From Nitrospirota bacterium (GTDB taxonomy: Bacteria; Nitrospirota; UBA9217): a stretch of DNA of 64,000 bases. The position numbers and the translations under genes were made by a program. Shown here piece by piece: positions 1 to 64,000 of this stretch; within the stretch, counting starts at the first letter, position 1; each line of letters begins with the position of its first letter. The stretch is from the NCBI GenBank assembly GCA_021814615.1, contig JAKAHZ010000001.1, forward strand, positions 31,178 through 95,177, in the 5' to 3' direction. The notes beneath the pieces are model-generated. The model was not told where the DNA came from, did no database searches, and saw only the letters and a program-made list of their open reading frames with translations.

Positions 1-3
1 GCC

Positions 4-1302
4 ATGAGCGCCACGCTCAACCTGGACCGCCTGCTCCGGATCATCCTGACCGCCGCCACCATGGGCGGTACGGGCCTGGGATTCAACCGCGCGATCCTGC
101 TCCTGACGAACGAACGTACCAACGTGCTCCAGGGCATGATGGGCGTCGGCCCCTCGTCATGGGAGGACGCAAGCCGCGCCTGGACGGAGGTGGCCCGGAA
201 GCACAAGAGCCTGCTCGAGTGGATCCAGACCGGCGAGCTCTTCGAGCCTCGGGACACGGAGATCAACGCCATCGCCCGCACCATCCGCATCCCCCTCGAA
301 CCTGCGTCCGGCGTCCTTGCAATGACGGCTCTCGAAAAGCGGCCCTTCAACATCGTCGATGCTGCATCGGACCCGCTCGTGCGGCCGGGCCTTCGGGACA
401 TCCTCAAGGTGGATAGTTTCGCAACGGTGCCGCTCATGGCAAAGAGCCGCGCCATCGGCGTGATCCTCGTGGACAACATGTTTACGAAGAGGCCCATTAC
501 GGAACACGACATCCGGTTCCTGACCATGTTCGCCCAGCAGGCGGCGCTGGCCATCGACAACGCCATCAACCATTCCAACGCCGAGACCATGAACCGCGAC
601 ATCCGCGTCATGCACGAGCAGCTCGCCCAGTCCGAAAAAATGGCAGCCCTGGGCGTCATGATGGCCGAGATCACCCACGAGATCCGCAACCCTCTCGTCT
701 CCATCGGCGGGTTCACGCGGCGGCTTGCGCGGAAGCTCACTGACCCCGAGGCGATCCGGTACATCGACATCATCCTGGGCGAGGTCGCACGGCTCGAGGG
801 CATCATCCACGACAATCTGGCCTACGTTAAGAATGTGAGCCCCCTGTTCACCCGGCAGCGGCTCAACCCCCTGCTCGACGAGATGCTGGCGGTCTTCGAA
901 GAGGAGATGCGTCAACGGGGCATCCGCCTGGAGAAGAGCCTCGCCGACAACCTGCCGGATGTCGAGATGGACGCACAACAGATGAAGCAGGCCGCGGTCA
1001 ACCTGGTGACGAATGCCATGGAAGCCATGGAGCGCGGCGGATTGCTCACGGTGCGCACCTCCCTGAGCGCGGAAAAGAACGAGGTCGTTCTGGAGATCGG
1101 CGACACGGGACCCGGTGTTTCATCGGAAGCGATGCATAACCTGTTCAATCCCTACTACACGACCAAGGTCAAGGGCACCGGCCTGGGCCTGCCGATCACG
1201 CACCGGGTCATCAAGAGCCACAAGGGGACCATCGTCTTTCGCAACAAGGAAACGGGCGGCGCGCTGTTCATCGTCCGGCTGCCGCTGCCGAAGGAAGCCT
1301 AG
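4..1302 (+). CDS. Sensor histidine kinase with GAF-like N-terminal region (5' end truncated by window edge)
   Basis: H-box '[13 protein letters not shown]' and HATPase G2 box 'GTGLGLPI' in the translation; ORF runs from window start so true start is likely upstream. Confidence 0.8.
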
Positions 1303-1347
1303 CGGCTGCTTCCTGTGCTATACTTAGAGGCGTACGGAGGAGGAGAA

Positions 1348-1698
1348 ATGAAGAAGATCCTGGTCGTCGACGACGAAGAGAACATCTGCCGGCTCTACCG
1401 CGAAGAGCTCGAGGATATGGGCTATGAAGTGACCACGGTCTGCGACGGCACCTCGGCGCTCGATGCCATGGACAAGGCAGTGTATGACCTCGTGACCCTG
1501 GACATGCGCATGAAGGGCATCGACGGCATCGAAACGCTTCGCCGGATGAAGGAGAAGAACGCCAACCTCCCGGTCATCATTTCCTCCGCCTACGAGGAGT
1601 TCAAGAACGATTTCGGCAGCTGGTGCTCCGACGCCTACATCGTCAAATCCGCTGACACCACCGCACTCCGCGAAACCATCAAGAAGATCCTCGGATGA
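1348..1698 (+). CDS. Response regulator receiver domain protein (CheY-like, single domain)
   Basis: 'KILVVDDEENI...LVTLDMRMKGIDG' receiver motifs with phospho-acceptor Asp context; strong RBS GGAGGAG 6 nt upstream of ATG at 1348. Confidence 0.8.
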   Translation: MKKILVVDDEENICRLYREELEDMGYEVTTVCDGTSALDAMDKAVYDLVTLDMRMKGIDGIETLRRMKEKNANLPVIISSAYEEFKNDFGSWCSDAYIVKSADTTALRETIKKILG

Positions 1699-2984
1699 AC
1701 GAACAAGCGACCGTCCGCATCGAGAAGCTCGTCCACGGCGGCGAGGGCCTCGCCCATCTGGATGACGGGAGGGCCGTCTTTGTCTCCGGCGTCCTGCCCG
1801 GCGAGCTCGTCAGGATCGAGCTGCGCGGCAAGCGCAAGGGCTCCTTTGTGGCCCGGCTTTCCAAGGTGCTCGAACCGTCGGCGGACCGCGTCGCCCCGCC
1901 CTGCGGCGGGGAGAAGCAGTGCACCGGCGCCACCTGGACCCACATCGCCTACCCTGCCCAGCTCCGGCTGAAGCAGGAGATCCTGCTCGAGACCCTGCAG
2001 CGCACCGGCGGCATGTCGCCCCGCCGCCTCCAGCCCATCATTCCGTCTCCGCATCAGGACCACTACCGGCTGCGCACCCAGTTCAATGTGCGCATGAAGG
2101 ACGGCGTGCAAAGGCTCGGATTCTTCCGGCAGGGCTCCTACGACCTGGTCGAGGTCGAAGATTCCTTCCTGATCCATCCGGTCATCAACCGCACGCTCGC
2201 CGAAGTCCGGAAGCTCGTCGGCCTCCTGCCGCCGCTCGAGGAGGTGCACATCAACGCGAGTCCCGCGGGCGATGTCCATCTGCTCCTTTTCGGCACCGGG
2301 GCATCCTTCCCTCCGGCCCGGGAGTTCTTCGAGAAGCTGCGACAGGCTGTTCCGGGCGTCATCGGCGTGACCGGATTCGCCGGCAGGAAGAAGAGCTTCT
2401 CCCTCGGCGAGAGCCGCCTGGTCCTCGAAGTGGAAGGCCTGACGCTTCACGCCACGGAGGGAAACTTCTTCCAGGTGAACTGGGAGCAGAACCGCGCCAT
2501 GGTGCGGACCGTGCTCGATTTCGCCGGTCTTGCGGGCGGCGAGACCGTGCTGGACCTGTACTGCGGCATCGGGAACTTCGCCCTGCCGCTCGCCCGGAAG
2601 GCCGGCCGGGTCTTCGGGATCGAATCGGGCTTCTCTGCCATCGAGAATGCGAAAGCCAACGCGAAGCTGAACAATATCGCGAACGCGGAATTCTTCGCCG
2701 ACGATCTTCAGCGCGGACTCAAGCCCCTGCTGGAGCGGAAGCTTCGCGCCGAAGTGGTGGTGCTGGATCCGCCGCGCGCCGGCGCCACGCTCAAGACCCT
2801 GGAACGCATCCTCGCCTTCGTGCCGCGGAAGATCGTCTATGTCTCCTGCAATCCCGCGACCCTCGCCCGGGACCTCAAGTTCTTCCACCTCTTCGACTTC
2901 CGGCTCGACCGGCTGCAACCCGTGGACATGTTCCCCTGGACCTACCACATCGAGTGCGTCGCCGAAATGGTGCGGGAGGGCTGA
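1695..2984 (+). CDS. rlmD: 23S rRNA (uracil-5-)-methyltransferase RumA/RlmD family (TRAM + SAM-MTase)
   Basis: N-terminal TRAM-like region; SAM motif 'LDLYCGIGNFALPLA', 'VLDPPRAG', C-terminal catalytic Cys region; ATGA overlap with upstream regulator. Confidence 0.75.
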   Translation: MNEQATVRIEKLVHGGEGLAHLDDGRAVFVSGVLPGELVRIELRGKRKGSFVARLSKVLEPSADRVAPPCGGEKQCTGATWTHIAYPAQLRLKQEILLETLQRTGGMSPRRLQPIIPSPHQDHYRLRTQFNVRMKDGVQRLGFFRQGSYDLVEVEDSFLIHPVINRTLAEVRKLVGLLPPLEEVHINASPAGDVHLLLFGTGASFPPAREFFEKLRQAVPGVIGVTGFAGRKKSFSLGESRLVLEVEGLTLHATEGNFFQVNWEQNRAMVRTVLDFAGLAGGETVLDLYCGIGNFALPLARKAGRVFGIESGFSAIENAKANAKLNNIANAEFFADDLQRGLKPLLERKLRAEVVVLDPPRAGATLKTLERILAFVPRKIVYVSCNPATLARDLKFFHLFDFRLDRLQPVDMFPWTYHIECVAEMVREG

Positions 2985-3006
2985 TGCGGGAACCGTCAGG
3001 ATTCCG

Positions 3007-3035
3007 TTGACAGCCGTGCCCTGTCGGGATATCAT
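3007..3035 (+). promoter_or_regulatory. Sigma70-like promoter TTGACA-N17-TATCAT upstream of ferritin-like gene
   Basis: TTGACA at 3007-3012, 17-nt spacer, TATCAT at 3030-3035, about 60 nt upstream of ATG 3096. Confidence 0.4.
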
Positions 3036-3095
3036 CTTGGTACCGAAACCGCCCCGATGCGGTTCTGTTCACACTTCAGCATCAAGGGAGACCTC

Positions 3096-3560
3096 ATGAA
3101 CAAGTACAATATCGATGAAGTGCTCGAAATGGCAGTCCAGACCGAGCGTCTGGGTTATCAGTTCTACACGTCCATGGCGGAGAAGTTCAAGAACGACAAG
3201 GCGCTGGTGGACCTCTTCTCCACCCTGGCAAGCAAGGAGCGGAACCACGAGAAGGTCTTCACGGACCTGAAGAACATGGTGACCAAGTCGGGCACCGACC
3301 CGGTGGAGTGGCAGGAAGTGTCGAACTACATGCGCGCCTTCGTGGAGTCGGAGTTCTTCCTCGGCCGGGGAAAGTCCCTCCCCTCCATGGACCACATCAA
3401 GTCCGTGAAGGACGCGGTCAAGTTCGCCATGGGATTCGAAAAGGAAACGCTCCTCTACTTCCTGGCGCTGCGCGGCGTGGTGCGGGAAAAGGAGATGGTC
3501 GACGAGGTGGTGAACGAGGAAAAGAGCCACATCATGTGGCTTGCGGCGTTCAAGATCTAG
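3096..3560 (+). CDS. Ferritin-like diiron four-helix-bundle protein (rubrerythrin family)
   Basis: Two E...ExxH motif pairs ('QTERLG','KERNHEK','FEKETL','NEEKSHIM'); RBS GGGAGA upstream of ATG. Confidence 0.6.
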   Translation: MNKYNIDEVLEMAVQTERLGYQFYTSMAEKFKNDKALVDLFSTLASKERNHEKVFTDLKNMVTKSGTDPVEWQEVSNYMRAFVESEFFLGRGKSLPSMDHIKSVKDAVKFAMGFEKETLLYFLALRGVVREKEMVDEVVNEEKSHIMWLAAFKI

Positions 3561-3582
3561 CCTATCACCCCTGACGGAACAC

Positions 3583-3613
3583 AAAAGGCCCGGAGCAATC
3601 CGGGCCTTTTGTT
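3583..3613. terminator. Rho-independent terminator (bidirectional hairpin)
   Basis: Perfect 12-bp stem 'aaaaggcccgga'/'tccgggcctttt' with 4-nt loop and flanking T/A runs, between convergent genes. Confidence 0.7.
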
Positions 3614-3680
3614 GTCTCGCGTCATTGATTGCAGGTGAAGTTGTTTACACACAGCCCCCGCACAGCACTTTCACAGGACA

Positions 3681-4454
3681 TTACTTCTTGAGCAGGTCGC
3701 CGATCGTCACGAGCTCGTATCCTTTCGCGCGAAGCTGTTTCACGATCTCGGGCAGCACCTCCGCGGTGCGGACGCCGTTCCGGTTCATGTGGAAGACCAG
3801 GATGCTGCCGCCTTTGGCCTCTTCGAGAACGGAACGGATGATCCTCTTCGCGGAGAGCCCCGGATCGGGATCGCCTGACGCGACATCGTACTGGATCGTC
3901 ACCAGACCGGCCTTCTTCGCCAGATTCGCCACGCGTTCGTCCACTTCGCCGAAGGGCGGACGGAAGTACCGCGGCTTCTTCCCCGTGGCCTTCTTGATGA
4001 TGGCCTGCGTGCGCCGGAACTCGGCGAGCACGCGATCGTCGCTTTTCTCCATCAGGTGCGGGTGCCAGTAGGCATGGTTGCCGATCTCGAACTGGGGAAG
4101 TGCAGCGAGTTCCTTCGCCCGCTCCGCGTTCTTCTCCACCCACCGGCCGCTCATGAAGAGCGTTGCAGGCACCTTTTCCTTGAGCAGGAACTCGACCACC
4201 TTTGCGTCATATTCGTCTTCTTTGGTCGTGGGACAGGCGTCAAAGGTGAGCGCGATCTTCTTCGAATCCCGCGGACCATGCTCGATGATCGGAGCTGCGG
4301 AATCCTGGCCCGCCCGGACGACGGCGCGGCCTGACCCGAAGAGGATCATGAGCGTCACAGAAAGGACCAGAAGCCCGGCCGAGATTACTGTCCGGGAATG
4401 CGGTTGCAGAGGCAAGTGCGGGCGGGGAAGCATGTTCCAGCGTTGCTCACTCAT
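3681..4454 (-). CDS. Polysaccharide deacetylase (NodB homology domain) family protein
   Basis: 'LTFDACP...' and 'HAYWHPH' His motif typical of NodB-type deacetylases; N-terminal TM/signal segment. Confidence 0.7.
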   Translation of the reverse strand: MSEQRWNMLPRPHLPLQPHSRTVISAGLLVLSVTLMILFGSGRAVVRAGQDSAAPIIEHGPRDSKKIALTFDACPTTKEDEYDAKVVEFLLKEKVPATLFMSGRWVEKNAERAKELAALPQFEIGNHAYWHPHLMEKSDDRVLAEFRRTQAIIKKATGKKPRYFRPPFGEVDERVANLAKKAGLVTIQYDVASGDPDPGLSAKRIIRSVLEEAKGGSILVFHMNRNGVRTAEVLPEIVKQLRAKGYELVTIGDLLKK

Positions 4455-4527
4455 GACTTCGACACTATACCACGATCCTTCCGGGTTTTCTGTGTTTTCG
4501 CCCTCCCAAATCCCTTATAATGCATGG

Positions 4528-5520
4528 GTGAACATCGCCGAAACCCTGAAAGCGAATCCCCTCGTGCTCGCGCCCATGGCAGGCATCACGGACCTGCCCT
4601 TCCGCGTGATCTGCCGCGAGCTGGGCGCCGGCATTGTCTACTCCGAGATGGTGAGCGCTGAGGCACTGATCCGCAATCAGCCGCGCACCCGGGAAATGCT
4701 CGTGACCGTTCCTTCGGAGCGGCCCGTGGCGTTCCAGATCTTCGGCTGCCGGCCCGCATCCATGGCGGGCGCTGCCCGGATCCTTTCCGAGCTCCCGATT
4801 GACATCATCGACATCAACATGGGCTGTCCCGTGCCGAAGGTGCTCCGGAGCGGCGCGGGATCGGCGCTATTGCGGGACCTGGGACTGGCGCGGGAGATCA
4901 TGGCAGCGGTGGTCGAAGCGTCGGCCAAGCCCGTGACCGTCAAGATCCGGCTCGGATGGGACGCAAAGAGCATCATCGCGCCGGAACTCGCGCGCATGGC
5001 GCAGGATGCGGGCATTGCCGCGGTCACGGTGCACGGCCGCACCAAGGCGCAGGGTTTCTCGGGATCCGCGGACTGGACCATGATCCGGAAGGTGAAAGAA
5101 GCGGTTGCACTTCCCGTCATCGGGAACGGCGATGTCCGCTCAGCGCAGGACGCATGCCGCATGCTCGACGAAACAGGTTGCGACGGCGTGATGATCGGCA
5201 GGGCCATCGAGGGCAATCCCTGGATCTTTCGCGAGGCGAAGTCCCTGCTTTCCACCGGCGCGGTTCCGCCCCATCCCACGCTGGAGGAACGGCAGCAGGT
5301 CATGCTCCGCCACCTGGACGATGTGGTCGCCATGCTCGGCGAGAACGTCGGCATACGCGAGATGCGCAAGCACCTCTGCTGGTACACCAAGGGTCTCCAG
5401 GGCGGAGCGGAATTCCGGGAGCAGGTGAATCACATCGAAAGCAGGGAAGCGGTCATCAATGCCATCCGCTCCTATTTCAGCCATCTCAGCCGGGAAGTTC
5501 AAGGACATGTTGTGTGGTAA
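4528..5520 (+). CDS. dusB: tRNA-dihydrouridine synthase B
   Basis: 'LAPMAGITDLPFRVICRELGAG', 'INMGCP', 'IGRAIEGNPWIFRE' align with E. coli DusB throughout; probable GTG start near 4528; upstream part of listed ORF overlaps deacetylase antisense. Confidence 0.85.
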   Translation: MNIAETLKANPLVLAPMAGITDLPFRVICRELGAGIVYSEMVSAEALIRNQPRTREMLVTVPSERPVAFQIFGCRPASMAGAARILSELPIDIIDINMGCPVPKVLRSGAGSALLRDLGLAREIMAAVVEASAKPVTVKIRLGWDAKSIIAPELARMAQDAGIAAVTVHGRTKAQGFSGSADWTMIRKVKEAVALPVIGNGDVRSAQDACRMLDETGCDGVMIGRAIEGNPWIFREAKSLLSTGAVPPHPTLEERQQVMLRHLDDVVAMLGENVGIREMRKHLCWYTKGLQGGAEFREQVNHIESREAVINAIRSYFSHLSREVQGHVVW

Positions 5521-5529
5521 AAACCCCGT

Positions 5530-5702
5530 GCGAAAATCCAGGCATGTGACCGAGTCCGAGTGTTAAACATTTCGGATGTCCGAAGCCCGCAGGGCAAGTT
5601 TCCGAAATGTCCCGAGGACGACCGAACATGCCGTGAAGGATTTTCGCGGGGTGCCGTTCTTTGGCGCCACCTTTCTTCGGGCAAGCAAGAAAGGTGGCTG
5701 GA
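5530..5702. repeat. Copy 1 of ~150-170 bp structured intergenic repeat family (MITE/REP-like)
   Basis: Near-identical to 23197-23375 and 30348-30520 (reverse orientation) and partial 34085-34135; internal stems 'catttcgga...tccgaaatg' and 'gccacctttctt...aagaaaggtggc'. Confidence 0.7.
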
Positions 5703-5871
5703 GTTTTTCTCAGGCTAGCTAATACAGCATAATGTGGTTATAGAGAGATACGCACAGAAAGTCAAAAAAGCCCCTTTATTTCTACCACGAACAATTCACC
5801 CTGCGAAACCACACCAGAATGAGTCTTGCCGGAGCGCTGCAAATAACGCACCCCTTGGAGTATAATGTCCC

Positions 5872-6693
5872 ATGTCCCGGATCGCAAAACCGCTGGAACT
5901 TTTCAAACACCTTCCCCGCACGAACTGCGGCGACTGCAGGATCTCCACCTGTCTCGCCTTTGCCGCGGCGGTCATCAAGGAAGAGAAGCGGCTCGCCGAC
6001 TGCCCGCACCTGGACCGGGATCTCGTCACGAAGCTGGATGGTTCGATCGAGCGGCAGGTTAACCTGGAAACGATCCAGGAGGACCAGCTGCGGGAATTGC
6101 AGGGAAGGATCGCCGGGATCCCGCTCTCCGGTCGTGCTGCAGCCATCGGCGCAACGATGGGCAGCGGGACGCTCGTCGTCAATTGTTTAGGCAGGAACTT
6201 CGAGGTCGATGCGGCGGGAAACGTGCGGTCCCATTGCCACACCCACCCCTGGTTCTCCCTTCCCCTGCTCGACTATATCCTCACGAGCACGGGAGGCGCG
6301 GCCTCGAACCGGTGGGTTCCCTTCCGCGAGCTCACGCACGGCCGAACCTGGCAGCAGCTCTTCGAGCGGCGATGCGAGCGGCCGCTCAAAGAGCTCGCGG
6401 ACAGCCACAGCGAACTCTTCGACGAGCTGACGTCGCTCTTCAGCGCGGCCTCGTCGGACCGTATGTTCGATGCCGATATCTCCGTTCTGCTCCAGCCCCT
6501 TCCCCGCGTGCCCCTGCTGCTTTGCTACTGGAAGCCCGAGGACGGCATGGAATCGAAGCTCCACCTCTTCTTCGACGCTTCCGCCGAGGAGCACCTGCAT
6601 ATCGAGTCGCTCTTCACGCTCGGCACCGGCATGGTGCGCATGTTCGAGAAGATCATGCTGAAGCATACGGACAAGCGCCTGGAGATCCTGTAG
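5872..6693 (+). CDS. Fe-S cluster domain protein (CFeSP/RnfB-type N-terminal Cx2Cx4Cx16C motif; DUF3786-like remainder)
   Basis: 'NCGDCRISTCLAFAAAVIKEEKRLADCPH' matches the 4Fe-4S motif of corrinoid Fe-S protein large subunit / PF04060-type domains. Confidence 0.55.
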   Translation: MSRIAKPLELFKHLPRTNCGDCRISTCLAFAAAVIKEEKRLADCPHLDRDLVTKLDGSIERQVNLETIQEDQLRELQGRIAGIPLSGRAAAIGATMGSGTLVVNCLGRNFEVDAAGNVRSHCHTHPWFSLPLLDYILTSTGGAASNRWVPFRELTHGRTWQQLFERRCERPLKELADSHSELFDELTSLFSAASSDRMFDADISVLLQPLPRVPLLLCYWKPEDGMESKLHLFFDASAEEHLHIESLFTLGTGMVRMFEKIMLKHTDKRLEIL

Positions 6694-6707
6694 AAGTTCC
6701 TGCGGCC

Positions 6708-7217
6708 CTACCACGCGTTCCGGTGAATGCGGCCCGCATCGAACCGGTCGGCGCGCCCGGGATTTTGCGCAGGGTAGCCGAGCGGAACGAGCGAAAGCGG
6801 AACGACCTCGTCGGGCAGATTGAGGAGTTTTCGGATTCCCGCGATGCGCTCGTCGAAGGGATAGATGGCCGTCCAGACCGAGCCCAACCCTTTCGCCGTG
6901 GCCGCGAGCAGCAGGTTCTCCGTCGCCGCGGAACAATCCTGGACCCAGCAGCCCTTGTATTTTTCGAGCCGCAGGTCCCCGCAGACGAGCACCGCCACGG
7001 AAGCGTGCTTCAGCATGGCGGAATAGGGATGGAACGCCGGGATCGCGTCCAGGATCGTGCGTTCCGTGATCACGACGAAGTGCCAGGGCTGCTCATTCCC
7101 CGCCGACGGAGCAGCCATGGCGGCCTTGAGCAGCTCCGCGACCATACTCTCCGACACGGGTTTGGATGTATACAACCGCACGCTCCGCCTGCCCAGGATC
7201 GCGTCAAAGGTATCCAT
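6708..7217 (-). CDS. Nitroreductase family protein
   Basis: 'RRSVRLYTSKPV...APSAGNEQPWHFVVI' FMN-nitroreductase fold motifs. Confidence 0.75.
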   Translation of the reverse strand: MDTFDAILGRRSVRLYTSKPVSESMVAELLKAAMAAPSAGNEQPWHFVVITERTILDAIPAFHPYSAMLKHASVAVLVCGDLRLEKYKGCWVQDCSAATENLLLAATAKGLGSVWTAIYPFDERIAGIRKLLNLPDEVVPLSLVPLGYPAQNPGRADRFDAGRIHRNAW

Positions 7218-7305
7218 GACTCACCGTCCTTTCCATCTTTCTCGACCAAGACATGACTGTTTCCCTTCGTGATCTTCGTGTCCTTCGTGGTAAATCCGTC
7301 CAGAC

Positions 7306-8376
7306 TCACCGGTCCACAAAACACTGCGGGTCGTCGCTCAGAAAATCGCCTGATCCGCGCGCCAGCGCATCGGCATACGCGATCGCCCTGCAGCCCCTGC
7401 ATTCCTCCCAGTGGCCGCAGGAACCGCATTTCCCCGAATATCTGCTTTTGTCGCGCAGTGCCTCGAGCACCGGCGAGGCCGCCCAGAGTTCGCGCAGCGA
7501 ATGGGTCCGCACATTCCCGATCGGCAGGGGCATGCGGCGGCAGGGAACGACCGTTCCGTCGGCAAGCAGCGTGAGACCCGAAACGCCGGCCGAACATCCT
7601 CCCGAGGGAACCCCGCCCGTCCGGTCGCGTTTGCGCCTGCCGGGATGCTTCATCGACCGTTCCCGCCGGTGCGCGGCTGCAACGGGGTCTCCGGTCACAA
7701 TCTCCAGCCCCGGGATGTCGGTGGCGAACAATTCTTCGTACAAGCTCCTGACCTCCGCGGCGGACAGCATCGCCTGTCCCAGGCCCGCCGCTTTTCCCGC
7801 GGGAACAAGCCGGGAGAATCCCAGGCGCTGGGCGCCGATGTGGGAGGCGAAGCGCACGACCTTCTTCATGCTCTTCGCGTTCAGCCGGGACAATGTAACG
7901 TTCAGGGTCACGGGCACACCCGCGTCGAGCAGATGTTCGATGCCGTCCGACGCCCGTTCGAAACTGCCCGGCCCGCGCACCGATTCATGGATCTCCTCGC
8001 ACCCCTCGATGCTCACCTGCGCGCCTTTCACGCCCAGCTCGGCGATCCGGCGGGCGCGTGTGCGGTCGATGAGCGTTCCGTTCGTCAGGAGAAAGGTCTC
8101 GTAGCTCCGCGCATGCAGCAGGCCCAGCACCTGCTCCAGATCCGGCCGCAGGAGCGGTTCGCCGCCGGTGATGTTGAAGCTCGGCTTGATCGAAACGTCA
8201 TAGGCGCGCCGCCAGGCCCCGAACATCTCGTCGATCTCTTCCAAGGTCTCGTTGATTTCCTCAAGGGAAAGCTCGCTTCCCGGCGTGCCGGTCTGATAGC
8301 AATGCGAGCAGGCAAGGTTGCATCGTTCCGTCAGATGCCACTGGATCAGGAAATCATGGGTTTCGGTCACGGACAT
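7306..8376 (-). CDS. Radical SAM enzyme with C-terminal SPASM domain (peptide/protein-modifying maturase family)
   Basis: Radical SAM 'CNLACSHC' (Cx3Cx2C) near N-terminus; SPASM Cys cluster 'GGCSAG...PC...CGSCGHWEECRGC'; likely start MSVTE with GAGGA RBS (alt ATG at 8415). Confidence 0.75.
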   Translation of the reverse strand: MSVTETHDFLIQWHLTERCNLACSHCYQTGTPGSELSLEEINETLEEIDEMFGAWRRAYDVSIKPSFNITGGEPLLRPDLEQVLGLLHARSYETFLLTNGTLIDRTRARRIAELGVKGAQVSIEGCEEIHESVRGPGSFERASDGIEHLLDAGVPVTLNVTLSRLNAKSMKKVVRFASHIGAQRLGFSRLVPAGKAAGLGQAMLSAAEVRSLYEELFATDIPGLEIVTGDPVAAAHRRERSMKHPGRRKRDRTGGVPSGGCSAGVSGLTLLADGTVVPCRRMPLPIGNVRTHSLRELWAASPVLEALRDKSRYSGKCGSCGHWEECRGCRAIAYADALARGSGDFLSDDPQCFVDR

Positions 8377-8476
8377 GTATCTGTTCCTCGTGTGGGCCAT
8401 CGGAAACGCGTGCATGGCTGTCCGCGTCTTACCGGGAAGATATCCTCCGCTGAGAGACTGCGGAATGTTGATGGAC

Positions 8477-8578
8477 TAAACCTATCACGGAGACAGGGAG
8501 ACCCAGAGAAAAGCAATTTGCATATATGATGATTTATTCAGTGTCCTCAGTGTCTCCGTGGTGATAATCGACTTTTCG
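8477..8578. repeat. ~95-nt hairpin element (copy 1 of 2); inverted repeat cacggagacag.../...ctcagtgtctccgtg
   Basis: Near-identical copy at 59603-59705; long imperfect stem flanking an ~60-nt AT-richer loop containing 'gcaatttgcatatatgatgat'. Confidence 0.7.
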
Positions 8579-8685
8579 ACTTCACCCAGGTTGGACGGAA
8601 AAGAAGAGCAGGGTCCCGCGTTTCCGGCCCCTGCTCCTGATGGTGTTGCCGACCGGCAACAAGAGCGTCAGCTCTTTCAACCCTT

Positions 8686-8784
8686 TCATTTCCTGCAGGC
8701 AGACCCTGCGGGCGCGGCTTTCTTGAGGTTTTCCCAGAGCGCCGCCTCCTTGGCAAGGTCCTTCAGGCTCATCGCCTTCTTCAT
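8686..8784 (-). CDS. Candidate 32-aa peptide MKKAMSLKDLAKEAALWENLKKAAPAGSACRK (possible radical-SAM substrate precursor)
   Basis: Unlisted small ORF found by reading the - strand; strong SD GGAGGTGA 6-7 nt upstream of ATG; same strand and upstream of the rSAM/SPASM gene; not in the >=60 aa ORF track. Confidence 0.35.
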   Translation of the reverse strand: MKKAMSLKDLAKEAALWENLKKAAPAGSACRK

Positions 8785-8903
8785 CCTGTCTCACCTCCCG
8801 TCATCGTCGATATGCATCAATGATAACACAAAACGTAAGGCCGTTGCGTCCTCCGGGAAAGCAGTGATTCACCGGCATCTGCATGGTATAGTGCAGGAGC
8901 GGA

Positions 8904-11333
8904 ATGCGATTCCCCTGTCGGAAGCAGCCGCAGGCCATGACCAAAGAACTGAAGCTCATTACCATCGCGCTCCGCGACTTTGCGCTGCCAGTCCCGCGCT
9001 TTGGAAGCATCGAAGCCCTCTCCGGGTACGGCCCTGCTGCGCGCGAAGGACAGGAGATCCACAGCCGCGTTCAGCGGAAGCGCCGGAAAGCCGATCCAGC
9101 CTACGAATCCGAGGTTGCCGTCAGCCACACCTTCGATCGCGGCGGGTACGGATTCCGGATCACGGGCCGCATGGACGGCATCTTTCATCACGACCCCGCG
9201 AAGATCGAGGAGATCAAGACGGGCTTCGCCATCCGTGAGCTGGCGGCGAGGCTTGCAGCAGACCCTTTCAGCCATCCCTACGGCCTTCAGCTCCTCACCT
9301 ACGGCTATATCCACGGGAAGGAGCAGGGACGCATTCCCCTCCTCTCCTTCCATCTCGTCTCGAGCAGGAGCAAAGACGCGCTCGATCTCCCGATCGCCTT
9401 CGATCTTGCCGCCTACGAACGATGGCTCGACGCCAGGCTGAACGAACTGGTTGAGGAGGCGCGGGCAGCGGAAAAGCGGGCGGCCCGGCGCAGAAAGATC
9501 GCGGCGAGTTTCCCCTTTCCCTTCCCGGAATCCCGTCCCGGACAGCGGGAGATGATCGCAACGATCGAAGAAGGGATCCGGCAATCCCAGCCGATGCTCC
9601 TCCAGGCCCCCACCGGCCTGGGCAAGACCGTGGGTGTGCTCTTTCCGGTGCTGCAGGACGCGCTCGACCGGGGCCAGCGCACGGTCTACGTCACCCCGAA
9701 GAACAGCCAGCACGCTGTTGCCGAGGACGCCGTCAACCGGTTCCACGAAGCGGGAGCGAAGATCAAGTCCCTCACCATCACGGCAAAGAGCAAGATCTGC
9801 TTCCAGAACGAACCGCTCTGCGACCCCGCGTACTGTGAATTCGCAGAGGATTACTACGGGAAGGTCCAGCGCGGGAATCTCCTTGGCCTCCTGGCGCGGA
9901 AGCGGCGTCTCACCGCCCGTGCCTTCCGCAGCCTGGGAGAGGAATACGAGGTCTGCCCTTTCGAACTCCAGCTCGACGCAGCCGTCGAGGCCGATCTCAT
10001 CATCTGCGATTACAACTACGTCTTCGCGCCCCGATCCGCCTTCCGCAGAATCGCGGGCATCGGCGTGGATCAGGAGGGCAGGCCGAACCTGGTGATCGAC
10101 GAGTGCCACAACCTCCCATCCCGGGCCATGGACTACTACTCCCCGTCGCTCTCCACCGTCTCGCTCGAACAGCTCCGGCCGGAGCTCCGCGCCCTGGCCG
10201 CTCCCTTCTGCGCGGAAGCGCAATCCCTGCTTAACGAGTGCATCGGCGTGATCGTTGCCTGCAGGCCGGAAAACACAAAAGCTCCGGCGCGGATCGAACC
10301 TCCTGTCGAAGCGTTCCTCGAACAGGACCTTCGGCTGCGCTCTTTCCTTTCCCGGTATCTGGACCGGAAGGAAGAAATCGAGCGGGGCGATCCGGTCCTG
10401 CGGCTGTGCTTTTCCTGGTCCGAGTTCAGCGAAGCGCTCGCCCTTGCCGCCGATGCCGAGTGGAACGAATTCTTTTTCACCTTTCATCCCTCGGACAACG
10501 GAGGGATCGTCAAGATCACCTGCTGCGACGCATCGGCCATGATAGCGGACCGCTACGACGACTACGAGCAGACCGTCGGGTTCTCGGCCACGTTAAAGCC
10601 CTTCGAATACTATGCCCGGCTCTCGGGACTCGATCCCGGCGGGATCAGGACCGCCGAGTTCGCGAGCCCCTTTGACCGGGAGAACCGCAAGCTCCTGATC
10701 ATCCCGCAGGTCTCGACAAAGTACGCGGACCGGGAGCGGAATTACGGGAAAATTGCGGAAGCTGTCGGCAGGATCGCGGCGATCAGGCCGGGCAATTACT
10801 TTGTCTTCTTCCCGAGCTTCGAATTTCTCGACCGGGTATGCGACGCCTTTCCTGCGCCGGAGGGTTTTCGGATCGTCAGGCAGCACCGGGAGATGAAAGC
10901 CGCGGCGGTCGAAGAGGTCCTGGAGACGCTCCGGGAAGGAAAAGGGCCGACCATCGTCTTCGCGGTCCAGGGCGGGAGTTTCGCCGAAGGAGTGGACTAT
11001 CCCGGCCACATGGCCATCGGCGCCTTCGTGATCGGTCCGCCGCTCCCGGTCTTCGACCTCGAGCGCGAGCTCATGCGCGAGTACTACCAGCGGCAGTACC
11101 GGGCGGGATTTGACTATGCCTACGCTATTCCCGCCATGGCCAAGGCGGTCCAGGCAGCGGGCAGGGTGATCCGGTCGGAAACGGACCGCGGACTGATCGT
11201 GCTCATGGACTCCCGGTTCATCGAGCCGGGCTATGCCCGGTCCATGCCGCGCGACTGGTTCGAATCGCACGCTGGCGAGCTGGTGTCGGAGAGCATTTTA
11301 CAGGAAGTGAAGGAGTTCTGGGAGAGAGGATAA
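8904..11333 (+). CDS. RecB-family PD-(D/E)xK nuclease domain fused to Rad3/XPD/DinG-type Fe-S helicase
   Basis: N-terminal 'GRMDGIF...IEEIKTG' (D...ExK) and 'QLLTY' (QhxxY) nuclease motifs; Walker A 'APTGLGKT', DEAH 'VIDECHNL', four Cys 'CFQNEPLCDPAYCEF...CPF' Fe-S insertion; start may be ATG 8937. Confidence 0.75.
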   Translation: MRFPCRKQPQAMTKELKLITIALRDFALPVPRFGSIEALSGYGPAAREGQEIHSRVQRKRRKADPAYESEVAVSHTFDRGGYGFRITGRMDGIFHHDPAKIEEIKTGFAIRELAARLAADPFSHPYGLQLLTYGYIHGKEQGRIPLLSFHLVSSRSKDALDLPIAFDLAAYERWLDARLNELVEEARAAEKRAARRRKIAASFPFPFPESRPGQREMIATIEEGIRQSQPMLLQAPTGLGKTVGVLFPVLQDALDRGQRTVYVTPKNSQHAVAEDAVNRFHEAGAKIKSLTITAKSKICFQNEPLCDPAYCEFAEDYYGKVQRGNLLGLLARKRRLTARAFRSLGEEYEVCPFELQLDAAVEADLIICDYNYVFAPRSAFRRIAGIGVDQEGRPNLVIDECHNLPSRAMDYYSPSLSTVSLEQLRPELRALAAPFCAEAQSLLNECIGVIVACRPENTKAPARIEPPVEAFLEQDLRLRSFLSRYLDRKEEIERGDPVLRLCFSWSEFSEALALAADAEWNEFFFTFHPSDNGGIVKITCCDASAMIADRYDDYEQTVGFSATLKPFEYYARLSGLDPGGIRTAEFASPFDRENRKLLIIPQVSTKYADRERNYGKIAEAVGRIAAIRPGNYFVFFPSFEFLDRVCDAFPAPEGFRIVRQHREMKAAAVEEVLETLREGKGPTIVFAVQGGSFAEGVDYPGHMAIGAFVIGPPLPVFDLERELMREYYQRQYRAGFDYAYAIPAMAKAVQAAGRVIRSETDRGLIVLMDSRFIEPGYARSMPRDWFESHAGELVSESILQEVKEFWERG

Positions 11334-11682
11334 TGCGAACTATTTGACAGGGATAATACGGATTGACGCAGATTGGCAAAAGTTTGGGTAGGTGCGGCTT
11401 TAGCCGCTCAAACACAGATCGAAACGAAACGAACGGCGAACTGGACACGGATGAACACGGATAAACACAGATTAAAGTGCTGAATAGGCCCTGGATATAG
11501 TAACGCCCTGGGCAGGGGCGGCTTCTGCCGCCCATGGAAAGCTGAAGCCTCCCGGTGTCAGAGCGATCACCCGCTAGTGTATCTGTCCCCGCTCTCTTCG
11601 CGAGAAGAGGTTCTCCGCGGAAGTGGTCCGCCTTTCTCTGCGCCCTGCGGCACTGCAAGAGATGCCTTTGCTTCCGACTGAA

Positions 11683-12687
11683 TCAATGCTCCAGCGTGCC
11701 GACCATGGGGATCAGCCGCTGGTACTGCTCGTAGGGGATCTGGGAATGCCAGTGCCCCGTCGCTACGCCGATGCCGATGACGGCATAGAACAGCGCGACG
11801 AGCAGCACCGCGTACAGCACCGGCTTGAGCACCCGGACGGTCTTCCCGGCCTTCAGGGTGATGTCGAGTGCGCCTTCGGCGGGGCAGCGGCTCACGCAGG
11901 TCATGCAGCCGAAGCATTCCGCGGACGAAACGACCTCCTGCTTCTCCACGTCGATCAAGGTGGGACAGTGCTTGGTGCAGGCATGGCAATGCACGCACTT
12001 CGCGTCGTTCCGCCGCACCTTGACCGGGCTCAGTTTCGACAGGAGGCCCAGGAGCGCGCCGTAGGGACAGAGGTAGCGGCACCAGACATTCTTGTACAGG
12101 AGCGACAGACCGGCCAGGATGCCGATGACCCACATGCTCAAGCTGGACATGTCGGTGAAGAACTTGAGCATCTTCACGTCGGCGACCATGTAATAATCGC
12201 TCATGAAGAACATGACGATCATCGTCGTTCCCATGGCCACGACGATGACCCAGAAGAACGCCGACAGCAGGAGATACTTGATCGCCCGCAAGCCGATGTC
12301 GGTGTACCGCTCGACCCGGAAGTTCCTGCCGAAGATCTTCTCGCCTGCCATCCAGACGTACTGCGAGATCGTGCCGATGGGGCAGATCCAGCCGCAAAAG
12401 CCCTTCTTGAGCAGGAGCGAGACGCCGCAGATCGCGATGAACATGATAAGGCCCGAGGGGTGGAGCGGCTCCACCTGGAAGCTCGCCACAAAATACTTGA
12501 AGGCCATGAGTCCGCCGATGGGCAGGTAGGCGTCCACCGACGGCGGCCGTTCGACAAAGGGCTTGCCGGGCTGCTCGAAATGCTGCACAAAGTGATAGAA
12601 TTGCCATCCCGCGACGAGCGTGATCACCAGGAACAGCGCCTGGACGCCGTAGCGGAGATACCGGAGGGAAGTGCGTGGATAAGTCAT
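11683..12687 (-). CDS. NapH/MauN-type membrane-bound polyferredoxin (4Fe-4S binding protein)
   Basis: TM helices with 'FCGWICPIG' and 'CRYLCPYG' plus two ferredoxin CxxCxxCxxxCP motifs. Confidence 0.75.
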   Translation of the reverse strand: MTYPRTSLRYLRYGVQALFLVITLVAGWQFYHFVQHFEQPGKPFVERPPSVDAYLPIGGLMAFKYFVASFQVEPLHPSGLIMFIAICGVSLLLKKGFCGWICPIGTISQYVWMAGEKIFGRNFRVERYTDIGLRAIKYLLLSAFFWVIVVAMGTTMIVMFFMSDYYMVADVKMLKFFTDMSSLSMWVIGILAGLSLLYKNVWCRYLCPYGALLGLLSKLSPVKVRRNDAKCVHCHACTKHCPTLIDVEKQEVVSSAECFGCMTCVSRCPAEGALDITLKAGKTVRVLKPVLYAVLLVALFYAVIGIGVATGHWHSQIPYEQYQRLIPMVGTLEH

Positions 12688-12956
12688 GATGGATTATACC
12701 TGCAGGGCAGCCTGCTCCCTATGACCCAGGTCATAGTTCCCGCCTCGGGCAATGGGGCGTGTGTTTTTCGGGAAACCGGCATACCGGCAACGGATCAAAG
12801 AGTCGCGAATACGGGCAACAAACTGATATCTCATAATAAACACGAACGCCGCTTCTGTCAAAGGACTTCGGCCGGCGTCGCGGGCAAAATTATATTGACA
12901 TCAACAAGATATAATGTGAAAATGTTTGTCACATCGGCCTGTGGGGGAGGTTTGAA

Positions 12957-13871
12957 ATGGTCCGGTTCTTTATACGCGCCCTGCCGCGGATGATCCTCGT
13001 GTTCCTTGCATCGGTCCTGGTTTGCATTCCCTCGACGTCCTTTTCCGAACCCGCCCAGAAGAAGCTTCTCATCGGCCTCATCCCGGAGATGAACATTTTC
13101 AGGCAGAAGGAGCGGTTCCGGCTGCTGGGAGATTATCTGTCGCGCAAAACCGGCATCCCCGTGGAATTCACGATCCTGAGTCGGTACGGAAATATCCTCG
13201 AAAGCTTCAATGCGGAGAACATGGACGGCGCGTTCTTCGGATCCTTCACCGGCGCCCTGGCGATCCGGAAGCTCGGCGTCGTACCGATCGCCCGCCCCGT
13301 GAACCTGGATAAAACCGCCACCTACCAGGGCTACATTTTCGTGCGCAAGGACAGCGGCATCACGACCGCCCGGGCCATGCGCGGAAAACGCATGGCCTTC
13401 GTGGACAAGGCGACCACGGCCGGCTACCTCTTCCCCCTCGCCTGGCTCCACGAGAACGGAATCCGGGACACTGCCGGATTCTTCAGCGAACGGATCTTCG
13501 CCGGGAGCCACGACGCCGCCATGCAGGCGGTGCTTGACGGAAAGGCGGATGTCGGCGCGGCAAAGCACAGCGTGTACGACCGCATACGGAAGGAAAACCC
13601 CCGCATCGACCGCGAGCTGACGATCCTGGCCCGGTCGCCCTGGGTCCCGTCCAACGGCCTCTGTGTGCGGAAGAACCTCGACCCGGGGCTGAAGCAGCGT
13701 CTGCTGGACGCGCTGCTCAGCCTGGAAATGGAAACCGAGGGCAAGGCCGTGCTCGAGAAGATCGGCGCGCTCCGGTTCATCGAAACCTCGGTCAAGGATT
13801 ACGACCCGGTCTTCGACCTGGCGAAGAAGGCGGGCATCGACATCAAACACTATAACTATGTGAATAAGTAG
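12957..13871 (+). CDS. PhnD/SsuA-family periplasmic substrate-binding protein (phosphonate-type SBP)
   Basis: Signal peptide; PhnD-like fold signatures along the length; RBS GGGGGAGG; immediately upstream of GGDEF-EAL sensor. Confidence 0.65.
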   Translation: MVRFFIRALPRMILVFLASVLVCIPSTSFSEPAQKKLLIGLIPEMNIFRQKERFRLLGDYLSRKTGIPVEFTILSRYGNILESFNAENMDGAFFGSFTGALAIRKLGVVPIARPVNLDKTATYQGYIFVRKDSGITTARAMRGKRMAFVDKATTAGYLFPLAWLHENGIRDTAGFFSERIFAGSHDAAMQAVLDGKADVGAAKHSVYDRIRKENPRIDRELTILARSPWVPSNGLCVRKNLDPGLKQRLLDALLSLEMETEGKAVLEKIGALRFIETSVKDYDPVFDLAKKAGIDIKHYNYVNK

Positions 13872-13907
13872 CGGTCGCCTTACGGGCGGCCGGCCGATCT
13901 GCATTGC

Positions 13908-16403
13908 ATGAAACGAAAGATCATCATATCCCTGCTCCTCCTGTTCCTGCTGTCCGCTTCCGGCGGGGTGCTGGCAACATACTACATTGCTGATACCACC
14001 ACGACGCTCAGCCGCCTCATCACCCTCCATCAGATCGAAGACCTGCGCCAGAACCTGATCATGTCCATCCAGACGGTTCAGTCCGATCTGTACACGATCC
14101 ATACGCGCATGGGCCACAAACTCGACACCATCGTTGACAACGTGAACAAGCTGGATGCCGACGCGATGACCTGCAGCGGCTGCCATCATGTGCCGGAGGT
14201 CGCGGCGGACATCAAGCAGGTCCAGGACCTCGTCGACGAGTATCAGAATTCGCTCAGCTACTATATCACCGTTTCTGCGAACAAGCGCCTGATCGACCGG
14301 TACCAGTTCGACGCCGCGAATATCGGCAACCAGCTTCTGGAGGAAACAGGAGCCATGTCCGCCAGGGCAAGCAAACGCCTGGAGCGAACGACCAAAGAGG
14401 TTATGGTGAGGATCCGCCAGGCCCAGTTCATCCTTGGTTTCACGATCATCGCCACCCTCCTCCTGGGCGCGGTCGTCGCGTTCCATCTCATCCGTTCGGT
14501 CAGCCGGCCCATTCAGGCCCTGGTGAACGCCACCCGCGTCATCGCCATGGGAGACCTGGGCCACACGGTCCAGACCGACGACCGAACGGAGTTCGGCGAG
14601 CTGGTGAACCACTTCAACCACATGAGCGGCGCGCTCAAGGAGAACTACGAGGAGCTGACCGAGGAGATCAAGGAGCGCAGGCAGGCGGAAAAAGCGCTCC
14701 GGGAGAGCGAAGAACGGTATGCCCTCGCCGCGCAGGGCGCCAACGACGGCCTGTGGGACTGGGACATCTCGAAGAACGACATTCACTACTCGTCGCGGTG
14801 GAAGACCATGCTGGGGTACGGCGAGACCGAGCTCGGCAACCAGCTCGATGACTGGTTTGATCTCATTCACGATGACGACCGGGAAACGGTGAAAACGAAG
14901 CTGCTTGCCCATATCGACGGCCATTCCGCCCAGTTCGAGGCAGAATACCGCATACGGCACAAGAGCGGCGCCTACCGGTGGGTGCTGGCCCGGGGCGTGG
15001 CCGTTCGCGACGAGTCAGCGAAAGCCTACCGCATGGCCGGCTCCCAGACCGACATCACGCCCCGCAAGGACGCCGAGGCCCAGCTCATCCACGACGCCTT
15101 CCACGATTCGCTCACGCAGCTGCCTAACCGGGCGCTCTTCATGGACCGCCTGGAGCATGTCATCGATACGACCCGGCGTCATACCGGGCATCTCTACGCC
15201 GTCCTGTTCATCGATCTCGACCGCTTCAAGGTCGTGAACGACAGCATGGGTCACCCCGTGGGCGACGCCCTCCTGATCGAGGTGAGCCGACGCCTGAAGG
15301 AAACCCTCCGCCCCGGCGATACCGTCGCCCGGCTGGGCGGCGACGAGTTCTCGGTCCTGCTCGAGGATCTTCTGAGCCCCGAGGATATCCGCGAGGTCGC
15401 CGAACGGATCCTGCACATGCTCTCCGATCCCTATATCATCCAGAAGCAGGAGCTGATCATCACGCCCAGCATCGGCATTGCGGTCAAATCGCCGAACTAC
15501 GACAAGCCCGAGCAGATCCTGCGCGACGCCGACATCGCCATGTACCAGGCAAAGACCAAGGGCCGGGCGCGCTACGAATTTTTCGACGCCGACATGCTGG
15601 CCACGATCCTGGACCGCCTCCAGCTCGAGGGCGACCTCCGCATCGCCGTCGAGCATCACGCCGGCATGATGCTGCACTACCAGCCCATCATGGCCCCCCG
15701 GAACAGCCGCCTCATCGGCTTCGAAGCGCTCGTCCGGTGGAACCATCCCAAGCGAGGCATGATCTATCCGCTGGAGTTCATCCCGCTGGCAGAGGAAACC
15801 GGCATCATCATGCCCTTGAGCGACTGGATCCTCGAGGAGGCCGTCAAACAGCTCGAGGCATGGCAGCGCCTCTTCCCGGCGGACCCGCCGCTCACCATGA
15901 GCATGAACATCTCGAGCCGCCAGTTCCTGCAGCCCGGCTTCGTCGACAAGGTGCGCAAGGTGCTGAAGCGTCACTCGATCCCGGACGGATCGTTCGCCAT
16001 CGAGATCACGGAGAGCGTGCTCATGGAGCAGTCGGAAGCGGCCGTTCAGACCATCGAGCAGCTCCGGGACATGCACGTGCAGATCCACATCGACGATTTC
16101 GGCACCGGCTACTCGTCGCTCAGCTATCTGCACAATTTCCCGGTGAACGCCCTCAAGATCGACCGGTCCTTCATCGAAAAGATCTCCGGCAACAACGACA
16201 ACCTGGAGATCATCCGTGCAATCATGGCTCTCGCCCAGAGCCTCAATCTCGAAGTGATCGCCGAGGGCGTGGAGAAGGACCACCAGCTGTCGGTCATCAC
16301 GGACATGGACTGCAAATACTGCCAGGGCTTCTTCTTTTCCAAACCCCTCTCCCCGGAAGCGCTGGAGCAGTGGATCCGGTCCGACACAAAGTATCTCTCC
16401 TGA
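13908..16403 (+). CDS. Membrane signalling protein: HAMP-PAS-GGDEF-EAL (diguanylate cyclase/phosphodiesterase)
   Basis: TM + HAMP, PAS ('NDGLWDWDI'), 'RLGGDEFSVLL' GGDEF, 'FEALVRW' EAL and 'QGFFFSKP' motifs. Confidence 0.85.
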   Translation: MKRKIIISLLLLFLLSASGGVLATYYIADTTTTLSRLITLHQIEDLRQNLIMSIQTVQSDLYTIHTRMGHKLDTIVDNVNKLDADAMTCSGCHHVPEVAADIKQVQDLVDEYQNSLSYYITVSANKRLIDRYQFDAANIGNQLLEETGAMSARASKRLERTTKEVMVRIRQAQFILGFTIIATLLLGAVVAFHLIRSVSRPIQALVNATRVIAMGDLGHTVQTDDRTEFGELVNHFNHMSGALKENYEELTEEIKERRQAEKALRESEERYALAAQGANDGLWDWDISKNDIHYSSRWKTMLGYGETELGNQLDDWFDLIHDDDRETVKTKLLAHIDGHSAQFEAEYRIRHKSGAYRWVLARGVAVRDESAKAYRMAGSQTDITPRKDAEAQLIHDAFHDSLTQLPNRALFMDRLEHVIDTTRRHTGHLYAVLFIDLDRFKVVNDSMGHPVGDALLIEVSRRLKETLRPGDTVARLGGDEFSVLLEDLLSPEDIREVAERILHMLSDPYIIQKQELIITPSIGIAVKSPNYDKPEQILRDADIAMYQAKTKGRARYEFFDADMLATILDRLQLEGDLRIAVEHHAGMMLHYQPIMAPRNSRLIGFEALVRWNHPKRGMIYPLEFIPLAEETGIIMPLSDWILEEAVKQLEAWQRLFPADPPLTMSMNISSRQFLQPGFVDKVRKVLKRHSIPDGSFAIEITESVLMEQSEAAVQTIEQLRDMHVQIHIDDFGTGYSSLSYLHNFPVNALKIDRSFIEKISGNNDNLEIIRAIMALAQSLNLEVIAEGVEKDHQLSVITDMDCKYCQGFFFSKPLSPEALEQWIRSDTKYLS

Positions 16404-16613
16404 CCCATCGACGTTCATCCCCTTCCGTTCGCCTGGCGCCCGATCTTTCCCATCCCCACCCCGGCCCTCCCCTTGCAACCGGCTTCTCCCCCTTCCGCAG
16501 GCAGCTGAAAAAGCCTGGTTTCCTCTCTGCTGTTGATCCTGTTGTGCGACCGTTCACACGGTGGGACGCCGAGCGCTGAAACGTCTTCTTGTGAGGATCG
16601 TCGAAGGGAGACG

Positions 16614-17363
16614 CTACGCAGGATGGTTCGGAAGCGGCACCAGATGCTCGCGAATAAACTCCCGGATGAGTTCCCGGTCCTCCGGCGAGATGGCGACGAA
16701 TTTCATGCCCATGCCGGGTTCCTTATGGGGCCCCTCGCCGAATCCGTAGATATAGAGCACTTGTGCCTGAGCCTTCACGATGTGCTTGGCTATGACGAAG
16801 GTGACGGTATGGCGGGAACCCACAGGTCGGGGATTCAGGGTCTTGATGAAGAGGCCGCTGTCCGAGAGCGCGGTGACAATCTCGGAAGCTCCCTGGCCCG
16901 AGCCGTCCACGGATGCCTTGAGAAAGGCGGTAACGCGCAGGGCCGTGCGGGGCGTCGGTTCCACGGCAGCCTGCACGGCCCGGAACAGCTCCTCGGCAGC
17001 CACGGGTTTGCGCAGGTACCCCGCGCACCCGATCCGGCGGCAGTGGCTCTCGCTGTCGATGTCGCCGAGCCGGGTTTGGATGACCACGGGGATCGAGGCA
17101 AGTTTCTGGTCTTTTCGCATGCGTTCGATCAGTTCGAACCCGCTCTTGCCGGGCAGCTGCAGTTCAGTCACGATGAAATGCGGAATCGCGACGGCAAAAA
17201 ATTCGAGCGCCTCTTCGGCGCTCTTTACCGTCGTGACGGTGTACCCGAAATTCTGCAGCAGCATGCCCGTTTCGTGCACATCCCGGACGTCGCTGTCGAT
17301 GACGAGCACCAGCCGTTTTTTCCGGAGCTCTTCCTCTGATGCATGAGCCTGCTGTTCCGTCAT
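16614..17363 (-). CDS. Response regulator receiver fused to C-terminal PilZ (c-di-GMP-binding) domain
   Basis: Receiver 'LVLVIDSDV...IVTELQLPGKSG'; C-terminal PilZ-like 'GMGMKFVAISPEDRELIREFI'; start chosen at MTEQQ (listed ORF start is GC-rich read-through). Confidence 0.65.
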   Translation of the reverse strand: MTEQQAHASEEELRKKRLVLVIDSDVRDVHETGMLLQNFGYTVTTVKSAEEALEFFAVAIPHFIVTELQLPGKSGFELIERMRKDQKLASIPVVIQTRLGDIDSESHCRRIGCAGYLRKPVAAEELFRAVQAAVEPTPRTALRVTAFLKASVDGSGQGASEIVTALSDSGLFIKTLNPRPVGSRHTVTFVIAKHIVKAQAQVLYIYGFGEGPHKEPGMGMKFVAISPEDRELIREFIREHLVPLPNHPA

Positions 17364-17458
17364 GGTCCCGCTCTCATCCCCTTCGACGCCTCGTTGGCCG
17401 GAGAACGAGCTGCATTCACGGCTTGTTTCGATTATACCAAAGGAAGGGCGGTGCGGCA

Positions 17459-19087
17459 TCAGCGCGGGGAAGGAAGGCCGGTGAACGAGATCCTGTCGCC
17501 CGGCGCAAGGCCGCTGCCGGCCGCGGTCTCGATGACCCATCCGACCGGCCCGCCCGAAGGATAGATCTCGGCGCCGCCCGGCCGGCAATGATCCGCCACC
17601 CCGATCACCATGCCCTGCTGATCCACGAATACGATGTCGATGGGATAGGAAACGCTCGCCATCCAGAACGTTACCTGCTGGGGCGGCCGGAAGAAGAACA
17701 GCGCCGCCTCGTTCTCCCTGAGCCTGCGGAAACCCTGGAGGCCCTGCGCCTTCTCCTCATCGGTCTCGCGCAACAGGACCACGGAGAAGGAGCGCGCGGC
17801 TGCTCCTGCCTTTGCCGGCATCACGGAGATCGCCGGCCGGTCTGCCGCTGCTTCGGCAAGCCTGATCTCTGCGGCAAGCACGAGGATGCCCGCGCCGATG
17901 GTGATCACCGTGACCAGGGCTCCCACGCGGAGGTATTCCAGGAAGCCGATCTCGACCCGCTTCCTGGCCTGCTGCGCCACGATCAAGTTCGCCACGGACC
18001 CGATGAGGGTCAGGTTCCCGGCCAGGGTGCTGCTCATGGCAAGGGTAAGCCACAGGACCCGCTCCCCTCCCAGGGATTCGATGAAGGACTTGAGCAGCAT
18101 GACCGCCGGCACGTTGCTCACCACGTTCGAGAGCGCCGCCGAGAGCACGGAGAGCCCCGCGATCCGGGCAAGGGGCGGCACTCCGGACAGATCGCCTGCC
18201 CAGGCAATGATCTTCCCCGCAAGACCCGACGCCTCCACGCCGCGCATGACGATGAACAGCCCGGCAAAGAACAGCAGCAGGGTCCAGTCCACCCCTTCGA
18301 GCACGCGCTCCGTGCGCACCCCGCCCAAAAGCATCAGCGCGACCCCGCCCGCGGCTGCCGACAGCGAGTACGGAAAGCCCGCCGAAAAGGCGACGAGGAC
18401 CCCGGCGCATACGAGCAGGGAGAGGATGAGCAGCCTGCGGTCGACTACGGGCGCCGGAACAGTCGGCTGGTGGTCGAACCGGGTCTTGGCCAGGTCACCG
18501 CGATAGATGAGCCGGATCACGGCGATGCTGACCACGAGCCCGATCGCGGCCACCGGAACAAGGGCGGCGAAAAACGGGAGGTAGGGCACGCGGGAATAGA
18601 TCCCGATCAGCATGTTCTGCGGATTGCCGGTTATGGTCATGACGCTCCCGATGTTCGACGACGTGGCGAGCGCAAGCAGGTAGGGCATCGGATTGACCCG
18701 CAGCTGCAGCGCAACCTCGAGCACAATGGGCGTGAAAAGCAGGCAGATGGTGTCGTTCACGAAGAGCGCCGAGAGCACCGCCGAGGAAAGCGAGACGAGG
18801 GTGAGCAGCTGCAGCGGCGTGCGGGAATGGGTGATGATCCTGCCTGCCATGAGCTCGAAGAACCCGGCGATCCGGAGATAGACCGTGATGACCATCATGC
18901 CGAAGAGGAGCAGGAGGGTGTGCAGGTCCACGGCGGCAAACGCCTCGTCCAGCGTCAGGACGCCGGTAACGACCATCAGCACCGCGCCGACGAGCGCGCC
19001 CGCCGGGCGGTCGATGTGCACCCGCGGGATCTGGCGGAGGCCGATGAACAGGTAGGTGATGAGGAAGATGACGGTCGCAGTCAGCAC
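17459..19087 (-). CDS. ArsB/NhaD-superfamily anion permease fused to C-terminal DUF192 domain
   Basis: ~12 TM helices with permease motifs; C-terminal 'LFFFRPPQQVTFWMASVSYPIDIVFVDQQGMVIGV' is canonical DUF192/COG1430; GTG start. Confidence 0.65.
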   Translation of the reverse strand: MLTATVIFLITYLFIGLRQIPRVHIDRPAGALVGAVLMVVTGVLTLDEAFAAVDLHTLLLLFGMMVITVYLRIAGFFELMAGRIITHSRTPLQLLTLVSLSSAVLSALFVNDTICLLFTPIVLEVALQLRVNPMPYLLALATSSNIGSVMTITGNPQNMLIGIYSRVPYLPFFAALVPVAAIGLVVSIAVIRLIYRGDLAKTRFDHQPTVPAPVVDRRLLILSLLVCAGVLVAFSAGFPYSLSAAAGGVALMLLGGVRTERVLEGVDWTLLLFFAGLFIVMRGVEASGLAGKIIAWAGDLSGVPPLARIAGLSVLSAALSNVVSNVPAVMLLKSFIESLGGERVLWLTLAMSSTLAGNLTLIGSVANLIVAQQARKRVEIGFLEYLRVGALVTVITIGAGILVLAAEIRLAEAAADRPAISVMPAKAGAAARSFSVVLLRETDEEKAQGLQGFRRLRENEAALFFFRPPQQVTFWMASVSYPIDIVFVDQQGMVIGVADHCRPGGAEIYPSGGPVGWVIETAAGSGLAPGDRISFTGLPSPR

Positions 19088-19211
19088 AGGGGCAGTCTAC
19101 CATGGCCGGAACCGGGAGTCCAGCGCGAGCAAGGCCGCATTCCCTGTTTCCTTCTTCGGCCCGGCATGCTATACTTTGGGTGCGTTGCCATCCCCTTCGA
19201 GGAGCGTATCG

Positions 19212-19577
19212 ATGATCGAACGCAGGGGTGAAAAGATCGGCTGGACCGGCGGCTTTCTCGGCGGCTTCCTCTGGGTGCTGGTCCTCTCCCTCATCGCCCT
19301 TGCCCAGGGGAGACTCCTTTCGGGAACGATCGGACTTCTGCTCTTCCTCGTGGCGGTCGCATCGGTCATCATTTTCGCTCCCTGGCGCCATCCCGACGCA
19401 CGCTATCACCTCCTGATGACACCGATCTTCCTGGTCCTGGTTCTCTCCGTCCTCTGGGCATACTCGCTCTTCGCCGGCGGGCTCGGACCGTGGTGGTCCC
19501 TGCCCCTCGTAATCCTTGTATTCGCCATATTCTGCCAGATGCGCGGCAAGAGGTGGAGCGACTCCGGAGCGCGCTGA
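19212..19577 (+). CDS. Small integral membrane protein (3-4 TM), hypothetical
   Basis: RBS GGAG before ATG 19212; hydrophobic helices; stop 4 nt before next gene. Confidence 0.45.
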   Translation: MIERRGEKIGWTGGFLGGFLWVLVLSLIALAQGRLLSGTIGLLLFLVAVASVIIFAPWRHPDARYHLLMTPIFLVLVLSVLWAYSLFAGGLGPWWSLPLVILVFAIFCQMRGKRWSDSGAR

Positions 19578-19580
19578 TCT

Positions 19581-20063
19581 ATGCGATCCTTGACGCTCCT
19601 GCATGCATTGGTCCTTCCCCTGCTGTTCCTTTCGGCTGTTGATGCGGATCAGAAGGCGGCTGGTACGGTCCTTCGCGATTTCACAAGCGACGGATGCAGC
19701 CTCTTCCCCGACGGCACGCTCAGGGACCGGGCGAAGTGGTGCAGCTGCTGCCTGGAGCATGATATCGCCTACTGGCGCGGGGGAACCGGGAAAGAACGGA
19801 AGCAGGCGGATGAGGCGCTCCGCGACTGCGTGCGCGAACGGACCGGCGACCAAGCGCTCGCGGAAACCATGTACGTCGGCGTGCGCGCCGGCGGCCATCC
19901 CGCCTTTCCCACGTGGTACCGCTGGGGCTACGGCTGGGACTACGGGAGAGGCTACAAACCGCTGACGGAAAGCGAGCGGCAGTCAGGGGAAGCGAAGATC
20001 AGGGAATACTACGAAAAACATCCTGCCGGGTATTGCGCGGAAAAACATACACAACAGGAATAG
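19581..20063 (+). CDS. Secreted protein with phospholipase A2-like CC-x2-HD-x2-Y motif
   Basis: Signal peptide; 'CSLFPDG...WCSCCLEHDIAYW' resembles PLA2 catalytic His-Asp network motif (CCxxHDxxY). Confidence 0.4.
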   Translation: MRSLTLLHALVLPLLFLSAVDADQKAAGTVLRDFTSDGCSLFPDGTLRDRAKWCSCCLEHDIAYWRGGTGKERKQADEALRDCVRERTGDQALAETMYVGVRAGGHPAFPTWYRWGYGWDYGRGYKPLTESERQSGEAKIREYYEKHPAGYCAEKHTQQE

Positions 20064-20256
20064 ATCATTGGACACGGGTTTGCGCGGATCAGATCTGATG
20101 AAAGCTTCGATCTATTACTGATCTATCCGCTTTTATCAAAGCCTTATCCGCCTTGATCCGTGTCAAAAGTCTTTCGTCAATTCCTTTGAGCTCGGATTTA
20201 CACCGATAATATCTGGTGAAAGCCATAACGTCCAAGTGGGTGAAAGGAGCCTGACC

Positions 20257-20823
20257 ATGAGAAAGCTCGGTTCCCTGGCACTGCTCTTCGTCATGTTCTG
20301 GGTGTTCCCGTCAGTTGCTGCGGAAAAGAAGGAACGGCCGGAAAAGTGGGCGCGGCCGGTGAAGGCGGAATTCCTGCGGAACTGTTTTCAGCTGGACAAC
20401 AAGGTCTACCGTGCGGCGCAGCCCGCAAAGAAAGGGTTCCTGGAACTGCGTCAGCTGGGCGTGACGGACGTGCTGAACCTGAGGGACTTTCATTCCGACG
20501 ACGAGGACGCGAACGGGGCGGGGCTGAACCTCCATCGCGTCAAGATGGAGGCCGGCGATATCGAGACCGCGAGCGTGGTCAAGGCGCTCCGGGTCATCAG
20601 GAATGCGGAAGGCCCGGTGGTGATCCACTGCTGGCATGGCGCCGACCGCACCGGCATGGTCGCCGCGTTCTACCGCATCCTGTTCCAGAGCTGGTCCAAG
20701 GAAGATGCCATCGACGAGCTCGTGAACGGAGGGTACGGATATCACGCGATCTACAAGAACATCCCCGAATTCATCAGGAGCGCGGATATCGAGGAATTAC
20801 GAAGACAGATTTCGACGCCGTAA
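20257..20823 (+). CDS. Secreted dual-specificity/tyrosine protein phosphatase
   Basis: Signal peptide; P-loop 'VIHCWHGADRTG' (HCx5R); RBS AAAGGAG. Confidence 0.75.
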   Translation: MRKLGSLALLFVMFWVFPSVAAEKKERPEKWARPVKAEFLRNCFQLDNKVYRAAQPAKKGFLELRQLGVTDVLNLRDFHSDDEDANGAGLNLHRVKMEAGDIETASVVKALRVIRNAEGPVVIHCWHGADRTGMVAAFYRILFQSWSKEDAIDELVNGGYGYHAIYKNIPEFIRSADIEELRRQISTP

Positions 20824-20878
20824 CACCGGGGTGGCGCGTTGCCGCCCCTCGCGAGGTAGGGCCCGTCGGGTTTCAGTT

Positions 20879-21244
20879 CTACTGGCTGCCTGTCTTGAGC
20901 TTGATGACTTCCTTGGTCTTCAGATCCAAGGAATAATATTCATCCTTTTCGGTGGTGATAATAAGCTTCTCATTCTTTATCGTCAGATTCGTTATAAAAA
21001 CATCTTGAACGTCCTTCTCGAGCAACGGATTGATCCGCGCCTCATAGATCCTCTTTTCCCATAGTTTCTTTCCTGTAGTATTATCGAAGGCAACAACGTG
21101 CCCCATCTGCGACACAGGCGCCTCGTACCGTACGCCGCTATACACAACAGGATCAACATCTCGCGGCGCAGCACGTTTTGCCGAAGCGGGAAGAGCCGCA
21201 ATAAGAACGATGAGGATTGAAACTTTAAGTATTCTTGCGCTCAT
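20879..21244 (-). CDS. Small secreted hypothetical protein (low-GC insert)
   Basis: Signal peptide 'ILIVLIAALPASA'; local GC ~42% versus ~65% surroundings. Confidence 0.45.
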   Translation of the reverse strand: MSARILKVSILIVLIAALPASAKRAAPRDVDPVVYSGVRYEAPVSQMGHVVAFDNTTGKKLWEKRIYEARINPLLEKDVQDVFITNLTIKNEKLIITTEKDEYYSLDLKTKEVIKLKTGSQ

Positions 21245-21265
21245 GTTTTAGCATCCTGTCGGGTT

Positions 21266-21667
21266 TCACTTCGTTCTCCCCGACCTACGACCTGAGGTTA
21301 ATAGCGTTATTCTAGCTTTGCTCGAAACAATCCTTATCTTATTAGCGCAGGCTCTGTCATGGCCATAAAGTCTGAACGTATATTCATGAAATCGACGCCC
21401 GGAAACGATTACTTCTTTGTGTAGTATCCGATCAATTGAACCTGCCCAGAGATTGTCTTTGACCCCATTAAAATCGATCTGCTTGTTAACATTTTGCACA
21501 TTGTCAAATTCGGCTCTGACTTTTCTTCTCTTAGCACCCCAAACGAGACCGGGATATATTTCTGCTTCTATAGATATTTTTGTCTTATCTTTCTTCGTAA
21601 GTGGGTAAACATAGCTAACCCTAATGATATTACCATCGTGCCAATATGGCGTTGATATCAATTCCAT
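21266..21667 (-). CDS. Hypothetical protein (low-GC insert)
   Basis: ORF in AT-rich segment tandem with 20879-21244; start taken at MELISTPYW. Confidence 0.4.
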   Translation of the reverse strand: MELISTPYWHDGNIIRVSYVYPLTKKDKTKISIEAEIYPGLVWGAKRRKVRAEFDNVQNVNKQIDFNGVKDNLWAGSIDRILHKEVIVSGRRFHEYTFRLYGHDRACANKIRIVSSKARITLLTSGRRSGRTK

Positions 21668-21689
21668 GATCGCGAGCAGTCGCTCCCTT

Positions 21690-22751
21690 CTATTTTTTAC
21701 TTTCTTCCATCCTCTCCAGCAGCTTGAACTGCACCCGCGCCCGATGCAGGTTGTGGCCGGGGTAGCGGATGCGGAAATAGGTGTCCCCGCGGAGATAATC
21801 AGCAAGGAACCGGATGCCGAGCTCGAAGGTGATCACCTGGATGGAGAGCGGCAGCAGCTCGATCTCGCGCTTTGTCAGGAACGATCCGGCGGTTTCGAGA
21901 TATCCCGCTTTGATCGTTTCATACAATCCGGCGTCGAAGCGGACCGCGTCCAGATCCGGCGCATCCTCTCCTTCCGGATTGGCCGCCGACCGCACGCAGT
22001 CGCCGAAATCGAAATGCACGATCCCTGGCTTGACCGTGTCCAGGTCGACCATGCAGATCGCCTTGCCGGTTCCCTTGTGCACCATCACGTTGTTCACCTT
22101 GGGATCGTTGTGCACCACGCGCAGCGGGATTTCTCCGGTTGCGATGTGGTCGGTCAACGCTGTTGCCAGTGATCGGCGGCGGTAGACGAATTCGCGTTCC
22201 GCCATGATTTCGCGCGAACGGTTCTTCGGATCGGTTCGGAGCGCCTGGTCGAATTCGTCAAGATACCGGCCGGTGTAATGGAACCCGGGCAAGGTGTCGT
22301 GCAATTGGTCAGGATGGAGATCGGAAAGGAGTTCCTGGAAGGACCCCAGCGCCCGTCCGATCTCGAAGGCGTGTTGCTCTCCCTGCACCGTGTCGAAGAC
22401 CTCGCCGGATTCGATGAAATGGAACATGCGCCAGTAATCGCCCTTCCCGTCGACAAGATAGGTCTTGCCGTCCCTTGTCCGGAGCAAGGCAGGCGTTGTA
22501 TTCTCGGGATCGGGGATGCCCGCCCTGCGCAGCCGCTCCTGCACATGGGTGGTCACGGTCTCCACATTCGCCATCACCTGCTTGGGATGCAGGAACACGT
22601 GCTGATTGATCCGCTGGAGAATGTATTTCCTGACGCCGGCGTCGGACGCGATCTCGCAGAGATAGGTTTCGTTGATCAGGCCTGAGCCGAACCGCTCGGC
22701 GCGCTGGAGCGTGCCGGGAAGGGAGAAGTGCCTGATGATCCGCTCTTGCAT
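21690..22751 (-). CDS. Phosphotransferase (APH/choline-kinase fold; possibly sugar 1-kinase)
   Basis: Catalytic loop 'VVHNDPKVNNVM' (HxDxxxxN) and 'MVDLD' metal-binding motif. Confidence 0.6.
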   Translation of the reverse strand: MQERIIRHFSLPGTLQRAERFGSGLINETYLCEIASDAGVRKYILQRINQHVFLHPKQVMANVETVTTHVQERLRRAGIPDPENTTPALLRTRDGKTYLVDGKGDYWRMFHFIESGEVFDTVQGEQHAFEIGRALGSFQELLSDLHPDQLHDTLPGFHYTGRYLDEFDQALRTDPKNRSREIMAEREFVYRRRSLATALTDHIATGEIPLRVVHNDPKVNNVMVHKGTGKAICMVDLDTVKPGIVHFDFGDCVRSAANPEGEDAPDLDAVRFDAGLYETIKAGYLETAGSFLTKREIELLPLSIQVITFELGIRFLADYLRGDTYFRIRYPGHNLHRARVQFKLLERMEESKK

Positions 22752-23196
22752 GATGGGAGCATTGTACTGATTCGCGAGTGGATTAGCAAGGCGGGCGATG
22801 GGGCTTGAACCGCGAAGAAAATGAAGGAGCGGATCAACAGCCTCTTACCGCGAAGGCGCAAAGGACGCGAAGAACTGCAGGTCTTCCGCCGTTTTTTCCG
22901 GTTTTACTCGCGTTCATCCGTGTTCATCCGCGTCCTATTGCTTTCTTCTGACGTTTATTCCGGTTTTTATCCGTGTCCATCCGTGTGCGTCCGTGTCCAA
23001 ATGATTTTAGTTTTATCCGCTCTTATCCGCGTTCATCCGCGTCCAAACTAATGGGATCTGTGTTTCGGCTTTTGCGCTCTCTCTGTGCTCTCTGTGTCCT
23101 CTGTGGCAAATTCCGTAGTTGTTTGTTTTGATCCGCGTTCATCGGCGTCCCAAGCCGACTTTGAGTCCTCGCGTCTTCGTGGTAAAGGAGTTGGTT

Positions 23197-23375
23197 CCTC
23201 ACCTTTCTTGCGTGCCCAAGAAAGGTTGAGCCAAAGAAGGGCACCCGGCGATCATTCTGATCCGTCATGCTCGGTCGTCCTCAGGGCATTTCGGAAACTC
23301 GCCCTGCGGGCTTCGGACATCCGAAATGCTTTTCCTTCGGACTCTGTCGCCTGACGGGAATAATCGCATGGGAAC
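23197..23375. repeat. Copy 2 of ~150-170 bp structured intergenic repeat family
   Basis: Aligns with 30348-30520 and reverse complement of 5530-5702. Confidence 0.7.
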
Positions 23376-23593
23376 GGTAGTCAACGGCAAAGGCTCGTCG
23401 TTGGCTGGATTGATCCGCCGTTATCCGCATTCATCCGCGTCCAAAAATCTTCCTGTTTTTTCGTATCTCTGTTTTGTTTTCCCTCTGTGCTCTCTGTGTC
23501 CTCTGTGGCAAATTCCGTAGTTGTTTGTTTTGATCCGCGTTCATCCGCGGCCCAAGCCGACTTTGCGTCTTCGCGTCTTCGTGGCAACGTTCT

Positions 23594-24883
23594 TTACAAT
23601 CCCGTCGCCATGGTCTGGAAGAACGTGACGGCATCGACGGCAAAGGGCAGGGCGCAGTTGTCGTGCGTCGTGGGCTGCGAGCCTGCATTGCAGTTCACGA
23701 GCGTCACCGACGTCGATCCGTTGTTGGTCATGGCTGTCAAGGCAGTCGTTGCATTGGCATAGGGCACGATATCGTCCGCCTGCCCGTGGAAGAGCCGGGT
23801 GGGAACCTTGGGCGCCCAGTTGTAGATGTCGTTCCCAGCGACATGCGCTTTGAGCGCGGCCTCGCCCGAACCCAGGTAGCTCGACACGAATGCCGGGTTC
23901 AGCAGCGTCGTGGTCGCCACGCCCGGCCCGCCGAGGGCGCTGCTGATCTCGCTCCTCGTGTAGCTGCCGTTGAAGTAGGCATTGACCACAGCCGTGTAGG
24001 CGGAGGAAAAGTAGTAATCGATCGAGCTCGGGCTGTTGTACAGCGTGTCGTAGGCCTTGATAAAGAACGCGGTGAACGCGGGCTCCACCTGGCTCGGGAG
24101 CGCCACAACATAATGGGCCGTTCCCGTGAGATCGTAGGGCCCGTCGCCGGCCGCCGATGCGGTGATCGGGAATTCCGCGGACAGGCTTTGCTCCATCAGC
24201 TTCTGCGTGGCGATCGTCGCGTAGCCGCCTTCGGAATACCCGGTGAGAAAGAGCTGGCCGTTCGTGGAGGCGTTCACGGACGGATCGGCGAAGAAGGTCC
24301 GCGCCGCACGGTTCATGTCGACCGTGGCCGAGGCAAGCGTTGCCGCATGCAGGTAGGGATGGACCATGCCGAGGGAATCGCCGAATCCCAGGTAGTCGGG
24401 CAGCACGGTAATGAATCCCATGCCCGCAAGAGCAGCGCCGATCAGACCTTCGGAAGCGGTCACCGAGCTTGCCGAAAGTCGCGACGGCGCATCGCTGTCC
24501 TTGAAGATCGTGCCGTGCTGATAGCTGATCACCGGCCGGTTCGCGCTCCCGGGCGACGGCAGGCAGACCAGGCCCGAGGCGTTGACCAGCGCGCCCGAGG
24601 GATCGGGCGTCCCATAGGTGAGCCGGTAGCAGGCGGCCCCGTTCTTTGCCGTAATACCGGTGATGCCCAGGGCCGAGATGCCGAGGTTCAACAGATCAGC
24701 GCTGAAGGACGCTGCCGGGGACCAGGACATGAGCTGCCCGGCCGTTGCGGGCTGCGGCGGCGCGCTGCTCTTGGAATGCCCGCAGCTCATGAGCATCGAG
24801 GCCGCGAGGAGGGCGACAAGGATGCCTGCCGGACGGTTCGCCCGCCCAAAAGATCGATAGATTATTCCTGCTGTGAATTTCAT
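23594..24883 (-). CDS. Secreted lipase/esterase lipoprotein (alpha/beta hydrolase, LIP-like)
   Basis: Lipobox 'LMSCG'; nucleophile elbow 'GYSEGG'; Ser/Thr-rich linker. Confidence 0.65.
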   Translation of the reverse strand: MKFTAGIIYRSFGRANRPAGILVALLAASMLMSCGHSKSSAPPQPATAGQLMSWSPAASFSADLLNLGISALGITGITAKNGAACYRLTYGTPDPSGALVNASGLVCLPSPGSANRPVISYQHGTIFKDSDAPSRLSASSVTASEGLIGAALAGMGFITVLPDYLGFGDSLGMVHPYLHAATLASATVDMNRAARTFFADPSVNASTNGQLFLTGYSEGGYATIATQKLMEQSLSAEFPITASAAGDGPYDLTGTAHYVVALPSQVEPAFTAFFIKAYDTLYNSPSSIDYYFSSAYTAVVNAYFNGSYTRSEISSALGGPGVATTTLLNPAFVSSYLGSGEAALKAHVAGNDIYNWAPKVPTRLFHGQADDIVPYANATTALTAMTNNGSTSVTLVNCNAGSQPTTHDNCALPFAVDAVTFFQTMATGL

Positions 24884-25153
24884 GATGAGAACCTCCTGAA
24901 ACGGTGCTTGGATATTTGATATAAGGGTAGCACCTGTTTACGGCTGATGCAATCGGCGGGATAAAGAGAGGAGAACAAGCGACGAGCGAGGACCCTTCCG
25001 TGTTCATCCGAGTCCAAAACGTATTTCTTCGAGTCTTTGTGCTTCTCTTCACGAATAAAGCCGGAGAGATCGTTCTCTCCGGCCTGGAAATTCACATCCC
25101 TGCAACGTCATTGACGCTCCCTCCCCCGCAAAGCGGAGCAGGGACTTTCGCAT

Positions 25154-26059
25154 CTATATGCCGAATTGCTTCGTTGCGACCCATTTCATGCTCAGGAGCG
25201 ACCAGAAATCCATTGCCATCCTGTTGAGAACATAGTCGTAAGGGAGCCATCCATAGCCGTTGTCGCCCCATGTCGTGCCCCAGGAATTGCGGATGAGCAA
25301 AGCTCCCGTGGCTTCCCTGTTACATTTCGTATTCCTGATCTTCTTGCTGTCATCGTAACCCACCGCGACGATGGCATGGCCCCATTGCGCCTGTTCTCCC
25401 GGGCACGGATAGGGAATGCCGCCCTTGACGTCGGTATTATTGAACGAAGGAAATCCCCAAAAACCGAACATGGACGGGACCCCCGCGGCAAGATACTGCT
25501 TGACCGACGCAAGCACCGTGGCGGGCGGCACGTTCGCAGCCTGTGGATCATGACAGAAATATCTGAGCGCTTCGTATGCATCCGCGATGGCGTACACAAA
25601 GGCAGTCGGTTCCTTGTCGAAATCAGGCACCGTATAGGGCCAGTATTTTTCTGCAGGGATGCCGCAGAGGCAGAGCGCGCCCATTACGTTTCTCAGCCAT
25701 GCCCCGGAATCGCCCGTCACTTTCATCAGGTTGCGGGTCGTCTTGTACAGGAACAGCCGGGAGCCGTCGATATACTGCCCGAAGGCCCTTCGTTCGAAAT
25801 ATTCCACGACCCCCATGCCCGCATGTGCCGAACAGGAACCGAGATTCAGCTGGTTCTCGATCGGGGAGCACCATTGCCTCAGATCGATGGTTGACGGCGC
25901 GGACAATGCCCGGCCGCCCAGACCGAGCCCTTTCGACAATTCCGCGATTACCGGGTGTTCCGCCGAATAGTCCCGCAGATCGGGCAGAGGCGGCAACCAC
26001 CCCGTTCCGACGACTTCTCCCGTGCCGGAAAGCTCCACTTTGCCGTAGAGGGAATACAT
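25154..26059 (-). CDS. Papain-like cysteine protease (C1 family)
   Basis: 'QLNLGSCSAHAG' (catalytic Cys), 'GHAIVAVGYDD' (His), 'NSWGTTWGDNGYGW' (Asn-Ser-Trp) triad context. Confidence 0.8.
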   Translation of the reverse strand: MYSLYGKVELSGTGEVVGTGWLPPLPDLRDYSAEHPVIAELSKGLGLGGRALSAPSTIDLRQWCSPIENQLNLGSCSAHAGMGVVEYFERRAFGQYIDGSRLFLYKTTRNLMKVTGDSGAWLRNVMGALCLCGIPAEKYWPYTVPDFDKEPTAFVYAIADAYEALRYFCHDPQAANVPPATVLASVKQYLAAGVPSMFGFWGFPSFNNTDVKGGIPYPCPGEQAQWGHAIVAVGYDDSKKIRNTKCNREATGALLIRNSWGTTWGDNGYGWLPYDYVLNRMAMDFWSLLSMKWVATKQFGI

Positions 26060-26096
26060 TTCACGTGCCTCCTTTCTTTGAGAAGCGGTTGGTCTC

Positions 26097-26435
26097 TTAG
26101 TCCATCAGCACCGTCGCCAGCGTCTGTCCCCTGTCCGTTCCCCGTTCGGCAGCGATCGCAAAAATATAAACGCCGGCTTTCCAGGTCTGCGTATTGATGG
26201 GAACGACATTGATGTGATAGAAGCCGGGCAGCCTTCCTGCCGTGACGCCGGTCATGTTTACCAGCGCTCCGCCGGGCCCGACGATCATGGGGTCCACCTT
26301 GAAGTTGGACATGCCGAGCCCCGTGACCGGTGCGCCGTTGACATCCGTTGCAGACACAATGATGTAGTTGGGTTGACGATTTCCCGGCGCCGCGATCGTG
26401 TCCTCAGAAAAAGCCGTCAGAACCAGTCGTGCCAT
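26097..26435 (-). CDS. Small hypothetical protein co-transcribed upstream of C1 protease
   Basis: RBS AGGAGG before ATG at 26435; 112 aa. Confidence 0.45.
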   Translation of the reverse strand: MARLVLTAFSEDTIAAPGNRQPNYIIVSATDVNGAPVTGLGMSNFKVDPMIVGPGGALVNMTGVTAGRLPGFYHINVVPINTQTWKAGVYIFAIAAERGTDRGQTLATVLMD

Positions 26436-26818
26436 AGTGACCTCCTTGTGTGAACTTGCCTCTTTCGGCTTCGCGGGCTGTGCCCGCGTTGTTGCCTGTT
26501 TCCGTGTGCAGGAAGCACGAAAGGAATGCCGATTACGCGATGGTGATCCATCGAAGGCGCGCCTCCTGTATCTCAGGAGGCTAAAGCTTATCACAGCGGG
26601 CAAGATTGAAAACTACTCGATCGGGTAGGAACGCGGAGTATTTTTCGGGGATGACCGAAGGTAGTAGGAAAAAAGAAACGGCAAATACGAGCTATCGCGA
26701 GATCAGGGGCATGAAAGGGAGGGCAAAAACCGGATGGTGATTATTCTTGTCCGTTCAATAACGAGACCGTTAAAAATCTCGATAACCGGCGGCGTTCATG
26801 GCGCCGGTGACCGGTTCC

Positions 26819-28309
26819 TTACTCAGCCGGTCCGGCCGCATCCACCTTGAAGAAGGCCATCGTGTTTCGGACCTGCATGGTCCGCGCGGAAAGCTGTTCG
26901 GAGGTCGCGGCCATCTCCTCGGCGATCCCGGCGTTCCGCTGGATCACCTGGTTCAGCTGCTGGATCGCCTCGCTCACCTGGCCCGTTCCCGCGGTCTGTT
27001 CGCGGTAGGCCGCGCTGATCTCCTGCACCAGTTCCGCCGTGCGCCGGATGTCCGGGATGAGCTTGCCGAGCAGGATCCCCGTCTGCTCCGCGACCTCGAC
27101 GCTGGACCGGGACAGGTTCGTGATCTCCTCGGACGCAATGCGGCTCCGCTCGGCGAGTTTCCGGACCTCGGCCGCCACGACCGAGAACCCCTTGCCGTGT
27201 TCGCCCGCGCGCGCAGCCTCGATCGCCGCATTCAGCGCCAGGAGGTTCGTCTGGCGGGCGATCTCCTCGACGATCGATATCTTTTCGGCGATCTCCTTCA
27301 TGGCGTCCACCGTGCGGGTGACGGCGGACCAGCTCGCGTTCGCGTCCTCCGACGACCTGGCGGCGATCGTCCCGATCTGGGCTGCGCTCTCCGCGTTCTG
27401 CCTGATCAGGGAAGTCATCTCCTCCATCGACGACGCCGCTTCCTGGATCGACGCCGCGTACCCTGCCGCGCCCTCGGAGACCTGCCGCGCGCCCGAGGAC
27501 AGCTCGGAGCTTCCGCGGGCCACATGGTCGGAAGCTTCCTTGACGTTCGCGACCACCTCCTGCAGGTTGCGGACCATGACCACCATCGCGGAGAACAGCT
27601 GACCGACCTCATCCTTCGATCCGGCCGTGACCGTCACAGTCAGGTCGCCGTTGCTTAGCGCGCCCAGCTTGGACCTGAGCGCGGACAGCCGCTGGAGACT
27701 CCTCCGGACCATGACGGTGACCGCCACGGCAACCGAGAAGATGCCCATGAGGCCCAGCATGATGTAAACGGTCTGCATCGCCCGTATCTTGGCCAGCGGC
27801 GCGGACAAGGGCACCGAAATGCTGATCGCGCCCAGGACCGTTCCGTTGGCAACATCGTGACAGCTGCCGAGACAGTTCTTGCCCATGAAATCGGCCGTCG
27901 CGGTGTAGGGATACACGCCCCGCATGCGGTCGCCGTCCACGACGACCCGTTCCCTGCCGGTTCCCAGGACCTCACGCTCCAGCGCGTCCTTAGCGTAGTC
28001 CTCCGCCGGCCCCCTGCCGTACTGCCGGTCGAGCACCTCGGCGCGCACGATCCGCACGTCGGCGATATGGGTCATCTGCTCCAGGAACGGCCGTTCGGAT
28101 TCCCGATAGCCGCCCGCGATCATCATGGTCGTCAGGGCGTTCTGCATCGTGTCCCGGTAGGCCGGAAGCGTGGAATTCCGCACCTCCTCCATGAGCATGC
28201 GCCGCGTGTTGATCGTGGTGACGAAGACGCTGATGATGATGCCCAGGATGACGAAAAGGATGATCGGGATTGCGATCTTCCAGCGCAAGGACAGGTCCTT
28301 CAACGGCAT
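26819..28309 (-). CDS. Methyl-accepting chemotaxis protein with periplasmic sensor domain bearing CX3CH motif
   Basis: Two TMs, HAMP, MCP signalling domain; periplasmic '[10 protein letters not shown]'; RBS GGGAGG. Confidence 0.8.
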
Positions 28310-28545
28310 TGCGGTTCCTCCCGGGCAGAACGGATTCGGGGCATATTAACTGAATAAGGATTTTGGGACAAGCCAATAAAAACCAGGCTGGCCTTCTCCC
28401 GGTTATTTTCCCGCGAGAGCGGAAGGAACACTGCCCCATCGGCAGATACCCATGTGAAACGTACGAAGTAAAGCACGACGCTGCAGGCTGAATGAGCCGG
28501 CATGTTTTGCCGTTTTCCGATCCTGCCCATCTCGGCTCTGGTCGC

Positions 28546-29100
28546 ATGCCTCCGCAGGTTTTCGTTGAATTCGGCCGGGTTCTATGCGAATATGCAGCTG
28601 TGAACGGGAAACGGGAAATCGTCGCTGCAGTCATCCTCATCGCGCTCGCAGCGGTCAGCTTTGCGCGCGATGCGGTCTACTCCGATCCGATCCGGCTCTA
28701 CACCGATGTGGTTGCAAAATCCCCCGACAAAGCCCGTCCCCATAACAACCTCGGCCATTACCTGAAGATCGCCGGCCGCCAGGCCGAGGCGCAGGCCCAA
28801 TTCGAGAGGGCGCTCGCCCTGATGCCGGAATATCCCGACGCGCTGAACAACCTCGCAACGATCTACACCAACATCGGCCGGCGGCAGGAGGGCATCGCCC
28901 TGCTCCAGAACTGCCTCCTCCTGAACCCGGCGCATATCCAGGCGCGGTACAACCTTGCCATGCAGTTCTATGAAGGGGGATTTCTGCCCGAGGCGGAGCG
29001 GGAATACTGGAACATCATCAAGATCGCGCCGCAGAGCGGCGAGGCCGCCTTTGCGCAGCGAATGATTCAGATGATCCAGAGCGGGAAAAGGATGCAGTGA
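28546..29100 (+). CDS. TPR-repeat protein
   Basis: Repeated 'AxxxLGxxxxxxGxxxEAxxxFxxAL' TPR units; start uncertain (ATG 28546 or GTG ~28603). Confidence 0.55.
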   Translation: MPPQVFVEFGRVLCEYAAVNGKREIVAAVILIALAAVSFARDAVYSDPIRLYTDVVAKSPDKARPHNNLGHYLKIAGRQAEAQAQFERALALMPEYPDALNNLATIYTNIGRRQEGIALLQNCLLLNPAHIQARYNLAMQFYEGGFLPEAEREYWNIIKIAPQSGEAAFAQRMIQMIQSGKRMQ

Positions 29101-29559
29101 AATCAGAGATGAGTAAGAGCAATAAAAGGCTTGTCTCGCGCAGAGCCGCGGAGACCGCAGAGAACGGCTAGAACCAGAGACGAGAGTCAAAAGATTCTGT
29201 TTAGCTACTATTTATCCGTGCCCTCCATGTTGATCCGTGTCCAATCTTTAATCCGAATTTATCCGCGTTCATCCGCGTCCCAATAGTACTTCTTCGAGTC
29301 TTAGCGTCTTCGCGGCAAAATCTTTTCCTCTCGCAGAGACGCAGAGGAGCAGCGAAAAGCTAAGGATTGGCTCTTGCAAAGACGCAAAGGCGCGAAGAAA
29401 AGCAGCGGCTAAATCCGGGACGACGATCTAAAGACCTCATCCGTGTTCATCTGTGTTGATCCGTGTCCGATCTCTAATCCGAATTTATCCGCGTTCATCC
29501 GCGTCCCACTGGCTCTTCTTCGCGTCTTTTGGTGTCTTTGTGGCAAAGGTTTTTGATTC

Positions 29560-30261
29560 TCACTCAAAATAATTGAACTTCACGATGGCCCAGAGGGCCG
29601 AGAACCCGTCCTTCCACCCGATCTTCTTTCCTTCTTTATAGGACCGCCCGCCGTAGGAGATGCCGATCTCATAGAGCCGGTACCGCCCCCGGGCAACACG
29701 CGCCGTGATCTCGGGTTCGATGGCGAATCTATTCGAGACGAGCTTGGGCGCGATTTCCTGCAGCGCCTTCTTCGTGAACATCTTGTAACACGTTTCCATG
29801 TCGGTAAGATAGAGGTTCGTGAAGGCGTTGGAAAAGGCGGTGAGGAACTTGTTCCCGAGATAGTGCCAGAACCGCAGAACCGCGTGCGGCCTGCCGCTCA
29901 TGAACCGCGACCCGTAGACCACTTCGGCCTTGCCGTCCAGGATCGGCTTGAGCAGGTCGGAAAACTCAGCCGGATCGTATTCCATGTCGGCGTCCTGGAT
30001 CACGATATAGTCGCCTGTCGCCGCCGCAAACCCCGTCCGTACCGCAGCGCCCTTCCCGCGGTTTTTCTCGTGAAAGATGACGCGGAGCGGCGGCTGGAGC
30101 TTGGCGAGATACTCCCGCGTGCCGTCCCGGGACCCGTCGTCCACCAGGATGATCTCCTTCTCGATGCCCGCCGGCAGCGGCGCATCGACCACGCGTTTCA
30201 GGCTCTGTTCGATGGTGCGGATCTCGTTGTACACCGGCATGACGACGGTCAGAACGGCCAT
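29560..30261 (-). CDS. Glycosyltransferase family 2 (polyprenyl-phosphate sugar synthase-like)
   Basis: 'VVMPVYNE', 'LVDDGSRDGT', 'IQDADMEYDP' GT-A DxD motifs. Confidence 0.8.
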   Translation of the reverse strand: MAVLTVVMPVYNEIRTIEQSLKRVVDAPLPAGIEKEIILVDDGSRDGTREYLAKLQPPLRVIFHEKNRGKGAAVRTGFAAATGDYIVIQDADMEYDPAEFSDLLKPILDGKAEVVYGSRFMSGRPHAVLRFWHYLGNKFLTAFSNAFTNLYLTDMETCYKMFTKKALQEIAPKLVSNRFAIEPEITARVARGRYRLYEIGISYGGRSYKEGKKIGWKDGFSALWAIVKFNYFE

Positions 30262-30347
30262 GGGATCTCCTTATATTGGTCTTCCGACTTTCGCGTGGGG
30301 GAGTATCTTGAGATTGTTATGCTGTTACCAGTCCTCAGACGACCCTC

Positions 30348-30520
30348 CGGCCACCTTTCTTGCTTGCCCGAAGAAAGGTGGCGCCCAAGAAGAACACCCC
30401 GCGACTATTCTGTTCCGTCTTGCTCTGTCGTCCTCGGTACATTATAGAAACTCGCCCTGCGGGCCCAGACAGTCTGAAATGTTTCACCCGCGGACTCGGT
30501 CGCATGACGGGAATGTTCGC
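30348..30520. repeat. Copy 3 of ~150-170 bp structured intergenic repeat family
   Basis: Reverse-complement match to 5530-5702. Confidence 0.7.
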
Positions 30521-30672
30521 AGGGGGGGCAGGCAAAACCTTAATAACTGTTACTCAGCATGTTCCCGGAACGTTTTCTACGCGCCTTTGCGTCGCTGCGA
30601 CAAAACAAGCTTTGCTTGTCTAGCTGTTCTCCGCGCCCTCTGCGGCTCTGCGGGAACATGCCCTGGCATTGC

Positions 30673-31260
30673 CTATTTCCAGCGCGGAATATTATACAGC
30701 TTCGTGCAGATCGCGTCGAACTGAATTTCCTCGCTCCGCAGGCGGTCCCGGTATCGCTCGATGTCGCCGTCCCGGCCCTGGAGCTCCGGCGAAACGAGGC
30801 AGAGTTTGAACCCCGCGTCCTTGAGCGTGCGGAAGGCAGCCTTGTCGATCGGGAGCTTCGTAAAGCAGTCCACCCAGACCCAGTCCACTCTTCCCCTGAG
30901 CGCCAGCACCGTGTCCAGCCCCTCATACTCCGAATAGCGGACCGCGATGTTTCGCTCTCCCTGCGACGAGAGCAGCATCATCATGGGAAAGGATGAGTCG
31001 AGGAAGAAGTAATCGCGCACGCCGGCTCGCCGGATCAGCTCCAGCACGCGATGCTCGATCCGTTCGCTCTTGATGTTCAGGATGAGCGTGCCGTGGCGAT
31101 ACCCTGCGAGGTATTCCTCGAAGTCTTCGCCGTCGGTGAACGGGTCGTGCTGCAGGATCAGCCGATCCCCCCGGTCGCGAAGATCAAGCTCCACGCCGTA
31201 TTCCACGGGTACCTTGGCCAGCTCGTCTTTCCTGTTGATGCGGTGGGCGATGAACTTCAT
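30673..31260 (-). CDS. Glycerophosphodiester phosphodiesterase-like (GDPD/PI-PLC superfamily) short protein
   Basis: 'FIAHRINRKDEL...VELDLRDRGDRLILQHD' resembles GDPD His/Glu/Asp catalytic motifs; ATGA overlap with upstream GT2. Confidence 0.4.
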   Translation of the reverse strand: MKFIAHRINRKDELAKVPVEYGVELDLRDRGDRLILQHDPFTDGEDFEEYLAGYRHGTLILNIKSERIEHRVLELIRRAGVRDYFFLDSSFPMMMLLSSQGERNIAVRYSEYEGLDTVLALRGRVDWVWVDCFTKLPIDKAAFRTLKDAGFKLCLVSPELQGRDGDIERYRDRLRSEEIQFDAICTKLYNIPRWK

Positions 31261-31961
31261 GACGACAACCCCTTCTTGAGCCGCACGCTGAAATCGAGCG
31301 TGCGCTTGATGAACTTCCATTTCGACCGGAGGCCCGTGTTCCAGCTCGACGCGCCGTGGATGCGCGGCGGAAACCGCACCGGGAACCGGACGATCTCGAA
31401 TCCCCGCTTCCGCGCGAGGTAGAGCGCGTAGAGATCGAGGGAAAAATCGTCGGGCGGGTTCGTCCAGCTCTCGAGGAACCGGCGCGGAAAGAGGTTCGGC
31501 TGGGCATTGATGTCCCAGAGCCGCTGCCCGAGGTACAGCGTCTCGAACAAGCTCATCCCCACGGTGAACACCTGGTCGAAGAGCGGCCGTCCCCGGCGGC
31601 TGCCCTTGACCAGAATGGCCCCCGGATTGCCGCGACGCTCGATAATCTCCAGCGCGCGCAGCGCATCGGAGGGGTCGGTCTGCAGGTCGGCGTGGGTCCA
31701 TCCCGCGTACTCGCCGCGGGCCGCCGCCAGTCCCTGCCGGATCCCGTAGCCGTATCCGCGGTTCACCGGCACGAGCACGGTGCGCGCGAAGGGATAGCCC
31801 GGCAGCAACTCGTCCAGCACCTTCTGGCTGCCGTCCCGCGATCCATTGTTGACCAGGATCGCCTCGACATCGGGCCGGGTGATCGCCGCCTTCAGCCGCT
31901 CCAGGATCAGCGGGATGTTTTTCGCTTCATCGTAGCAGGGGATGACGAGCGAGAGTTTCAT
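31257..31961 (-). CDS. Glycosyltransferase family 2
   Basis: 'LVIPCYDE', 'VNNGSRDGS' GT-A motifs; 4-bp overlaps on both sides. Confidence 0.75.
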   Translation of the reverse strand: MKLSLVIPCYDEAKNIPLILERLKAAITRPDVEAILVNNGSRDGSQKVLDELLPGYPFARTVLVPVNRGYGYGIRQGLAAARGEYAGWTHADLQTDPSDALRALEIIERRGNPGAILVKGSRRGRPLFDQVFTVGMSLFETLYLGQRLWDINAQPNLFPRRFLESWTNPPDDFSLDLYALYLARKRGFEIVRFPVRFPPRIHGASSWNTGLRSKWKFIKRTLDFSVRLKKGLSS

Positions 31962-33589
31962 GGCTTCTTCCGGTCCCGGTGTTCGTACACGGTCAGATAG
32001 AAGCCGTTCGATCCGTTCTTCGTCTTGTTGCTGAAATCGAGTTCCGTCTCCGACGGCGCCTCGCGCAGGCCCGTGGATTCGAAGCCATCCTCCGCGAGGA
32101 TCGACGCGATCTGCTGCGGGAGCGGCCCCCGGTGGCTCACGAAGACGATTGCCCCGTCGTGAGGAATGCGGCCGATCAGTTCCCGCTGCAACGACGGAGC
32201 GTAGTAATTGAAGTTCGTCACCACATTGTAGTTCCGCATGACCGACGGCATCAGTAGGAGGTTCATGGTCCAGTCGTACTCGATCGCCAGCGCTTTTTTA
32301 TGCGCGGCAAGCACGGAGACGATCTCGCGCTCGTCGAAGGGATCCCGGCGCGACGCGAAGACTCCCGGCGCCGACGCAAGGAAGAGGAGCGCCATGACCG
32401 CGGCAAGGCCGGGTGCAGACCAGGCGCGGAGCCGCGCGGCGATCCCTTCCCGCCTCACCTTGCCGATGAGATACGAAAGCCCCTCGCCGATGCCGATGGC
32501 GAAGAGCGGGAGCAGGATCAGCGTATGACGCGTGGGCCCGAAGGAAAGCCGCCGCATCACGATGAGGACCGCCCAGGTGAGGGCGGTCACGCCGGCGAAG
32601 AGGCCGAGCATCCGCCGATGGCGGTCCTTGGTATCGATGCAGCTCGCCGCACCGGCGATAAAGAGCGCCAGGAGCAGGTATTCCAGAGGCGCGGCGAGGG
32701 GATGGCCCGCCGGAAGCAAAGCCACCGTGTTCCGGAAAACGGCGATACCGTTCTCCCCGAAGAACCGGACCGAGTACCACGCCGCTTCGAGGATCCCGGA
32801 AGGCAGCGAGAAGGCATACTCGCCGTTCACGCCCCCGTTCCAGCTGATATAGGCCGCCTTCTGCGGCACGGTCCTGATGAAGAAATAGTAGAGCGGCGCA
32901 ATGAAGAGAAGCACGACCGCGAGGGTAACGGCAAGGTTCGCTGCGGCATCTCGCATAGCCTCCCGCGATCCGCCCCGGCTCACAAAAAGCGCAATGAAGA
33001 CGCCCGGCAGAAAGAACAGGATCTGGTACTGGGCCGTGCAGAGCACACCCAGGCCCAGGCCCAGGAGCAGCATTCGCGGATAGGTCCAGGCGCCGGGCTT
33101 CAGCATTCCCTGGAGCAGGAGCAATACGGCAACAGCAGCCGGAATGCCGATCGCGTAACTCGACATCTGCTTCGCATAGATGATGTTCTCCCAGGAGAAA
33201 GCGGCTACGGCGACGGCAAGGAGCATCGACGGGAAACCTTCGCTCCCCCGGAAGCGCCAGTACCAGACGGCCAGCAGCGCGAGCCCGAGAGCGCCGGCAA
33301 GGAAAGACGGAAACCGTCCCCACCAGAGCACATCACGGTACGGCTGGTCGGAAGAGATGAGCAGCGCCGTGAGAAGGTACTGGAGCGGCGCATAGGTCGT
33401 CCTGTTCGCCACCGCATAAACCTTGTCAAGATATCCCGCTTCGCGCGGCCCGTCCTGGGCGTTGTTGATCGCCACCGCCACGTTCAGATCGTCGATATGG
33501 CTGAAGTGCGATCCCAGGCCGGCAAGACGGACGGCGATTCCCAGGAACAGCAGGCAGCACAACGCGATGATCCAGGTTCGTTTATTCAT
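31958..33589 (-). CDS. GT-C fold membrane glycosyltransferase (ArnT/PMT-like, family 39/83)
   Basis: Multi-TM with first-loop 'SHIDDLNV' acidic motif and large loops typical of polyprenyl-P-sugar-dependent GT-C enzymes. Confidence 0.65.
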   Translation of the reverse strand: MNKRTWIIALCCLLFLGIAVRLAGLGSHFSHIDDLNVAVAINNAQDGPREAGYLDKVYAVANRTTYAPLQYLLTALLISSDQPYRDVLWWGRFPSFLAGALGLALLAVWYWRFRGSEGFPSMLLAVAVAAFSWENIIYAKQMSSYAIGIPAAVAVLLLLQGMLKPGAWTYPRMLLLGLGLGVLCTAQYQILFFLPGVFIALFVSRGGSREAMRDAAANLAVTLAVVLLFIAPLYYFFIRTVPQKAAYISWNGGVNGEYAFSLPSGILEAAWYSVRFFGENGIAVFRNTVALLPAGHPLAAPLEYLLLALFIAGAASCIDTKDRHRRMLGLFAGVTALTWAVLIVMRRLSFGPTRHTLILLPLFAIGIGEGLSYLIGKVRREGIAARLRAWSAPGLAAVMALLFLASAPGVFASRRDPFDEREIVSVLAAHKKALAIEYDWTMNLLLMPSVMRNYNVVTNFNYYAPSLQRELIGRIPHDGAIVFVSHRGPLPQQIASILAEDGFESTGLREAPSETELDFSNKTKNGSNGFYLTVYEHRDRKKP

Positions 33590-33974
33590 AGGACAAGGCG
33601 CTCCTCCGGAAAACCAGCCATTTCATGCCGATGAAATTCAGCACCGTGCTCGTACCCGTGGCGGCGAGCACGGCGAAAAAAACCGCGCCGGGCAGAAGCA
33701 GCAGGCAAAGTTTGTTGACCAGCACGTTGGCGCCGAGCGTCGTTGCGTAGACCGCGGCGAACCGAACCGCCTCGGCCAGGGACCGGCGCTTCTGTTCGAA
33801 GGTCCAGTGCTTGTTCAGGAAATAGGACACCACGGTGCCGCAGACGAAGGAAACCGCCTTGGCGGGCGAGTGGCTTGTCACGTTCAGGAGCAGATAGTAG
33901 GTCCCCCAGTCCGTTCCGACGGCAAGGGAACCGACAACAAGGAACCGCTTGATCTCTTTCGTCAGTCGATGCAT
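33582..33974 (-). CDS. GtrA-family membrane protein (polyprenyl-P-sugar flippase-like)
   Basis: 4-TM ~130 aa 'FLVVGSLAVGTDWGTYYLLL...KHWTF' GtrA signature; overlaps GT-C gene. Confidence 0.7.
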   Translation of the reverse strand: MHRLTKEIKRFLVVGSLAVGTDWGTYYLLLNVTSHSPAKAVSFVCGTVVSYFLNKHWTFEQKRRSLAEAVRFAAVYATTLGANVLVNKLCLLLLPGAVFFAVLAATGTSTVLNFIGMKWLVFRRSALSYE

Positions 33975-34287
33975 GGTAAAATCACCTTTGCCGCGAGGGC
34001 ACGAAGACACAAAGGAACGGCAGACAACCAAGATGCTATGACCTCAAAAAACGCTGCGCTTGAACTCGCCTTCCCCATGCGGAAAGGATTTTCGCGGGGT
34101 GCCCTTCTTTGGGTCACCTCTTCGTGTCATTGCGACTCGTGATAAACAGCATTTATATGATGAACTCGTAAAAAGGCTTTCGCCACAGAGGTCACCGAGG
34201 ACACAGAGAAAAATATCTTGTTTTATGAAGCATTATCTCTGTGATCTCTGTGTGCTCTGTGGCAGATTTTGACTTTCTACGATTCTG

Positions 34288-35934
34288 TCATATATGCTTC
34301 TGGCAGAACTCCCGGTACTTCCTGTCGAGCTGTCCTACCCTCTCCGGATTCATGGTCACGTCCTTGTCCAGGCGATAGGGATGCCAGGCGCATTTATGAA
34401 AGAAACTCTGCCAGTACTCGTAGGTCCGGAGGTCGTTCGGCGTTCCCCAGCACAGGTAGCTGTCCACCGGGAAGACCTTGACCCGGAGCCCCATGCCGAT
34501 AAGCTCGTTCACCGTGCTGTCCACGTAGAACTCGTTGTTCACCCGCACGTTCCTGTCCGTCATGCGCCGGAGCGCCTCGGTGAAATGCCGAACCTTCCGG
34601 AACCAGAAAGTGCCCACGATCGCGTGATCGTTGTAGGGGTCCATCGAGACGGGCACCTTGACCGAAACGGCTTGCACGTCGTTTTCCCCCGTCGTCCTGA
34701 GCCAGCCGTACATGTGCGGATTCCGCTCAGCCGACGGATGCCTGCGGAAGCTCCAGACCACGGCATCGACCGCAGGGGCCTCCACGAGCCTGCGAAAGGC
34801 CTCACCGTCCCAAAGCATGCCGTTATCGCAGGCGCCGATCAGGAGCTCCGCCTCGGGATCGGCCTTCCGGAGGCCGATGGCGCAGGTGACAGCCTGGCCT
34901 TCCGTCACCGCATCGAGGCGCACCACGTTGGCCTCGGGATAGGCCGCGCGGATCGCCTGCTCCAGCGGATAGGCGCGGGCATGCTCGTCCAGGCAGACGA
35001 AGGTCTGCCGCTCCGCCTTCGGGAGATAGGCCGCGGCCTGCACGATCATGGGCTTCCCGCTCACTTCGATCAGGGGCTTGGGAACGGTGTAGCCCTCTCT
35101 GCGGAACCGCTCCCCTTTGCCTGCCAGCGGGATCAGCAGGATGCTGTTCCTTCGCGCGGCACCGTCGGGCAGCGGCCCGATGATCCTGCGGAAGTAGTCG
35201 GACCAGGCCTGGTACTCCTCCAGATCGCGCGGCGTGCCCCACTGGAGCATGTGCTGGATCTCGTAGATCGAGACCGTAAGTTTGTCGGCAACGAGCAGGT
35301 TATAGACCATGCTCACGTAGTACTCGCCCTTCACGTGAATGTCGGCGTCCATGAGCTTCCGGAAATACTTTTTCACCAGGTCGCCGCGCCGGAAATAGTA
35401 GGTCCCGTCGGAGGCGTACTCCTGCGTCCGGTCCTTGGTGAAGGGCTCCTTCTCGCGGATCTCGAGCATCCACTGTTCGCGATCGCGCATGAAGGCGTAG
35501 TTCGTGCTGCCGAGCATGTGGGGATGGAAGCCTTTATACGCCGGGATCGCGCCGTCGGCCTTCCGGCCCCGCGTGTGGCGAAGGAAACCGGCGTAGTCCC
35601 AGTACTTGGCGAAGTCGCAGTAGTTGACGATCACTTCCTCGTCGTCGGCGATGCGGTCGAAGATCCGGGCCACCGCGTAGACCGGCCCCTTCTTGTGCGG
35701 CGCGATCTCGACGATCTCGCCCGCCGGCGCGGCGCGCAGCAGGATCTCGCGCATCTTCGTGGTCCGCAGGTGGTCGCTGTTGCAGATGAAGGTGAACTTC
35801 GTCTCGCCGGGAAAGAGCGCGATCACGCGCTCGATGATCGTCTTGCCGTCCGCCTCGATCAACGGCTTGGGCAGCGTGTACCCCGCGTCAAGGAAGCGCT
35901 TGCCCGTGCCGGACATGGGAATGATGATGTGCAT
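34288..35934 (-). CDS. Tandem double nucleotidyltransferase (two NTP_transferase/GT-A-like domains)
   Basis: Two G-x-G-x-R-F loops 'IIPMSGTGKRF' and 'LIPLAGKGERF' ~270 aa apart. Confidence 0.6.
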   Translation of the reverse strand: MHIIIPMSGTGKRFLDAGYTLPKPLIEADGKTIIERVIALFPGETKFTFICNSDHLRTTKMREILLRAAPAGEIVEIAPHKKGPVYAVARIFDRIADDEEVIVNYCDFAKYWDYAGFLRHTRGRKADGAIPAYKGFHPHMLGSTNYAFMRDREQWMLEIREKEPFTKDRTQEYASDGTYYFRRGDLVKKYFRKLMDADIHVKGEYYVSMVYNLLVADKLTVSIYEIQHMLQWGTPRDLEEYQAWSDYFRRIIGPLPDGAARRNSILLIPLAGKGERFRREGYTVPKPLIEVSGKPMIVQAAAYLPKAERQTFVCLDEHARAYPLEQAIRAAYPEANVVRLDAVTEGQAVTCAIGLRKADPEAELLIGACDNGMLWDGEAFRRLVEAPAVDAVVWSFRRHPSAERNPHMYGWLRTTGENDVQAVSVKVPVSMDPYNDHAIVGTFWFRKVRHFTEALRRMTDRNVRVNNEFYVDSTVNELIGMGLRVKVFPVDSYLCWGTPNDLRTYEYWQSFFHKCAWHPYRLDKDVTMNPERVGQLDRKYREFCQKHI

Positions 35935-36102
35935 GGTATGGTTAGACCAGGATCATGTTCTCACGAAGCCGCAGAGACACGAAGATAGCCCTATACCCCT
36001 TTCGTCCTTCGTGCCACCCCGTGGACCCGATTTTACAGTGTGCCTTCCACGAAAGCTTAAGCTGCCTCGCCGTGTCTTCCAGTCGCCCGGTTGCCTTGTC
36101 GG

Positions 36103-37197
36103 TCACTTCTTCCTCCGGTACTGCTCCGCCTCCCAGTTGCCGAGATAGCGGAGCTCCTCCGCGTTCAGGGAGCAGGCGCTGCTCCCCGCCGCGGCAAGCG
36201 TCATGAGCTGAAACTTGCAGACTTCCTCCGCCTCCCGTGCCTTGCGCACGCTCGCACCGGTGAAAAAAAGCTTCTCTCCAAACAACACGACGCGAGGAAG
36301 CTCGCCGTACTGTTCCACATAGCGTGTCACGGGATCGCGGTCGTCGAGACTCATGATCTCCACTGCCGTGGGGCCGCAGTACACCATGCCGTCGGGGCAG
36401 AAGGGAGCCGTGAACAAAAGCTGCCGATGGTCCTTGACGAGCGCGGCAAGGTCCGCGTCGCAGGAGAGATAGCTGACCACGCCGGAGCCGCCGTCATTCA
36501 CGAGCAACGAGATCCTGTTCGTCAGTTTGAATCGCTCCAGGTCAAGGCCGAAGGCCTTTTCGAGCGCAGCACAGACACGCTCAGTCGCATCCCCTGCCTC
36601 GTCCGCATCGTCGCCGCTTGTGATCAGGCCGTGGTTCTGGAGAAAGAGGACCTGCGGCTTTCGTCCCCGCTCACGGACCGCATCATCGACCGCCCGCTTG
36701 AGCAGAAGCGCAAGTTCGAGACCCGGCGTGCCGTAGGGCACGAACACAGCGTCCCCGCCAACCGCTTTCGCCAGCGTTTCCTTCCAGTCGCTCCGGCAGG
36801 CAGCGATGTTCACGACCAGCGGATGGGTGTGGAGCGTGAACCGGTCCAGCACCGCGTGCAAGAACGTCTCGATTGAGGGACGGGACCCCTGGTCCGTCGC
36901 GCAGGCCAGAAGCCTCTTCGTCGCCACGGCATCGCGCTCCCGCTTGTCCGGGATCGCCGCGAGCGTTGGATCGTCCAGGAGCGCCAGAACCGCAGCGAGA
37001 TCGACGCGGCTGTAGCCGCTGTTTTCCGTTACCTCGCTCAGCTGCACGCCCGACGCCTTGATGAGCATCGTGCCGTCGCCGTGCTTGACCGACGTGTTCC
37101 CGCCTCCGGCCTGGATCAGGTCGAACCGCTCGCCGGCCCTGCGGGACATGCGGACGAATGACGCCGTTGCTTCAGGAAAGGTGGCTGAGGATCTCAC
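36103..37197 (-). CDS. Class II aldolase/adducin-domain protein with C-terminal extension
   Basis: 'LIQAGGGNTS' and 'HTHP' class II aldolase zinc-site motifs. Confidence 0.6.
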   Translation of the reverse strand: MRSSATFPEATASFVRMSRRAGERFDLIQAGGGNTSVKHGDGTMLIKASGVQLSEVTENSGYSRVDLAAVLALLDDPTLAAIPDKRERDAVATKRLLACATDQGSRPSIETFLHAVLDRFTLHTHPLVVNIAACRSDWKETLAKAVGGDAVFVPYGTPGLELALLLKRAVDDAVRERGRKPQVLFLQNHGLITSGDDADEAGDATERVCAALEKAFGLDLERFKLTNRISLLVNDGGSGVVSYLSCDADLAALVKDHRQLLFTAPFCPDGMVYCGPTAVEIMSLDDRDPVTRYVEQYGELPRVVLFGEKLFFTGASVRKAREAEEVCKFQLMTLAAAGSSACSLNAEELRYLGNWEAEQYRRKK

Positions 37198-37855
37198 GAA
37201 GGTCCTTTACTTCCGTTGCGTTCGCCGGGAGCGGATGGGTCTCCCCCGACCGGTTGAGCCAGAATGACGGGATGCCGAGGCCCGACGCGCCCAGGATATC
37301 CCGGGCGAAACTGTCGCCGACCATGCAGACCCGGCCCGCGTCCATGCCGAGCTTCCGGAGCGCAAGCAGGAAGATCCAGGGATGGGGCTTCTCCCTTCCC
37401 GCCTCCTCGCTCGTGACCACGTGGCGGATGCGTCCGGCAAGCCCGAGCCTCTCGATCTTCCGGTACTGGATATGGGCCGTAAGATCGCTCACCAGGCAGA
37501 TCGGCCGGTTCCCTACACTGTCCAGGAACGACCGGGCGGCGGCGTCCATGATCATGTGCTCCAGAAACACGTCCCAGTACCGGGTGTAGAGCGCGAGGGC
37601 GTGCGCAAGAGGATCGGCGTCCAGGAGCTCGAGCATGCGCTGGAAATAGAGCAGCCGGTTGTGCGATGCCGCGGTCTCGGCGAGTTCGCGGTGCACCTGG
37701 CGGCGGCCGGCGGAAAAGGCCTCCCGGCAAGCGGCAGCGGAAACGCCGCAGCGCTCATGGGCAAGGCGGATCGCCGCTTCGAGCGCGGGCCGGTGCGCGG
37801 CCTCATAGTCGTAGAGCGTGTTGTCCAGGTCCAGGAGGATGCCGTCACACTTCAC
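37172..37855 (-). CDS. HAD-superfamily hydrolase (subfamily IA)
   Basis: Motif I 'LLDLDNTL', motif III/IV 'MVGDSFARD'. Confidence 0.75.
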   Translation of the reverse strand: MKCDGILLDLDNTLYDYEAAHRPALEAAIRLAHERCGVSAAACREAFSAGRRQVHRELAETAASHNRLLYFQRMLELLDADPLAHALALYTRYWDVFLEHMIMDAAARSFLDSVGNRPICLVSDLTAHIQYRKIERLGLAGRIRHVVTSEEAGREKPHPWIFLLALRKLGMDAGRVCMVGDSFARDILGASGLGIPSFWLNRSGETHPLPANATEVKDLREILSHLS

Positions 37856-39887
37856 GTTCCCGGCCCTCCTCGCGGATCTTTTCGCTCAGCACGAGCAGCA
37901 CCACGAGCTGCACGAACCCGCGATAACCGTCCTGCCACGAGACCCCGGCAGGAATGAGCTCCTGGATGTTCGGGATCACCTCGTAGGCCACGGACCGGAT
38001 CGTCTCGACGCGCGGGGGCGTGGCAAGCGTCACATACTGGTTCTTCAGGTCGTCGGAATAGTCCCAGGCGGCGGCGACCGACGCGGCTTCGAGCCGCTTC
38101 AGAAGCTCCTCGATATGCACGTTCGAGCTCAGCGTGACCTTGAGCGTCAGGCGCTGCTCCGCGTTCTCCCTGCCGTCCCCGGCGCCGTAGCAGACCGTCA
38201 CATCGGCGTGCTCCCGCTGGGGATGGATGTACTTCCGGGCGTCGTCCATGCGGCGCTCGATCTGCTCCAGCACCTTCCGCTCGTCGTAGCCCCGGTTCTG
38301 CATGTCCCGGGAGATCTTCCAGCGCCGCCGCAGCGCTTCCTCGGTGTCGAGGTAGATCTTGAGATCGATGACCTTGCGCGAGATGGGAAGATAAAAGGGA
38401 TGGAGGCCCGACAGCACGATGAAGTCCCGCGGCTCGATCTTCCGCTCTTCCGTGAACCGGCCGGTGTCGTGGTCGTACTCGGTCCTGCTGATCCGCCTGC
38501 CGTACTTGAGCTCCAGGAGGTCTTCGGCCTGCTTGTGCAGATAGTTCGCCTTGGGATCGAGATGGGTCAGGCTCTGCCAGTGCTCGTCGCCCCGCTCCCA
38601 GCGGTGGTCCGCGTCGCCTTCGAGCTCGAGCAGCCGTGTGCCCAGGAGGAGTTTCAGGTCCGTCAGGAGCGTGGACTTGCCCGAGGCGCTGTCTCCGCCG
38701 ATGCCGATGATCAGGTTGTGCGTCCGGCGGTAGACGGCGTTGCTTTTGACGCCGAACTTGTACATGGAATAGATCGTCGCGAAGAGCACGACCTCGAGCA
38801 CCGAATAGGCCATGTTCCTGAGCTTCTCGTCGCGCACCTTGAGATCGATGGGGCCGCCGAGGAAGGAAAGGTCCTGGTAGTCGGGAAGATGGAACACGAT
38901 GAAGTAGACAAGGTACATGGCGCAGAGCGCAGCATAGAGCGCCACGATGGACTCGTGCTTCGCCGAATACTGGATGAAGAAGATGCTCAGGAAAGGAATC
39001 ATCCACAAATACCACGCCGGCGAGGGAAGGATCAGGAGCACGAAAGCGGCGAAGAGCATGCCCAGGAAGGAATGGAAGAGATCGCTGTTGATCTTGGGAT
39101 AGGCGGCGAACCGCGCGTAGAGCGCCGCCACGGCGAAGACGGGCAGATAGATCTTCACGTCCCCCATGGAGAAGACGGCATCGAACAGCTTCATCTGTTT
39201 CGGGTTCCGGAGGACCATGACCGAGTACCCCTCGCTTGCCAGGAAGGGGGAGCTGATCGCCAGGTACACCGCGGCGGGAATGAGCGCAAGGGGAATCAGG
39301 AACGCCTTCTTGCCTGTCCGGAACTGGTAGATCAGCATGAGCGGCAGCGCGGCGACTACATGGAACTTGATGCTCATCGCCAGGCCAAGGAGCAGGGCGG
39401 ACAGGACAACCCGTTCGACCGACAGGCTGACGACCGCAAGCATCAGCACGGCCATGGGGAGCAGGTCGAGCTGGGAGTGCATGTACGACGCATAGAGCAC
39501 AATCGGCGAGGCGAAGTAGAAGAGCATGACCTCGCGAAACCGCGACGGGAAGAGCCTGAGCAGCACAACGGCGATCGCGAGGTCGGCCGCCAGGGTCGGC
39601 AGCTTGAAGAAGAAGTTCTGGGCCGCCACGCTCCCGATGCCCAGGAGATGCACCGGAAGATACGCAAGCGATTCTATATAGAGCATCAGCGGCGGATAGG
39701 GGAACATATCCGGCTGCAGGTTCTGGAAATGCTGCCAGGGATTGCCGCCGTGGGTCAGGAAGTACTGGACGAAAGGCAGGAACAGCTTGTCCTGATACTC
39801 CGAGGAAAAGAGCGCAAGGACGACGATTTTGCACGCGATAATCAGCAGGATAACGCGTTTCTGCGCGGCGCTGAGGCGACGGAACAA
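37845..39887 (-). CDS. Fusion protein: N-terminal GT-C/mannosyltransferase-like polytopic membrane domain + C-terminal uridine kinase/phosphoribulokinase-like P-loop domain
   Basis: ~9 TM helices over residues 1-380; then 'IIGIGGDSASGKSTL' (uridine kinase/PRK Walker A) and a soluble C-terminal domain. Confidence 0.6.
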   Translation of the reverse strand: MFRRLSAAQKRVILLIIACKIVVLALFSSEYQDKLFLPFVQYFLTHGGNPWQHFQNLQPDMFPYPPLMLYIESLAYLPVHLLGIGSVAAQNFFFKLPTLAADLAIAVVLLRLFPSRFREVMLFYFASPIVLYASYMHSQLDLLPMAVLMLAVVSLSVERVVLSALLLGLAMSIKFHVVAALPLMLIYQFRTGKKAFLIPLALIPAAVYLAISSPFLASEGYSVMVLRNPKQMKLFDAVFSMGDVKIYLPVFAVAALYARFAAYPKINSDLFHSFLGMLFAAFVLLILPSPAWYLWMIPFLSIFFIQYSAKHESIVALYAALCAMYLVYFIVFHLPDYQDLSFLGGPIDLKVRDEKLRNMAYSVLEVVLFATIYSMYKFGVKSNAVYRRTHNLIIGIGGDSASGKSTLLTDLKLLLGTRLLELEGDADHRWERGDEHWQSLTHLDPKANYLHKQAEDLLELKYGRRISRTEYDHDTGRFTEERKIEPRDFIVLSGLHPFYLPISRKVIDLKIYLDTEEALRRRWKISRDMQNRGYDERKVLEQIERRMDDARKYIHPQREHADVTVCYGAGDGRENAEQRLTLKVTLSSNVHIEELLKRLEAASVAAAWDYSDDLKNQYVTLATPPRVETIRSVAYEVIPNIQELIPAGVSWQDGYRGFVQLVVLLVLSEKIREEGREREV

Positions 39888-40113
39888 GCTTAACCACCTT
39901 TATGCAGGAAGGCGATTCTCCGACAAACGGACTCACGAAATCTTATAGTATCCGGCCCGGCCAAGTCAACTGAATTCTCCGGGGCAGACGAATGAACCTG
40001 TTGATTTGGCGGATAATTTCTGCTATCGTACCGCTGATTTCGTTTTCCCCCGGTGTAAGCCGATCCGGAGCCTTCCTCCGGGAAAGCTCTCATTGCCCAA
40101 GGCGGTGTGACAC

Positions 40114-40542
40114 ATGAGCCTGAAATCCCGCGTCATTCCCCCGGCTGTCGCCCTTGCCGTCATCATCCTCACCGTCATCCTCTATCCTCAGCCGCTCAAC
40201 ACGCTTCAGGCGCTGGGGCAGGCGGGCGAAACGCTCTTCTCCCCCGATCTGTTCCTGCAGCTCGCGCGCCAGGCGGGAACGCCGCGGGCCGGTGAACAGG
40301 TGCTCCCGCCCCAGGTCCAGGCCATGCTCTTTCTGCTGCGGACGAATAACGTGACATCCTACTGCTATTCCGCGTCCATCGGAAAAAACGAAGAGATCAG
40401 GCAGCGCCTGATCGAGGGCGCCCTTCCCGCCCGTTTCAGGGAAACGGCGCCTTATGTGCTGATGATCGAAAGCGAACAGGCGCCGCGTCCCTGCAGATCC
40501 CTGGCGTCGCGCGAAGGAGTGCTCCTTGTCTATTGCCCTTAG
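40114..40542 (+). CDS. Hypothetical protein with N-terminal TM/signal anchor
   Basis: ORF with hydrophobic N-terminus; overlaps downstream membrane gene by 17 bp. Confidence 0.4.
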   Translation: MSLKSRVIPPAVALAVIILTVILYPQPLNTLQALGQAGETLFSPDLFLQLARQAGTPRAGEQVLPPQVQAMLFLLRTNNVTSYCYSASIGKNEEIRQRLIEGALPARFRETAPYVLMIESEQAPRPCRSLASREGVLLVYCP

Positions 40543-41902
40543 TCTTTTTCTGCCGGTCCTCTTCGGAATCGGGTGGCTCGTCATTCAGCTGGCCCCTTCC
40601 GTGGCGGAGGGAGCGCACACGAGACAGGATGCGGCGCGCCTGCTGTCCCTTGCGCTCATGCTCGGCCTCCTGGTCAACTACGCCGTTGTGCTTATTGCCG
40701 GCAGCCTCGTCATTGCCTTCCTGATCGCGGCCGCATTGGCGGCCGGGGGCTGGTTCTTCGCCCTTCGAAAGACCGGGACGCTGCGGGCCGTCCTCGGCCT
40801 CGGACGGCTGGCCTGGGTCGTCCTCCTTGTTCTGGCGGTGCTCTTCGCACTGTTGATGCTTTTCCTTCCCGCCGCCGAATGGGATGCCAGGTCGATCTGG
40901 CTCTTTCACGGGAAAATGATCTTTTTCAACGACCGTGCACTGAACCTCGCGGGGGGATGGGACCAGCCCTTTGCCAGTTTTTCCCACACCGGCTATCCCG
41001 AGCTGGGACCGATCCTGTTCGCGCAATTCGCGACACTTGCCGGATTCTGGAACGAATATTTCCCGAAAGCCGGTTTGCTGGCGCTCCTGCTGCCCGCGGT
41101 GATCGGCCTTTTCGCCTTCGTCCGCAAACCCGGAACCAGCGGCGTCTACCTGTTGATCATGACGGTCTTCTTTCTGGGGGGATGGCTCTGGAACGGATAT
41201 ATGGACGGGTATCTGGCGCTCTATGCCGCCGTGGCCTGCCTGTTCCTCGGACGGTGGATCACGGGCAATGATCGCCGCGACGGGATCGCGGGAATCGCCG
41301 GCCTGGCCGTTACCGCCTCGCTCAAGAACGAAGGCGACCTCGTGATCCTTGTCGCGCTGATCAGCCTGGCGGTGATCGTTCTTCTCCGCGATCGATCGCT
41401 GCGCCCGCTCGCGAACCTGATCTCCGGCAGAACCTGGTCCCTCGCCGCATCCGCCTTCCTCGGCCCGATCGCCTGGATGGCGATCAAGAAGCTGTGGCAC
41501 CTTCCCGGGGACATGCCTTCTTCACCCACCGATCTTCATCTGATCGCGGAAAGGCTGGGCCAGGGAGCTGCGGGCGCCATCGCCACGGCGCTGTTCGTCA
41601 AAGCAGAGGGGGCAAAGGCAGCCGGGATCGCTGCCGTCTCGATCGTCGCGGCATTGACCGTGAAGCGGCGGGTTCCCGTCGCGGCATGGTTCCTGCTCCT
41701 TACCGCCGCCCTCTACGGGACCGCGATGTTCTGGATCTACCTGACGACGAACGCCGACCTGAACTGGCATCTCGGCACGAGCGCCGGCCGTACCACGCTG
41801 CCGGTGATCGAGCTCCTGGCCGCCGCGGCTTTTGCATGTTTGTTCGATTTGGAAGATCCCGGGGGGCCGGCGCCCCGCGCCGGTCGCCGGCCCTCTCGCT
41901 AG
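40526..41902 (+). CDS. Polytopic membrane protein, hypothetical (possibly GT-C-like)
   Basis: ~12 hydrophobic helices; no catalytic motif recognised. Confidence 0.45.
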   Translation: MSIALSLFLPVLFGIGWLVIQLAPSVAEGAHTRQDAARLLSLALMLGLLVNYAVVLIAGSLVIAFLIAAALAAGGWFFALRKTGTLRAVLGLGRLAWVVLLVLAVLFALLMLFLPAAEWDARSIWLFHGKMIFFNDRALNLAGGWDQPFASFSHTGYPELGPILFAQFATLAGFWNEYFPKAGLLALLLPAVIGLFAFVRKPGTSGVYLLIMTVFFLGGWLWNGYMDGYLALYAAVACLFLGRWITGNDRRDGIAGIAGLAVTASLKNEGDLVILVALISLAVIVLLRDRSLRPLANLISGRTWSLAASAFLGPIAWMAIKKLWHLPGDMPSSPTDLHLIAERLGQGAAGAIATALFVKAEGAKAAGIAAVSIVAALTVKRRVPVAAWFLLLTAALYGTAMFWIYLTTNADLNWHLGTSAGRTTLPVIELLAAAAFACLFDLEDPGGPAPRAGRRPSR

Positions 41903-42345
41903 GCCGAGTCCGCCTTGCGGTACCGGGTCACGGCCCAGAAGAAAAGGAAATACGAAGCCAGGCCGGCAACAAGGCCGGCGACGAGCGATCCGGCCACAAA
42001 GGGCCAGAGGAAGGGCTTCAGGATCGTGAAGAGCTCGCGGAACCCAATCTCCCTCCAGGAGATCTCGGGGATCACCATGTCCGAGCCCGTGAGCTTGACG
42101 CCGAGCCAGAGATTGAAGGCGTACATGGGCACCATGGTCCAGGGATTGTTGACGAAGGTTGCGGTCAGGACCACGACCTTGCTCACCCTGAATATCCAGG
42201 CGAAGAAAATGCAGGAAACGATATGCAGCCCCAGCCAGGGGCTGAAGGCGATGAACACGCCGATGGCCGCGGCAAGCGCCAGCTTGTGCGGTGGATCATT
42301 GAGCTTCAGGATCCCGTGAAAGCGGTCCCGTATATACTTCCTCAC
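41899..42345 (-). CDS. DUF2062-family membrane protein
   Basis: 'AAAIGVFIAFSPWLGLH...LWLG' DUF2062 signature. Confidence 0.5.
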   Translation of the reverse strand: MRKYIRDRFHGILKLNDPPHKLALAAAIGVFIAFSPWLGLHIVSCIFFAWIFRVSKVVVLTATFVNNPWTMVPMYAFNLWLGVKLTGSDMVIPEISWREIGFRELFTILKPFLWPFVAGSLVAGLVAGLASYFLFFWAVTRYRKADSA

Positions 42346-43373
42346 CTGCCCCGTCTCCTTGCATAGCGCGATGTCGCGCCAAAATGATCGTACCCTGACG
42401 GACGGAGAACTGTTCTCTTGCCATCGATTCCGGAAAGGATTATTGTCCTTCTCCTGGTCAGGAACCCTATCGCCGTTGCATCGATTGGAAGCTTTTTAAC
42501 CCTTCTCCATTTCTCACGCGGAACAGTAAAAAGAAGCTCGTAATCCTCTCCTCCCGACAGGGCATATTCCAGCGGCGATCGTCGCAAAGTAGACACAGAA
42601 CATAAACTTCGTGAAAGCGGCACATTCTTGGCGAGAACAAGCGCGCCTACACCGCTTTCTTCGCAAATATGCTCCAAGTCGGAGGAGAGACCATCGCTTA
42701 CATCGATCATCGCCGACGCTATACCTGCAAGTGCGAGTTTCCGCCCTTCGTCAACTCGCGGCCTTGGCCGCAAATGTTTCTCGATCAGTTTTTTGAAAGT
42801 ACTCGTGCGATGCGCTACTTGTCCTTTAGCCTCTGCTTTCAAGAGCTCCAATCCGGCCGCAGAATCTCCTAATGTACCGGTCACGAAGATAATATCGCCC
42901 ATCTGAGCACCTGAACGTTTAAGTACTTGCCTTGCTGGAACCTCACCCAAAATAACTATGTTTACAATTAGATCCCGCAGAGAGCCACAGGTATCGCCAC
43001 CCACAAGCGACACTTTATGTCTCTTTAGCAGTGCATTAAGCCCTCGATAGAAAGCAGAGATGTTCTCGACAGTGACGTGACGTGGAATTGCCAATGTTGC
43101 CAAACAGAACCGCGGCGTGCCGCCCATGGCGGCGATGTCGCTCAGATTCACTGCAGCTGACTTCCACCCCAGCGATCGGAAGTCCGTCGTCCGTAGGTCA
43201 AAGTGTACACCTTCGAGCAACATATCCGTCGTGGCAAGCAGCTCTGCGCCGGGTGAACATCGCAACACCGCTGCGTCATCGCCGATACCGATCTGGACAC
43301 CTTTTCTTATGCGACCCGCTGTTTTCCTGATGCGTTTGATGAGACCGAACTCACCGATATCGGATATCTTCAT
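42342..43373 (-). CDS. thiL: Thiamine-monophosphate kinase
   Basis: 'GIGDDAAVL', AIR-synthase-related fold motifs; 4-bp overlap with downstream gene. Confidence 0.75.
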   Translation of the reverse strand: MKISDIGEFGLIKRIRKTAGRIRKGVQIGIGDDAAVLRCSPGAELLATTDMLLEGVHFDLRTTDFRSLGWKSAAVNLSDIAAMGGTPRFCLATLAIPRHVTVENISAFYRGLNALLKRHKVSLVGGDTCGSLRDLIVNIVILGEVPARQVLKRSGAQMGDIIFVTGTLGDSAAGLELLKAEAKGQVAHRTSTFKKLIEKHLRPRPRVDEGRKLALAGIASAMIDVSDGLSSDLEHICEESGVGALVLAKNVPLSRSLCSVSTLRRSPLEYALSGGEDYELLFTVPREKWRRVKKLPIDATAIGFLTRRRTIILSGIDGKRTVLRPSGYDHFGATSRYARRRGR

Positions 43374-43514
43374 AGTATCGTCGCGACCGCAAAGACACAA
43401 AGGCACTAAGCGTTCGAAGTATTCCTTCGTGTCTTAGTGCCTTGGCGGCCGGTCTTAATTGTGCAGCTTTCTTACTCCTGTCTACTGACTTCTGTCTCCT
43501 GTGTTCTGTGCTTC

Positions 43515-45929
43515 TTAATGCGTCGCCCGCGACCGGCCGGGTTTCCTGGTCTTGCGCACCACGTTCCCGGCCCTCTTTTTCCCGAAAGCCGTCCCGAGCA
43601 CGTCGTCCATGGTCTCGGCAAAGACGAAGTGCATGCCTTTCTTGATCTCCTTCGGGATCTCCTCCAGGTCCTTCTCGTTCTGCTTCGGCACAATGACGGT
43701 GGTGATGCCTGCGCGCCGGGCGGCCAGGGTCTTCTCCTTCAGGCCGCCGATGGGCAACACCCGGCCGCGAAGCGTCACTTCGCCGGTCATGGCCAAGTCC
43801 TTGCGCACCGGCGCTTTCGTGAAGACCGACGCCAGAGCCGTGGCCATGGTCACGCCGGCAGATGGTCCGTCCTTGGGGATGGCGCCCGCCGGCACATGGA
43901 TATGCACATCGGTCTTGGCGAACTGCTCCGTGTTGATGCCCAGGGAGGAGGCGCGTGACCGGATGTAGGTCAACGCCGCGTGGGCCGACTCCTTCATCAC
44001 GTCGCCCAACTGGCCGGTCAAGGTCAGCGTGCCCTTGCCCTTCATGGTCGTGGCCTCGATGTACAGCACGTCGCCGCCCGTTTCCGTCCAGGCAAGCCCG
44101 GTGACCACGCCCACTTCGTCCTTCTTCCGCTCCTCCTCGGGCAGGAACTTGGGCGCGCCCAGGTAGGTATGCACGTTGGCGGTGGTGATCGTGAAGAGGC
44201 CCGTTTCTCCCTCGGCGATCTTGCGCGCAACCTTGCGGCAGAGGTGCCCGATCTCGCGCTCCAGGTTCCGGACGCCTGCCTCGCGCGTATACTCCCCGAT
44301 GATCTTGAGGAGCGTCTTGTCCGGGATGGCGATCTGCTTTTCCGTGATGCCGTGCTCCTTCAGCTGGCGCGGCACCAGGTAGTGCGTGGCGATGCCCAGC
44401 TTCTCGTGCTCCGCATACCCCGACAGCCGGAGGATCTCCATGCGGTCCTTGAGCGGCCCGGGAATCGGATCGGTCATGTTCGCCGTGGTGATGAACATGA
44501 CGTTCGACAGGTCGAAGGGCAGCCCGATGTAGTGGTCGCTGAAGGAATTGTTCTGCTCCGGGTCCAGCACCTCCAGAAGCGCCGCCGACGGGTCGCCGCG
44601 GAAATCCGCGCCGATCTTGTCGATCTCGTCGAGCATGAACACGGGGTTGTTCGAGCCGGCGCTTTTGATGCCCTGGATGATCCTGCCGGGGAGCGCGCCC
44701 ACGTAGGTCCTGCGGTGGCCGCGGATCTCCGCTTCGTCGCGCACGCCGCCCAGGGAGATGCGCACGAACTCGCGGCCCAGGCTGCGCGCGATGGACTTGC
44801 CGAGCGAGGTCTTGCCCACGCCCGGAGGGCCGACGAAACAGAGGATCGGGCCCTTCATCTTATCTTTGAGCTTGCGGACCGCAAGGTACTCGAGAATGCG
44901 CTCCTTCACCTTTTCCAGGTCGTAGTGGTCTTCTTCGAGGATCTTCTGCGCCGCTTTCAGGTCCAGGTTGTCCTTCGTCGCTTTGCTCCAGGGCAGCTCG
45001 GACAGCCATTCGATGTAGGTGCGCGTCATCGACGCCTCGGCGGCGTCGGGATGCATCCGCTCCAGCCGGCGCAGCTGCTTTTCCGCCTCTTTGTCGGCCT
45101 TGTCGGGCATCTTGGCGGCCTTGATCTTGTCCTTGAGCTCGCGCATTTCCTCGCCGCGGTCGTCGGTCTCGCCCAGCTCGCGCTGAATGGCCTTAAGCTG
45201 TTCGCGCAGGAAGTACTCGCGCTGCGTCTTGTCGATCTCGCCCCGCACGTCCTGCTGGATCTTCTGCTGCATGGACAGAAGCTCGATCTCCTTGCCCAGA
45301 AGCTCGTTGATCCGCTTGATGCGGCTGATGGGGTCGGTGATCTCGAGCACTTCCTGCGCCTGCTCGACCTTCAGGCCCATGTTGGCCACGGCCAGGTCGG
45401 CCAGTTTGCCCGGATCGTCCACGTTCTCGATCACGACCATGATGTCCGGCAGGATCACCTTGCCGAAGGAGACAAGCTTCTCGATCTGCTCCTTCACGTT
45501 CCGCATGAGCGCTTCGAGCTCCAGCGTTACGGCGATCGGCGCGTCGGGATGGGTCTTGATCTCGACGAGATAGTACGGTTCCTTCTGGAGGAACTTGACG
45601 GTCTTGGCCCGCGACACGCCCTGGACCAGGATCTTGATCCTGCCGTCGGGGAGCTTCAGCATGCGCATGATCACGCCGACGGTGCCCATGGAATAGAGGT
45701 CCGACGGCGCCGGGTTCTCGACGCTGATGTCCTTCTGGGAGGACAGGAAAATCATGCGGTTCCCTTCCAGGGCGACCTCGATCGCCTTGATCGACATGTC
45801 CCTGCCCACGAAAAGGGGAAGGACCATGCTCGGGAACACGACGATGTCGCGGATGGGAAGCAGCGGGATCTTCTTCGGGATCTCGATGGTCTGCTCGACC
45901 TCGGCGGTTTTGACCTCTGATTTTGCCAC
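43515..45929 (-). CDS. lon: ATP-dependent Lon protease
   Basis: LON N-domain, Walker A 'GPPGVGKTS', protease Ser '[15 protein letters not shown]'; GTG start with AAAGGAG RBS. Confidence 0.95.
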
Positions 45930-46153
45930 TCAGGACTCCTTTTGCCGCTCTCGGCGCGGCCGGGGATCATACAGGGAGAACGAACTGCTCGATAATAGAC
46001 TCGCAAAAAAAATCTATTTAGCCACAGAGGTCACAGAGAACTCAGAGAAACAATTTCAATCTCTAAAGATCTACCTCTGTGCTCTCTGTGCGCTCTGTGG
46101 CAGCTCTTGACGTATTACGATTTTCATCAATCGATGAAACCACTCCACTGCCG

Positions 46154-47023
46154 TCAAACCTTCAATTTCCGGAGATACTCGCGGAACTCGCCGCCGAACT
46201 CGGGATTCTTGAGCCCGAACTCCACCGTGGCCTTGAGAAAGCCGAGTTTGTCGCCGGCGTCGTACCGCGTTCCCTGGAACTCGTAGGCGTAGATCGGCTG
46301 GTCTTCCATCAGGATCCGGAGACCGTCGGTCAGCTGGATTTCGCCGCCCTTGCCCGGCCGCGTGCGCTCCAAGGCATCGAAGATCTCCGGCGTCAGGATG
46401 TACCGGCCGATGATGGCCAGGTTTGACGGCGCTTCGTCGGGAGCGGGCTTCTCCACCATGTCCTTCACGAGATAGACGCCCTTCTCGATCTTCTTGCCGT
46501 CGATGATTCCGTAATGCTGGGTTTGGGACCGCGGCACCTTCTGGATCGCCAGGATCGTGGCGGGATACCGCTTGTACACGTCCATCATCTGACGGAGCGC
46601 GGGGACCTTGCCGTCGATGATGTCGTCGCCCAGGAGCACGGCAAAGGGATCGTTGCCCACCACGCGCTTGGTCGTGAGCACCGCGTGGCCCAGGCCGAGC
46701 GCCTTCTTCTGGCGGATGTAGCAAAAGGTCACCATGTCGGCGATGCGCTGGACCTCGGAGAGCATCTTGTGCTTGCCCTTCGCCTTCAGCTCTTCTTCGA
46801 GTTCGAAGGCCACATCGAAATGGTCCTCGATCGCCCGCTTGCCGCGGCCCGTGACCAGCACCACCTCGCCAATGCCCGACGAGACCGCCTCCTCCACCAC
46901 GTACTGGATCAGCGGCTTGTCCACCAGGGGCAGCATCTCCTTGGGCGATGCCTTGGTCGCCGGCAGGAACCGCGTGCCAAGGCCCGCTGCGGGAAAGACC
47001 GCTTTCGTGATTTCCTTCTTCAA
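46154..47023 (-). CDS. galU: UTP--glucose-1-phosphate uridylyltransferase
   Basis: 'KAVFPAAGLGTRFLPATKASPKEMLP' canonical GalU N-terminus. Confidence 0.9.
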   Translation of the reverse strand: MKKEITKAVFPAAGLGTRFLPATKASPKEMLPLVDKPLIQYVVEEAVSSGIGEVVLVTGRGKRAIEDHFDVAFELEEELKAKGKHKMLSEVQRIADMVTFCYIRQKKALGLGHAVLTTKRVVGNDPFAVLLGDDIIDGKVPALRQMMDVYKRYPATILAIQKVPRSQTQHYGIIDGKKIEKGVYLVKDMVEKPAPDEAPSNLAIIGRYILTPEIFDALERTRPGKGGEIQLTDGLRILMEDQPIYAYEFQGTRYDAGDKLGFLKATVEFGLKNPEFGGEFREYLRKLKV

Positions 47024-47175
47024 AGGCCGTTCCTCCGGATGCGTATTCTAGGGAAACAGGTGGTAAAAGTCAATGATCAGAACAAAACCTGCCACGAGGG
47101 CGCTAAGGCACGAAGGGATGCCTGCATTCCATGTCTTCACGCCTTCGAGTCTTTGCGGCAAAAAAGCCGCGGCGA

Positions 47176-48597
47176 TTACTTCGGCATCGGCACGCTGCCG
47201 AGCAGGTACTTCAGGTCGTCGTCGTCGAACTTGAGGCCCGCGCCGATAAAGGCCGCGCGCCGGTCCACGTTCAGGATGTTATCGTAGCCCGCGTTCACGA
47301 AGAACAGCTTGTTGATGCTCCACGTCGCCGTGGCCTTCGCGTGGGCGTGCTCGTTCCTCGGCTCCTTGCTGTTGAAGTTCCAGGCGTCGACGCTGAACTT
47401 CACCCGGTCGTCGAAGGCATAGAAGTCGGTGCCGACGCCGCCCTGGGACTCGATCAGGCCCATGCGGAGCGCCAGGTTGCCCCAGCGCTTGGCGAATTCG
47501 AGGCTGAAGAGCAGCTTGTCCTCGTAGGACTCGGTCACGACCGTTCCGCCCGGCGGCGTGGTCACCGTCTCGACGCGCTTGTACTTGGCGAAGGGATCGG
47601 AGACGATCTCCGCGATGTAGTACTGGTCGGGCCGGGGCTTCAACTCCAGCGTGAAGTAGCTCTTCGAGTCGGGGAACATATATTCGCTCCGGAAGGCAAT
47701 GGTCGTCTTCAGCCGCTCCACCCGGCCGACATAGTCGCTCAGGCCCTTGGCCGCGGAATCGATGTTGTTGTACATGCTGTCGTCGGATACGAGCTTGCCG
47801 ATCGTGCCCTCGCCGCGATCGATCCGCTTCGTCACGTTCTCGATGGACGCCAGCGCCAGCTCGGCGTTCTTCGACGCCTCGCGCACGTTCTCCAGCGTCA
47901 TCTTCAGGTTGTCCCGGTTGTCCTCCACCACGGCATTCAGGTTCAGCGCCAGCTCGTTCAGCCGCGTAACGAGCTCGCTGCCGTCGCCGCGCAGCGCGTA
48001 GGAGAACTCCCGGATGTTCGACGTGGTCTGGCGCAGGTCAGCCAGGATGTCCTCGAGCGAGCGTTCGCCCTTCTGGCTGCCGAAAACGTTCCGGAGCGAC
48101 GTGGTCACCTGCTTGATGTCGTCGGCGATCGACGAGAGCTTGCTGATCAGCTGGTCCGCGTCGCTGGCAGCCAGGGTCTGCTCCATGCGGTCGCCGTCTC
48201 GGTAGAATCCCTGTTTTCCCGCTGCCGCCGGAGCGCCTTCGCGGGTCGTGAGCTGCGTTGCCGGGACGATGTCCACGTACTTGTCGCCCAGAAGGCCCAT
48301 GGTCTTGACCGCGGCCTCGGACCCGCGCAGGATCTTCACGTCGGGATTGATCCGGAGCACGAGTTTCGCCCGGCTGTCGTCGAGCGTCACCGCCTCCACC
48401 GTGCCGATCTGCACGCCCGCCATACGCACCGCGGCCTTGGCATCGAGGCCGGCGACGGAATCGAAGACCGCGGTCAAGCGGTATCCCTTCGCCTGCCCGA
48501 ACTCGAACTTGCCTACCACCATGGTCATCCAGAGCAGGATGACGGAACTGCCCAGGACCAGCAGGCCGACCTTTGCTTCCGCAGTTAGCTTCGCCAT
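47176..48597 (-). CDS. mlaD: MlaD/MCE-domain protein (long form)
   Basis: N-terminal TM + MCE domain; last gene of mlaFED-like operon. Confidence 0.75.
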   Translation of the reverse strand: MAKLTAEAKVGLLVLGSSVILLWMTMVVGKFEFGQAKGYRLTAVFDSVAGLDAKAAVRMAGVQIGTVEAVTLDDSRAKLVLRINPDVKILRGSEAAVKTMGLLGDKYVDIVPATQLTTREGAPAAAGKQGFYRDGDRMEQTLAASDADQLISKLSSIADDIKQVTTSLRNVFGSQKGERSLEDILADLRQTTSNIREFSYALRGDGSELVTRLNELALNLNAVVEDNRDNLKMTLENVREASKNAELALASIENVTKRIDRGEGTIGKLVSDDSMYNNIDSAAKGLSDYVGRVERLKTTIAFRSEYMFPDSKSYFTLELKPRPDQYYIAEIVSDPFAKYKRVETVTTPPGGTVVTESYEDKLLFSLEFAKRWGNLALRMGLIESQGGVGTDFYAFDDRVKFSVDAWNFNSKEPRNEHAHAKATATWSINKLFFVNAGYDNILNVDRRAAFIGAGLKFDDDDLKYLLGSVPMPK

Positions 48598-48658
48598 GAA
48601 CTCTCCGTCAACTAAGACTGGTTCTTTGTACTCGGTACGTTGTACTCAGTACTGTTCT

Positions 48659-49417
48659 TCATTCCGCCGTAATCGGCCCCACCGCGCTGCCGGTGATGAA
48701 CTGCTTCACAATCGGGTTCGTCGTATTCTTTATATCGTCGGGCGTCCCCGTCTCGAGGATCTCGCCCTTGTACAGCATGGCGATCCGGTCCGAGATCTTG
48801 TAGGCGCTGTGCATGTCGTGGGTGATGGCAACGGACGTGACGCCCAGTTTCTTCCGGAGATCGACGATCAGATCGTTGATCGCGTCGGCCGTGATCGGGT
48901 CCAGGCCCGTGGTGGGCTCGTCGTAGAGGATAATCTCCGCATCCATGGCGATGGCCCGCGCCAGGCCCACGCGCTTCCGCATGCCGCCCGACAGGTCCAC
49001 GGGCATCTTGTCCTCAACGTTCTTCAGGCCCACGAGCGCCAGTTTCTCGGTCGCGATCTTCCGTATCTCCCGGTCCGACAGCTTCGTATGCTGCTTCAGT
49101 CCGAAGCCCACATTCTCCCAGACCGGGAGCGAATCGAAGAGCGCGGCCATCTGGAAGAGCATGCCGAACTTCTTCCGCACCTCGTTCAACTGCTGGGCGT
49201 CCAGGTTGTTCAGCACCTGGCCGGCGACCTTCACCTGGCCCCGGTCGGGAAAGAGCAGCCCGATGATGTGCTTGATCAGCACGCTCTTGCCGCTGCCGCT
49301 ACCGCCGATCACGGTCACGCTCTCGCCCTTGCTGACCGCGAGATTCACGCCGCGCAGCACCTGCAGGCTCCCGAAGCTCTTGAAGAGGTCCGTTATCTCG
49401 ATCATCGTCTCGGGCAT
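48659..49417 (-). CDS. mlaF: ABC transporter ATP-binding protein MlaF
   Basis: Walker A 'GGSGSGKS', ABC signature 'LSGGMRKRV', Walker B 'ILYDEPT'. Confidence 0.85.
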   Translation of the reverse strand: MPETMIEITDLFKSFGSLQVLRGVNLAVSKGESVTVIGGSGSGKSVLIKHIIGLLFPDRGQVKVAGQVLNNLDAQQLNEVRKKFGMLFQMAALFDSLPVWENVGFGLKQHTKLSDREIRKIATEKLALVGLKNVEDKMPVDLSGGMRKRVGLARAIAMDAEIILYDEPTTGLDPITADAINDLIVDLRKKLGVTSVAITHDMHSAYKISDRIAMLYKGEILETGTPDDIKNTTNPIVKQFITGSAVGPITAE

Positions 49418-49421
49418 GGCC

Positions 49422-50194
49422 TCACCACAGGAGCGCGGACAGGAAATAGTCCAGGATCAGGATCAGCATGCACGAAACGACGACCGCGCCCGTCGTGGCC
49501 TTGCCCACGCCCTCGGCGCCGCCTTCGGTGTTGAACCCCTTGTAGCAGCCGATCAGGCCGACCACGGCGCCGAAGACCAGGGACTTGATCAGGCCGTACC
49601 AGATGTCCTGCACTTCGGTATTGTTGATGCTCTGGTTCATGTAGGTGACGGGATTCGTGCCCAGCACCTTGACGCCCACGAAGTAGCCGCCCGCGATGCC
49701 GACGAACATGCCCGTGGCCGACAGAAAGAACATCATGATCGTGCTCGCCAGGAACCGCGGGACCACGAGGTACTTCATGGGATTCGTGGCCAGCGTATAG
49801 AGCGCGTCGATCTGCTCGGTCACGCGCATGGTGCCCAGCTCGGCGGCCATGGCCGCTCCCGCCCTGCCCGCCACCATAAGGCCCGTGAGCACCGGCCCGA
49901 GTTCCCGGGTCATGGAGAGCGACACCACCGCGCCGATCAGGGACTGGGCGCCGAAACGCTTGAATCCCGTGTAGCTCTGGAGCGCGAGCACCATGCCCGT
50001 GGAGATGGCGGTGGTGAGCACCACGGGGACGGAGTTCACGCCGATCTGCTCCATCTGCTTCAGCAGGTTCTTGAGATAGAAGGGACTGCTGACGGTCCAG
50101 CGGAGCGTCTGGCCGAAAAAAAGGAGGACAGCCCCCATCTCCCGGATGAAGTTCCCCGCCTTCCGACCGATCAGTTCAAGCCAGGTAGTCATAA
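49422..50194 (-). CDS. mlaE: ABC transporter permease MlaE
   Basis: Aligns to E. coli MlaE from N-terminus; ATG 50194 preferred over TTG 50213. Confidence 0.8.
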
Positions 50195-50264
50195 AGATCA
50201 GTACTGAGTACAAAGTACAGAGTACAGAGTGTAATCAAAATCATATCTCCTAGTCCGGGTTTTT

Positions 50265-50327
50265 GGTACTTGGTACTTGGTACTTGGTACTTGGTACTTG
50301 GTACTTGGTACTTGGTACTTGGTACTT
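50265..50327. repeat. Perfect heptanucleotide microsatellite (GGTACTT)x9
   Basis: Nine uninterrupted 7-mers directly upstream of mla operon and overlapping alr stop codon. Confidence 0.95.
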
Positions 50328-51498
50328 AATTTACGATCCTCGGCACCCTCGCCGAGATGGCGCAGAGCACTTCGTAGGGGATCGTGCCGGTTGTTTCGGC
50401 GATGTCCTGCGCGGTGATGCGTTCCGCGCCCTGGCTCCCGATCAGCACGACGTCGTCGCCTGCTGAAACGCCCGGCACGTCCGTCACATCGAGCATGGTC
50501 ATGTCCATGCAGACCCTGCCGGCAACAGAAACGCGCCTGCCCCGTACCAGGGCACGGCCTGTGTTCGAGAGCAGCCGGTTGAACCCGTCGGCATAACCGA
50601 TGGGGATCGTGGCGATCAGGCTCTCCCGCCTCGTTACGAAGGTCCTGCCGTAGCTGATCGGCACCCCCGCCGGTACGCGTTTCACATGCGCGATCCGTGT
50701 TGCCAGCGAAAGCACGGGCCGGAGCTCGGCTGCGCTTCCGCCTTCCAGGGGATTATACCCGTACAACATAAGGCCGGGCCGCACCATGGTCAGGTGCGCC
50801 CGGTCGTAATCGAGCACTGCCGCGCTGTTGGCCGCGTGCCGAAGCGGCACGGCGATCCCCCGGCGTTCGAGGGCGGCGATCAGGGACGAGAACCGCTCGA
50901 GTTGCCGTCCGGCGAACTCCTTGTCCCGGAGATCGGCATCGGCAAAATGGGTCATCAGCCCTTCGACGGCGATGCCGGGGAGATTCGCAAGCCCGCTTAT
51001 GAACTCCACCGCTTCCTCGGGAACGAGCCCGATCCTGCCCATGCCCGTATCGATTTTTACATGGACCGCGATCTTCTTGCCCGCGTCCTGGGCTGCTTCG
51101 GATAACGCCCGCGCAACGGGCAGGGAGAAGACCACAGGCGTCAGGCCCGTGTCCACAACCGCGGGCGCCTGCTCCGGGAAGATCGGCCCCATGATCAGCA
51201 CCGGCGCGGGTATGCCGCTCGCGCGGAGCTCACGCCCTTCCTCCACGAGCGCAACGCCAAGCATCGGAACACCCAGTTCCACCAACCGCTTCGCCACGGG
51301 AACGGCGCCGTGGCCGTAGGCCTGCGCCTTTACCACCGCCAGCACCTTCCTGCCTCCGATACGCGAAACGACCTGACCGAGGTTGTGAGCCAGGGCGGTC
51401 AGGTCGATCCTCGCGGCCGTGGGCCGGCCGGCCGGCGATGAGGAAGCGCCGGCTGGGGACGAACAGGCGTCCGTTCCCTCAGTGGATGGTGCTCTCAT
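50326..51498 (-). CDS. alr: Alanine racemase
   Basis: PLP Lys 'VLAVVKAQAYGHGA' and C-terminal Alr motifs; N-terminal low-complexity extension so start uncertain. Confidence 0.85.
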   Translation of the reverse strand: MRAPSTEGTDACSSPAGASSSPAGRPTAARIDLTALAHNLGQVVSRIGGRKVLAVVKAQAYGHGAVPVAKRLVELGVPMLGVALVEEGRELRASGIPAPVLIMGPIFPEQAPAVVDTGLTPVVFSLPVARALSEAAQDAGKKIAVHVKIDTGMGRIGLVPEEAVEFISGLANLPGIAVEGLMTHFADADLRDKEFAGRQLERFSSLIAALERRGIAVPLRHAANSAAVLDYDRAHLTMVRPGLMLYGYNPLEGGSAAELRPVLSLATRIAHVKRVPAGVPISYGRTFVTRRESLIATIPIGYADGFNRLLSNTGRALVRGRRVSVAGRVCMDMTMLDVTDVPGVSAGDDVVLIGSQGAERITAQDIAETTGTIPYEVLCAISARVPRIVN

Positions 51499-51673
51499 TC
51501 ATTTCCTCAAACGTGTCCGTGGCAGGCAGGACATCGATCTTGTCGAACGACTGGGCGCAGTCCATGCATTCCCAGTGGTGAATGGTCCAGTACTCGGTCT
51601 CCAGTTCGAGCCCGAAATCATCGTCCTGGAAGAGGTTCGTTCCTCCGCAGAACGGGCACATGATCGGTTCCAT
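51479..51673 (-). CDS. Small zinc-ribbon protein (CxxC...CxxC)
   Basis: 'CPFCGG' and 'CMDCAQ' pairs; RBS GGAGG 6 nt upstream; overlaps alr start by 20 nt. Confidence 0.5.
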   Translation of the reverse strand: MEPIMCPFCGGTNLFQDDDFGLELETEYWTIHHWECMDCAQSFDKIDVLPATDTFEEMNESTIH

Positions 51674-51875
51674 AACAGCCTCCGCTGTTCATCCGGAACA
51701 CTGCCATCCAAGATGAAAATGCGCGGATAAACAGATAGTTCTCAGGTGGGATAAATCTATCACAGAGGGGTGCTTTTTGCAAAACTATTTTGGTCCTCGT
51801 TCAAGCGGAAGAGAGCTGTCTGAGCGGATACAATTGTTTTGACAGCCTTTCCCGTTCTCTTTATAATCAACACCT

Positions 51876-52877
51876 ATGACCGAACCTATTGGCGTGATCG
51901 GCGCGGGCGCCTGGGGCACCGCCCTGGCGCTCCTGCTCGCGGACAAGGGCCATCCCGTTACACTCTGGATGTACGAAAAGGACCTTGCCGAAGAGGCGAA
52001 CCGGACCCGGGAGAACCGCGTCTATCTTCCCGGCGTCGCCCTCCCCCCGAACCTCACCGTCACCTCGTCCCTGGAAGAGGCCGTCAGCGGTAGAAAATAT
52101 CTTCTCGCTGTCGCACCGTCCCATACGGTGCGCGCGGTTTCCACGGCCTTCGCTCCCTTCCTTTCCCCCGGCGCCGTGATCATCAACGCCTCGAAGGGCA
52201 TCGAGATCGACACGCTCAAGCCCCTGGCCGAGGTGTTCAAAGACACATTGCCGAAGGAATTCCACCGAAACCTCTGCTTCCTTTCCGGCCCGAGCTTTGC
52301 CAAGGAGGTGGCGCAGAAGATGCCCACCGCCGTGGCCCTGGCTGCCTATGACGCAAGGGCGGGCAAGGCGGCGCAACAGCTCCTGAGCACCTCCTATTTC
52401 CGCGTCTACACCAACCAGGATGTGATCGGCGTGGAACTCGGCGGCTCGATCAAGAACGTGATCGCCATTGCCGCGGGCGTGCTCGAAGGCCTGGGGTTCG
52501 GCCATAACACCATGGCAGCCCTGATCACGCGGGGCCTCGCAGAGATGTCCCGCCTGGGCGCGGCAATGGGCGCGGACCAGCGGACCTTCGCAGGCTTGGC
52601 CGGCATGGGAGACCTGGTGCTCACCTGCACCGGCGGCCTCTCGCGCAACCGCACCCTGGGCGTGCGCCTCGGCAAAGGCGAGAAGTTCGATGACATCATG
52701 AAAGGTATGAAGACCGTTGCCGAAGGCGTAAAAACCGCCAAGGCTGCGAAGGAGCTGGCGAAAAAGCACCGCGTTGACATGCCGGTGGTGGATGAGGTCT
52801 ACCGCATCCTCTATGAAGGCAAGGATCCGCGCCTCGCCCTCCGGGACCTGATGAGCAGAACGCTGAAGGAAGAATAA
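51876..52877 (+). CDS. gpsA: NAD(P)H-dependent glycerol-3-phosphate dehydrogenase
   Basis: 'IGVIGAGAWGTALA' Rossmann and full-length GpsA similarity. Confidence 0.9.
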   Translation: MTEPIGVIGAGAWGTALALLLADKGHPVTLWMYEKDLAEEANRTRENRVYLPGVALPPNLTVTSSLEEAVSGRKYLLAVAPSHTVRAVSTAFAPFLSPGAVIINASKGIEIDTLKPLAEVFKDTLPKEFHRNLCFLSGPSFAKEVAQKMPTAVALAAYDARAGKAAQQLLSTSYFRVYTNQDVIGVELGGSIKNVIAIAAGVLEGLGFGHNTMAALITRGLAEMSRLGAAMGADQRTFAGLAGMGDLVLTCTGGLSRNRTLGVRLGKGEKFDDIMKGMKTVAEGVKTAKAAKELAKKHRVDMPVVDEVYRILYEGKDPRLALRDLMSRTLKEE

Positions 52878-52882
52878 TAACG

Positions 52883-54022
52883 ATGAAGTTCAAAGTTCAA
52901 AGTTCAGAGTTCAAGAGTCCTCTCTCCTGGACTGCCCTCTGCATCTCCGCTTGCCTCCTATTGTTCGCGACAGCCGCCCGTGCCGAGATCAAGGTCATCG
53001 AGGCGGATGCTGCCTATGCCATGGGCGACAACGACAGCAAGGTGGATGCCCGGAGGATCGCGACGCAGGAGGCGAAGCGCAAGGCCCTGGAGCAGGCGGG
53101 AACTTACGTTGCCAGCCTCACCCAGGTGAAGGAATACCGGCTCACGAAGGATGAGGTGACGGCTTATACCGCGGGCATTCTGGAAACAGACATTATTGCC
53201 GACGAGTCGCGGGGATCAGCGTCAAAGCCCGAGCTCTATATTAAGGTACGCTGCAAGATCGACACTGCCGTGCTCCTGGCGCAGATCGATCAATACCGGG
53301 AAAACGAGGAGCTCCGGGACCAGATCGAGGATGCCGCGAAACAGCAGGCTGAGCTCAAGAAGGAGCGGGACGAACTGGTACGGCAGCTTGCAGCGGAAAA
53401 AGACAAGGCCAAGGCAGCTGAGACGCAGAAGAAACTTGCGAACGTCCTCACGAGTGAAGAAACGGGCGAACAGACGAACCGCGCCTGGGCACGAACCGCC
53501 AGCCAGGTTGACCTCTACAGCGGGAGCGAAGTGAACCGCGGCGTCAAGCTCGCCGACCTGGAAGATTCCGCCGATGCGCTCGAACAGACAGTGCAGACGA
53601 ACCCGGGGAACGTGCAGTCAGCGGTGCTGCTTTCCGCCCTTTATGAACAGAAGGACGACCGGAAGCGTGCCGAAGAAGTCCTGCGCTCGGCAATCAGCCG
53701 CAACCCCGGCAATCCCTTTCTGCATCTCCGGCTCGGCATCGTGCTGCGGGAGCAGGGAAGAAATACCGAGGCCTTGAAGGAATTCCGGGTCATGGAACAG
53801 AAGCGGCCCAACCAGCCGAACCTGCTCTTCCAGCTGGGGCTCACGCACAAGGCGAACGGCAACTGCCGCCTGGCGTCGGGATACATGAAACGGTTCCTGA
53901 TGTACACCAAACGGATCGACAAGCCGCGCATCAACGCGCTCAAGCCCAAGGCCCGGGAGATCGTGGAGAAGTGCGGCGATTTCCCGCCCGAGCGGAGGGC
54001 CCGAAAACATTCCCGGCCGTAA
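52883..54022 (+). CDS. Secreted coiled-coil/TPR-repeat protein; 5' coding region contains (AGTTCAA)x4 heptamer repeat
   Basis: Signal peptide 'ALCISACLLLFATAARA'; coiled-coil K/E-rich middle; TPR-like C-terminus; tandem 7-mers at 52887-52914. Confidence 0.6.
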   Translation: MKFKVQSSEFKSPLSWTALCISACLLLFATAARAEIKVIEADAAYAMGDNDSKVDARRIATQEAKRKALEQAGTYVASLTQVKEYRLTKDEVTAYTAGILETDIIADESRGSASKPELYIKVRCKIDTAVLLAQIDQYRENEELRDQIEDAAKQQAELKKERDELVRQLAAEKDKAKAAETQKKLANVLTSEETGEQTNRAWARTASQVDLYSGSEVNRGVKLADLEDSADALEQTVQTNPGNVQSAVLLSALYEQKDDRKRAEEVLRSAISRNPGNPFLHLRLGIVLREQGRNTEALKEFRVMEQKRPNQPNLLFQLGLTHKANGNCRLASGYMKRFLMYTKRIDKPRINALKPKAREIVEKCGDFPPERRARKHSRP

Positions 54023-54226
54023 GAAAGGCCTTGCTCACCACGAAGAACACGACGGAATGAGATATTCCTCGCTTGCGGGATTTTCTTCGTGCCCTTCGCG
54101 TCCTTCGTGGTTCAAAGATCGTAATTCCGGCGATATTATGTTTTATCCAAGATGTGCTTCGTGCGCTTCGTGTCCTTCGTGGTTAATGGTTTTGCTTCAG
54201 TCCGAGATATTACTTAGGATGACCAC

Positions 54227-54982
54227 ATGAATTCCTCAGACCTCGCCCGGCTCCTCGAAAGCGTCCAGTCCGGCAAGACCAGCGTCAAGGCCGCGCTCGA
54301 TCGCCTCAAGCACCTGCCCTTCGAGGACGTGGTCTACGCGCACATCGATCATCACCGCAGCCTGCGCCACGGCGCTCCCGAGGTGATCTACTGCGAAGGC
54401 AAGACGACCGCACAGATCACGGGCATCGTGAAACGCATGCTCAAGGCAGACTCGGACATCCTCGCCACGCGGGCGAACGTTAAAGTCTTCCAGGCGGTGA
54501 AGAAACTCGACAAGCGGGCGGTCTGGCACGAGGCATCGCGGGCCATCGTGATCACCCAGAAGGCAAAGAAGCCGACAACAGGCATCGTCCTGGTGCTGAC
54601 CGCAGGCACGTCGGACATCCCCGTTGCCGAGGAAGCGGCCGTCACGGCGGCAACGCTGGGCAGCACGGTCCGAACGGTCTATGACGTGGGCGTTGCCGGG
54701 ATCCACCGCATCTTAAGCAAGCGGCAGATGCTGGACGAAGCGCGAGTGATCGTGGTCGTCGCCGGCATGGACGGCGCCTTGCCGTCGGTCGTGGGAGGGC
54801 TTGTGGACAAACCGGTGATCGCCGTGCCGACCAGCGTTGGCTACGGCGCGGGGTTCCAGGGCCTGGCCCCGCTCCTGACCATGCTAAATTCCTGCGCCTC
54901 CGGCGTCGCGGTCATGAACATCGACAACGGCTTCGGCGCGGGCATGCTGGCGCACAAGATCAATATGCTGGGGGAGACGTGA
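54227..54982 (+). CDS. larB: Nickel-pincer cofactor biosynthesis protein LarB (NaAD carboxylase/hydrolase, PurE-like)
   Basis: N-terminal LarB-specific region plus PurE-like 'GIVLVLTAGTSD...VVAGMDGALP'. Confidence 0.75.
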   Translation: MNSSDLARLLESVQSGKTSVKAALDRLKHLPFEDVVYAHIDHHRSLRHGAPEVIYCEGKTTAQITGIVKRMLKADSDILATRANVKVFQAVKKLDKRAVWHEASRAIVITQKAKKPTTGIVLVLTAGTSDIPVAEEAAVTAATLGSTVRTVYDVGVAGIHRILSKRQMLDEARVIVVVAGMDGALPSVVGGLVDKPVIAVPTSVGYGAGFQGLAPLLTMLNSCASGVAVMNIDNGFGAGMLAHKINMLGET

Positions 54983-54987
54983 GATTG

Positions 54988-55036
54988 GCTGTCATTGCGA
55001 GGAGCGTAAGCGACGAAGCAATCTCGTAGTTGATTA
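54988..55036. repeat. Left inverted repeat of GIY-YIG mini-element
   Basis: 'ggctgtcattgcgag...gcgacgaagcaatctcgtagttgatt' is the reverse complement of 55320-55360; third direct copy at 55401-55452. Confidence 0.75.
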
Positions 55037-55323
55037 TGGAAAGACACTATTACGTTTACATCATGACGAATCCGACGCGAACTGTTCTGTACACGGGTGT
55101 GACAAATGATCTTCAGAAACGCGTTTTCCAGCATAAAGAAAAAACGGTCCCGGGATTTACCGAAAGATATAATCTCAACAAACTTGTTTTCTTTGAAACA
55201 ACTCCGGACGTGAAAAGCGCCATCCTACGCGAGAAGCAAATCAAAGGCGGTTCCCGAGCGAAGAAGATCGCACTCGTCGAGGCGATGAATCCCAAGTGGA
55301 ACGACCTCTACGAAACACTCTAA
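55036..55323 (+). CDS. GIY-YIG nuclease family protein (small stand-alone type)
   Basis: 'YYVYIMTN...VLYTGVTNDLQKRVFQH' GIY-YIG motif with catalytic Arg/Glu context. Confidence 0.8.
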   Translation: MERHYYVYIMTNPTRTVLYTGVTNDLQKRVFQHKEKTVPGFTERYNLNKLVFFETTPDVKSAILREKQIKGGSRAKKIALVEAMNPKWNDLYETL

Positions 55324-55360
55324 CTACGAGATTGCTTCGCTTCGCTCGCAATGACAGCCT
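55320..55360. repeat. Right inverted repeat of GIY-YIG mini-element
   Basis: Reverse complement of 54988-55036. Confidence 0.75.
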
Positions 55361-55466
55361 TTTGTTCACGCCGAATCGCCTGATTTGTCATCTTTTATTT
55401 GTCATTGCGAGGAGTGTTCTTTGCGACGAAGCAATCTCGTAGTTGATTTTCGATTCTGACTTTTGA

Positions 55467-56642
55467 ATGACCATGCCTCTCGCCTACTTCGACATATTCT
55501 CCGGCATCTCCGGCGACATGACCCTGGGAGCCCTGGTGGACGCGGGCGTTCCCTTCGACCATCTGCGCTCGGAGCTGGAAAAGCTCGGGCTCTCCGGCTA
55601 CCGCATCACGGCCGAGAAGGTCCGCCGCTCCGGGCTTGCCGCGACCAAGGTGAATGTGCAGTTGGACGACCAAAAGCAGCCGGCCCGCAGGCTCGGCGAC
55701 ATCCGCAAGATCATCGACTCTTCCGGCCTTGCTTCTGCAGTCAAGGAGAAGAGCCTCCGCATCTTCCAGCGCCTCGCTGAAGTGGAGGCGAAGGTGCATG
55801 GTTCCACGATCGAGGCTGTCCATTTCCACGAGATCGGCGCCGTGGACGCCATGATCGATATCGTCGGATCCGTGATCGGCATGGAGCGCCTCGGCATCAC
55901 CGAGATCGTCGCGTCGCCGTTAAACGTGGGCTCGGGCAGCGTCAAGACCGCACACGGCATCCTGCCGGTGCCCGCTCCCGCCACCGCCGAACTCCTGAAG
56001 GGCATCCCCTTCTATTCCTCGTCCACGAATTTCGAATTGACCACGCCCACGGGCGCGGCGATCATCAGCACCCTGGCAACGTCCTTCGGCCAACTGCCGC
56101 AGATGCGGACCGACACGATCGCCTACGGCGCGGGAGACTCGGATTTTCCCGGCCATCCGAACGTGCTCCGCCTGTTCATCGGCGAGCATGCGGCCACCTA
56201 TGAAGAGGACAGGTCGGTCCTGATCGAAACGAACATCGACGACATGAATCCCCAGATCTACGACCACGTGATCAGCAGGCTGCTCGCCGCCGGAGCGCAT
56301 GACGCCTATCTCAGCCCGGTGATCATGAAAAAAGGCCGGCCCGGCATCCTCCTGTCGGTGCTCACGGACACCAGGAAAGAGGACGCGCTTCTGGACATCC
56401 TCTTCCGGGAAACCACCAGCATCGGCGTGCGCATCAGCGAGGTGGGCAGGAAAAAGCTCTCGCGCGAGATCACGACCGTGGAAACGCCCTATGGTCCGGT
56501 CCGGGTCAAGATCAGCAGGAAAGGCAGCGAGGTCCTGACCATAACACCGGAGTACGAGGACTGCAAAAAGATCGCAGAGGAGAAACAGATACCACTCAAG
56601 CAAGTCATCGACAACGTAAAGCGCATTGCCAATGGCATTTAA
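55467..56642 (+). CDS. larC: Nickel insertion protein LarC (DUF111)
   Basis: 'YFDIFSGISGDMTLGALVDAG' canonical LarC N-terminus and full DUF111 length. Confidence 0.8.
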   Translation: MTMPLAYFDIFSGISGDMTLGALVDAGVPFDHLRSELEKLGLSGYRITAEKVRRSGLAATKVNVQLDDQKQPARRLGDIRKIIDSSGLASAVKEKSLRIFQRLAEVEAKVHGSTIEAVHFHEIGAVDAMIDIVGSVIGMERLGITEIVASPLNVGSGSVKTAHGILPVPAPATAELLKGIPFYSSSTNFELTTPTGAAIISTLATSFGQLPQMRTDTIAYGAGDSDFPGHPNVLRLFIGEHAATYEEDRSVLIETNIDDMNPQIYDHVISRLLAAGAHDAYLSPVIMKKGRPGILLSVLTDTRKEDALLDILFRETTSIGVRISEVGRKKLSREITTVETPYGPVRVKISRKGSEVLTITPEYEDCKKIAEEKQIPLKQVIDNVKRIANGI

Positions 56643-56737
56643 CTCTGGGCTCTCTGCGGCTCTGCGAGAGACAGGAATTGTCTTTTCTTTTCATCTTTGC
56701 GAGAAACCGCTTTGTACCTTGGTCATATATTGAGAGA

Positions 56738-58450
56738 ATGACTATGAGAACGCTCCGCATTTCCAAGGCCCAGATCAACCCAACCGTGGGCGATCTGGCA
56801 GGCAACCGCGACAAGATCATCGACGGCATCCGCAAAGCGAAGAAGCTCGGAGCGGACATCGTCGCCTTCCCCGAGATGGCGGTGACCGGGTATCCGTCCG
56901 AGGACCTGCTGCTCAAGCCGCAGTTCGTGAAGGACAACCTCCGGACGCTGCGCGAGATCCAGAAGGCCACGCCGGACATCGTCGCCGTCGTCGGCTTCGT
57001 GGACCGGCAGGAATTCCTGTACAACGCCGCGGCGGTCCTGTACAAGGGAACGAAAGCATACGTCTATCACAAGATCATGCTGCCGAACTACGGCGTCTTC
57101 GACGAATACCGCTATTTCCGTCCCGGCGGCCGCTACCCGCTCGTAACGGTGCGGGGAGTGGTCGTCGGTGTGAATATCTGCGAGGACATCTGGTTCCGGG
57201 AGGGGCCAACGCGTTCCCAGGCGCTGGCAGGCGCGGAAGTGATCGTGAACATCAACGCGTCGCCGTACCACAAGTCCAAGGGCATGGAGCGCCACCTGAT
57301 GCTGACCGAGCGGGCGCGCGAGAACGACGTGGTCATCTCGTACACCAATACGGTCGGCGGCCAGGACGAGCTAGTCTTCGACGGCCAGAGCATGGTGATC
57401 GACCGCACCGGCAGGCTCATGGCCATGGCAAAGCAGTTCGAGGAAGAACTCCTGACTGTTGACCTCAGGCTGCCGGACCGGGTGAAGACAGTGGCCGAAG
57501 AAAGCCGGTTTGTATCCGTCGATCGCGTCGTGCTGTCCGACAGCCCGGGGCCGAAAAAGAAACCCCTGCCCCCGCTCCGGAAGATCGAGAAACCCTTGAG
57601 CCAGTGCGAGGAGGTTTACCGCGCGCTGGTGCTCGGCACGCGGGATTACCTGCGCAAGACCGGATTCTCCACCGCCGTGATCGGGCTCTCCGGCGGCGTG
57701 GATTCGGCCCTCGTCGCGGCCATCGCAACCGAAGCGCTCGGCAAAGAACACGTAGTCGGCGTGTTCATGCCTTCCCAGTTCAGCTCCCGCGAAAGCCGCG
57801 AAGACGCCTTCGGCCTGGCAAAGAACCTCGGCATCAGGATCCACGAGATCCCGATCAAGGACACCTTCGAATCCTACCTCAGGACGCTCCGCGGGATCTT
57901 CGCCAAGACTCGTCAGGACGTGACCGAGGAGAACCTCCAGGCGAGGATCCGCGGAAACCTGCTCATGGCGCTCTCGAACAAGTTCGGCTGGCTCGTCCTG
58001 ACCACGGGGAACAAGAGCGAGATGTCCGCGGGCTACGCGACGCTCTACGGCGACATGGCCGGCGGCTTCGCCGTGATCAAGGATGTGCCCAAGACCATGG
58101 TCTATGACATCTGCCGGTGCGTGAACCGGCTGGCGGGAAGGACGATCGTCCCGAGGCGCGTCATGACCAAGGCGCCGACCGCCGAGCTCCGGCCGAATCA
58201 GAAGGACAGCGATTCCCTGCCGATTTATCCGGTGCTTGACCCGATCCTGAAGGCCTACGTGGAGGATGACCGGGAGTTCGGCGAGATGCTCAAGATGGGC
58301 TTCGACCGGAAGACCGTGGAGCGCGTGATCCGGCTCGTGGACACGAGCGAATACAAGCGCCGCCAGGCCCCTCCGGGCGTCAAGATCACGCCGCGCGGCC
58401 TGGGCAAGGATCGGCGCTTCCCGATCACGAACAGGTACAGAAGCTACTAA
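56738..58450 (+). CDS. nadE: Glutamine-dependent NAD+ synthetase (CN-hydrolase + NAD synthase domains)
   Basis: Nitrilase-like N-domain ('FPEMAVTGYP', 'NICEDIW'); PP-loop 'GLSGGVDSAL' in C-domain. Confidence 0.85.
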   Translation: MTMRTLRISKAQINPTVGDLAGNRDKIIDGIRKAKKLGADIVAFPEMAVTGYPSEDLLLKPQFVKDNLRTLREIQKATPDIVAVVGFVDRQEFLYNAAAVLYKGTKAYVYHKIMLPNYGVFDEYRYFRPGGRYPLVTVRGVVVGVNICEDIWFREGPTRSQALAGAEVIVNINASPYHKSKGMERHLMLTERARENDVVISYTNTVGGQDELVFDGQSMVIDRTGRLMAMAKQFEEELLTVDLRLPDRVKTVAEESRFVSVDRVVLSDSPGPKKKPLPPLRKIEKPLSQCEEVYRALVLGTRDYLRKTGFSTAVIGLSGGVDSALVAAIATEALGKEHVVGVFMPSQFSSRESREDAFGLAKNLGIRIHEIPIKDTFESYLRTLRGIFAKTRQDVTEENLQARIRGNLLMALSNKFGWLVLTTGNKSEMSAGYATLYGDMAGGFAVIKDVPKTMVYDICRCVNRLAGRTIVPRRVMTKAPTAELRPNQKDSDSLPIYPVLDPILKAYVEDDREFGEMLKMGFDRKTVERVIRLVDTSEYKRRQAPPGVKITPRGLGKDRRFPITNRYRSY

Positions 58451-58726
58451 GTCAACGTTCTCACCGCGAAAGCGCCAAGAACGCGGAGAAATAGATTCAA
58501 TACGGGAATCATTCTCGCACAGAGACGCAGAGAAAGACAATTCTAAAGCAATGTGATTTCGCGCAAAGCACGCTAAGAGCGCAAAGGACAGAAGGATACA
58601 ATTAAACGCTGAAAAAGCTATGAGCAGATCTATGCTGTTCGCCGATAAATCAATATTAGGATTCTTCATAAGTCCTCGGCGTCGATCAGCGTTGAATTAA
58701 CCTGATTTCTTGGCGTCCTTCGCGTC

Positions 58727-59578
58727 TTGGCGGTAATGGGTTATTCTCCTATGACTCCCGGTACTCTCTACATCGTCTCCACGCCCATCGGCAACCTCGA
58801 GGACATCACCCTCCGGGCGCTGCGGATATTGAAGGAAGCGGACGTGATCGCTGCCGAGGACACGCGCCACACCCAGAAGCTCCTGTCCAAATACGACATC
58901 CATACGCCGCTCACGAGCTACCACGATCACAACAAGGAAGAAAAAGGGCCGGTCCTCGTCAGCCGCCTGCTCGAAGGCAAGAACGTTGCGCTCGTGTCCG
59001 ATGCCGGCACGCCCGGCATCTCGGACCCCGGCTACTTCCTGATCAATCTCGCCGTGGATCAGCAGATTCCCGTGGTCCCCATCCCCGGTGCCACAGCAGC
59101 AATTGCCGCGCTCTCCGTCTCCGGCCTGCCAACGGACAGCTTCGTGTTCGAAGGATTCCTGCCGGGCAAGCATCAGGCCAGGCTGAAGCGGCTGGAGCTG
59201 CTCAAACCGGAAACACGCACGCTGGTCCTGTACGAGGCGCCGCACCGGATCCACCAGGCGCTTGAGGACATGCTCTCGGTCCTGGGTGACCGGAAAGCGG
59301 TTGTCATGCGCGAACTGACCAAGATCCATGAACAGGCGCTCCGCGGAACGCTTTCTTCCATCAGGGAACAGCTCCGGACCGGTTCGGATAAAGGCGAGTT
59401 CACCCTCGTGGTGCATGGCAAAACCGACGAGCCGGCACAGCAGGATATCGACATCGCGGAACACTTGAAGAACCTGATGCTCCACCGGGGAATGACCAAG
59501 AAAGAGGCCATTGCAGCTGCAACCGAGGAGCTGGGGCTGCCGAAGAAGGAGATATACAAGGAAAGTTTAAAGCTATAA
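58727..59578 (+). CDS. rsmI: 16S rRNA (cytidine1402-2'-O)-methyltransferase
   Basis: 'LYIVSTPIGNLEDIT', 'AAEDTRHT', 'SDAGTPGISDPG' match RsmI; start 58727 or 58751. Confidence 0.85.
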   Translation: MAVMGYSPMTPGTLYIVSTPIGNLEDITLRALRILKEADVIAAEDTRHTQKLLSKYDIHTPLTSYHDHNKEEKGPVLVSRLLEGKNVALVSDAGTPGISDPGYFLINLAVDQQIPVVPIPGATAAIAALSVSGLPTDSFVFEGFLPGKHQARLKRLELLKPETRTLVLYEAPHRIHQALEDMLSVLGDRKAVVMRELTKIHEQALRGTLSSIREQLRTGSDKGEFTLVVHGKTDEPAQQDIDIAEHLKNLMLHRGMTKKEAIAAATEELGLPKKEIYKESLKL

Positions 59579-59602
59579 ACGTGATGGACTCGTAAGAATT
59601 CA

Positions 59603-59705
59603 AAACCTACTACTGAGACACGGAGACACAGAGAAAAGCAATTTGCATACATGATGATGTTTCAGTGTCCTCAGTGTCTCCGTGGTGATAATCGACTTTT
59701 TTACG
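59603..59705. repeat. ~95-nt hairpin element (copy 2 of 2)
   Basis: Matches 8477-8578; inverted repeat 'cacggagacacagag...ctcagtgtctccgtg'. Confidence 0.7.
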
Positions 59706-59814
59706 ATATCATCAACATTCAGCGATCTTTTTTCTGTCCGAATACACCCAAACAGGGTACTATTCCTGTTGCCGCATACTGATGCAGCATTTCTTTTCAT
59801 GAATGGAGACGAAT

Positions 59815-60303
59815 ATGTCGGGACACATCAAATCGAGCATGGGCGTTGAGCTGAAGGTCAAGGACGTGATGACCAAGGGTGTCATCACGATCACGAAATT
59901 CGAGAGCATCGTCACGGTCGCGGACATCCTGCAGGAAAGGAACATCAGCGGCCTGCCGGTGGTGGACAAGGACAACAAGGTCGTGGGGATCATCACCCAG
60001 GCGGACATCCTGTCCATGGTGGGCGTGGGCAGGGATCATACGTTCAAGGACCTGCTCAAGTACATGCTCGGCGAACCGCTGCCGGGCAAGAAGCTGGGCG
60101 ATACGGTCGGCGACATCATGACCACGCCGGCGGTGACGATCAAGGCGGATGCGAACATCGCCGAAGCGATCCAGCTCATGGACGACAAGAAGATCCGGCG
60201 GCTGACCGTGGTGGACGACAAACAGAAGCTCCTGGGCATCATTACCCGCGCCGACATCCTGAAGGCAGTGCTGAACAAGGTCAAGGAACTCCGCAAAGGA
60301 TAG
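59815..60303 (+). CDS. CBS-domain pair protein
   Basis: Two CBS motifs ('VMTKGVITI', 'GLPVVDKDNKVVGIIT'; 'IMTTPAVTI','RLTVVDDKQKLLGIIT'); RBS GGAG. Confidence 0.75.
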   Translation: MSGHIKSSMGVELKVKDVMTKGVITITKFESIVTVADILQERNISGLPVVDKDNKVVGIITQADILSMVGVGRDHTFKDLLKYMLGEPLPGKKLGDTVGDIMTTPAVTIKADANIAEAIQLMDDKKIRRLTVVDDKQKLLGIITRADILKAVLNKVKELRKG

Positions 60304-60305
60304 CG

Positions 60306-61430
60306 ATGGCAACGGTCTATTTCTCCTCAGCCCGCACGCTCAGGTGGAACTACCTGCACAGCGTCCCGGGCAAGCTGGAAGCGCTCCTGGAGAAGCTGGA
60401 TCTCGCGAAGCGCTTCGCCAAGGACGACTGGGTCGCGGTCAAGACCCATTGGGGGTCCCCCGGCGCCTTCCGCATCATTCCCGCCGCCATGCTCCGGAAG
60501 GTCGTTGACGCCGTGGGAAAAACCGGAGCCAAGCCCTTCGTGACCGACACGGTCAGGATCAAGGGCCTGGACTATCTCGAAGTGGCGAACCAAAACGGCC
60601 TGAATCACCTTTCCTGCGGCGCACCCCTCGTGCTTGCCGACGGACTCTACGGCAAGGACAGCATTCTCGTCAAGGCAGGTCCGCTGCTGGGCGCCATCGC
60701 CGTGGCTTCGGTGATCCACGACGCTCCGGCCATGATCGTCTGTTCGCACACCAAGGGCCACATCAATTCCGGCTATGCCGGCGCGATCAAGAACCTGGCG
60801 ATGGGCTGCGTGAGCGGACGCCACCGCGACCACGGCTGGCAGAAGGGCCGCGGCTCCATGCATTGCCACGGAGAGAAGGGCCTGCAGTGGGACCCCGAGG
60901 TCTGCACCTTCTGCGGCCAGTGCGCGGAGATCTGCCCGCTCGATTCCATCGAATTCAAGGACGGCAGGTTCGCCTACGACGCGGACACTTGCTGGCACTG
61001 CGGCAGGTGCAGCAGGGTCTGCCAGGAGGGCGCGCTCACCCTGCCCCAGGACGACGAGACCTTCATGAAAACCATGGCTGAATCCGCGGCAGCGGTGCTC
61101 TCCACCTTCCGGCCCGGCAAGGTTGTCTATGTCAATTTCCTCTTCCAGATCCAGCCGGAATGCGACTGCATGCCCGTGGCAGACGTGCCGGTGATCCAGG
61201 ACCAGGGCATCATGGTCTCCGACGACCTCGTGGCTATCGAGCAGGCGTCGGTCGACATGCTGCGAAAGGCATCTCCCCTCCCCCAGTCCGCCGCAGCGGA
61301 CGCAAAAGTCCCACCCGGAAATGATATACTCTCCTCATTGAATCCCCGGCCCCTGCAGCTCCAGATCGACGCGTGCGAGCGGCTGGGCCTGGGCTCGAAG
61401 CAGTACGAGCTGATTACCATAGAACCATAA
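60306..61430 (+). CDS. DUF362-domain protein with inserted 2x[4Fe-4S] ferredoxin domain
   Basis: 'CTFCGQCAEICP' and 'CWHCGRCSRVCQ' ferredoxin motifs inside DUF362 scaffold. Confidence 0.6.
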   Translation: MATVYFSSARTLRWNYLHSVPGKLEALLEKLDLAKRFAKDDWVAVKTHWGSPGAFRIIPAAMLRKVVDAVGKTGAKPFVTDTVRIKGLDYLEVANQNGLNHLSCGAPLVLADGLYGKDSILVKAGPLLGAIAVASVIHDAPAMIVCSHTKGHINSGYAGAIKNLAMGCVSGRHRDHGWQKGRGSMHCHGEKGLQWDPEVCTFCGQCAEICPLDSIEFKDGRFAYDADTCWHCGRCSRVCQEGALTLPQDDETFMKTMAESAAAVLSTFRPGKVVYVNFLFQIQPECDCMPVADVPVIQDQGIMVSDDLVAIEQASVDMLRKASPLPQSAAADAKVPPGNDILSSLNPRPLQLQIDACERLGLGSKQYELITIEP

Positions 61431-61471
61431 TGTGATCTTGCAAGCTTGTCGCCTTGTCAGCGGAGGCATTC

Positions 61472-62902
61472 GTGAAACGCACCAAGATCCTCGCCACCAT
61501 CGGCCCGGCTTCCAGTTCCCCGGAAATCATCAGACGCCTCATAAGGGCCGGCATGGACCTCGCGCGCCTGAACTTCTCCCACGGCGAACGAAAGGACCAT
61601 GTCGAACGCCTTCGGATGATCCGCAGGGAATCGGCACGCGCGGGAAAGCATGTCGCCGTGGTCCAGGACCTCCAGGGGCCGAAGCTCCGGGTCGGGAGCA
61701 TGCAGAACGACGGCGTGACCCTGCGAAAGGGCGATACGGTAACGCTCACGGCGAAGAAAGCCGCCGGCACGGCCAGTCTGATCTCGATCACCTATCCCCG
61801 CCTTCTGCAGGACCTCGCGGCCGGCGATGCCGTCCTGTTCGACGACGGCAGGCTATCGGTCGTGGTCACCGGCAGGAAAGGCGGCAACCTCACGGCCAAG
61901 GTCGTGCGCGGCGGCGTGCTCAAGAGCCACAAGGGTGTGAACCTGCCGGGCGCGAAGCTCTCCCTCCCGTCCCTCTCCGTCAAGGACCGGCAGGACCTGC
62001 TCTTCGGCATCGACCAGGGCGTGGATTACATCGCCCTCTCCTTCGTCAGGACGGCACGGGACATCGAAACAACGCGGTCCTTCGTCGCGAAAGCGGGCGC
62101 GAAGATCCCGATCATCGCCAAGATCGAAAAGCCCGAGGCCATCGAGAACCTCGACGAGATCATCGCGGCTGCCGACGGCATCATGGTCGCCCGCGGCGAC
62201 CTGGGCGTGGAGATGTCGCCGGAGCAGGTCCCCCTGCTCCAGAAGCGGATCATCAGGGCCTGCAACGAGGCGGAGAAGCCCGTGATCACGGCGACGCAGA
62301 TGCTCGAGAGCATGATCGAGAATCCGCAGCCCACGCGGGCCGAGGCGTCGGACGTGGCGAACGCGATCCTGGACGGCACGGACTGCGTCATGCTCTCGGG
62401 CGAGACCGCGGTCGGCAAGTTCCCGGTGCAGGCCGTGGAGGTGATGGCGCGCATCGCCGCGAGCGCCGAAACCCAGCTGGCGCCGCGCCCGCCGGACCAG
62501 CACATCGGCGGCATCGACGAGAGCATCGCCCACGCCGCCTGCCGCGCGGCCCAGGAGCAGCAGGTCCGGGCCATCGTCACCTTCACCCAATCGGGCAGTA
62601 CCGCGCTCCTCGTGTCCAAGCACCGGCCGTCGGCGGACATCATCGCGCCCACGCCCTTCGAGCGCGTGGCCCGCAGGGTCTCGCTCTACTGGGGTGTGAT
62701 CCCCGTGATCCTGAAGCCCCGGCGGACGACGGACGACATGCTTGCGGGCATCGAGGCCATCATGCTCCGCAAAGGGCTCGTGCGAAAGCACGACCTGATC
62801 GTGCTGACCGCCGGCGTTCCCATCGGCGTGGCAGGCAGCACGAATATGATGAAGGTGCACAAGGTGGGAGAGACGAAGGGACTGGAACGGAAGAACCGAT
62901 AG
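61472..62902 (+). CDS. pyk: Pyruvate kinase
   Basis: 'KILATIGPAS', 'MVARGDLGVE', 'TQMLESM' PK motifs; GTG start with GGAGG RBS. Confidence 0.9.
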   Translation: MKRTKILATIGPASSSPEIIRRLIRAGMDLARLNFSHGERKDHVERLRMIRRESARAGKHVAVVQDLQGPKLRVGSMQNDGVTLRKGDTVTLTAKKAAGTASLISITYPRLLQDLAAGDAVLFDDGRLSVVVTGRKGGNLTAKVVRGGVLKSHKGVNLPGAKLSLPSLSVKDRQDLLFGIDQGVDYIALSFVRTARDIETTRSFVAKAGAKIPIIAKIEKPEAIENLDEIIAAADGIMVARGDLGVEMSPEQVPLLQKRIIRACNEAEKPVITATQMLESMIENPQPTRAEASDVANAILDGTDCVMLSGETAVGKFPVQAVEVMARIAASAETQLAPRPPDQHIGGIDESIAHAACRAAQEQQVRAIVTFTQSGSTALLVSKHRPSADIIAPTPFERVARRVSLYWGVIPVILKPRRTTDDMLAGIEAIMLRKGLVRKHDLIVLTAGVPIGVAGSTNMMKVHKVGETKGLERKNR

Positions 62903-62933
62903 CGGCAAGGGGAACAGGAACGGATGAGAATAT

Positions 62934-62962
62934 GGGCGCCCGAGAGGGCGCCTTTTTTAGTT
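62934..62962. terminator. Rho-independent terminator (bidirectional) after pyk
   Basis: 'gggcgcccgagagggcgcc' hairpin followed by tttttt. Confidence 0.65.
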
Positions 62963-63010
62963 GCCCCGCAGGAAGAGCGCGGCAACGGAGTGCATGCCGT
63001 TACGGGGATC

Positions 63011-64000
63011 TCACTCCCTGCTGGCGGCGACGAGATAGCGGAAAAAGAGCGACGGCTTGTCTTGGCCGTAGAGCTGCGAACGGTAGCGTCCCCAGAGATC
63101 GGACGCGGCCTGCTTCTTTCCCTGCATCAGCCTGCCCGTCATACCCGCCGCGACAACATAGCTCAAGGGTTCCTTCGGAAGATCGCGGTCCTCCTCAAGG
63201 ATCGCAAGAGCCGATTCCTCCATCCCGCGGCCGTCACGGTTCCCGATCGCCTTCAACAGGCGAATCCAGCCGCGCTCTTTCGGCGAGAGGACCGGGAAAC
63301 AGGCGCCGGCCTCCAGCCTGCGCCAGACATCCGCCATCTCCCTGCTCGTCAGAAAGGGCGTCATTCCGATGCCGACCGTGTGATAGGAAGCGAGAATTCG
63401 ATCGTCAGCGCCGCTCCGGCAGTCCTGCCGGAAACGGCGGACAAGCTCCTCGGCATCCGCTTTCATTCCTTCCGGCAGCATCTCCTCATCGTCCCGGAGC
63501 GCCCCCCCCATCACGAAGCCGCGCACGACTTCGGCGGCATAGGCTTCATAGGAGATATTGTAATCCTCGGCCGGACTGACCGTTCCGCGCTCTTCCGGCC
63601 GGCGGGAGCCGAAGAGCAGTTCGGCAAGCGGCAAGGGGCGCTTGCCGAACGTGATCAGCTCAGTTGCCGAGGAGCCGAGAAACCGCGTGCGTGCGGCGTT
63701 CTGATCTACCACCGGATCGTAGTCCCTGTTCTCCCGTCCCGTGAAGGAATCCAGCAACGGACGGAAGAAGGCTTTGTTCCCGATCCTGCGAAGCGCCAGG
63801 TCACGGGGGCCATTGACATCGATCCGGCTCAGGAGGGGGCGCAGGGCTGGCGATTCGAGGAACTCGCGATCGGGCCCCGCGAGCGGAGCGTGGTTCCGGG
63901 CGATGATGATCACGTCGTTCATGGTGGCTGCGTAAATCTCGAAGTCGTCGAAAGACGCCGAAAGCGCCTTCAGCACCGACAGCACCTGGTTCGTGTCGAT
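63011..64000 (-). CDS. Hypothetical protein (5' end beyond window)
   Basis: ORF continues without stop to window edge in frame; no recognisable motif. Confidence 0.4.
   Translation of the reverse strand: MDTNQVLSVLKALSASFDDFEIYAATMNDVIIIARNHAPLAGPDREFLESPALRPLLSRIDVNGPRDLALRRIGNKAFFRPLLDSFTGRENRDYDPVVDQNAARTRFLGSSATELITFGKRPLPLAELLFGSRRPEERGTVSPAEDYNISYEAYAAEVVRGFVMGGALRDDEEMLPEGMKADAEELVRRFRQDCRSGADDRILASYHTVGIGMTPFLTSREMADVWRRLEAGACFPVLSPKERGWIRLLKAIGNRDGRGMEESALAILEEDRDLPKEPLSYVVAAGMTGRLMQGKKQAASDLWGRYRSQLYGQDKPSLFFRYLVAASRE

Follow-up and report, generated by a model that had tools for sequence, protein, structure and literature searches.

What are the short reiterated words that fill the spacer between the LIP and APH genes (22752-23593), and do they belong to the gene that ends there or to the one that begins? 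An earlier note on this Nitrospirota DNA had reported such words, together with duplicated units, as a signature of intergenic DNA that may hold regulatory sites near gene starts. Across the whole stretch analysed (64,000 nt, referred to here as the window) the signature itself is supported: the heptamer CACAGAG/CTCTGTG has 19 copies in the 8,321 nt of spacer DNA and a single one in the 55,756 nt of coding DNA, so that its density differs 85-fold. The degenerate word CRCRRAK, with copies spaced 8-10 nt apart, reaches 115 copies in spacers where an order-2 Markov null predicts 26.3 ± 4.8. Of arrays, defined as at least three copies with a period of 7-11 nt, spacers contain 18 (2.16 per kb) and coding DNA four (0.07 per kb), a roughly 30-fold difference in density. 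The null yields 1.6 ± 1.1 spacer arrays with a maximum of five in 200 resamplings, about 11-fold below the observed number.

The repeats are built from modules about 25-36 nt long, each made up of a foot (GCCAC, GGAC or ACCAC) and about three tandem words of 8-10 nt. CRCRRAK covers most words of this genome (CACAGAG, CACGAAG, CGCAAAG and CRCGGAT), the GTAC words of one hairpin (H7) being the exception, and within 64 kb there are at least six word variants, with periods of 7 to 11 nt and variable distances between arms. Single modules are non-palindromic direct repeats without self-complementarity, and folding needs pairs of modules. The 57 curated modules occupy 1,784 nt, or 21% of the window's spacer DNA, and are present in 19 of the 36 spacers of at least 40 nt; every interval listed by the earlier note holds at least one, but its phrase "nearly every long gap" overreaches, as divergent spacers mostly lack them.

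An artefact of assembly is ruled out, since independent assemblies of the region (two NCBI MAGs together with ENA and Logan assemblies) concur at 99.95-100% identity. The arrays do not form a CRISPR, as had been recognised from the outset: repeat spacings are irregular (10, 53, 10, 36, 10, 398 and so on), the units are degenerate and the window contains no cas genes. Nor are the arrays stop-free in all frames: they hold 50 stop trinucleotides in one orientation and 30 in the other. Rfam gave no match in the whole window at gathering score and none in 22700-23650, foldback repeat included, at E ≤ 10, and no tRNA or tmRNA was found in the window.

Table 1. Features of the LIP-APH spacer and of other word-repeat loci in the window (R, purine-rich module; Y, pyrimidine-rich module)
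Feature	Position	Strand	Remarks
Module C2, TTGCCACGAAGACGCGAAGACGCAAA on the - strand	23562-23587	-	First after the LIP stop (23594), 6 nt off; purine-rich in mRNA sense
Module A6, GGAT-type, two words, TTGGGCCGCGGATGAACGCGGATCAA on the - strand	23530-23555	-	
Module B2, CACAGAG-type x3, foot TTTGCCAC	23481-23512	-	Read on the + strand, terminates in CTCTGTGGCAA, noted earlier
Module A5, GGAT-type, three words, foot TTTTTGGAC	23410-23447	-	
Foldback repeat, about 180-210 nt	23190-23400	+	Inserted; long imperfect predicted hairpin
Module C1, TTTACCACGAAGACGCGAGGACTC on the - strand	23163-23186	-	
Module A4, GGAT-type, two words	23128-23153	-	
Module B1, CACAGAG-type x3, foot TTTGCCAC	23077-23110	-	
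Module A3, contains 20-mer ATCCGCGTTCATCCGCGTCC	23012-23047	-	
Module A2, ATCCGTG words, period 10	22966-23001	-	
Module A1, TTCATCCGTG / TTCATCCGCG	22909-22935	-	
Sole clear opposite-orientation module, TTACCGCGAAGGCGCAAAGGACGCGAAGAA	22845-22874	+	Pyrimidine-rich in mRNA sense; possible pairing partner of C1 or C2, which lie 300-700 nt upstream
Weak GGAT-type module, opposite orientation	22812-22837	+	Pairs with A6 in the whole-spacer centroid fold
Composite unit A-B-A-C, copies 1 and 2	23012-23186; 23410-23587		176 nt aligned, 84% identical
Promoter-like TTGCTA-17-TACAAT	22761-22789	-	Between last module and APH start codon (22751); consensus match only
Hairpin H1	8486-8563		
Hairpin H2, GGAT-type R-Y	20068-20168		4 nt past stop codon; z -5.6 / -4.5
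Convergent spacer between TPR and GT2 genes	29135-29547		Nine modules, order R,Y,Y,Y,R,R,Y,Y,Y; duplicated A-A-C composite unit
Hairpin H3	34178-34266		z -5.0 / -7.6
Spacer downstream of lon	43387-43514		Array 43471-43514, then hairpin H4 43387-43448
Hairpin H5, between NTP-transferase gene and lon	46017-46103		z -5.6 / -6.3
Hairpin H6	47091-47165		10 nt past MlaD stop; then promoter-like site 47073-47045 (-)
Hairpin H7, (GTACAGAG-type) x4 ... (TTGGTAC) x9.3	50199-50325		Pure heptamer array (TTGGTAC) x9.3 at 50263-50327
Hairpin H8, CACGAAG-type	54036-54186		Includes one more module, 54154-54186
Four modules, R,R,R...Y	58462-58735	+	Three purine-rich, then one pyrimidine-rich
Hairpin H9 modules	59613-59687		

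The LIP-APH spacer is the largest local pile-up within this family of short intergenic repeats and consists of 12 modules, an internal duplication of 176 nt and an inserted foldback repeat of about 210 nt (Table 1). The copies of the composite unit, which BLAST aligns from 23012-23182 to 23410-23584, stand either side of the foldback repeat. The latter lies outside the word family and has further copies at 30345-30525 (+) and 5537-5703 (-) and a partial copy at 34075-34126 (-). Ten of the 12 modules share one orientation, so no local folding is possible for them, and the spacer is predicted to fold weakly except in the foldback insert. Read in the mRNA sense it contains 35 GGA and 15 CGGAU, against 13 and one on the opposite strand. 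The R,R,R...Y order at 58462-58735 repeats the syntax of this spacer.

The position of the arrays relative to genes is the reverse of what had been proposed. In the window they lie a median of 11 nt from the upstream stop, compared with 52.5 nt from the next start, and in 13 of 16 co-directional spacers they are closer to the stop codon than to the start (p = 0.02). Modules are present in 16 of 24 co-directional, two of six convergent and one of six divergent (promoter-only) spacers. The motif YTYTGYGGCAR, said to recur just upstream of open reading frames, has seven matches in the window against 0.57 expected, yet all seven are on the + strand and five fall within 50 nt of stops of minus-strand genes (stops at 29560, 34288, 46154 and 47176), with a related foot at 23578-23587 lying 6 nt from the stop at 23594. 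Likewise the ...TGTGGCAA ends, described as close to gene starts, adjoin the stop codons of minus-strand genes. Promoter-like hexamers are located after the arrays.

Module orientation follows the upstream gene. The first module behind a stop is purine-rich in the sense of that gene in 18 of 20 cases, and neighbouring inverted pairs are R-Y in 13 instances and Y-R in two. Replication does not set this orientation: GC skew changes monotonically along the window, but modules flip with the genes at about 51.7 kb, which ties them to transcription. Among 71 metagenome contexts, the complement of the words is upstream in 21 cases and downstream in one. In metagenome contexts the foot also points toward a gene 3' end in 41 cases and a 5' end in 19 (median 41 nt). 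Divergent placement accounts for only three of 48 contexts and for none of 16 hairpins with both neighbours called, and in convergent gaps the metagenome hairpins are 5-35 nt from either stop. A comparable 3'-end bias would also be expected of neutral repeats under purifying selection against promoter disruption.

An inverted module often follows 15-60 nt after a module, so that either strand can form a long imperfect stem-loop, as in H3, which reads GCCACAGAG GT CACCGAG GA CACAGAG ... CTCTGTG AT CTCTGTG TG CTCTGTGGC. When 11 candidate hairpins were folded, the better-folding strand gave dinucleotide-shuffle z-scores of -2.7 to -7.6 in ten, and a 166-nt candidate (33985-34150) gave -2.1. The stems are 25-35 bp with regular internal loops and moderate G+C, closed by loops of 15-60 nt. 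The strand predicted to be more stable is the sense strand in six window hairpins and the antisense strand in three; in the metagenome set, which is biased by selection on an exact 20-mer, the opposite strand folds better in 20 of 22. Many modules are solitary or all of one orientation and have no local fold. Furthermore, the 2-nt spacers between word cores are non-complementary and changes between paralogues are not compensatory, so pairing in the window is not under tight selection.

Bidirectional intrinsic terminators have this purine-first, pyrimidine-last polarity, and the weakest RNA:DNA hybrids are r(pyrimidine):d(purine). The word hairpins resemble these terminators in placing a stem-loop behind stops, in filling convergent gaps and in having purines 5' and pyrimidines 3' on both strands. 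They also share the position of canonical intrinsic terminators, directly downstream of stops, but fail the canonical form (a G+C-rich stem of 5-20 bp, a loop of 3-8 nt and a U-tract within 0-2 nt), with a U-tract directly 3' of the stem missing in most. Canonical terminators across 20-60 kb of the window are at chance level (20 vs 18.1; 17 vs 16.3), and no site in the scan equals a whole word hairpin. In some metagenome hairpins (L138, L141) the loop carries a canonical terminator of A-tract, GC-stem and T-tract.

The family grows by changes in word copy number, by local duplication of composite units and by dispersed copies. Duplicated units are present where the earlier note had placed them, with 23070-23185 matching 23472-23587 (D7, 116 nt at 92%) and 29228-29302 matching 29454-29528 (D10, 75 nt at 91%). 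H3 is a dispersed copy of H5, a pair also delimited as 34160-34290 and 45999-46130; their arms are identical at 26 of 30 and 27 of 30 positions and their loops at about 50%. The unit containing H1 (8478-8576) is likewise a 92%-identical dispersed copy of 59603-59700. No target-site duplication is recognisable at the four copy ends of these two dispersed pairs, and no transposase or RAYT gene appears among the Pfam matches of the window's 56 genes. Nested arrangements and pile-ups of modules occur, and in eight high-GC contigs an A-type module is carried within a MITE-like unit with TTCATCGGAAAT inverted ends. "Recombination-prone low-complexity DNA", one of the possibilities raised by the earlier note, captures the slippage-type copy changes and duplications and misses the feet, the inverted pairing, the polarity and the words shared across phyla.

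Relatives show both turnover and persistence. H5 is missing from the corresponding spacer in L010-L012, and L012, a close relative, is essentially without word arrays. In L010 and L011 a word hairpin lies in frame inside thiL, at the same site but with an unequal number of words; this, together with the near-lack in L012, fits dispensable, selfish DNA. Behind lon, an array starts 6-20 nt past the stop codon in the window, L010, L011, L013 and L016, although the words are unrelated; the array in the window, purine-rich in the mRNA sense, begins at the lon stop codon.

Records of Bacteroides, Gemmatirosa and Pseudoalteromonas contain identical words, as do at least 120 metagenome stretches. Exact 20-26-mers are common to several phyla, among them the 20-mer of module A3, which is the one found in at least 120 stretches, and a 26-mer of module B1 (CTCTGTGCTCTCTGTGTCCTCTGTGG) that is also present in a Pseudoalteromonas megaplasmid. 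Other genomes have quite unrelated words in the same architecture. The A-type hairpin had no match among PLSDB plasmids, and a literature search for the word strings yielded nothing but unrelated primer sequences.

REP/BIME elements are hundreds of short intergenic hairpin repeats, often in inverted pairs or clusters, situated mainly behind genes or within operons, and associated with the stabilisation of mRNA 3' ends, with termination in some cases and with the binding of IHF or gyrase. The repeats described here resemble REP, BIME and REPIN elements in being extragenic and multicopy, with a preference for gene 3' ends, inverted pairs or clusters and dispersed copies. They differ in that the REP unit is an imperfect palindrome of about 20-40 nt, whereas these modules are non-palindromic tandem words; in that REPs have a conserved 5' GTAG-like tetranucleotide, for which the feet here offer no equivalent; and in that REPs are mobilised by RAYT, a Y1 transposase for which the window has no gene. 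Rickettsia palindromic elements can lie in frame within genes, and Neisseria Correia elements (NEMIS) are co-transcribed and affect mRNA processing. Both are small palindromic repeats that spread, and the in-frame thiL hairpin parallels the Rickettsia case, but each is a single family of 100-150 bp with defined ends and not built of tandem words, and Correia elements have target duplications. MITEs have terminal inverted repeats, flanking target-site duplications and dispersed copies with conserved ends; inverted arms and dispersed copies are present here, but no target duplication is recognisable at the four copy ends.

The closest architecture on record comes from Geobacter metallireducens, where paired tandem repeats were annotated as "predicted global regulator binding sites" of classes 1-3 (Aklujkar et al. 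2009, PMC2700814). These sites comprise three to five tandem repeats of 7-9 nt (units GTTGCTYN x4, TCTCCGTS[Y] x3 and MTYCTGA x5), mostly paired on opposite strands at variable distance, and occur in many spacers; recognition by IHF/HU was suggested, and IS elements are inserted at a constant distance from the sites (PMC2700814). The window's 18 arrays and 57 modules are of this kind, and the pairing recurs in about 13 R-Y neighbours separated by 15-60 nt, alongside many single or same-orientation modules. Compared at consensus level, the window shows only the class 2 unit, as the H1 word GTCTCCGTGG at 8537-8563 and 59660-59687. In its passages on these sites, the Geobacter report describes them in a single genus, as an annotation note, and gives no polarity rule, stop-codon association or sharing of words across phyla.

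The STRR heptamers of cyanobacteria, the TAACTGA repeats and the long simple sequence repeats with units of 5-11 nt (Mrazek 2007, cited in PMC4679880) are, according to the parts of the Beggiatoaceae study that deal with them, short tandem repeats, mostly of 7 nt, that are concentrated in spacers and sporadic in phylogeny, with the same word in distant phyla (PMC4679880). The window arrays qualify as such repeats, being head-to-tail, above chance and mainly in spacers, at the short end with about three imperfect copies. However, the TAACTGA repeats of Beggiatoaceae lie just upstream of starts in forward orientation, with one indirect repeat reported (PMC4679880), while the arrays here stand behind stops and commonly form inverted pairs.

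We tentatively favour, at a little under an even chance, REP/BIME-like hairpin repeats of gene 3' ends, probably bidirectional terminators or protectors of mRNA 3' ends, that spread by slippage and duplication. The hairpins would act on the transcript, like REP/BIME elements and bidirectional intrinsic terminators. The purine-rich arm would be transcribed first; the pyrimidine-rich arm would then pair back while its RNA:DNA hybrid is weak, halting or pausing RNA polymerase from either direction, and/or the resulting 3' stem-loop would block exonucleases. The LIP-APH spacer would be a degenerate accumulation of modules, duplication and foreign foldback insertion, and would need no function beyond parting the LIP transcript from the APH promoter.

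The strongest competitor, possible though rather unlikely, is that the repeats are selfish or neutral and have no host function. Slippage would produce the words and fold-back or template-switch copying the inverted arm, some transposase or recombination would disperse the units, and they would survive only where harmless, behind stops. The presence/absence and word turnover among close relatives, the thiL hairpin, the near-identical dispersed copies, nested arrangements and pile-ups, the module within a MITE-like unit and the uncompensated arm mismatches all speak for this, and in G. bemidjiensis multicopy intergenic sequences are likewise clustered non-randomly, one family being inserted in genes (PMC2996986). 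Neutrality, however, predicts no polarity of single modules relative to the upstream gene, arms are better conserved than loops, and the place behind lon is kept though its words are replaced; the lack of a transposase or RAYT gene in the window and of target-site duplications at the two dispersed pairs also counts against it.

What the structural model leaves unexplained is that distant phyla have exact 20-26-mers in common, which suggests sequence-specific recognition. It is conceivable, but improbable, that the shared words CGCGGATGAA, CACAGAGGA and CACGGAGA (CRCRGAK) form a cross-phylum code for 3' ends read by a conserved single-strand-binding factor. Tandem copies would stand just past stops, purine strand first, at hundreds of gene ends, and a cold-shock-domain or other protein, by opening or closing the hairpin, would determine whether transcripts terminate, read through or decay. 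Recognition by the factor, and not recent transfer, would then account for the persistence of the exact 20-26-mers in Nitrospirota, Nitrospinota, Desulfobacterota, Gemmatimonadota, Bacteroidota and Gammaproteobacteria.

Two further protein-binding readings appear still less probable, and about equally so. Since BIMEs bind IHF and gyrase, the arrays could by analogy be double-stranded sites for a nucleoid-associated or global regulator of IHF/HU type, which would bind the paired arrays and so bend the DNA between genes or draw it into loops at gene boundaries. The words common to several phyla and periods of 9-10 nt, near the helical repeat, would suit such sites, as would the IHF/HU proposal for the equivalent paired G. 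metallireducens repeats, whose class 2 word occurs in the window (PMC2700814, in its account of these sites), although that proposal is itself speculative. Polarity that tracks the direction of transcription of the upstream gene argues against this, as do periods of 7-11 nt and variable arm distances, which suit a flexible single strand over a phased duplex; moreover, the number of word variants in 64 kb and the unrelated words elsewhere tell against any single sequence-specific protein.

The alternative places the binder on RNA, either as Csp antitermination on the pyrimidine arm or as titration of CsrA by CGGAU words, the 842-nt LIP 3' region then being a CsrB-like sponge. A single-strand binder would be compatible with words of 7-10 nt that are flexibly spaced and whose polarity is linked to transcription, and the LIP-APH spacer is GGA- and CGGAU-rich and weakly folded outside the foldback. 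C-type words (GTCTTTG, GTCTTCG) resemble the heptamer GTCTTTG/T, which we take to be the preferred site of B. subtilis CspB. Csp and Csr proteins have also been proposed to bind TAACTGA repeats (PMC4679880). Against this, the purine arm is paired with its complement at most loci, which would hide the sites, only ten GGA motifs of the spacer match A-N-GGA and most word types have no GGA. The Shine-Dalgarno-like tetramers GGAG, GAGG and AGGA are at composition level in the arrays (47 vs 45.4 ± 8.0), which counts against this reading and also led us to reject arrays that retain ribosomes after termination.

The proposal of the earlier note, sites for a global transcription factor upstream of the genes controlled, has very little left in its favour: the non-random nature of the words would fit it, and response-regulator sites typically have direct repeats with a period of 8-11 nt, but arrays that adjoin stops, are lacking in five of six divergent spacers and precede promoter-like hexamers largely refute it. 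A sigma-54 or sigma-70 promoter at ...TGTGGCAA was rejected for want of a consistent -12 or -10 partner by eye and for its gene 3'-end position, and a DnaA box as TTATCCGCG because it departs from TTATCCACA at two to three critical positions (by eye). An RNA polymerase pause motif (G-10 Y-1 G+1) in the pyrimidine-rich words is speculative and suits units of 8 and 10 nt but not 9 nt, and single modules mostly show the transcript the other strand.

The architecture was thus already listed in G. metallireducens in 2009, then without explanation, and its grammar and spread are defined here, which turns an annotation curiosity into a defined, widespread class. The grammar (a foot, about three words, the purine arm leading and a beginning no more than about 10-50 nt behind a stop) can be put to the test in carriers that are in culture, such as Gemmatirosa kalamazoonensis KBS708, Bacteroides finegoldii, Pseudoalteromonas shioyasakiensis A316 and G. 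metallireducens GS-15. A practical consequence is that the repeats interrupt short-read assemblies, several short-read contigs ending inside the word-repeat region. If the hairpins end or protect transcripts, this would explain the near absence of canonical terminators in the window, possibly also in other GC-rich environmental lineages, and would make the repeats a usable annotation marker for the ends of transcription units. If they are merely selfish, they would be an unusually clear example of repeat families growing by slippage and inverted copying.

The intergenic spacers of the window carry a genuine signature of reiterated words, as an earlier note made from the sequence alone had proposed. 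For CACAGAG/CTCTGTG, the 8,321 nt of spacer yield 19 occurrences and the 55,756 nt of coding DNA a single one, and the spacer densities of ACACGGA, CGGATAA, CACGAAG and CGCAAAG are 5–25 times their coding densities. The degenerate form CRCRRAK, which covers most words, is found 115 times in spacers, where an order-2 Markov null predicts 26.3 ± 4.8; copies on the same strand are spaced 8, 9 or 10 nt apart. Arrays, defined by at least three copies, a period of 7–11 and a self-identity of at least 78%, number 18 in spacers (2.16 per kb) and four in coding DNA (0.07 per kb), compared with 1.6 ± 1.1 in resampled spacers. The duplicated units named in the note were also recovered, as repeat families D7 and D10. 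In total, 57 modules, with coordinates curated by hand, make up 1,784 nt, or 21% of the window's spacer DNA.

Each module is about 25–36 nt long and consists, on its purine-rich strand, of a T-run, a foot (GCCAC, GGAC, ACCAC or CCGC), approximately three words and an A-run, each word being a 7-nt core with a variable spacer of 1–3 nt (for example TTTGCCACAGAG GA CACAGAG AG CACAGAG GGAAAA). The note's motif YTYTGYGGCAR (7 matches, 0.57 expected) is the last word and foot of a module read on the opposite strand. In about a dozen spacers, a purine-rich module (R) is followed 15–60 nt on by a pyrimidine-rich module (Y) of complementary words, and such pairs fold into long stem-loops whose helices of 7–9 bp alternate with small internal loops. 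Dinucleotide-shuffle z-scores of the better-folding strand, for which there is no consistent preference, are −2.7 to −7.6 in 10 of the 11 hairpin candidates folded and only −2.1 in the other, a 166-nt candidate (33985–34150). Adjacent inverted pairs in the window are R–Y in 13 cases and Y–R in 2; since R-then-Y order is identical on both hairpin strands, it belongs to the element itself.

Two modules 1.5 kb apart (48624–48662 and 50191–50229), 87% complementary over 39 nt, bracket mlaE and mlaF in Y...R order on the mRNA and could form a long-range duplex or a split hairpin. A heptamer array (AAGTTCA, 4.1 copies, 52886–52914), 5 nt past the gpsA stop codon, overlaps the ATG at 52883 that was called as the start of a TPR gene; translation of this gene may in fact begin further downstream, with the array as a possible spacer-type module.

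The arrays adjoin the ends of genes. In the 16 co-directional spacers with modules, the median distance is 11 nt to the upstream stop codon and 52.5 nt to the next start codon, and in 13 of them the modules lie closer to the stop (p = 0.02). The placement near gene starts put forward in the note therefore fails; the signature is real and striking, but its relation to genes was taken in reverse. In 18 of 20 cases, the module closest behind a stop codon is purine-rich when read in the direction of the gene just ended (15 of 16 where it lies no more than 50 nt away). Among spacers of at least 40 nt, 16 of 24 co-directional, 2 of 6 convergent and 1 of 6 divergent ones bear modules. Promoter-like hexamers lie 3' of arrays at 47073–47045, at 54111–54139 and in the spacer described below, and a scan of the window from 20 to 60 kb for canonical terminator-like sites found no excess over chance.

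The 842-nt spacer at 22752–23593, between two genes read right to left, contains 12 modules (361 nt), namely GGAT/CRCGGAT-type A1–A6, CACAGAG-type B1–B2, a third type (C1–C2) and two Y modules (see table). Two copies of the composite unit A-B-A-C (84% identical over 176 aligned nt) stand on either side of a foldback repeat. The sense RNA of the spacer has a high purine content (A 31%, G 27%) and only a modest tendency to fold (z −2.75), chiefly via the foldback insert; in the predicted fold, the terminal Y modules can pair with the first R modules over a span of ~700 nt. We read this spacer as an accumulation rather than a designed device.

Features of the window and of related loci
Feature	Location	Strand	Details
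LIP-family hydrolase gene	23594–24883	−	Stop codon bounds the 842-nt spacer
APH-family kinase gene	21690–22751	−	Start codon bounds the 842-nt spacer
842-nt spacer, sense order 1			LIP stop codon, 6-nt gap, modules C2, A6, B2, A5
842-nt spacer, sense order 2			Foldback repeat, about 180–210 nt, after A5
842-nt spacer, sense order 3			C1, A4, B1, A3, A2, A1, purine-rich throughout
842-nt spacer, sense order 4	22845–22874; 22812–22837		Two pyrimidine-rich modules
842-nt spacer, sense order 5	22789–22761		Promoter-like TTGCTA-17-TACAAT, then APH start codon
Composite unit A-B-A-C	23012–23186; 23410–23587
Foldback, within 842-nt spacer	23190–23400	+
Foldback, full	30345–30525	+
Foldback, full	5537–5703	−
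Foldback, partial	34075–34126	−
~40-nt GIY-YIG repeat	54987–55031		Direct (left)
~40-nt GIY-YIG repeat	55322–55359		Inverted (adjoining right)
~40-nt GIY-YIG repeat	55400–55444		Direct
thiL word hairpin	L011 13029–13099; L010 9306–9364		TGCGGAA x4 ... ATCCGMA x2–4
~125-nt unit	L099, L112, L132, L137, L142, L147, L151, L153		Contig G+C 0.61–0.69

The spacer sequence is real, since NCBI, ENA and Logan assemblies agree with the window at 99.95–100% identity, with no length variation in the spacer. The 429-aa protein of the LIP gene is identical on contig DAIEQF010000058.1 (64,463 nt; MAG GCA_027348025.1) and also occurs in a second NCBI MAG and in the ENA and Logan assemblies; several short contigs break off within the spacer. 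A single 1-nt indel relative to the NCBI contig copy L008 falls within ~25155–33589 (coordinate offset and one BLAST gap). The window holds 56 genes (gene calls and Pfam hits), many with anaerobe-type functions, and its Lon (43515–45929, −) is 86–88% identical to that of MAGs labelled Nitrospiraceae, Nitrospiria or Nitrospirota and ~70% identical to Thermodesulfovibrionia Lon. The stretch 20879–21805 has a G+C of 0.42–0.49 (0.61 overall), with a 121-aa ORF lacking a Pfam hit and a 445-nt spacer lacking word modules, and may be foreign or decaying DNA.

The foldback is a repeat family separate from the word modules. Its copies are ~80–85% identical to one another and fold into a single long imperfect hairpin, in which 9 base pairs are kept despite two-sided changes; an Rfam search gave no match, and the repeat resembles a MITE or a structured RNA. 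A further ~40-nt repeat, TGTCATTGCGAGGAGCG...CGACGAAGCAATCTCGTAGTT, with arms 100% complementary, flanks a small GIY-YIG ORF (55036–55323), and together they look like a small mobile cassette.

Slippage, local duplication and dispersal are all visible in the duplications, in dispersed copies and in changes of word number. One hairpin unit recurs at 8478–8576 and 59603–59700 (92% identical); between 34160–34290 and 45999–46130, the arms match at 26/30 and 27/30 positions and, like the flanks, are better kept than the loop (~50%). In the two closest relatives (L010 and L011), a heptamer-word hairpin lies in frame inside thiL, in a variable linker, adding 6 residues relative to the window ThiL and differing in word number between the two.

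The same architecture is found elsewhere. Downstream of lon, an array or hairpin begins 6–20 nt past the stop in the window and four relatives (L010, L011, L013, L016), with unrelated words; the corresponding region of L012 showed no tandem-word array or hairpin. Other words build it in loci labelled Acidobacteriota (L047), Nitrospinota (L079), Anaerolineae (L080), Desulfohalobiaceae (L052) and 'delta proteobacterium' (L035), the last having, like the window, a CGCAGAG...CTCTGCG outer pair around TTCATCCGC-type modules. In L034 (labelled Pseudobdellovibrionaceae; 12418–12580), 3' of lon, a canonical terminator, GGCCTCGGGC...GCCCGGGGCCTTTTTTT, is directly followed by a word hairpin (GAATGAG x3 ... 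CTCATTC x3), and thus both element kinds can coexist in series.

The 20-mer ATCCGCGTTCATCCGCGTCC has three exact copies in the window and occurs in at least 120 metagenome stretches, which among the matches listed have a G+C of 0.40–0.72 and unrelated flanks. Of 71 contexts among these matches, 21 have complementary purine-rich words upstream and 1 has them downstream. The foot points toward the 3' end of a gene in 41 cases and toward a 5' end in 19 (median 41 nt), and only 3 of 48 contexts are between divergent genes, as are 0 of 16 hairpins with both neighbours called. In convergent gaps, hairpins lie 5–35 nt from each stop, and the loops of L138 and L141 hold a textbook bidirectional terminator. 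A 26-mer from module B1 recurs exactly inside an R–Y hairpin of the Pseudoalteromonas shioyasakiensis A316 megaplasmid, and whole CACAGAGGA-type hairpins are present in Bacteroides finegoldii records and Gemmatirosa kalamazoonensis plasmids; those of Gemmatirosa are nested and begin 5 nt past a stop codon. On the megaplasmid (CP076682.1; L213 1150–1660), ~240-nt units repeated in tandem, each with a CACAGAGGA-type R–Y hairpin, occupy a region without annotated features upstream of an EAL-domain gene. In eight metagenome contigs, an A-type module sits within a recurrent ~125-nt unit with inverted ends, GAGTTCATCGGAAAT...ATTTCCGATGAAGTC, which is a MITE-like carrier of the module.

We infer, with confidence a little short of even, that the arrays are REP/BIME-like 3'-end hairpin repeats acting on the transcript. 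The purine-rich arm would leave the polymerase first, and the pyrimidine-rich arm, bound to the template by a weak r(pyrimidine):d(purine) hybrid, would then pair back, extending the logic of the A-tract/U-tract bidirectional terminator over the whole stem. Polymerase arriving from either side would terminate or pause there, and/or the RNA would be left with an exonuclease-blocking 3' stem-loop. Tandem words would permit pairing in several registers and make the arms slippage-prone, which, together with inverted copying, would account for growth and turnover of the repeats. Against such action on the transcript, most stems lack an abutting U-tract, the spacers between word cores in the window are not complementary, a large number of modules have no partner, one close relative can do without the elements, and relatives carry a word hairpin within coding sequence. 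A further point against it is that the exact words common to several phyla hint at recognition of sequence, for which a model based on structure alone has no explanation. The main rival, selfish or neutral DNA restricted to harmless positions, is rather unlikely. Duplex-DNA sites for nucleoid proteins are improbable, and arrays bound by single-strand RNA-binding proteins, for example Csp or CsrA, equally so. Promoter-type regulatory sites are highly implausible, being contradicted by the position of arrays at gene ends.

Related repeats have been described. In G. metallireducens, Aklujkar et al. (2009; PMC2700814) annotated 'predicted global regulator binding sites', which are opposite-strand pairs at variable distance, each site with 3–5 tandem 7–9-nt repeats; they noted IS insertions at a fixed distance and guessed at IHF/HU binding. 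The class 2 unit given there, TCTCCGTS[Y], is a word of the window hairpins at 8537–8563 and 59660–59687. Comparable multicopy sequences are found in the spacers of G. bemidjiensis, and members of one family are inserted in genes (PMC2996986). MacGregor (2015; PMC4679880) reviews heptamer and 5–11-nt repeats, including TAACTGA repeats common to Beggiatoaceae, Cyanobacteria and Bacteroidetes, which lie just upstream of start codons, whereas the window arrays lie just after stop codons. A literature search for the window's word strings found no paper containing them, and, as far as we have checked, neither the polarity rule nor the association with stop codons nor the occurrence of identical words in different phyla has been described before. 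The kind of repeat is thus already known, while this form and these carriers are new, and the cultured carriers make the function of the repeats testable.

Follow-up and report, generated by a model that had tools for sequence, protein, structure and literature searches.

The locus described here is a copy of an as yet uncharacterised, mobile gene cassette with a wide distribution, which we regard as a variant of the three-component glycosylation systems that has a new precursor route. The cassette probably encodes a two-module system that uses ribulose-5-phosphate (Ru5P) to make a pentose-derived sugar and decorates envelope glycans with it. This system is suggested by features observed in the sequences themselves, namely conserved residues, protein folds, synteny and the fusion of domains.

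Organization and distribution of the cassette

Within the window (the whole 64,000-nucleotide stretch of Nitrospirota DNA that was analysed), ORF calling found that nine minus-strand ORFs fill positions 29560-39887 (Table 1), where the first-pass annotation had counted ten genes. All gene calls except G2 and G9 match proteins of a Nitrospiraceae MAG exactly, and protein searches recovered 100%-identical matches for G2 and G9.

Table 1. Genes of the locus, with coordinates in the window and assigned products
Gene	Position	Strand	Product
G9	37845..39887	-	680 aa fusion of a GT-C and a predicted phosphoribulokinase
G8	37172..37855	-	HAD-family phosphatase, predicted ribulose-1,5-bisphosphate 5-phosphatase
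G7	36103..37197	-	Class II aldolase/epimerase-fold metalloenzyme with a ~150-aa conserved C-terminal extension
G6	34288..35934	-	Tandem nucleotidyltransferase (N-half 1-262, C-half 263-548)
G5	33582..33974	-	GtrA-family small membrane protein, putative polyprenyl-P-sugar flippase
G4	31958..33589	-	543-aa polytopic membrane protein; variable accessory, possibly PMT/ArnT-like GT-C
G3	31257..31961	-	Soluble GT2, predicted polyprenyl-phosphate glycosyltransferase (Dpm1/GtrB/ArnC-like)
G2	30673..31260	-	Compact 195 aa GDPD-fold phosphodiesterase, cytoplasmic
G1	29560..30261	-	Second Dpm1/AglJ-like GT2; neighbour outside the conserved cassette

The gene overlaps that had been proposed hold for G3/G2 and G4/G3 (both ATGA) and for G5/G4 (8 bp, ATGAATAA), but not for G1, which is separated from G2 by 411 nt in which no credible ORF was found. 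G1 is not a member of the conserved cassette; an orthologous match to it was found only in locus L070 (48% identity). G9 and G8 overlap by 11 bp. The 26-bp overlap of G8 and G7 exists only for the longest G7 ORF; a 348-aa form starting from 37149 leaves a 22-nt gap to G8 instead, and the ATG at 37149 may be the true start. Distances of 313 nt (G5-G6) and 168 nt (G6-G7) mean that not every listed gene overlaps its neighbour.

The core of the cassette consists of seven genes encoding the GT-C/phosphoribulokinase (PRK) fusion, the HAD phosphatase, the class II aldolase-like protein, the tandem nucleotidyltransferase (NT), GtrA, the GT2 and the GDPD-like phosphodiesterase, and their order is kept in ~80 genomes or species from at least 15 bacterial phyla. 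The arrangement is not due to chance, as nearly every one of 83 loci in other genomes shows the order G9-G8-G7-G6-(G5)-G3-G2. GtrA was found in about one third of the related loci and the HAD is missing from about a tenth, while an unrelated large membrane protein of some kind lies near the cassette in 56 of the 83. A pattern scan identified a G9 relative in 266 species genomes. Among the hosts are Paenibacillus, Leptospiraceae, Melainabacteria and other heterotrophs. On an E. coli plasmid, the full cassette (eight genes there) is flanked by IS26 copies. Plasmids of Hirschia and Azospirillum carry it too, the latter next to an ABC-transporter permease/ATPase pair and gmd. The protein names given to its members in NCBIfam (June 2026) and GenBank are generic only, and the pathway is named by no paper in the literature and no curated model.

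Genes for the PRK, HAD, aldolase-like, GDPD-like and double-NT proteins are also present on 34 viral contigs, from all of which G3, GtrA and the GT-C are absent. The HAD and aldolase-like proteins form a single ORF in 20 of 21 giant-virus loci, as do the GDPD-like protein and both NT domains in about 15. In the one viral locus that was annotated (L092), the soluble genes are surrounded by GT61, GT47, GT11, GT2 and FkbM methyltransferase genes. The occurrence of the soluble genes in a glycosyltransferase island without G3, GtrA and GT-C indicates that the soluble set is self-sufficient and feeds glycosyltransferases. The earlier proposal that these enzymes make a non-standard activated sugar is supported: the same generically named enzymes occur together in giant viruses and in the genomes of >80 bacteria.

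Predicted functions of the encoded proteins

Pfam searches and the paralogy of the G6 halves bore out the domains first assigned to the GT2s, GtrA, the double NT, the aldolase and the HAD, and the GDPD-like and GT-C-kinase assignments hold as well. G9 has two domains, a GT-C (residues 1-~385, about nt 38733-39887) and a PRK (residues ~390-680, about nt 37845-38720). The kinase is closer to PRK than to uridine kinase in both sequence and fold, with PRK scores three times its uridine-kinase scores. Its NCBIfam PRK score is 191 against an equivalog cut-off of 236. It carries the P-loop, and the positions aligned to D42, H45, R49, K165, R168, D169 and R173 of R. sphaeroides PRK, which we take to be the catalytic and Ru5P-binding set, are invariant. 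Roles of H45, K165 and R168 in PRK have been described (PMC5241800). Judged by sequence, the G9 kinase is a predicted phosphoribulokinase.

The closest NCBIfam model to G8 (Pfam Hydrolase, 1.2e-21) is NF053830, the ribulose-1,5-bisphosphate (RuBP) 5-phosphatase family, at 169 bits, followed by a family at 98 bits. This model is also the top match of five G8 orthologs from other clades, so that for all six cassette HADs compared the haloarchaeal RuBP 5-phosphatase family is the nearest, by 27-99 bits, at scores (150-190 bits) below its equivalog cut-off of 330. With the HAD at 169 of 330 and the kinase at 191 of 236, the identity of the substrate is not assured. A characterised member of the family is strictly specific for RuBP and produces ribulose-1-phosphate (Ru1P) (PMC9700705).

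G7 (Pfam Aldolase_II, 1.6e-19) retains the whole metal and acid-base site of class II aldolases; across 29 orthologs, E110, H123, H125, H189, GGGN34, S49-G50 and S108 do not vary. Although the metal triad and the Glu are conserved, it falls outside the FucA-type subfamily; its nearest relative is the N-domain of the rhamnulose-1-P aldolase/SDR protein. Orthology to the haloarchaeal Ru1P aldolase was rejected (NF053831, 17.8 bits against a cut-off of 300).

The two halves of G6 (Pfam NTP_transferase and NTP_transf_3) are 30% identical (2e-42) and are encoded by two separate genes in several loci, mostly of Leptospiraceae. Both halves keep the GxGxRF and PKPL motifs across 61 orthologs. G2 has the TIM-barrel fold and the HR...ExD...HD residues of the GDPD superfamily, with invariant catalytic His/Arg and metal ligands, and belongs to a family of about 6500 homolog clusters. 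No signal peptide or transmembrane segment was found in it. The viral fusion to both NT domains places the GDPD-like protein in the precursor pathway and not in the transfer step.

The membrane-associated genes agree with the triad of GT2, GtrA and GT-C first suggested for this locus. G3 (Pfam GT2, 2.4e-21) has its longest PDB matches to GtrB (5ekp), dolichol-P-mannose synthase (5mlz) and ArnC; unlike GtrB, it lacks transmembrane helices. Its identity between phyla is 51-68%, and its gene lies immediately upstream of G2 in almost all cases. G5 matches GtrA_DPMS_TM (9.4e-24), as in Gtr-type systems, and the N-domain of G9 has the PIG-M/ALG3/PimE-type GT-C fold of transferases that act outside the cytoplasm. 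G4 had been called the ArnT/PMT-like GT-C: it is indeed a polytopic membrane protein, with an HFxHxDD motif after TM1, but its likeness to PMT/ArnT is weak. Pfam and PDB sequence searches with G4 gave no match, and among the 33 members of its family three match PMT_2 (8.8e-6) and two match TMEM260-like proteins. G4 is present in only four other loci; the conserved GT-C of the cassette is the kinase-fused one, and G4 is a variable accessory. The neighbouring G1 is also a GT2 (Pfam 1.3e-35; NCBIfam AglJ, 110 bits). Between phyla whose envelopes differ greatly, the GT-C domain of G9 retains 41-58% identity, which is odd for an acceptor-specific transferase.

A candidate route from ribulose-5-phosphate to surface glycans

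For the probable two-module system, we infer every substrate, the order of the G7, G2 and G6 steps, and the nature of the sugar and its acceptor. In the soluble module, the PRK domain of G9 would convert Ru5P to RuBP, from which G8 would strip the 5-phosphate to give Ru1P. G7, most probably an epimerase or isomerase, would then act on this ketose-1-phosphate, and G2 and the two NT domains of G6 would turn the product into a nucleotide-sugar. In the membrane-bound module, the soluble G3 would move the sugar onto polyprenyl phosphate, GtrA (G5) would aid its flipping across the membrane, and the GT-C domain of G9 would transfer it to an acceptor outside the cytoplasm, possibly with the participation of variable membrane proteins such as G4. 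As a ketose-1-phosphate is not an anomeric phosphate, a route to a glycosyl donor needs chemistry without demonstrated precedent. Also speaking against the model are the missing transmembrane helices of G3, the patchy occurrence of GtrA and the HAD, the lack of orthology between G7 and the haloarchaeal Ru1P aldolase, and the unexpectedly similar GT-C domains of dissimilar phyla.

We tentatively put forward a more specific version, a 'phosphate walk' to a nucleotide-activated ketopentofuranose. Here, PRK and RuBP 5-phosphatase would shift the phosphate from C5 to C1, and one NT domain would convert Ru1P, or xylulose-1-P if G7 is an epimerase, to an NDP-1-ketose. In the GDPD-like enzyme, the anomeric 2-OH would displace NMP to form a 1,2-cyclic phosphate, which the same enzyme would open to a ketofuranose-2-phosphate; the second NT domain would then produce an NDP-2-ketofuranose, a true ribulo- or xylulofuranose donor. 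This is the sole scheme we could construct that uses every conserved soluble domain without a redox step, and Pfam and NCBIfam detected no oxidoreductase in the cassette. It is consistent with the separately conserved catalytic motifs of the two NT halves, with the invariant GDPD residues and with the fusion of GDPD-like and NT domains in giant viruses. GDPD-fold sphingomyelinase D/PLD enzymes form cyclic phosphates, and IspD and IspF set a precedent for NT activation followed by cyclisation with release of CMP. Xylulofuranose (Xulf) is found in the O-antigens of E. coli O95 and O97 and in chlorovirus N-glycans, and the O95 and O97 O-antigen clusters were reviewed as having no genes for a nucleotide-activated Xulf donor (PMC7685785; PMC9614988). 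However, the scheme is purely inferential, and one NT half may have a regulatory role, like the large subunit of ADP-glucose pyrophosphorylase and GMPPA. Moreover, only two of 5426 complete E. coli genomes carry the cassette, both on plasmids, so E. coli in general does not make Xulf by this route, and the G+C content of the 34 viral loci is in no case typical of chloroviruses.

It is rather unlikely that the product is instead an aldopentofuranose donor, with G7 isomerising Ru1P to an aldopentose-1-phosphate (for example D-arabinofuranose-1-P or ribose-1-P), G6 forming the NDP-pentose, G2 and one NT half auxiliary, and G3, G5 and the GT-C working like the mycobacterial decaprenyl-P-arabinose and methylthioxylose systems. 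The GT-C fold does match that of PimE, AftA, AftB and other enzymes that use polyprenyl-P sugars, and the GT61 of the viral island belongs to a family known for pentosyl transfer. Ketose-1-P/aldose-1-P isomerisation occurs in nature (MtnA, R15P isomerase), but these isomerases have an eIF2B-like fold and not that of class II aldolases. The R15P isomerase is also part of the haloarchaeal pathway (PMC9700705). Furthermore, phosphopentomutase gives ribose-1-P directly, which would make PRK and HAD pointless, and the universal GDPD-like domain, the second NT domain and the viral fusion are left unexplained. We give little credence to a teichoic-acid-style decoration, in which CDP-ribulose made from Ru1P would deliver ribulose-phosphate, the GDPD-like protein would be the phosphotransferase, and the GT2, GtrA and GT-C would serve a separate, ordinary sugar. 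The faint IspD- and MobA-like similarity of the NT halves, and the chemical analogy of Ru1P to those alditol phosphates whose activated form is a CDP-alcohol, would fit such a route. Against it, G2 is cytoplasmic, the soluble module is paired with Leloir glycosyltransferases in giant-virus islands, and the conserved genes of the cassette include none for a CDP-alcohol transferase, TagF, LicD or fukutin-type transferase (Pfam, NCBIfam and the compared loci). Least probable of all, and in our view very improbable, is that the kinase, HAD and aldolase-like proteins perform RuBisCO-free catabolism (RuBP to Ru1P to DHAP and glycolaldehyde), or that the kinase is a uridine kinase, and that these genes merely adjoin an ordinary gtr-like operon. 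The trio does parallel the haloarchaeal non-carboxylating pentose bisphosphate pathway, and many database records label G9 homologs 'uridine kinase'; yet the invariant PRK-type residues and the threefold higher PRK scores contradict this label. The kinase is also covalently fused to the GT-C, and the trio is syntenic with the NT, GT2 and GDPD-like genes in at least 15 phyla and in the IS26-bounded plasmid module, and lies in the glycosylation islands of giant viruses.

Relation to known systems

None of the canonical pathways (arn, or gtr with UDP-glucose) accounts for the locus. L-Ara4N modification of lipid A by arnBCADTEF was rejected, since ArnA dehydrogenase/formyltransferase, ArnB and ArnD domains occur in none of the nine genes (Pfam, NCBIfam); the match to ArnC is no more than that of a weak GT2 relative (35-53 bits, cut-off 529). 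With GtrA/GtrB/GtrC of Shigella and Salmonella phages, CsbB/GtcA/YfhO and ArnC/ArnEF/ArnT, the cassette has in common a GT2 similar to polyprenyl-phosphate glycosyltransferases, a GtrA-family protein and GT-C-fold transferases. Like these systems it is a mobile module associated with polysaccharide loci, and its large membrane protein varies much as GtrC does. In contrast to them, its donor is predicted not to be a housekeeping UDP-sugar such as UDP-glucose: a built-in six-domain route (PRK, HAD, aldolase-like, GDPD-like and two NTs) is conserved with the triad. The GT-C is of the PIG-M/ALG3/PimE type and kinase-fused, the GT2 lacks transmembrane helices, and GtrA is dispensable in many loci.

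Mycobacterial decaprenyl-P-arabinose (Emb/Aft GT-Cs) and methylthioxylose (MtxS/MtxT) systems use, as predicted for the cassette, a polyprenyl-P-linked, pentose-derived sugar that GT-Cs deliver outside the cytoplasm. The mycobacterial polyprenyl-P-pentofuranose routes start from PRPP or methylthioadenosine and involve the oxidoreductases DprE1/E2, whereas the cassette has neither a PRPP transferase nor a redox enzyme. A possible mechanistic analogy, and no more than that, is with IspD and IspF of the MEP pathway, where an NT makes an NDP-ester that a second enzyme cyclises with release of NMP and where both activities are fused in some genomes (IspDF), as the GDPD-like and NT domains are in giant viruses. 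In the cassette, which has two NT domains, the substrates would be others and the second enzyme would be a GDPD TIM barrel rather than an IspF fold. The cassette resembles the haloarchaeal non-carboxylating pentose bisphosphate pathway (Sato et al. 2022, PMC9700705) in the predicted conversion of RuBP to Ru1P, with the same closest HAD family, and in the class II aldolase-fold enzyme that comes next. The two differ in the source of RuBP, which would come from PRK in the cassette and comes from R1P kinase and R15P isomerase in haloarchaea (PMC9700705). The aldolase-fold protein of the cassette is of a different subfamily, with an additional C-terminal domain, and its context is biosynthetic (NTs and glycosyltransferases) instead of catabolic.

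If the proposed pathway is correct, RuBP would be a biosynthetic intermediate outside carbon fixation, and PRK would have a non-photosynthetic role at the entry to a cell-surface sugar in heterotrophs, on an E. coli plasmid and in giant viruses. The 'phosphate walk', if true, would be common to at least 15 bacterial phyla and giant viruses, and would be a candidate xylulofuranose route for some bacterial and viral glycans. The cassette, which links bacteria with giant viruses, gives context to a large dark gene family whose proteins have no specific curated names. The IS26-bounded enterobacterial plasmid module is a candidate converter of serotype or other surface properties. The viral fusions (HAD with aldolase-like; GDPD-like with both NTs) offer an unusually clear guide to the order of steps, and the pathway is open to reconstitution with a handful of soluble proteins and commercial Ru5P or RuBP.

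Gene content and layout of the locus

The locus is real, and its first-pass reading as a glycan-modification locus with a non-standard sugar precursor proved essentially right. ORF calling fills positions 29560-39887 with nine minus-strand genes, rather than the ten claimed (G1-G9, numbered by rising coordinate). All seven genes that were looked up (all but G2 and G9) have exact protein matches in a deposited Nitrospiraceae MAG, and protein searches gave 100%-identical matches to G2 and G9; the source names of the matching proteins are generic or 'hypothetical protein'. Most of the domains assigned earlier are confirmed by Pfam, the exceptions being G2, G4 and the N-terminal half of G9, for which Pfam searches gave no match.

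Genes of the locus and neighbouring features of the window
Feature	Coordinates	Strand	Assignment
G1	29560-30261	-	GT2 (Pfam, 1.3e-35)
G1-G2 gap	30262-30672		no credible ORF
G2	30673-31260	-	GDPD-like; no Pfam match
Promoter-like site	30719-30691	-	10/12 matches
G3	31257-31961	-	GT2 (Pfam, 2.4e-21)
G4	31958-33589	-	membrane protein, 543 aa; no Pfam match
G5	33582-33974	-	GtrA (Pfam, 9.4e-24)
G6	34288-35934	-	nucleotidyltransferase domains (Pfam, 7.9e-17 / 1.1e-06)
G7	36103-37197	-	class II aldolase (Pfam, 1.6e-19)
G8	37172-37855	-	HAD (Pfam, 1.2e-21)
G9	37845-39887	-	C-terminal half, phosphoribulokinase/uridine-kinase domain (Pfam, 2e-35)
Low-G+C segment	20001-22000		G+C 0.52
Divergently transcribed pair	40114-41902	+	142-aa ORF and 458-aa polytopic membrane protein

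The overlaps described for G1 to G5 are found at the junctions from G2 to G5 (ATGA, ATGA and the 8-bp ATGAATAA), while G1 lies 411 bp off G2. G9 shares 11 bp with G8, and the intergenic distances are 313 nt between G5 and G6 and 168 nt between G6 and G7. G1 may be transcribed separately, from the promoter-like site in the 3' end of G2; the overall scan that returned this site was no better than shuffles, and neither promoter nor terminator scans of the locus rose above shuffled sequence. No Rfam match was found in the 28-42 kb region and no tRNA anywhere in the window. The G+C content of the window is ~61%, with one low-G+C segment. In the divergently transcribed pair beside the locus, the smaller ORF has an N-terminal hydrophobic segment and overlaps the polytopic protein, which lacks a Pfam match and is not associated with the cassette in other loci.

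A widespread cassette and its variable membrane proteins

The locus belongs to a large, mobile and uncharacterised family. Full-length homologs of G9 number in the hundreds (44-67% identity), and a pattern scan covering a single genome for each species detected G9 relatives in 266 species. Their hosts include Nitrospirota, Omnitrophota, Planctomycetota, Elusimicrobiota, Cloacimonadota, Melainabacteria, Gastranaerophilales, Cyanobacteria, Leptospiraceae, Bacteroidota, Acidobacteriota, Chlamydiota, Paenibacillus, Eubacterium, Campylobacterota, Gamma- and Deltaproteobacteria, Bdellovibrionota, Dependentiae and Margulisbacteria. When the nine window proteins were compared with 83 loci by tblastn, the gene order G9-G8-G7-G6-(G5)-G3-G2, here called the cassette, was nearly universal, and G2, G3 and G6 show 46-73% identity across phyla. 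A tblastn search of phages with G2 gave no match. The earlier view that the locus is non-canonical is borne out: its domain content (Pfam, NCBIfam) rules out the arn pathway, gtr with UDP-glucose, and the CDP-ribitol/glycerol and DPA pathways. Full-text literature searches found no description of the cassette.

The membrane protein G4 is present in just four other loci among the 83, and G1, which lies outside the cassette, has an orthologous match in one (L070, 48%). Some other large polytopic membrane protein adjoins the cassette in 56 of the 83 loci, and these proteins fall into many unrelated clusters. Ten of them gave no significant Pfam match, and HMM iteration from G4 found no link to the others. 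Such variability is the pattern expected of a putative acceptor-specific partner, by analogy with GtrC. G4 itself contains some ten hydrophobic segments and ends in a 130-aa soluble domain at its C-terminus; the motif HFxHxDD is conserved past its first helix, and its family comprises 458 clusters at 50% identity. Its earlier assignment as a PMT/ArnT-like GT-C is plausible, if weakly supported: PMT_2 was matched by 3 of 33 family members (best 8.8e-6) and a TMEM260-like domain by 2 of 33, G4 profiles found no match among PDB sequences, and an hhalign comparison of G4 with the N-terminal domain of G9 was not significant. One Planctomycetales MAG (L005) encodes two G4-type paralogs, at 8272-9975 and 13002-14696, on either side of the kinase fusion.

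The GT-C domain of G9 shows strong conservation across hosts with greatly differing envelopes, D102 and D141 being invariant. Because of this conservation, we suggest that its acceptor is conserved and perhaps lipid-linked, and that the species-specific step belongs to the variable membrane proteins.

A divergent proteobacterial clade is carried on plasmids, where G9 is just 28-30% identical and G6, G3 and G2 are 45-61% identical; one such copy is on Hirschia baltica plasmid pHbal01. On plasmid p5 of Azospirillum brasilense MTCC4039 (L085), the cassette adjoins an ABC-transporter permease/ATPase pair, gmd, a GDP-L-fucose-synthase-like gene and GT1/GT4 genes, surroundings that look like an ABC-transporter-type O-polysaccharide locus and offer a candidate acceptor context. 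In an E. coli isolated from human stool, a 33-kb plasmid (NZ_CP145712.1, 6022-14984; L084) encodes the seven cassette genes plus a 586-aa hypothetical protein; this stretch is flanked by IS26 copies and looks like a transposable surface-modification module. An identical cassette is on a plasmid of a bullfrog isolate. The E. coli copy is nearest to betaproteobacterial sequences and was detected in 2 of 5426 complete E. coli genomes, on plasmids in both cases.

Enzymes of the predicted precursor route

The predicted structure of G9 (pLDDT 89) has two domains. The kinase domain scores 191 bits against the NCBIfam phosphoribulokinase (PRK) family versus 71 for uridine kinase, and 124 versus 40 bits in the corresponding comparison with PDB sequences. 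Among its nearest solved relatives are the recent deposits PDB 9qko and 9qkn ('cyanobacteria-specific phosphoribulokinase'). Alignments to PRKs match EGDADHRWER and WKISRDMQNRGY of G9 with PRK motifs that contain D42, H45 and R49, and K165, R168, D169 and R173, of the Rhodobacter sphaeroides enzyme. The aligned G9 residues (D425, H428, R432, K524, R527, D528 and R532) do not vary among 31 homologs drawn from many phyla. In R. sphaeroides PRK, H45 and K165 bind ribulose-5-phosphate (Ru5P) and R168 binds ATP (PMC5241800).

The top NCBIfam family for the HAD phosphatase G8 is ribulose-1,5-bisphosphate (RuBP) 5-phosphatase (NF053830, 169 bits; runner-up 98), as it is for five more cassette HADs from Paenibacillus, Aliarcobacter and the E. 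coli, Azospirillum and Hirschia plasmids (150-190 bits), all six falling short of the equivalog cut-off (330). For the haloarchaeal enzyme that has been characterised, RuBP is the only substrate and ribulose-1-phosphate (Ru1P) the product (PMC9700705). In G7, the class II aldolase site is complete in 29 orthologs (E110, H123, H125 and H189, with the GGGN, SG and PS phosphate-binding motifs) and the C-terminal extension is conserved. G7 is nearest to the aldolase domain of rhamnulose-1-phosphate aldolase/dehydrogenase proteins and not to the haloarchaeal Ru1P aldolase, which scores 17.8 bits. G6 comprises two paralogous nucleotidyltransferase (NT) domains that are 30% identical to each other; in 61 orthologs, GxGxRF and PKPL are retained in both. 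The NT halves are separate genes in six loci, mostly of Leptospiraceae (L057, L059, L075, L047, L083 and L007); GtrA lies between them in L057 and L075, and the C-terminal half is on the opposite strand in L047. The G2 profile had no match among PDB sequences, and the identity of G2 as a putative GDPD-like enzyme was settled by structure prediction.

Homology, conserved residues, synteny and gene fusions support a predicted route from Ru5P to transfer of a polyprenyl-phosphate-linked sugar. The PRK domain would convert Ru5P to RuBP and the HAD would convert RuBP to Ru1P, which the aldolase-fold enzyme G7 would then take; the GDPD-like enzyme and the two NTs would yield an NDP-sugar. In bacteria, the GT2 would form the polyprenyl-phosphate sugar, GtrA would flip it and a GT-C would transfer the sugar. 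The logic is that of known three-component glycosylation, to which the cassette would add a new precursor pathway starting at a membrane-tethered phosphoribulokinase.

From Ru1P to the donor the chemistry can only be inferred, and in a ketose-1-phosphate the phosphate is not on the anomeric carbon. We tentatively consider a phosphate walk, possible rather than probable, that ends in an NDP-2-ketofuranose donor. One NT would form an NDP-1-ketose, from which the GDPD-like enzyme would release NMP to leave a 1,2-cyclic phosphate; ring opening would give a ketofuranose-2-phosphate, and the second NT would form the NDP-2-ketofuranose, with G7 as an epimerase fixing the ribulo- or xylulo- stereochemistry. 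This scheme employs every conserved domain and requires no redox enzyme, none being present in the cassette. An aldopentofuranose donor is unlikely, and a decoration with a phospho-ketose is decidedly improbable. As for an unrelated catabolic function or a uridine kinase in G9, we give such a reading hardly any credence.

Cassette genes in giant viruses

Searching IMG/VR with the G2 alignment gave 34 loci (L087-L120), most of them from giant-virus MAGs of 17-33% G+C on contigs of up to 406 kb. Among their genes are G2, at 43-59% identity, and the double NT, at 45-52%, together with genes for the aldolase-like protein, the HAD and a PRK; G3, GtrA and any GT-C were not found in these 34 loci. 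The one GT2 gene seen beside a viral double NT was ruled out as a G3 ortholog (E 0.035). The viral PRK is soluble (24 loci, ~440-500 aa) and has an unrelated N-terminal extension of ~215 aa. The HAD and aldolase-like protein form a single ORF in 20 of 21 loci, and the GDPD-like protein and both NTs form one of 726-746 aa in about 15. As read from sequence, this gene content and these fusions show six soluble domains that would act as an autonomous unit supplying glycosyltransferases, a predicted functional coupling of the HAD with the aldolase-like enzyme, and a GDPD-like enzyme whose putative partners are the NTs, not the lipid-linked steps. The precursor pathway would be common to bacteria and giant viruses.

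Xylulofuranose occurs in E. coli O95/O97 and chlorovirus glycans, and its nucleotide-donor genes are reported absent from those O-antigen clusters (PMC7685785; PMC9614988). The cassette was dropped as the source of the O95/O97 sugar, given just two plasmids among the 5426 complete E. coli genomes. Chlorovirus-like G+C was seen in none of the 34 viral loci, and across these genomes and loci we found no evidence connecting the cassette with O95/O97 or chloroviruses.

In the one viral locus that was annotated (L092), the cassette genes lie amid GT61, GT47/RXYLT1-like, GT11, GT2 and FkbM methyltransferase genes, and this glycosyltransferase island adjoins RFC1-like and ribonucleotide-reductase genes. 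The GDPD-like/NT/NT fusion is also encoded by the cultured Bodo saltans virus, where a viral-protein structure search identified a 716-aa protein (BFVD A0A2H4UUJ1) with 48% identity and a TM-score of 0.97.

What the first reader, a model, noticed from the sequence alone, without database searches (positions are those of the whole stretch)
37845..39887. Membrane GT-C-like domain fused to a uridine-kinase/phosphoribulokinase-like P-loop domain
A ~380-aa polytopic N-terminal half resembling GT-C/mannosyltransferase membrane domains is fused to a soluble domain with the uridine kinase/PRK Walker A (GIGGDSASGKST). I do not know of a described glycosyltransferase-nucleoside(sugar) kinase fusion. It could couple generation of a phosphorylated or nucleotide precursor to membrane transfer.
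Basis: partly seen in the sequence, partly recalled or inferred. Interest (0 to 1): 0.65.

Follow-up and report, generated by a model that had tools for sequence, protein, structure and literature searches.

The report
Membrane glycosyltransferase fused to phosphoribulokinase
A real and widely conserved bacterial protein joins a membrane sugar-transferase fold to a complete phosphoribulokinase, and it leads a mobile, uncharacterised gene cassette that probably builds a cell-surface sugar from ribulose phosphate, a use of this Calvin-cycle-type kinase that has not been described.

The parts
38733..39887 (-). N-terminal GT-C-fold membrane domain of the fusion protein (aa 1-385). It has 12 predicted TM helices with both termini in the cytoplasm. 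The conserved residues FPY62-64, D102, D141 and K174 lie on the outer face.
37845..38720 (-). C-terminal cytoplasmic PRK-type kinase domain of the fusion protein (aa ~390-680, plus the stop codon).
39894..39969 (-). Translation and transcription signals of the fusion gene: Shine-Dalgarno AAGGTGG at 39900-39894 and a sigma-70-like site, TTGACT-18-TAAGAT, at 39969-39940.
   Evidence: These are consensus matches only.
37172..37855 (-). HAD-family phosphatase (227 aa). Its start overlaps the end of the fusion gene by 11 nt. Its closest curated family is ribulose-1,5-bisphosphate 5-phosphatase.
   Evidence: Pfam Hydrolase/HAD_2. NF053830 scores 168.8 bits, E 1.4e-49, below the 330-bit cut-off. All 14 of 14 orthologues score best to NF053830. 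The gene is adjacent to the fusion in 66 of 80 genome loci.
36103..37197 (-). Class II aldolase-family protein (364 aa) with a C-terminal extension of ~150 aa. It resembles the aldolase domain of RhaD-type aldolase/SDR proteins.
   Evidence: PF00596 E 1.6e-19. NCBIfam PRK08324-type N-terminal domain. Present in 72 of 80 loci. The HxH / NHG / PSxE motifs are visible in the translation.
34288..35934 (-). Tandem double nucleotidyltransferase (548 aa, two NTP-transferase domains).
   Evidence: Pfam NTP_transferase and NTP_transf_3. 68 of 80 genome loci and 36 of 36 metagenome loci. Split into two genes in L085.
33582..34031 (-). GtrA-family small membrane protein, a putative flippase for polyprenyl-phosphate-linked sugar.
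   Evidence: PF04138 E 1.4e-23. Present in 29 of 82 genome loci and 27 of 36 metagenome loci.
31958..33589 (-). Accessory 543-aa polytopic membrane protein with a C-terminal soluble domain. It has no family match and is not a core cassette member.
   Evidence: Homologues lie next to the cassette in only a few loci.
31257..31961 (-). GT2 glycosyltransferase (234 aa), a candidate polyprenyl-phosphate glycosyltransferase.
   Evidence: PF00535 E 2.4e-21. Orthologues at 51-68% identity in 64 of 82 genome loci and 36 of 36 metagenome loci.
30673..31260 (-). GDPD/PI-PLC-like minimal TIM-barrel phosphodiesterase (195 aa). It is the most conserved member of the cassette.
   Evidence: AlphaFold pLDDT 94.7. 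The best Foldseek hits are GDPDs, E 1e-6, TM 0.62-0.72. H6-R7, E24-x-D26 and H38 are invariant and D39 is nearly invariant. 6489 homologues.

Best explanation
The gene encodes a bifunctional inner-membrane protein. Its N-terminal 12-TM domain is a GT-C-fold glycosyltransferase whose conserved site faces the periplasm or cell exterior. Its C-terminal domain is a complete, catalytically equipped PRK-type kinase in the cytoplasm. It is the lead gene of a self-contained, horizontally mobile cassette that decorates an envelope glycan with a unit derived from a pentulose phosphate. The proposed sequence is as follows. (1) The PRK domain phosphorylates ribulose-5-phosphate, or a very close ketopentose phosphate, at C1 to give the 1,5-bisphosphate. 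(2) The adjacent HAD phosphatase removes the 5-phosphate to give a pentulose-1-phosphate. (3) The class II aldolase-family enzyme remodels that ketose-1-phosphate by epimerisation or retro-aldol chemistry. (4) The tandem nucleotidyltransferase activates it, with help from the GDPD-like phosphodiesterase. (5) The GT2 loads it onto polyprenyl phosphate. (6) GtrA flips it. (7) The GT-C domain transfers it to the acceptor. Fusing the first and last enzymes keeps precursor supply and the final transferase together at the membrane in fixed 1:1 stoichiometry, and may allow feedback between them. What is shown: the folds, the residue conservation, the topology bias, the synteny and the mobility. What is inferred: every substrate and product, the order of steps 3-5, and the acceptor.
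Confidence: 0.55

Rival explanations
1. The kinase domain does not phosphorylate ribulose-5-phosphate. It acts instead on a different phosphorylated sugar, a lipid-linked intermediate at the membrane surface, or serves a regulatory or ATP-sensing role. The rest of the cassette still performs a Gtr-like envelope glycosylation with an unrelated sugar.
For: The score is below the PRK equivalog cut-off. Ser replaces the Glu of PRK's EGLH motif, and the family has its own invariant residues, E423 (first clade only), W430 and W437. Tethering to the membrane would suit a lipid-linked substrate. The closest structures include 'cyanobacteria-specific PRK' paralogues, one of them deposited under the molecule name 'uridine kinase'.
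Against: Every residue that binds Ru5P or catalyses phosphoryl transfer in PRK is invariant across clades only 27-30% identical. The adjacent HAD is consistently closest to RuBP 5-phosphatase. An alternative cassette form carries ribulose-phosphate 3-epimerase.
Confidence: 0.2
2. The N-terminal GT-C-fold domain is not a transferase. It would be a membrane anchor, lipid-binding scaffold or flippase-like module, as PIG-U is in GPI transamidase, that holds the kinase and its partner enzymes at the membrane where the GT2 works.
Against: The invariant residues, including two Asp and one Lys, lie on the predicted outer face rather than the cytoplasmic face. The accessory membrane proteins are missing from most cassettes, which leaves the fusion as the only GT-C candidate. 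The best structural matches are active mannosyl- and glucosyltransferases that use polyprenyl-phosphate donors.
Confidence: 0.15
3. [quoted passage not shown] On this reading the glycosylation genes are merely neighbours.
For: In haloarchaea the RuBP 5-phosphatase (HAD) and a class II aldolase form an operon and carry out exactly these steps (PMC9700705). The cassette HAD is closest to that phosphatase.
Against: The three genes are found with the nucleotidyltransferase, GT2 and GDPD-like genes in ~89% of independently seeded loci. The kinase is covalently fused to a GT-C fold. The aldolase belongs to a different subfamily from the haloarchaeal Ru1P aldolase. The route would spend ATP to replace steps the ordinary pentose phosphate pathway already provides. 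The cassette travels as a unit on plasmids and inside polysaccharide loci.
Confidence: 0.08
4. It is a membrane-anchored Calvin-cycle phosphoribulokinase that supplies RuBisCO.
For: The PRK fold and active site are present.
Against: No RuBisCO is encoded in the window or in 168 related loci (2.47 Mb). Hosts include Babeliales, Chlamydiae, gut Gastranaerophilales, Leptospiraceae, Paenibacillus and an E. coli plasmid. From general knowledge, these are not Calvin-cycle autotrophs. The regulatory Cys pair of plant-type PRK is absent (alignment).
Confidence: 0.02

Closest known systems
Plant-type, cyanobacterial and archaeal phosphoribulokinase (PF00485; PDB 6kev, 6hzk, 5b3f, 9qko)
   Different: It is fused behind a 385-aa membrane domain. 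Ser replaces the Glu of the EGLH motif. There is no redox Cys pair. It scores below the curated PRK cut-off. There is no RuBisCO context, and it sits in a glycan-modification operon.
GT-C glycosyltransferases that use polyprenyl-phosphate sugars: GPI mannosyltransferase I (PIG-M/Gpi14), ALG3, ALG6 and mycobacterial PimE (GT87)
   Different: No curated family match passes threshold for the window protein. The acidic residue of the first external loop is not universally conserved. Instead, D102, D141 and K174 are invariant. A cytoplasmic kinase is fused to the C-terminus, which is not described for any GT-C that I know of or could find.
Gtr-type three-component glycosylation systems (GtrA flippase, GtrB GT2, GtrC-type or GT-C transferase), including CsbB/GtcA/YfhO-type teichoic-acid glycosylation
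   Same: A GtrA-family gene, a GT2 gene and a polytopic GT-C-fold transferase lie together, which implies a polyprenyl-phosphate-sugar intermediate used outside the cytoplasm.
   Different: This cassette carries its own four- to five-enzyme precursor pathway (PRK, HAD, aldolase, double nucleotidyltransferase, GDPD-like) instead of drawing on a housekeeping UDP-sugar. The GT2 is a short 234-aa form, and from what I recall GtrB has C-terminal membrane helices that this form would lack. GtrA is missing from many copies. No phage carriage was found.
Haloarchaeal non-carboxylating pentose bisphosphate pathway (RuBP 5-phosphatase plus Ru1P aldolase; Sato et al. 2022, PMC9700705)
   Same: A HAD phosphatase of the same closest family is encoded next to a class II aldolase, downstream of an enzyme that makes RuBP.
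   Different: RuBP would come from a PRK rather than from ribose-1,5-bisphosphate isomerase. The aldolase belongs to another subfamily. The context is biosynthetic (nucleotidyltransferase, GT2, GtrA, GT-C) rather than nucleoside catabolism.
GDP-heptose-type logic (kinase HddA, HAD phosphatase GmhB, nucleotidyltransferase HddC)
   Same: The order is the same: a kinase makes a sugar bisphosphate, a HAD phosphatase removes the distal phosphate, and a nucleotidyltransferase activates the remaining phosphate. This comparison rests on my own knowledge.
   Different: The enzyme families differ and the substrate is a ketopentose. The remaining phosphate would be on C1, which is not the anomeric carbon.

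Membership tests
Phosphoribulokinase (PF00485 PRK family, plant/cyanobacterial/archaeal type) | Pfam PRK domain above the gathering score | tested here: met
   122.8 bits against a cut-off of 22, aa 393-565.
Phosphoribulokinase (PF00485 PRK family, plant/cyanobacterial/archaeal type) | Complete PRK fold, including the C-terminal extension beyond the uridine-kinase core | tested here: met
Phosphoribulokinase (PF00485 PRK family, plant/cyanobacterial/archaeal type) | P-loop, catalytic Asp/His dyad (CrPRK D57/H105) and the basic residues of the Ru5P site | tested here: met
   G398-K404, D425, H473, H428, R432, K524, R527, D528 and R532 are invariant in 37 sequences and in homologues at 27-30% identity. 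The mapping uses the 6kev alignment and PMC9978339. The assignment of K/R/D/R to the Ru5P site rests on my recollection of the R. sphaeroides mutagenesis literature.
Phosphoribulokinase (PF00485 PRK family, plant/cyanobacterial/archaeal type) | Curated NCBIfam PRK model cut-off | tested here: not met
   PRK07429.1 scores 191.4 bits against a cut-off of 236, covering profile positions 7-208 of 326.
Phosphoribulokinase (PF00485 PRK family, plant/cyanobacterial/archaeal type) | Glu of the EGLH motif (the Walker-B acid, from my own knowledge) | tested here: not met
   Position 493 is Ser in 28, Ala in 5, Cys in 3 and Thr in 1 of 37 sequences. It is also Ser in the divergent clade.
Phosphoribulokinase (PF00485 PRK family, plant/cyanobacterial/archaeal type) | Genomic association with RuBisCO or the Calvin cycle | tested here: not met
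Phosphoribulokinase (PF00485 PRK family, plant/cyanobacterial/archaeal type) | ATP-dependent conversion of Ru5P to RuBP | not testable with these tools
   This needs an enzyme assay.
Uridine/cytidine kinase | Curated udk model cut-off, and closer similarity to uridine kinase than to PRK | tested here: not met
   TIGR00235 scores 67.6 bits against 220.3, and PRK05480 scores 70.8 against 180. PDB uridine kinases score 37-40 bits against 124 for PRK.
GT-C glycosyltransferases (PIG-M / ALG3 / ALG6 / PimE-like) | GT-C membrane fold | tested here: met
GT-C glycosyltransferases (PIG-M / ALG3 / ALG6 / PimE-like) | Sequence membership of a curated GT-C family (GT87, ALG3, PMT_2 and others) | tested here: not met
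   For the window protein, GT87 gives only E 0.8 and 9.8 bits against a cut-off of 25, although the match spans profile positions 1-236 of 237. One homologue (P0008) passes ALG3 marginally, 25.7 against 23.6 bits.
GT-C glycosyltransferases (PIG-M / ALG3 / ALG6 / PimE-like) | Conserved acidic catalytic residue in the first extracytoplasmic loop | tested here: inconclusive
   Most of the 37 sequences have D60 or E61, but the three Paenibacillus sequences lack it, as do the three proteobacterial plasmid proteins. D102 and D141 are invariant and are predicted to lie at the outer face.
GT-C glycosyltransferases (PIG-M / ALG3 / ALG6 / PimE-like) | Conserved site facing the non-cytoplasmic side | tested here: met
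   The positive-inside rule and the outer-face concentration of invariant residues support this. It is a topology inference, not a measurement.
GT-C glycosyltransferases (PIG-M / ALG3 / ALG6 / PimE-like) | Transfer from a polyprenyl-phosphate-linked donor to an acceptor | not testable with these tools
   Only context supports it: GT2 and GtrA in the operon.
Gtr-like three-component envelope glycosylation system | GtrA-family protein encoded with the system | tested here: met
   PF04138 E 1.4e-23 at window 33582-34031. It is present in only 29 of 82 and 27 of 36 related loci.
Gtr-like three-component envelope glycosylation system | GtrB-type GT2 that makes a polyprenyl-phosphate sugar | tested here: inconclusive
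   A 234-aa GT2 matches PF00535. Matches to the ArnC and PpgS models are weak, E 7e-9 and 1e-4.
Haloarchaeal non-carboxylating pentose bisphosphate pathway | RuBP 5-phosphatase (NF053830) above cut-off | tested here: not met
   It is the best-scoring family in all 14 orthologues but falls below the cut-off: 168.8 against 330 bits.
Haloarchaeal non-carboxylating pentose bisphosphate pathway | FucA-type Ru1P aldolase (NF053831) | tested here: not met
   17.8 bits against a cut-off of 300. The protein resembles the RhaD-type aldolase domain instead.

The most novel reading that the evidence does not exclude
The cassette is the missing route to activated pentulofuranose (ribulose or xylulose) donors for bacterial glycans. 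RuBP would serve as a biosynthetic intermediate in a 'phosphate walk': PRK adds a C1 phosphate, and the HAD removes the C5 phosphate. One nucleotidyltransferase domain then makes an NDP-1-pentulose. The GDPD/PI-PLC-like enzyme moves the phosphate onto the anomeric C2 through a 1,2-cyclic phosphate. The second nucleotidyltransferase domain makes the true glycosyl donor. GT2, GtrA and the GT-C domain deliver the pentulose to the cell surface. This would account for the otherwise odd pairing of a tandem nucleotidyltransferase with a phosphodiesterase. It would also give phosphoribulokinase and RuBP a role outside carbon fixation.
Probability: 0.1. Interest if true: 0.9.

Novelty: new variant of a known kind. 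Interest (0 to 1): 0.7.

Why it matters
PRK is treated as one of the two signature enzymes of the Calvin cycle. Here a PRK with an intact active site is welded to a glycosyltransferase fold in thousands of bacteria from lineages not known as Calvin-cycle autotrophs. Among them are intracellular lineages, gut Melainabacteria, Leptospiraceae, Paenibacillus and an E. coli plasmid. If the model holds, ribulose bisphosphate is a precursor for a surface glycan, and a widespread mobile glycan-modification module has gone unnoticed. Such a module would bear on serotype variation, phage and immune recognition, and envelope biology. It may also bear on an open question: a review of E. coli O antigens states that genes for the nucleotide precursor of xylulofuranose have not been found (PMC7685785). 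The IS26-bounded E. coli copy makes the hypothesis directly testable in a standard host.

Tried and rejected
Literature: ten full-text searches combined PRK, uridine kinase, GT-C, GtrA, fusion, Melainabacteria, CDP-ribulose and pentulose glycans. One of the ten was rejected for a term-syntax error. None of the rest found a description of the fusion or the cassette.

Uridine-kinase reading: rejected on scores and residues.

Calvin-cycle reading: rejected, because there is no RuBisCO and the hosts are heterotrophs.

Phage-borne serotype-conversion module: no match among 50,697 phage records.

Stand-alone version of this GT-C subfamily: not found. The short hits I inspected were truncated fusions or frameshifted ORFs.

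Sequence-level PDB relatives of the 195-aa protein: none, with either a single sequence or a profile. Only the fold search identified it as GDPD-like.

Link to organisms known to make xylulose-containing glycans (E. coli O95/O97, Y. enterocolitica O:10, C. jejuni RM1221, E. saburreum, Devosia submarina): not established. Only 2 of 5,426 complete E. coli genomes, both on plasmids, matched the nucleotidyltransferase DNA at blastn sensitivity. Source names in the protein searches did not include those species.

I could not read the coordinates of the predicted model, so residue-to-membrane distances and the inter-domain interface were not examined.
Full report
1. THE OBSERVATION

Its TTG start is preceded by the Shine-Dalgarno sequence AAGGTGG (39900-39894, 6-nt spacer) and by a sigma-70-like site at 39969-39940. 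An identical protein is on record from a Nitrospiraceae MAG (P0001). The Walker A motif GIGGDSASGKST is at aa 395-406.

2. THE KINASE HALF

Pfam places aa 393-565 in the PRK/uridine-kinase family (E 2e-35). Within that family the domain is PRK-like, not uridine-kinase-like.
- NCBIfam PRK07429 scores 191 bits, against 68-71 bits for the uridine-kinase models.
- Solved cyanobacterial PRKs score 124 bits, against 37-40 bits for uridine kinases.
- An AlphaFold model built on 37 homologues is confident (pLDDT 89.2, pTM 0.84).

So the whole PRK fold is present, including its C-terminal extension.

The catalytic Asp/His dyad described for plant-type PRK (Asp57/His105; PMC9978339) maps through the 6kev alignment onto D425 and H473. 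These two residues are invariant in 37 homologues, as are the P-loop, H428, R432 and the WKIxRDxxxRG motif (K524, R527, D528, R532). They also remain invariant in three plasmid-borne homologues only 27-30% identical to the window protein.

The domain differs from canonical PRK in four ways:
- Ser replaces the Glu of the EGLH motif in both clades. I recall that Glu as the Walker-B acid.
- The redox Cys pair is absent (alignment).
- The score is below NCBIfam's curated cut-off of 236 bits.
- The family has its own invariant Trp residues, W430 and W437.

3. THE MEMBRANE HALF

No Pfam or NCBIfam model passes threshold. GT87 gives only E 0.8, although the match spans almost the whole model. One homologue passes ALG3 marginally.

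Using the 12 helices of the model as TM segments, K+R density across 37 sequences is 0.25 per residue in the predicted cytoplasmic loops and 0.058 in the predicted external loops. This supports a topology with both termini inside and places the kinase in the cytoplasm.

Conservation is concentrated on the outer face. There are 19 invariant positions in 139 external-loop residues, against 1 in 20 internal-loop residues. The outer TM halves hold 9 in 108, against 2 in 103 for the inner halves.

The FPY motif, D102, D141 and K174 survive in the divergent clade at 27-30% identity. The acidic residue just before FPY in the first external loop, where I would expect a GT-C catalytic base, is present in most members. 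It is absent in the Paenibacillus and proteobacterial members. I could not read the model's coordinates, so the placement of D102, D141 and K174 at the outer leaflet is inferred from topology.

4. IS THE FUSION CONSERVED?

Yes, strikingly.
- Full-length homologues of 42-67% identity come from Nitrospirota, Omnitrophota, Melainabacteria, Margulisbacteria, Babeliales/TM6, Chlamydiae, Cloacimonadota, Elusimicrobia, Leptospiraceae, Campylobacterales, Bacteroidota, Paenibacillus and others.
- A second clade, mainly proteobacterial, has at least 1,814 members at E<=1e-10.
- An exhaustive search with the membrane domain alone found 197 clusters (at 50% identity) at E<=1e-30.
- About 120 of the best 150 hits in that search are 560-1058 aa. 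The shorter ones I inspected are truncated fusions or frameshifted ORFs.

I therefore found no convincing stand-alone version of this GT-C subfamily.

5. GENOMIC CONTEXT

In the window the fusion gene overlaps the start of a HAD phosphatase (37172-37855). That gene in turn overlaps a class II aldolase-family gene (36103-37197). Downstream follow:
- a tandem double nucleotidyltransferase (34288-35934);
- GtrA (33582-34031; PF04138, E 1.4e-23);
- an accessory 543-aa membrane protein;
- a 234-aa GT2 (31257-31961);
- a 195-aa protein (30673-31260).

The 195-aa protein has no Pfam hit. It models confidently (pLDDT 94.7) as a minimal TIM barrel closest to glycerophosphodiester phosphodiesterases. 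It keeps the HR / ExD / HD signature.

Counts in 80 genome loci seeded on the fusion (plus 2 loci fetched by exact protein look-up, 82 in all for the GT2 and GtrA counts):

| Gene | Loci with the gene |
|---|---|
| Aldolase | 72 of 80 |
| Nucleotidyltransferase | 68 of 80 |
| HAD | 66 of 80 |
| GDPD-like | 58 of 80 |
| GT2 | 64 of 82 |
| GtrA | 29 of 82 |

The order is usually the same.

Counts in 36 metagenome loci seeded independently on the GDPD-like gene, keeping only loci with at least 8.5 kb upstream:

| Gene | Loci with the gene |
|---|---|
| Nucleotidyltransferase | 36 |
| GT2 | 36 |
| HAD | 32 |
| Aldolase | 32 |
| Fusion | 31 (plus 1 partial) |
| GtrA | 27 |

The cassette lies beside polysaccharide genes in Paenibacillus, Aliarcobacter, Azospirillum brasilense plasmid p5 and Hirschia baltica pHbal01. 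In E. coli plasmid p5-S1-CAM-01-A the complete set sits between two IS26 copies. No phage carries it.

6. WHAT THE CONTEXT SAYS ABOUT CHEMISTRY

The HAD's best curated match, in all 14 orthologues tested, is the haloarchaeal ribulose-1,5-bisphosphate 5-phosphatase. The best E is 4e-56, against 1e-36 for the next family, though the score is below the equivalog cut-off. That enzyme was shown experimentally to be specific for RuBP and to yield ribulose-1-phosphate. It forms an operon with a class II (FucA-type) aldolase that acts on Ru1P (PMC9700705).

Here the same pair of enzyme types follows a PRK. The aldolase, however, belongs to a different subfamily: it resembles the RhaD-type aldolase domain, and the Ru1P-aldolase model scores only 17.8 bits.

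A minority form of the cassette (L085, L104/L105, L135) lacks kinase, HAD and aldolase. It has a ribulose-phosphate 3-epimerase next to the nucleotidyltransferase, which is split into two genes in L085, and the GDPD-like gene. This is independent evidence that the nucleotidyltransferase handles a pentulose phosphate.

No RuBisCO is encoded anywhere in the 2.47 Mb of window plus loci.

7. MOST LIKELY MECHANISM (confidence about 0.55)

The cytoplasmic PRK domain makes a pentulose-1,5-bisphosphate from Ru5P. The HAD then removes the 5-phosphate, and the aldolase-family enzyme remodels the resulting ketose-1-phosphate. The tandem nucleotidyltransferase, with the GDPD-like enzyme, activates it. The GT2 loads it onto polyprenyl phosphate and GtrA flips it. 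Finally the outward-facing GT-C domain attaches it to an envelope glycan.

The fusion joins the first and last enzymes of the route. Because their sites face opposite sides of the membrane, the benefit is likely co-localisation, fixed stoichiometry or feedback, not direct channelling.

The folds, conservation, topology bias, synteny and mobility are shown. All substrates, the order of the middle steps and the acceptor are inferred.

Weak points:
- A C1 phosphate on a 2-ketose is not anomeric.
- The roles of the second nucleotidyltransferase domain and of the phosphodiesterase are unexplained.
- The Rpe variant may not converge on the same intermediate.

8. RIVAL EXPLANATIONS

- The kinase has another substrate or a regulatory role (0.2).
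- The GT-C domain is a non-catalytic anchor like PIG-U (0.15).
- Kinase, HAD and aldolase are a catabolic shunt that merely neighbours glycosylation genes (0.08).
- It is a Calvin-cycle PRK (0.02).

Evidence for and against each is given in the Rival explanations section.

9. COMPARISON WITH WHAT IS KNOWN, AND NOVELTY

Each part belongs to a known kind: PRK, GT-C, and Gtr-like lipid-linked glycosylation. The combination does not. It consists of a PRK fused to a GT-C, at the head of a cassette with a dedicated pentulose-phosphate pathway, a tandem nucleotidyltransferase and a GDPD-like enzyme. I found no paper describing it. Databases label it 'uridine kinase', 'phosphoribulokinase' or 'hypothetical protein'.

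Pentuloses are rare but real glycan components. Xylulose occurs in E. coli O95, Y. enterocolitica O:10, the C. jejuni RM1221 capsule and E. saburreum (PMC8707391). A review states that genes for a nucleotide precursor of xylulofuranose have not been found (PMC7685785). I could not link the cassette to any of those organisms, so this remains a lead only.

I rate it a new variant of a known kind, with interest 0.7.

Noticed in passing
L166 (E. coli plasmid NZ_CP145712.1, locus 4986-17325): The complete cassette (nucleotidyltransferase, GtrA, GT2, GDPD-like, fusion, HAD, aldolase and a 586-aa hypothetical protein) lies between two IS26 copies on a 33-kb plasmid from a human stool isolate. A second E. 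coli plasmid (NZ_JCAPUP010000005.1) gives the same nucleotidyltransferase match. The arrangement looks like a composite transposon and offers a ready experimental system.
   Followed up: partly
L085:5429-10594; also L135 and L104/L105: An alternative cassette form has no kinase fusion, HAD or aldolase. Instead, a ribulose-phosphate 3-epimerase sits next to the nucleotidyltransferase and the GDPD-like gene. In L085 the nucleotidyltransferase is split into two 261-aa genes, with a 646-aa polytopic membrane protein and two PMT_2 GT-C genes nearby.
   Followed up: partly
L083/L084:8905-10588: The GtrA-GT2-GDPD-like triad occurs on its own, next to flagellar genes. No fusion, HAD, aldolase or nucleotidyltransferase lies within 10 kb, so the cassette can be split into sub-modules.
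   Followed up: no
window 31958-33589 (-): A 543-aa polytopic membrane protein with a C-terminal soluble domain is inserted between GtrA and GT2. It has no Pfam or NCBIfam match. Homologues (23-32% identity) flank the cassette in only a few other loci (L002, L005, L037, L079, L100, L143). It may be a second, accessory transferase.
   Followed up: partly
window 40526-41902 (+): A 458-aa polytopic membrane protein is transcribed divergently from the fusion gene. It has no family match and no homologue in any related locus.
   Followed up: partly
window 29560-30261 (-): A second GT2 (233 aa) lies just downstream of the cassette. Its best match is the AglJ / dolichyl-phosphate-hexose transferase type (110 bits). 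It is not the orthologue of the conserved cassette GT2.
   Followed up: partly
L013, L015, L016 (Obscuribacterales): Some Obscuribacterales genomes carry a second, slightly longer copy of the fusion gene (~720 aa, 44-46% identity) with none of the cassette genes nearby. The same genomes also carry a full cassette (L006, L007).
   Followed up: no
fusion protein aa 493 (window ~38409-38411): PRKs have Glu in the EGLH motif, which I recall as the Walker-B acid. This position is Ser, Ala, Cys or Thr throughout the family, including the clade at 27-30% identity. E423, just before the catalytic Asp, is invariant only in the first clade.
   Followed up: partly
L044, L054, L056, L071, L079, L140, L148, L150, L153: In several loci only about 250 residues of the 548-aa nucleotidyltransferase match. 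This suggests single-domain or split versions of the tandem enzyme.
   Followed up: no
window 26819-28309 (-), 42342-50213: The flanking genes look unrelated to the cassette. They are a methyl-accepting chemotaxis protein, an AIR-synthase-related protein, Lon protease, another nucleotidyltransferase (46154-47023) and an MlaD/MlaE/ABC-ATPase set.
   Followed up: no
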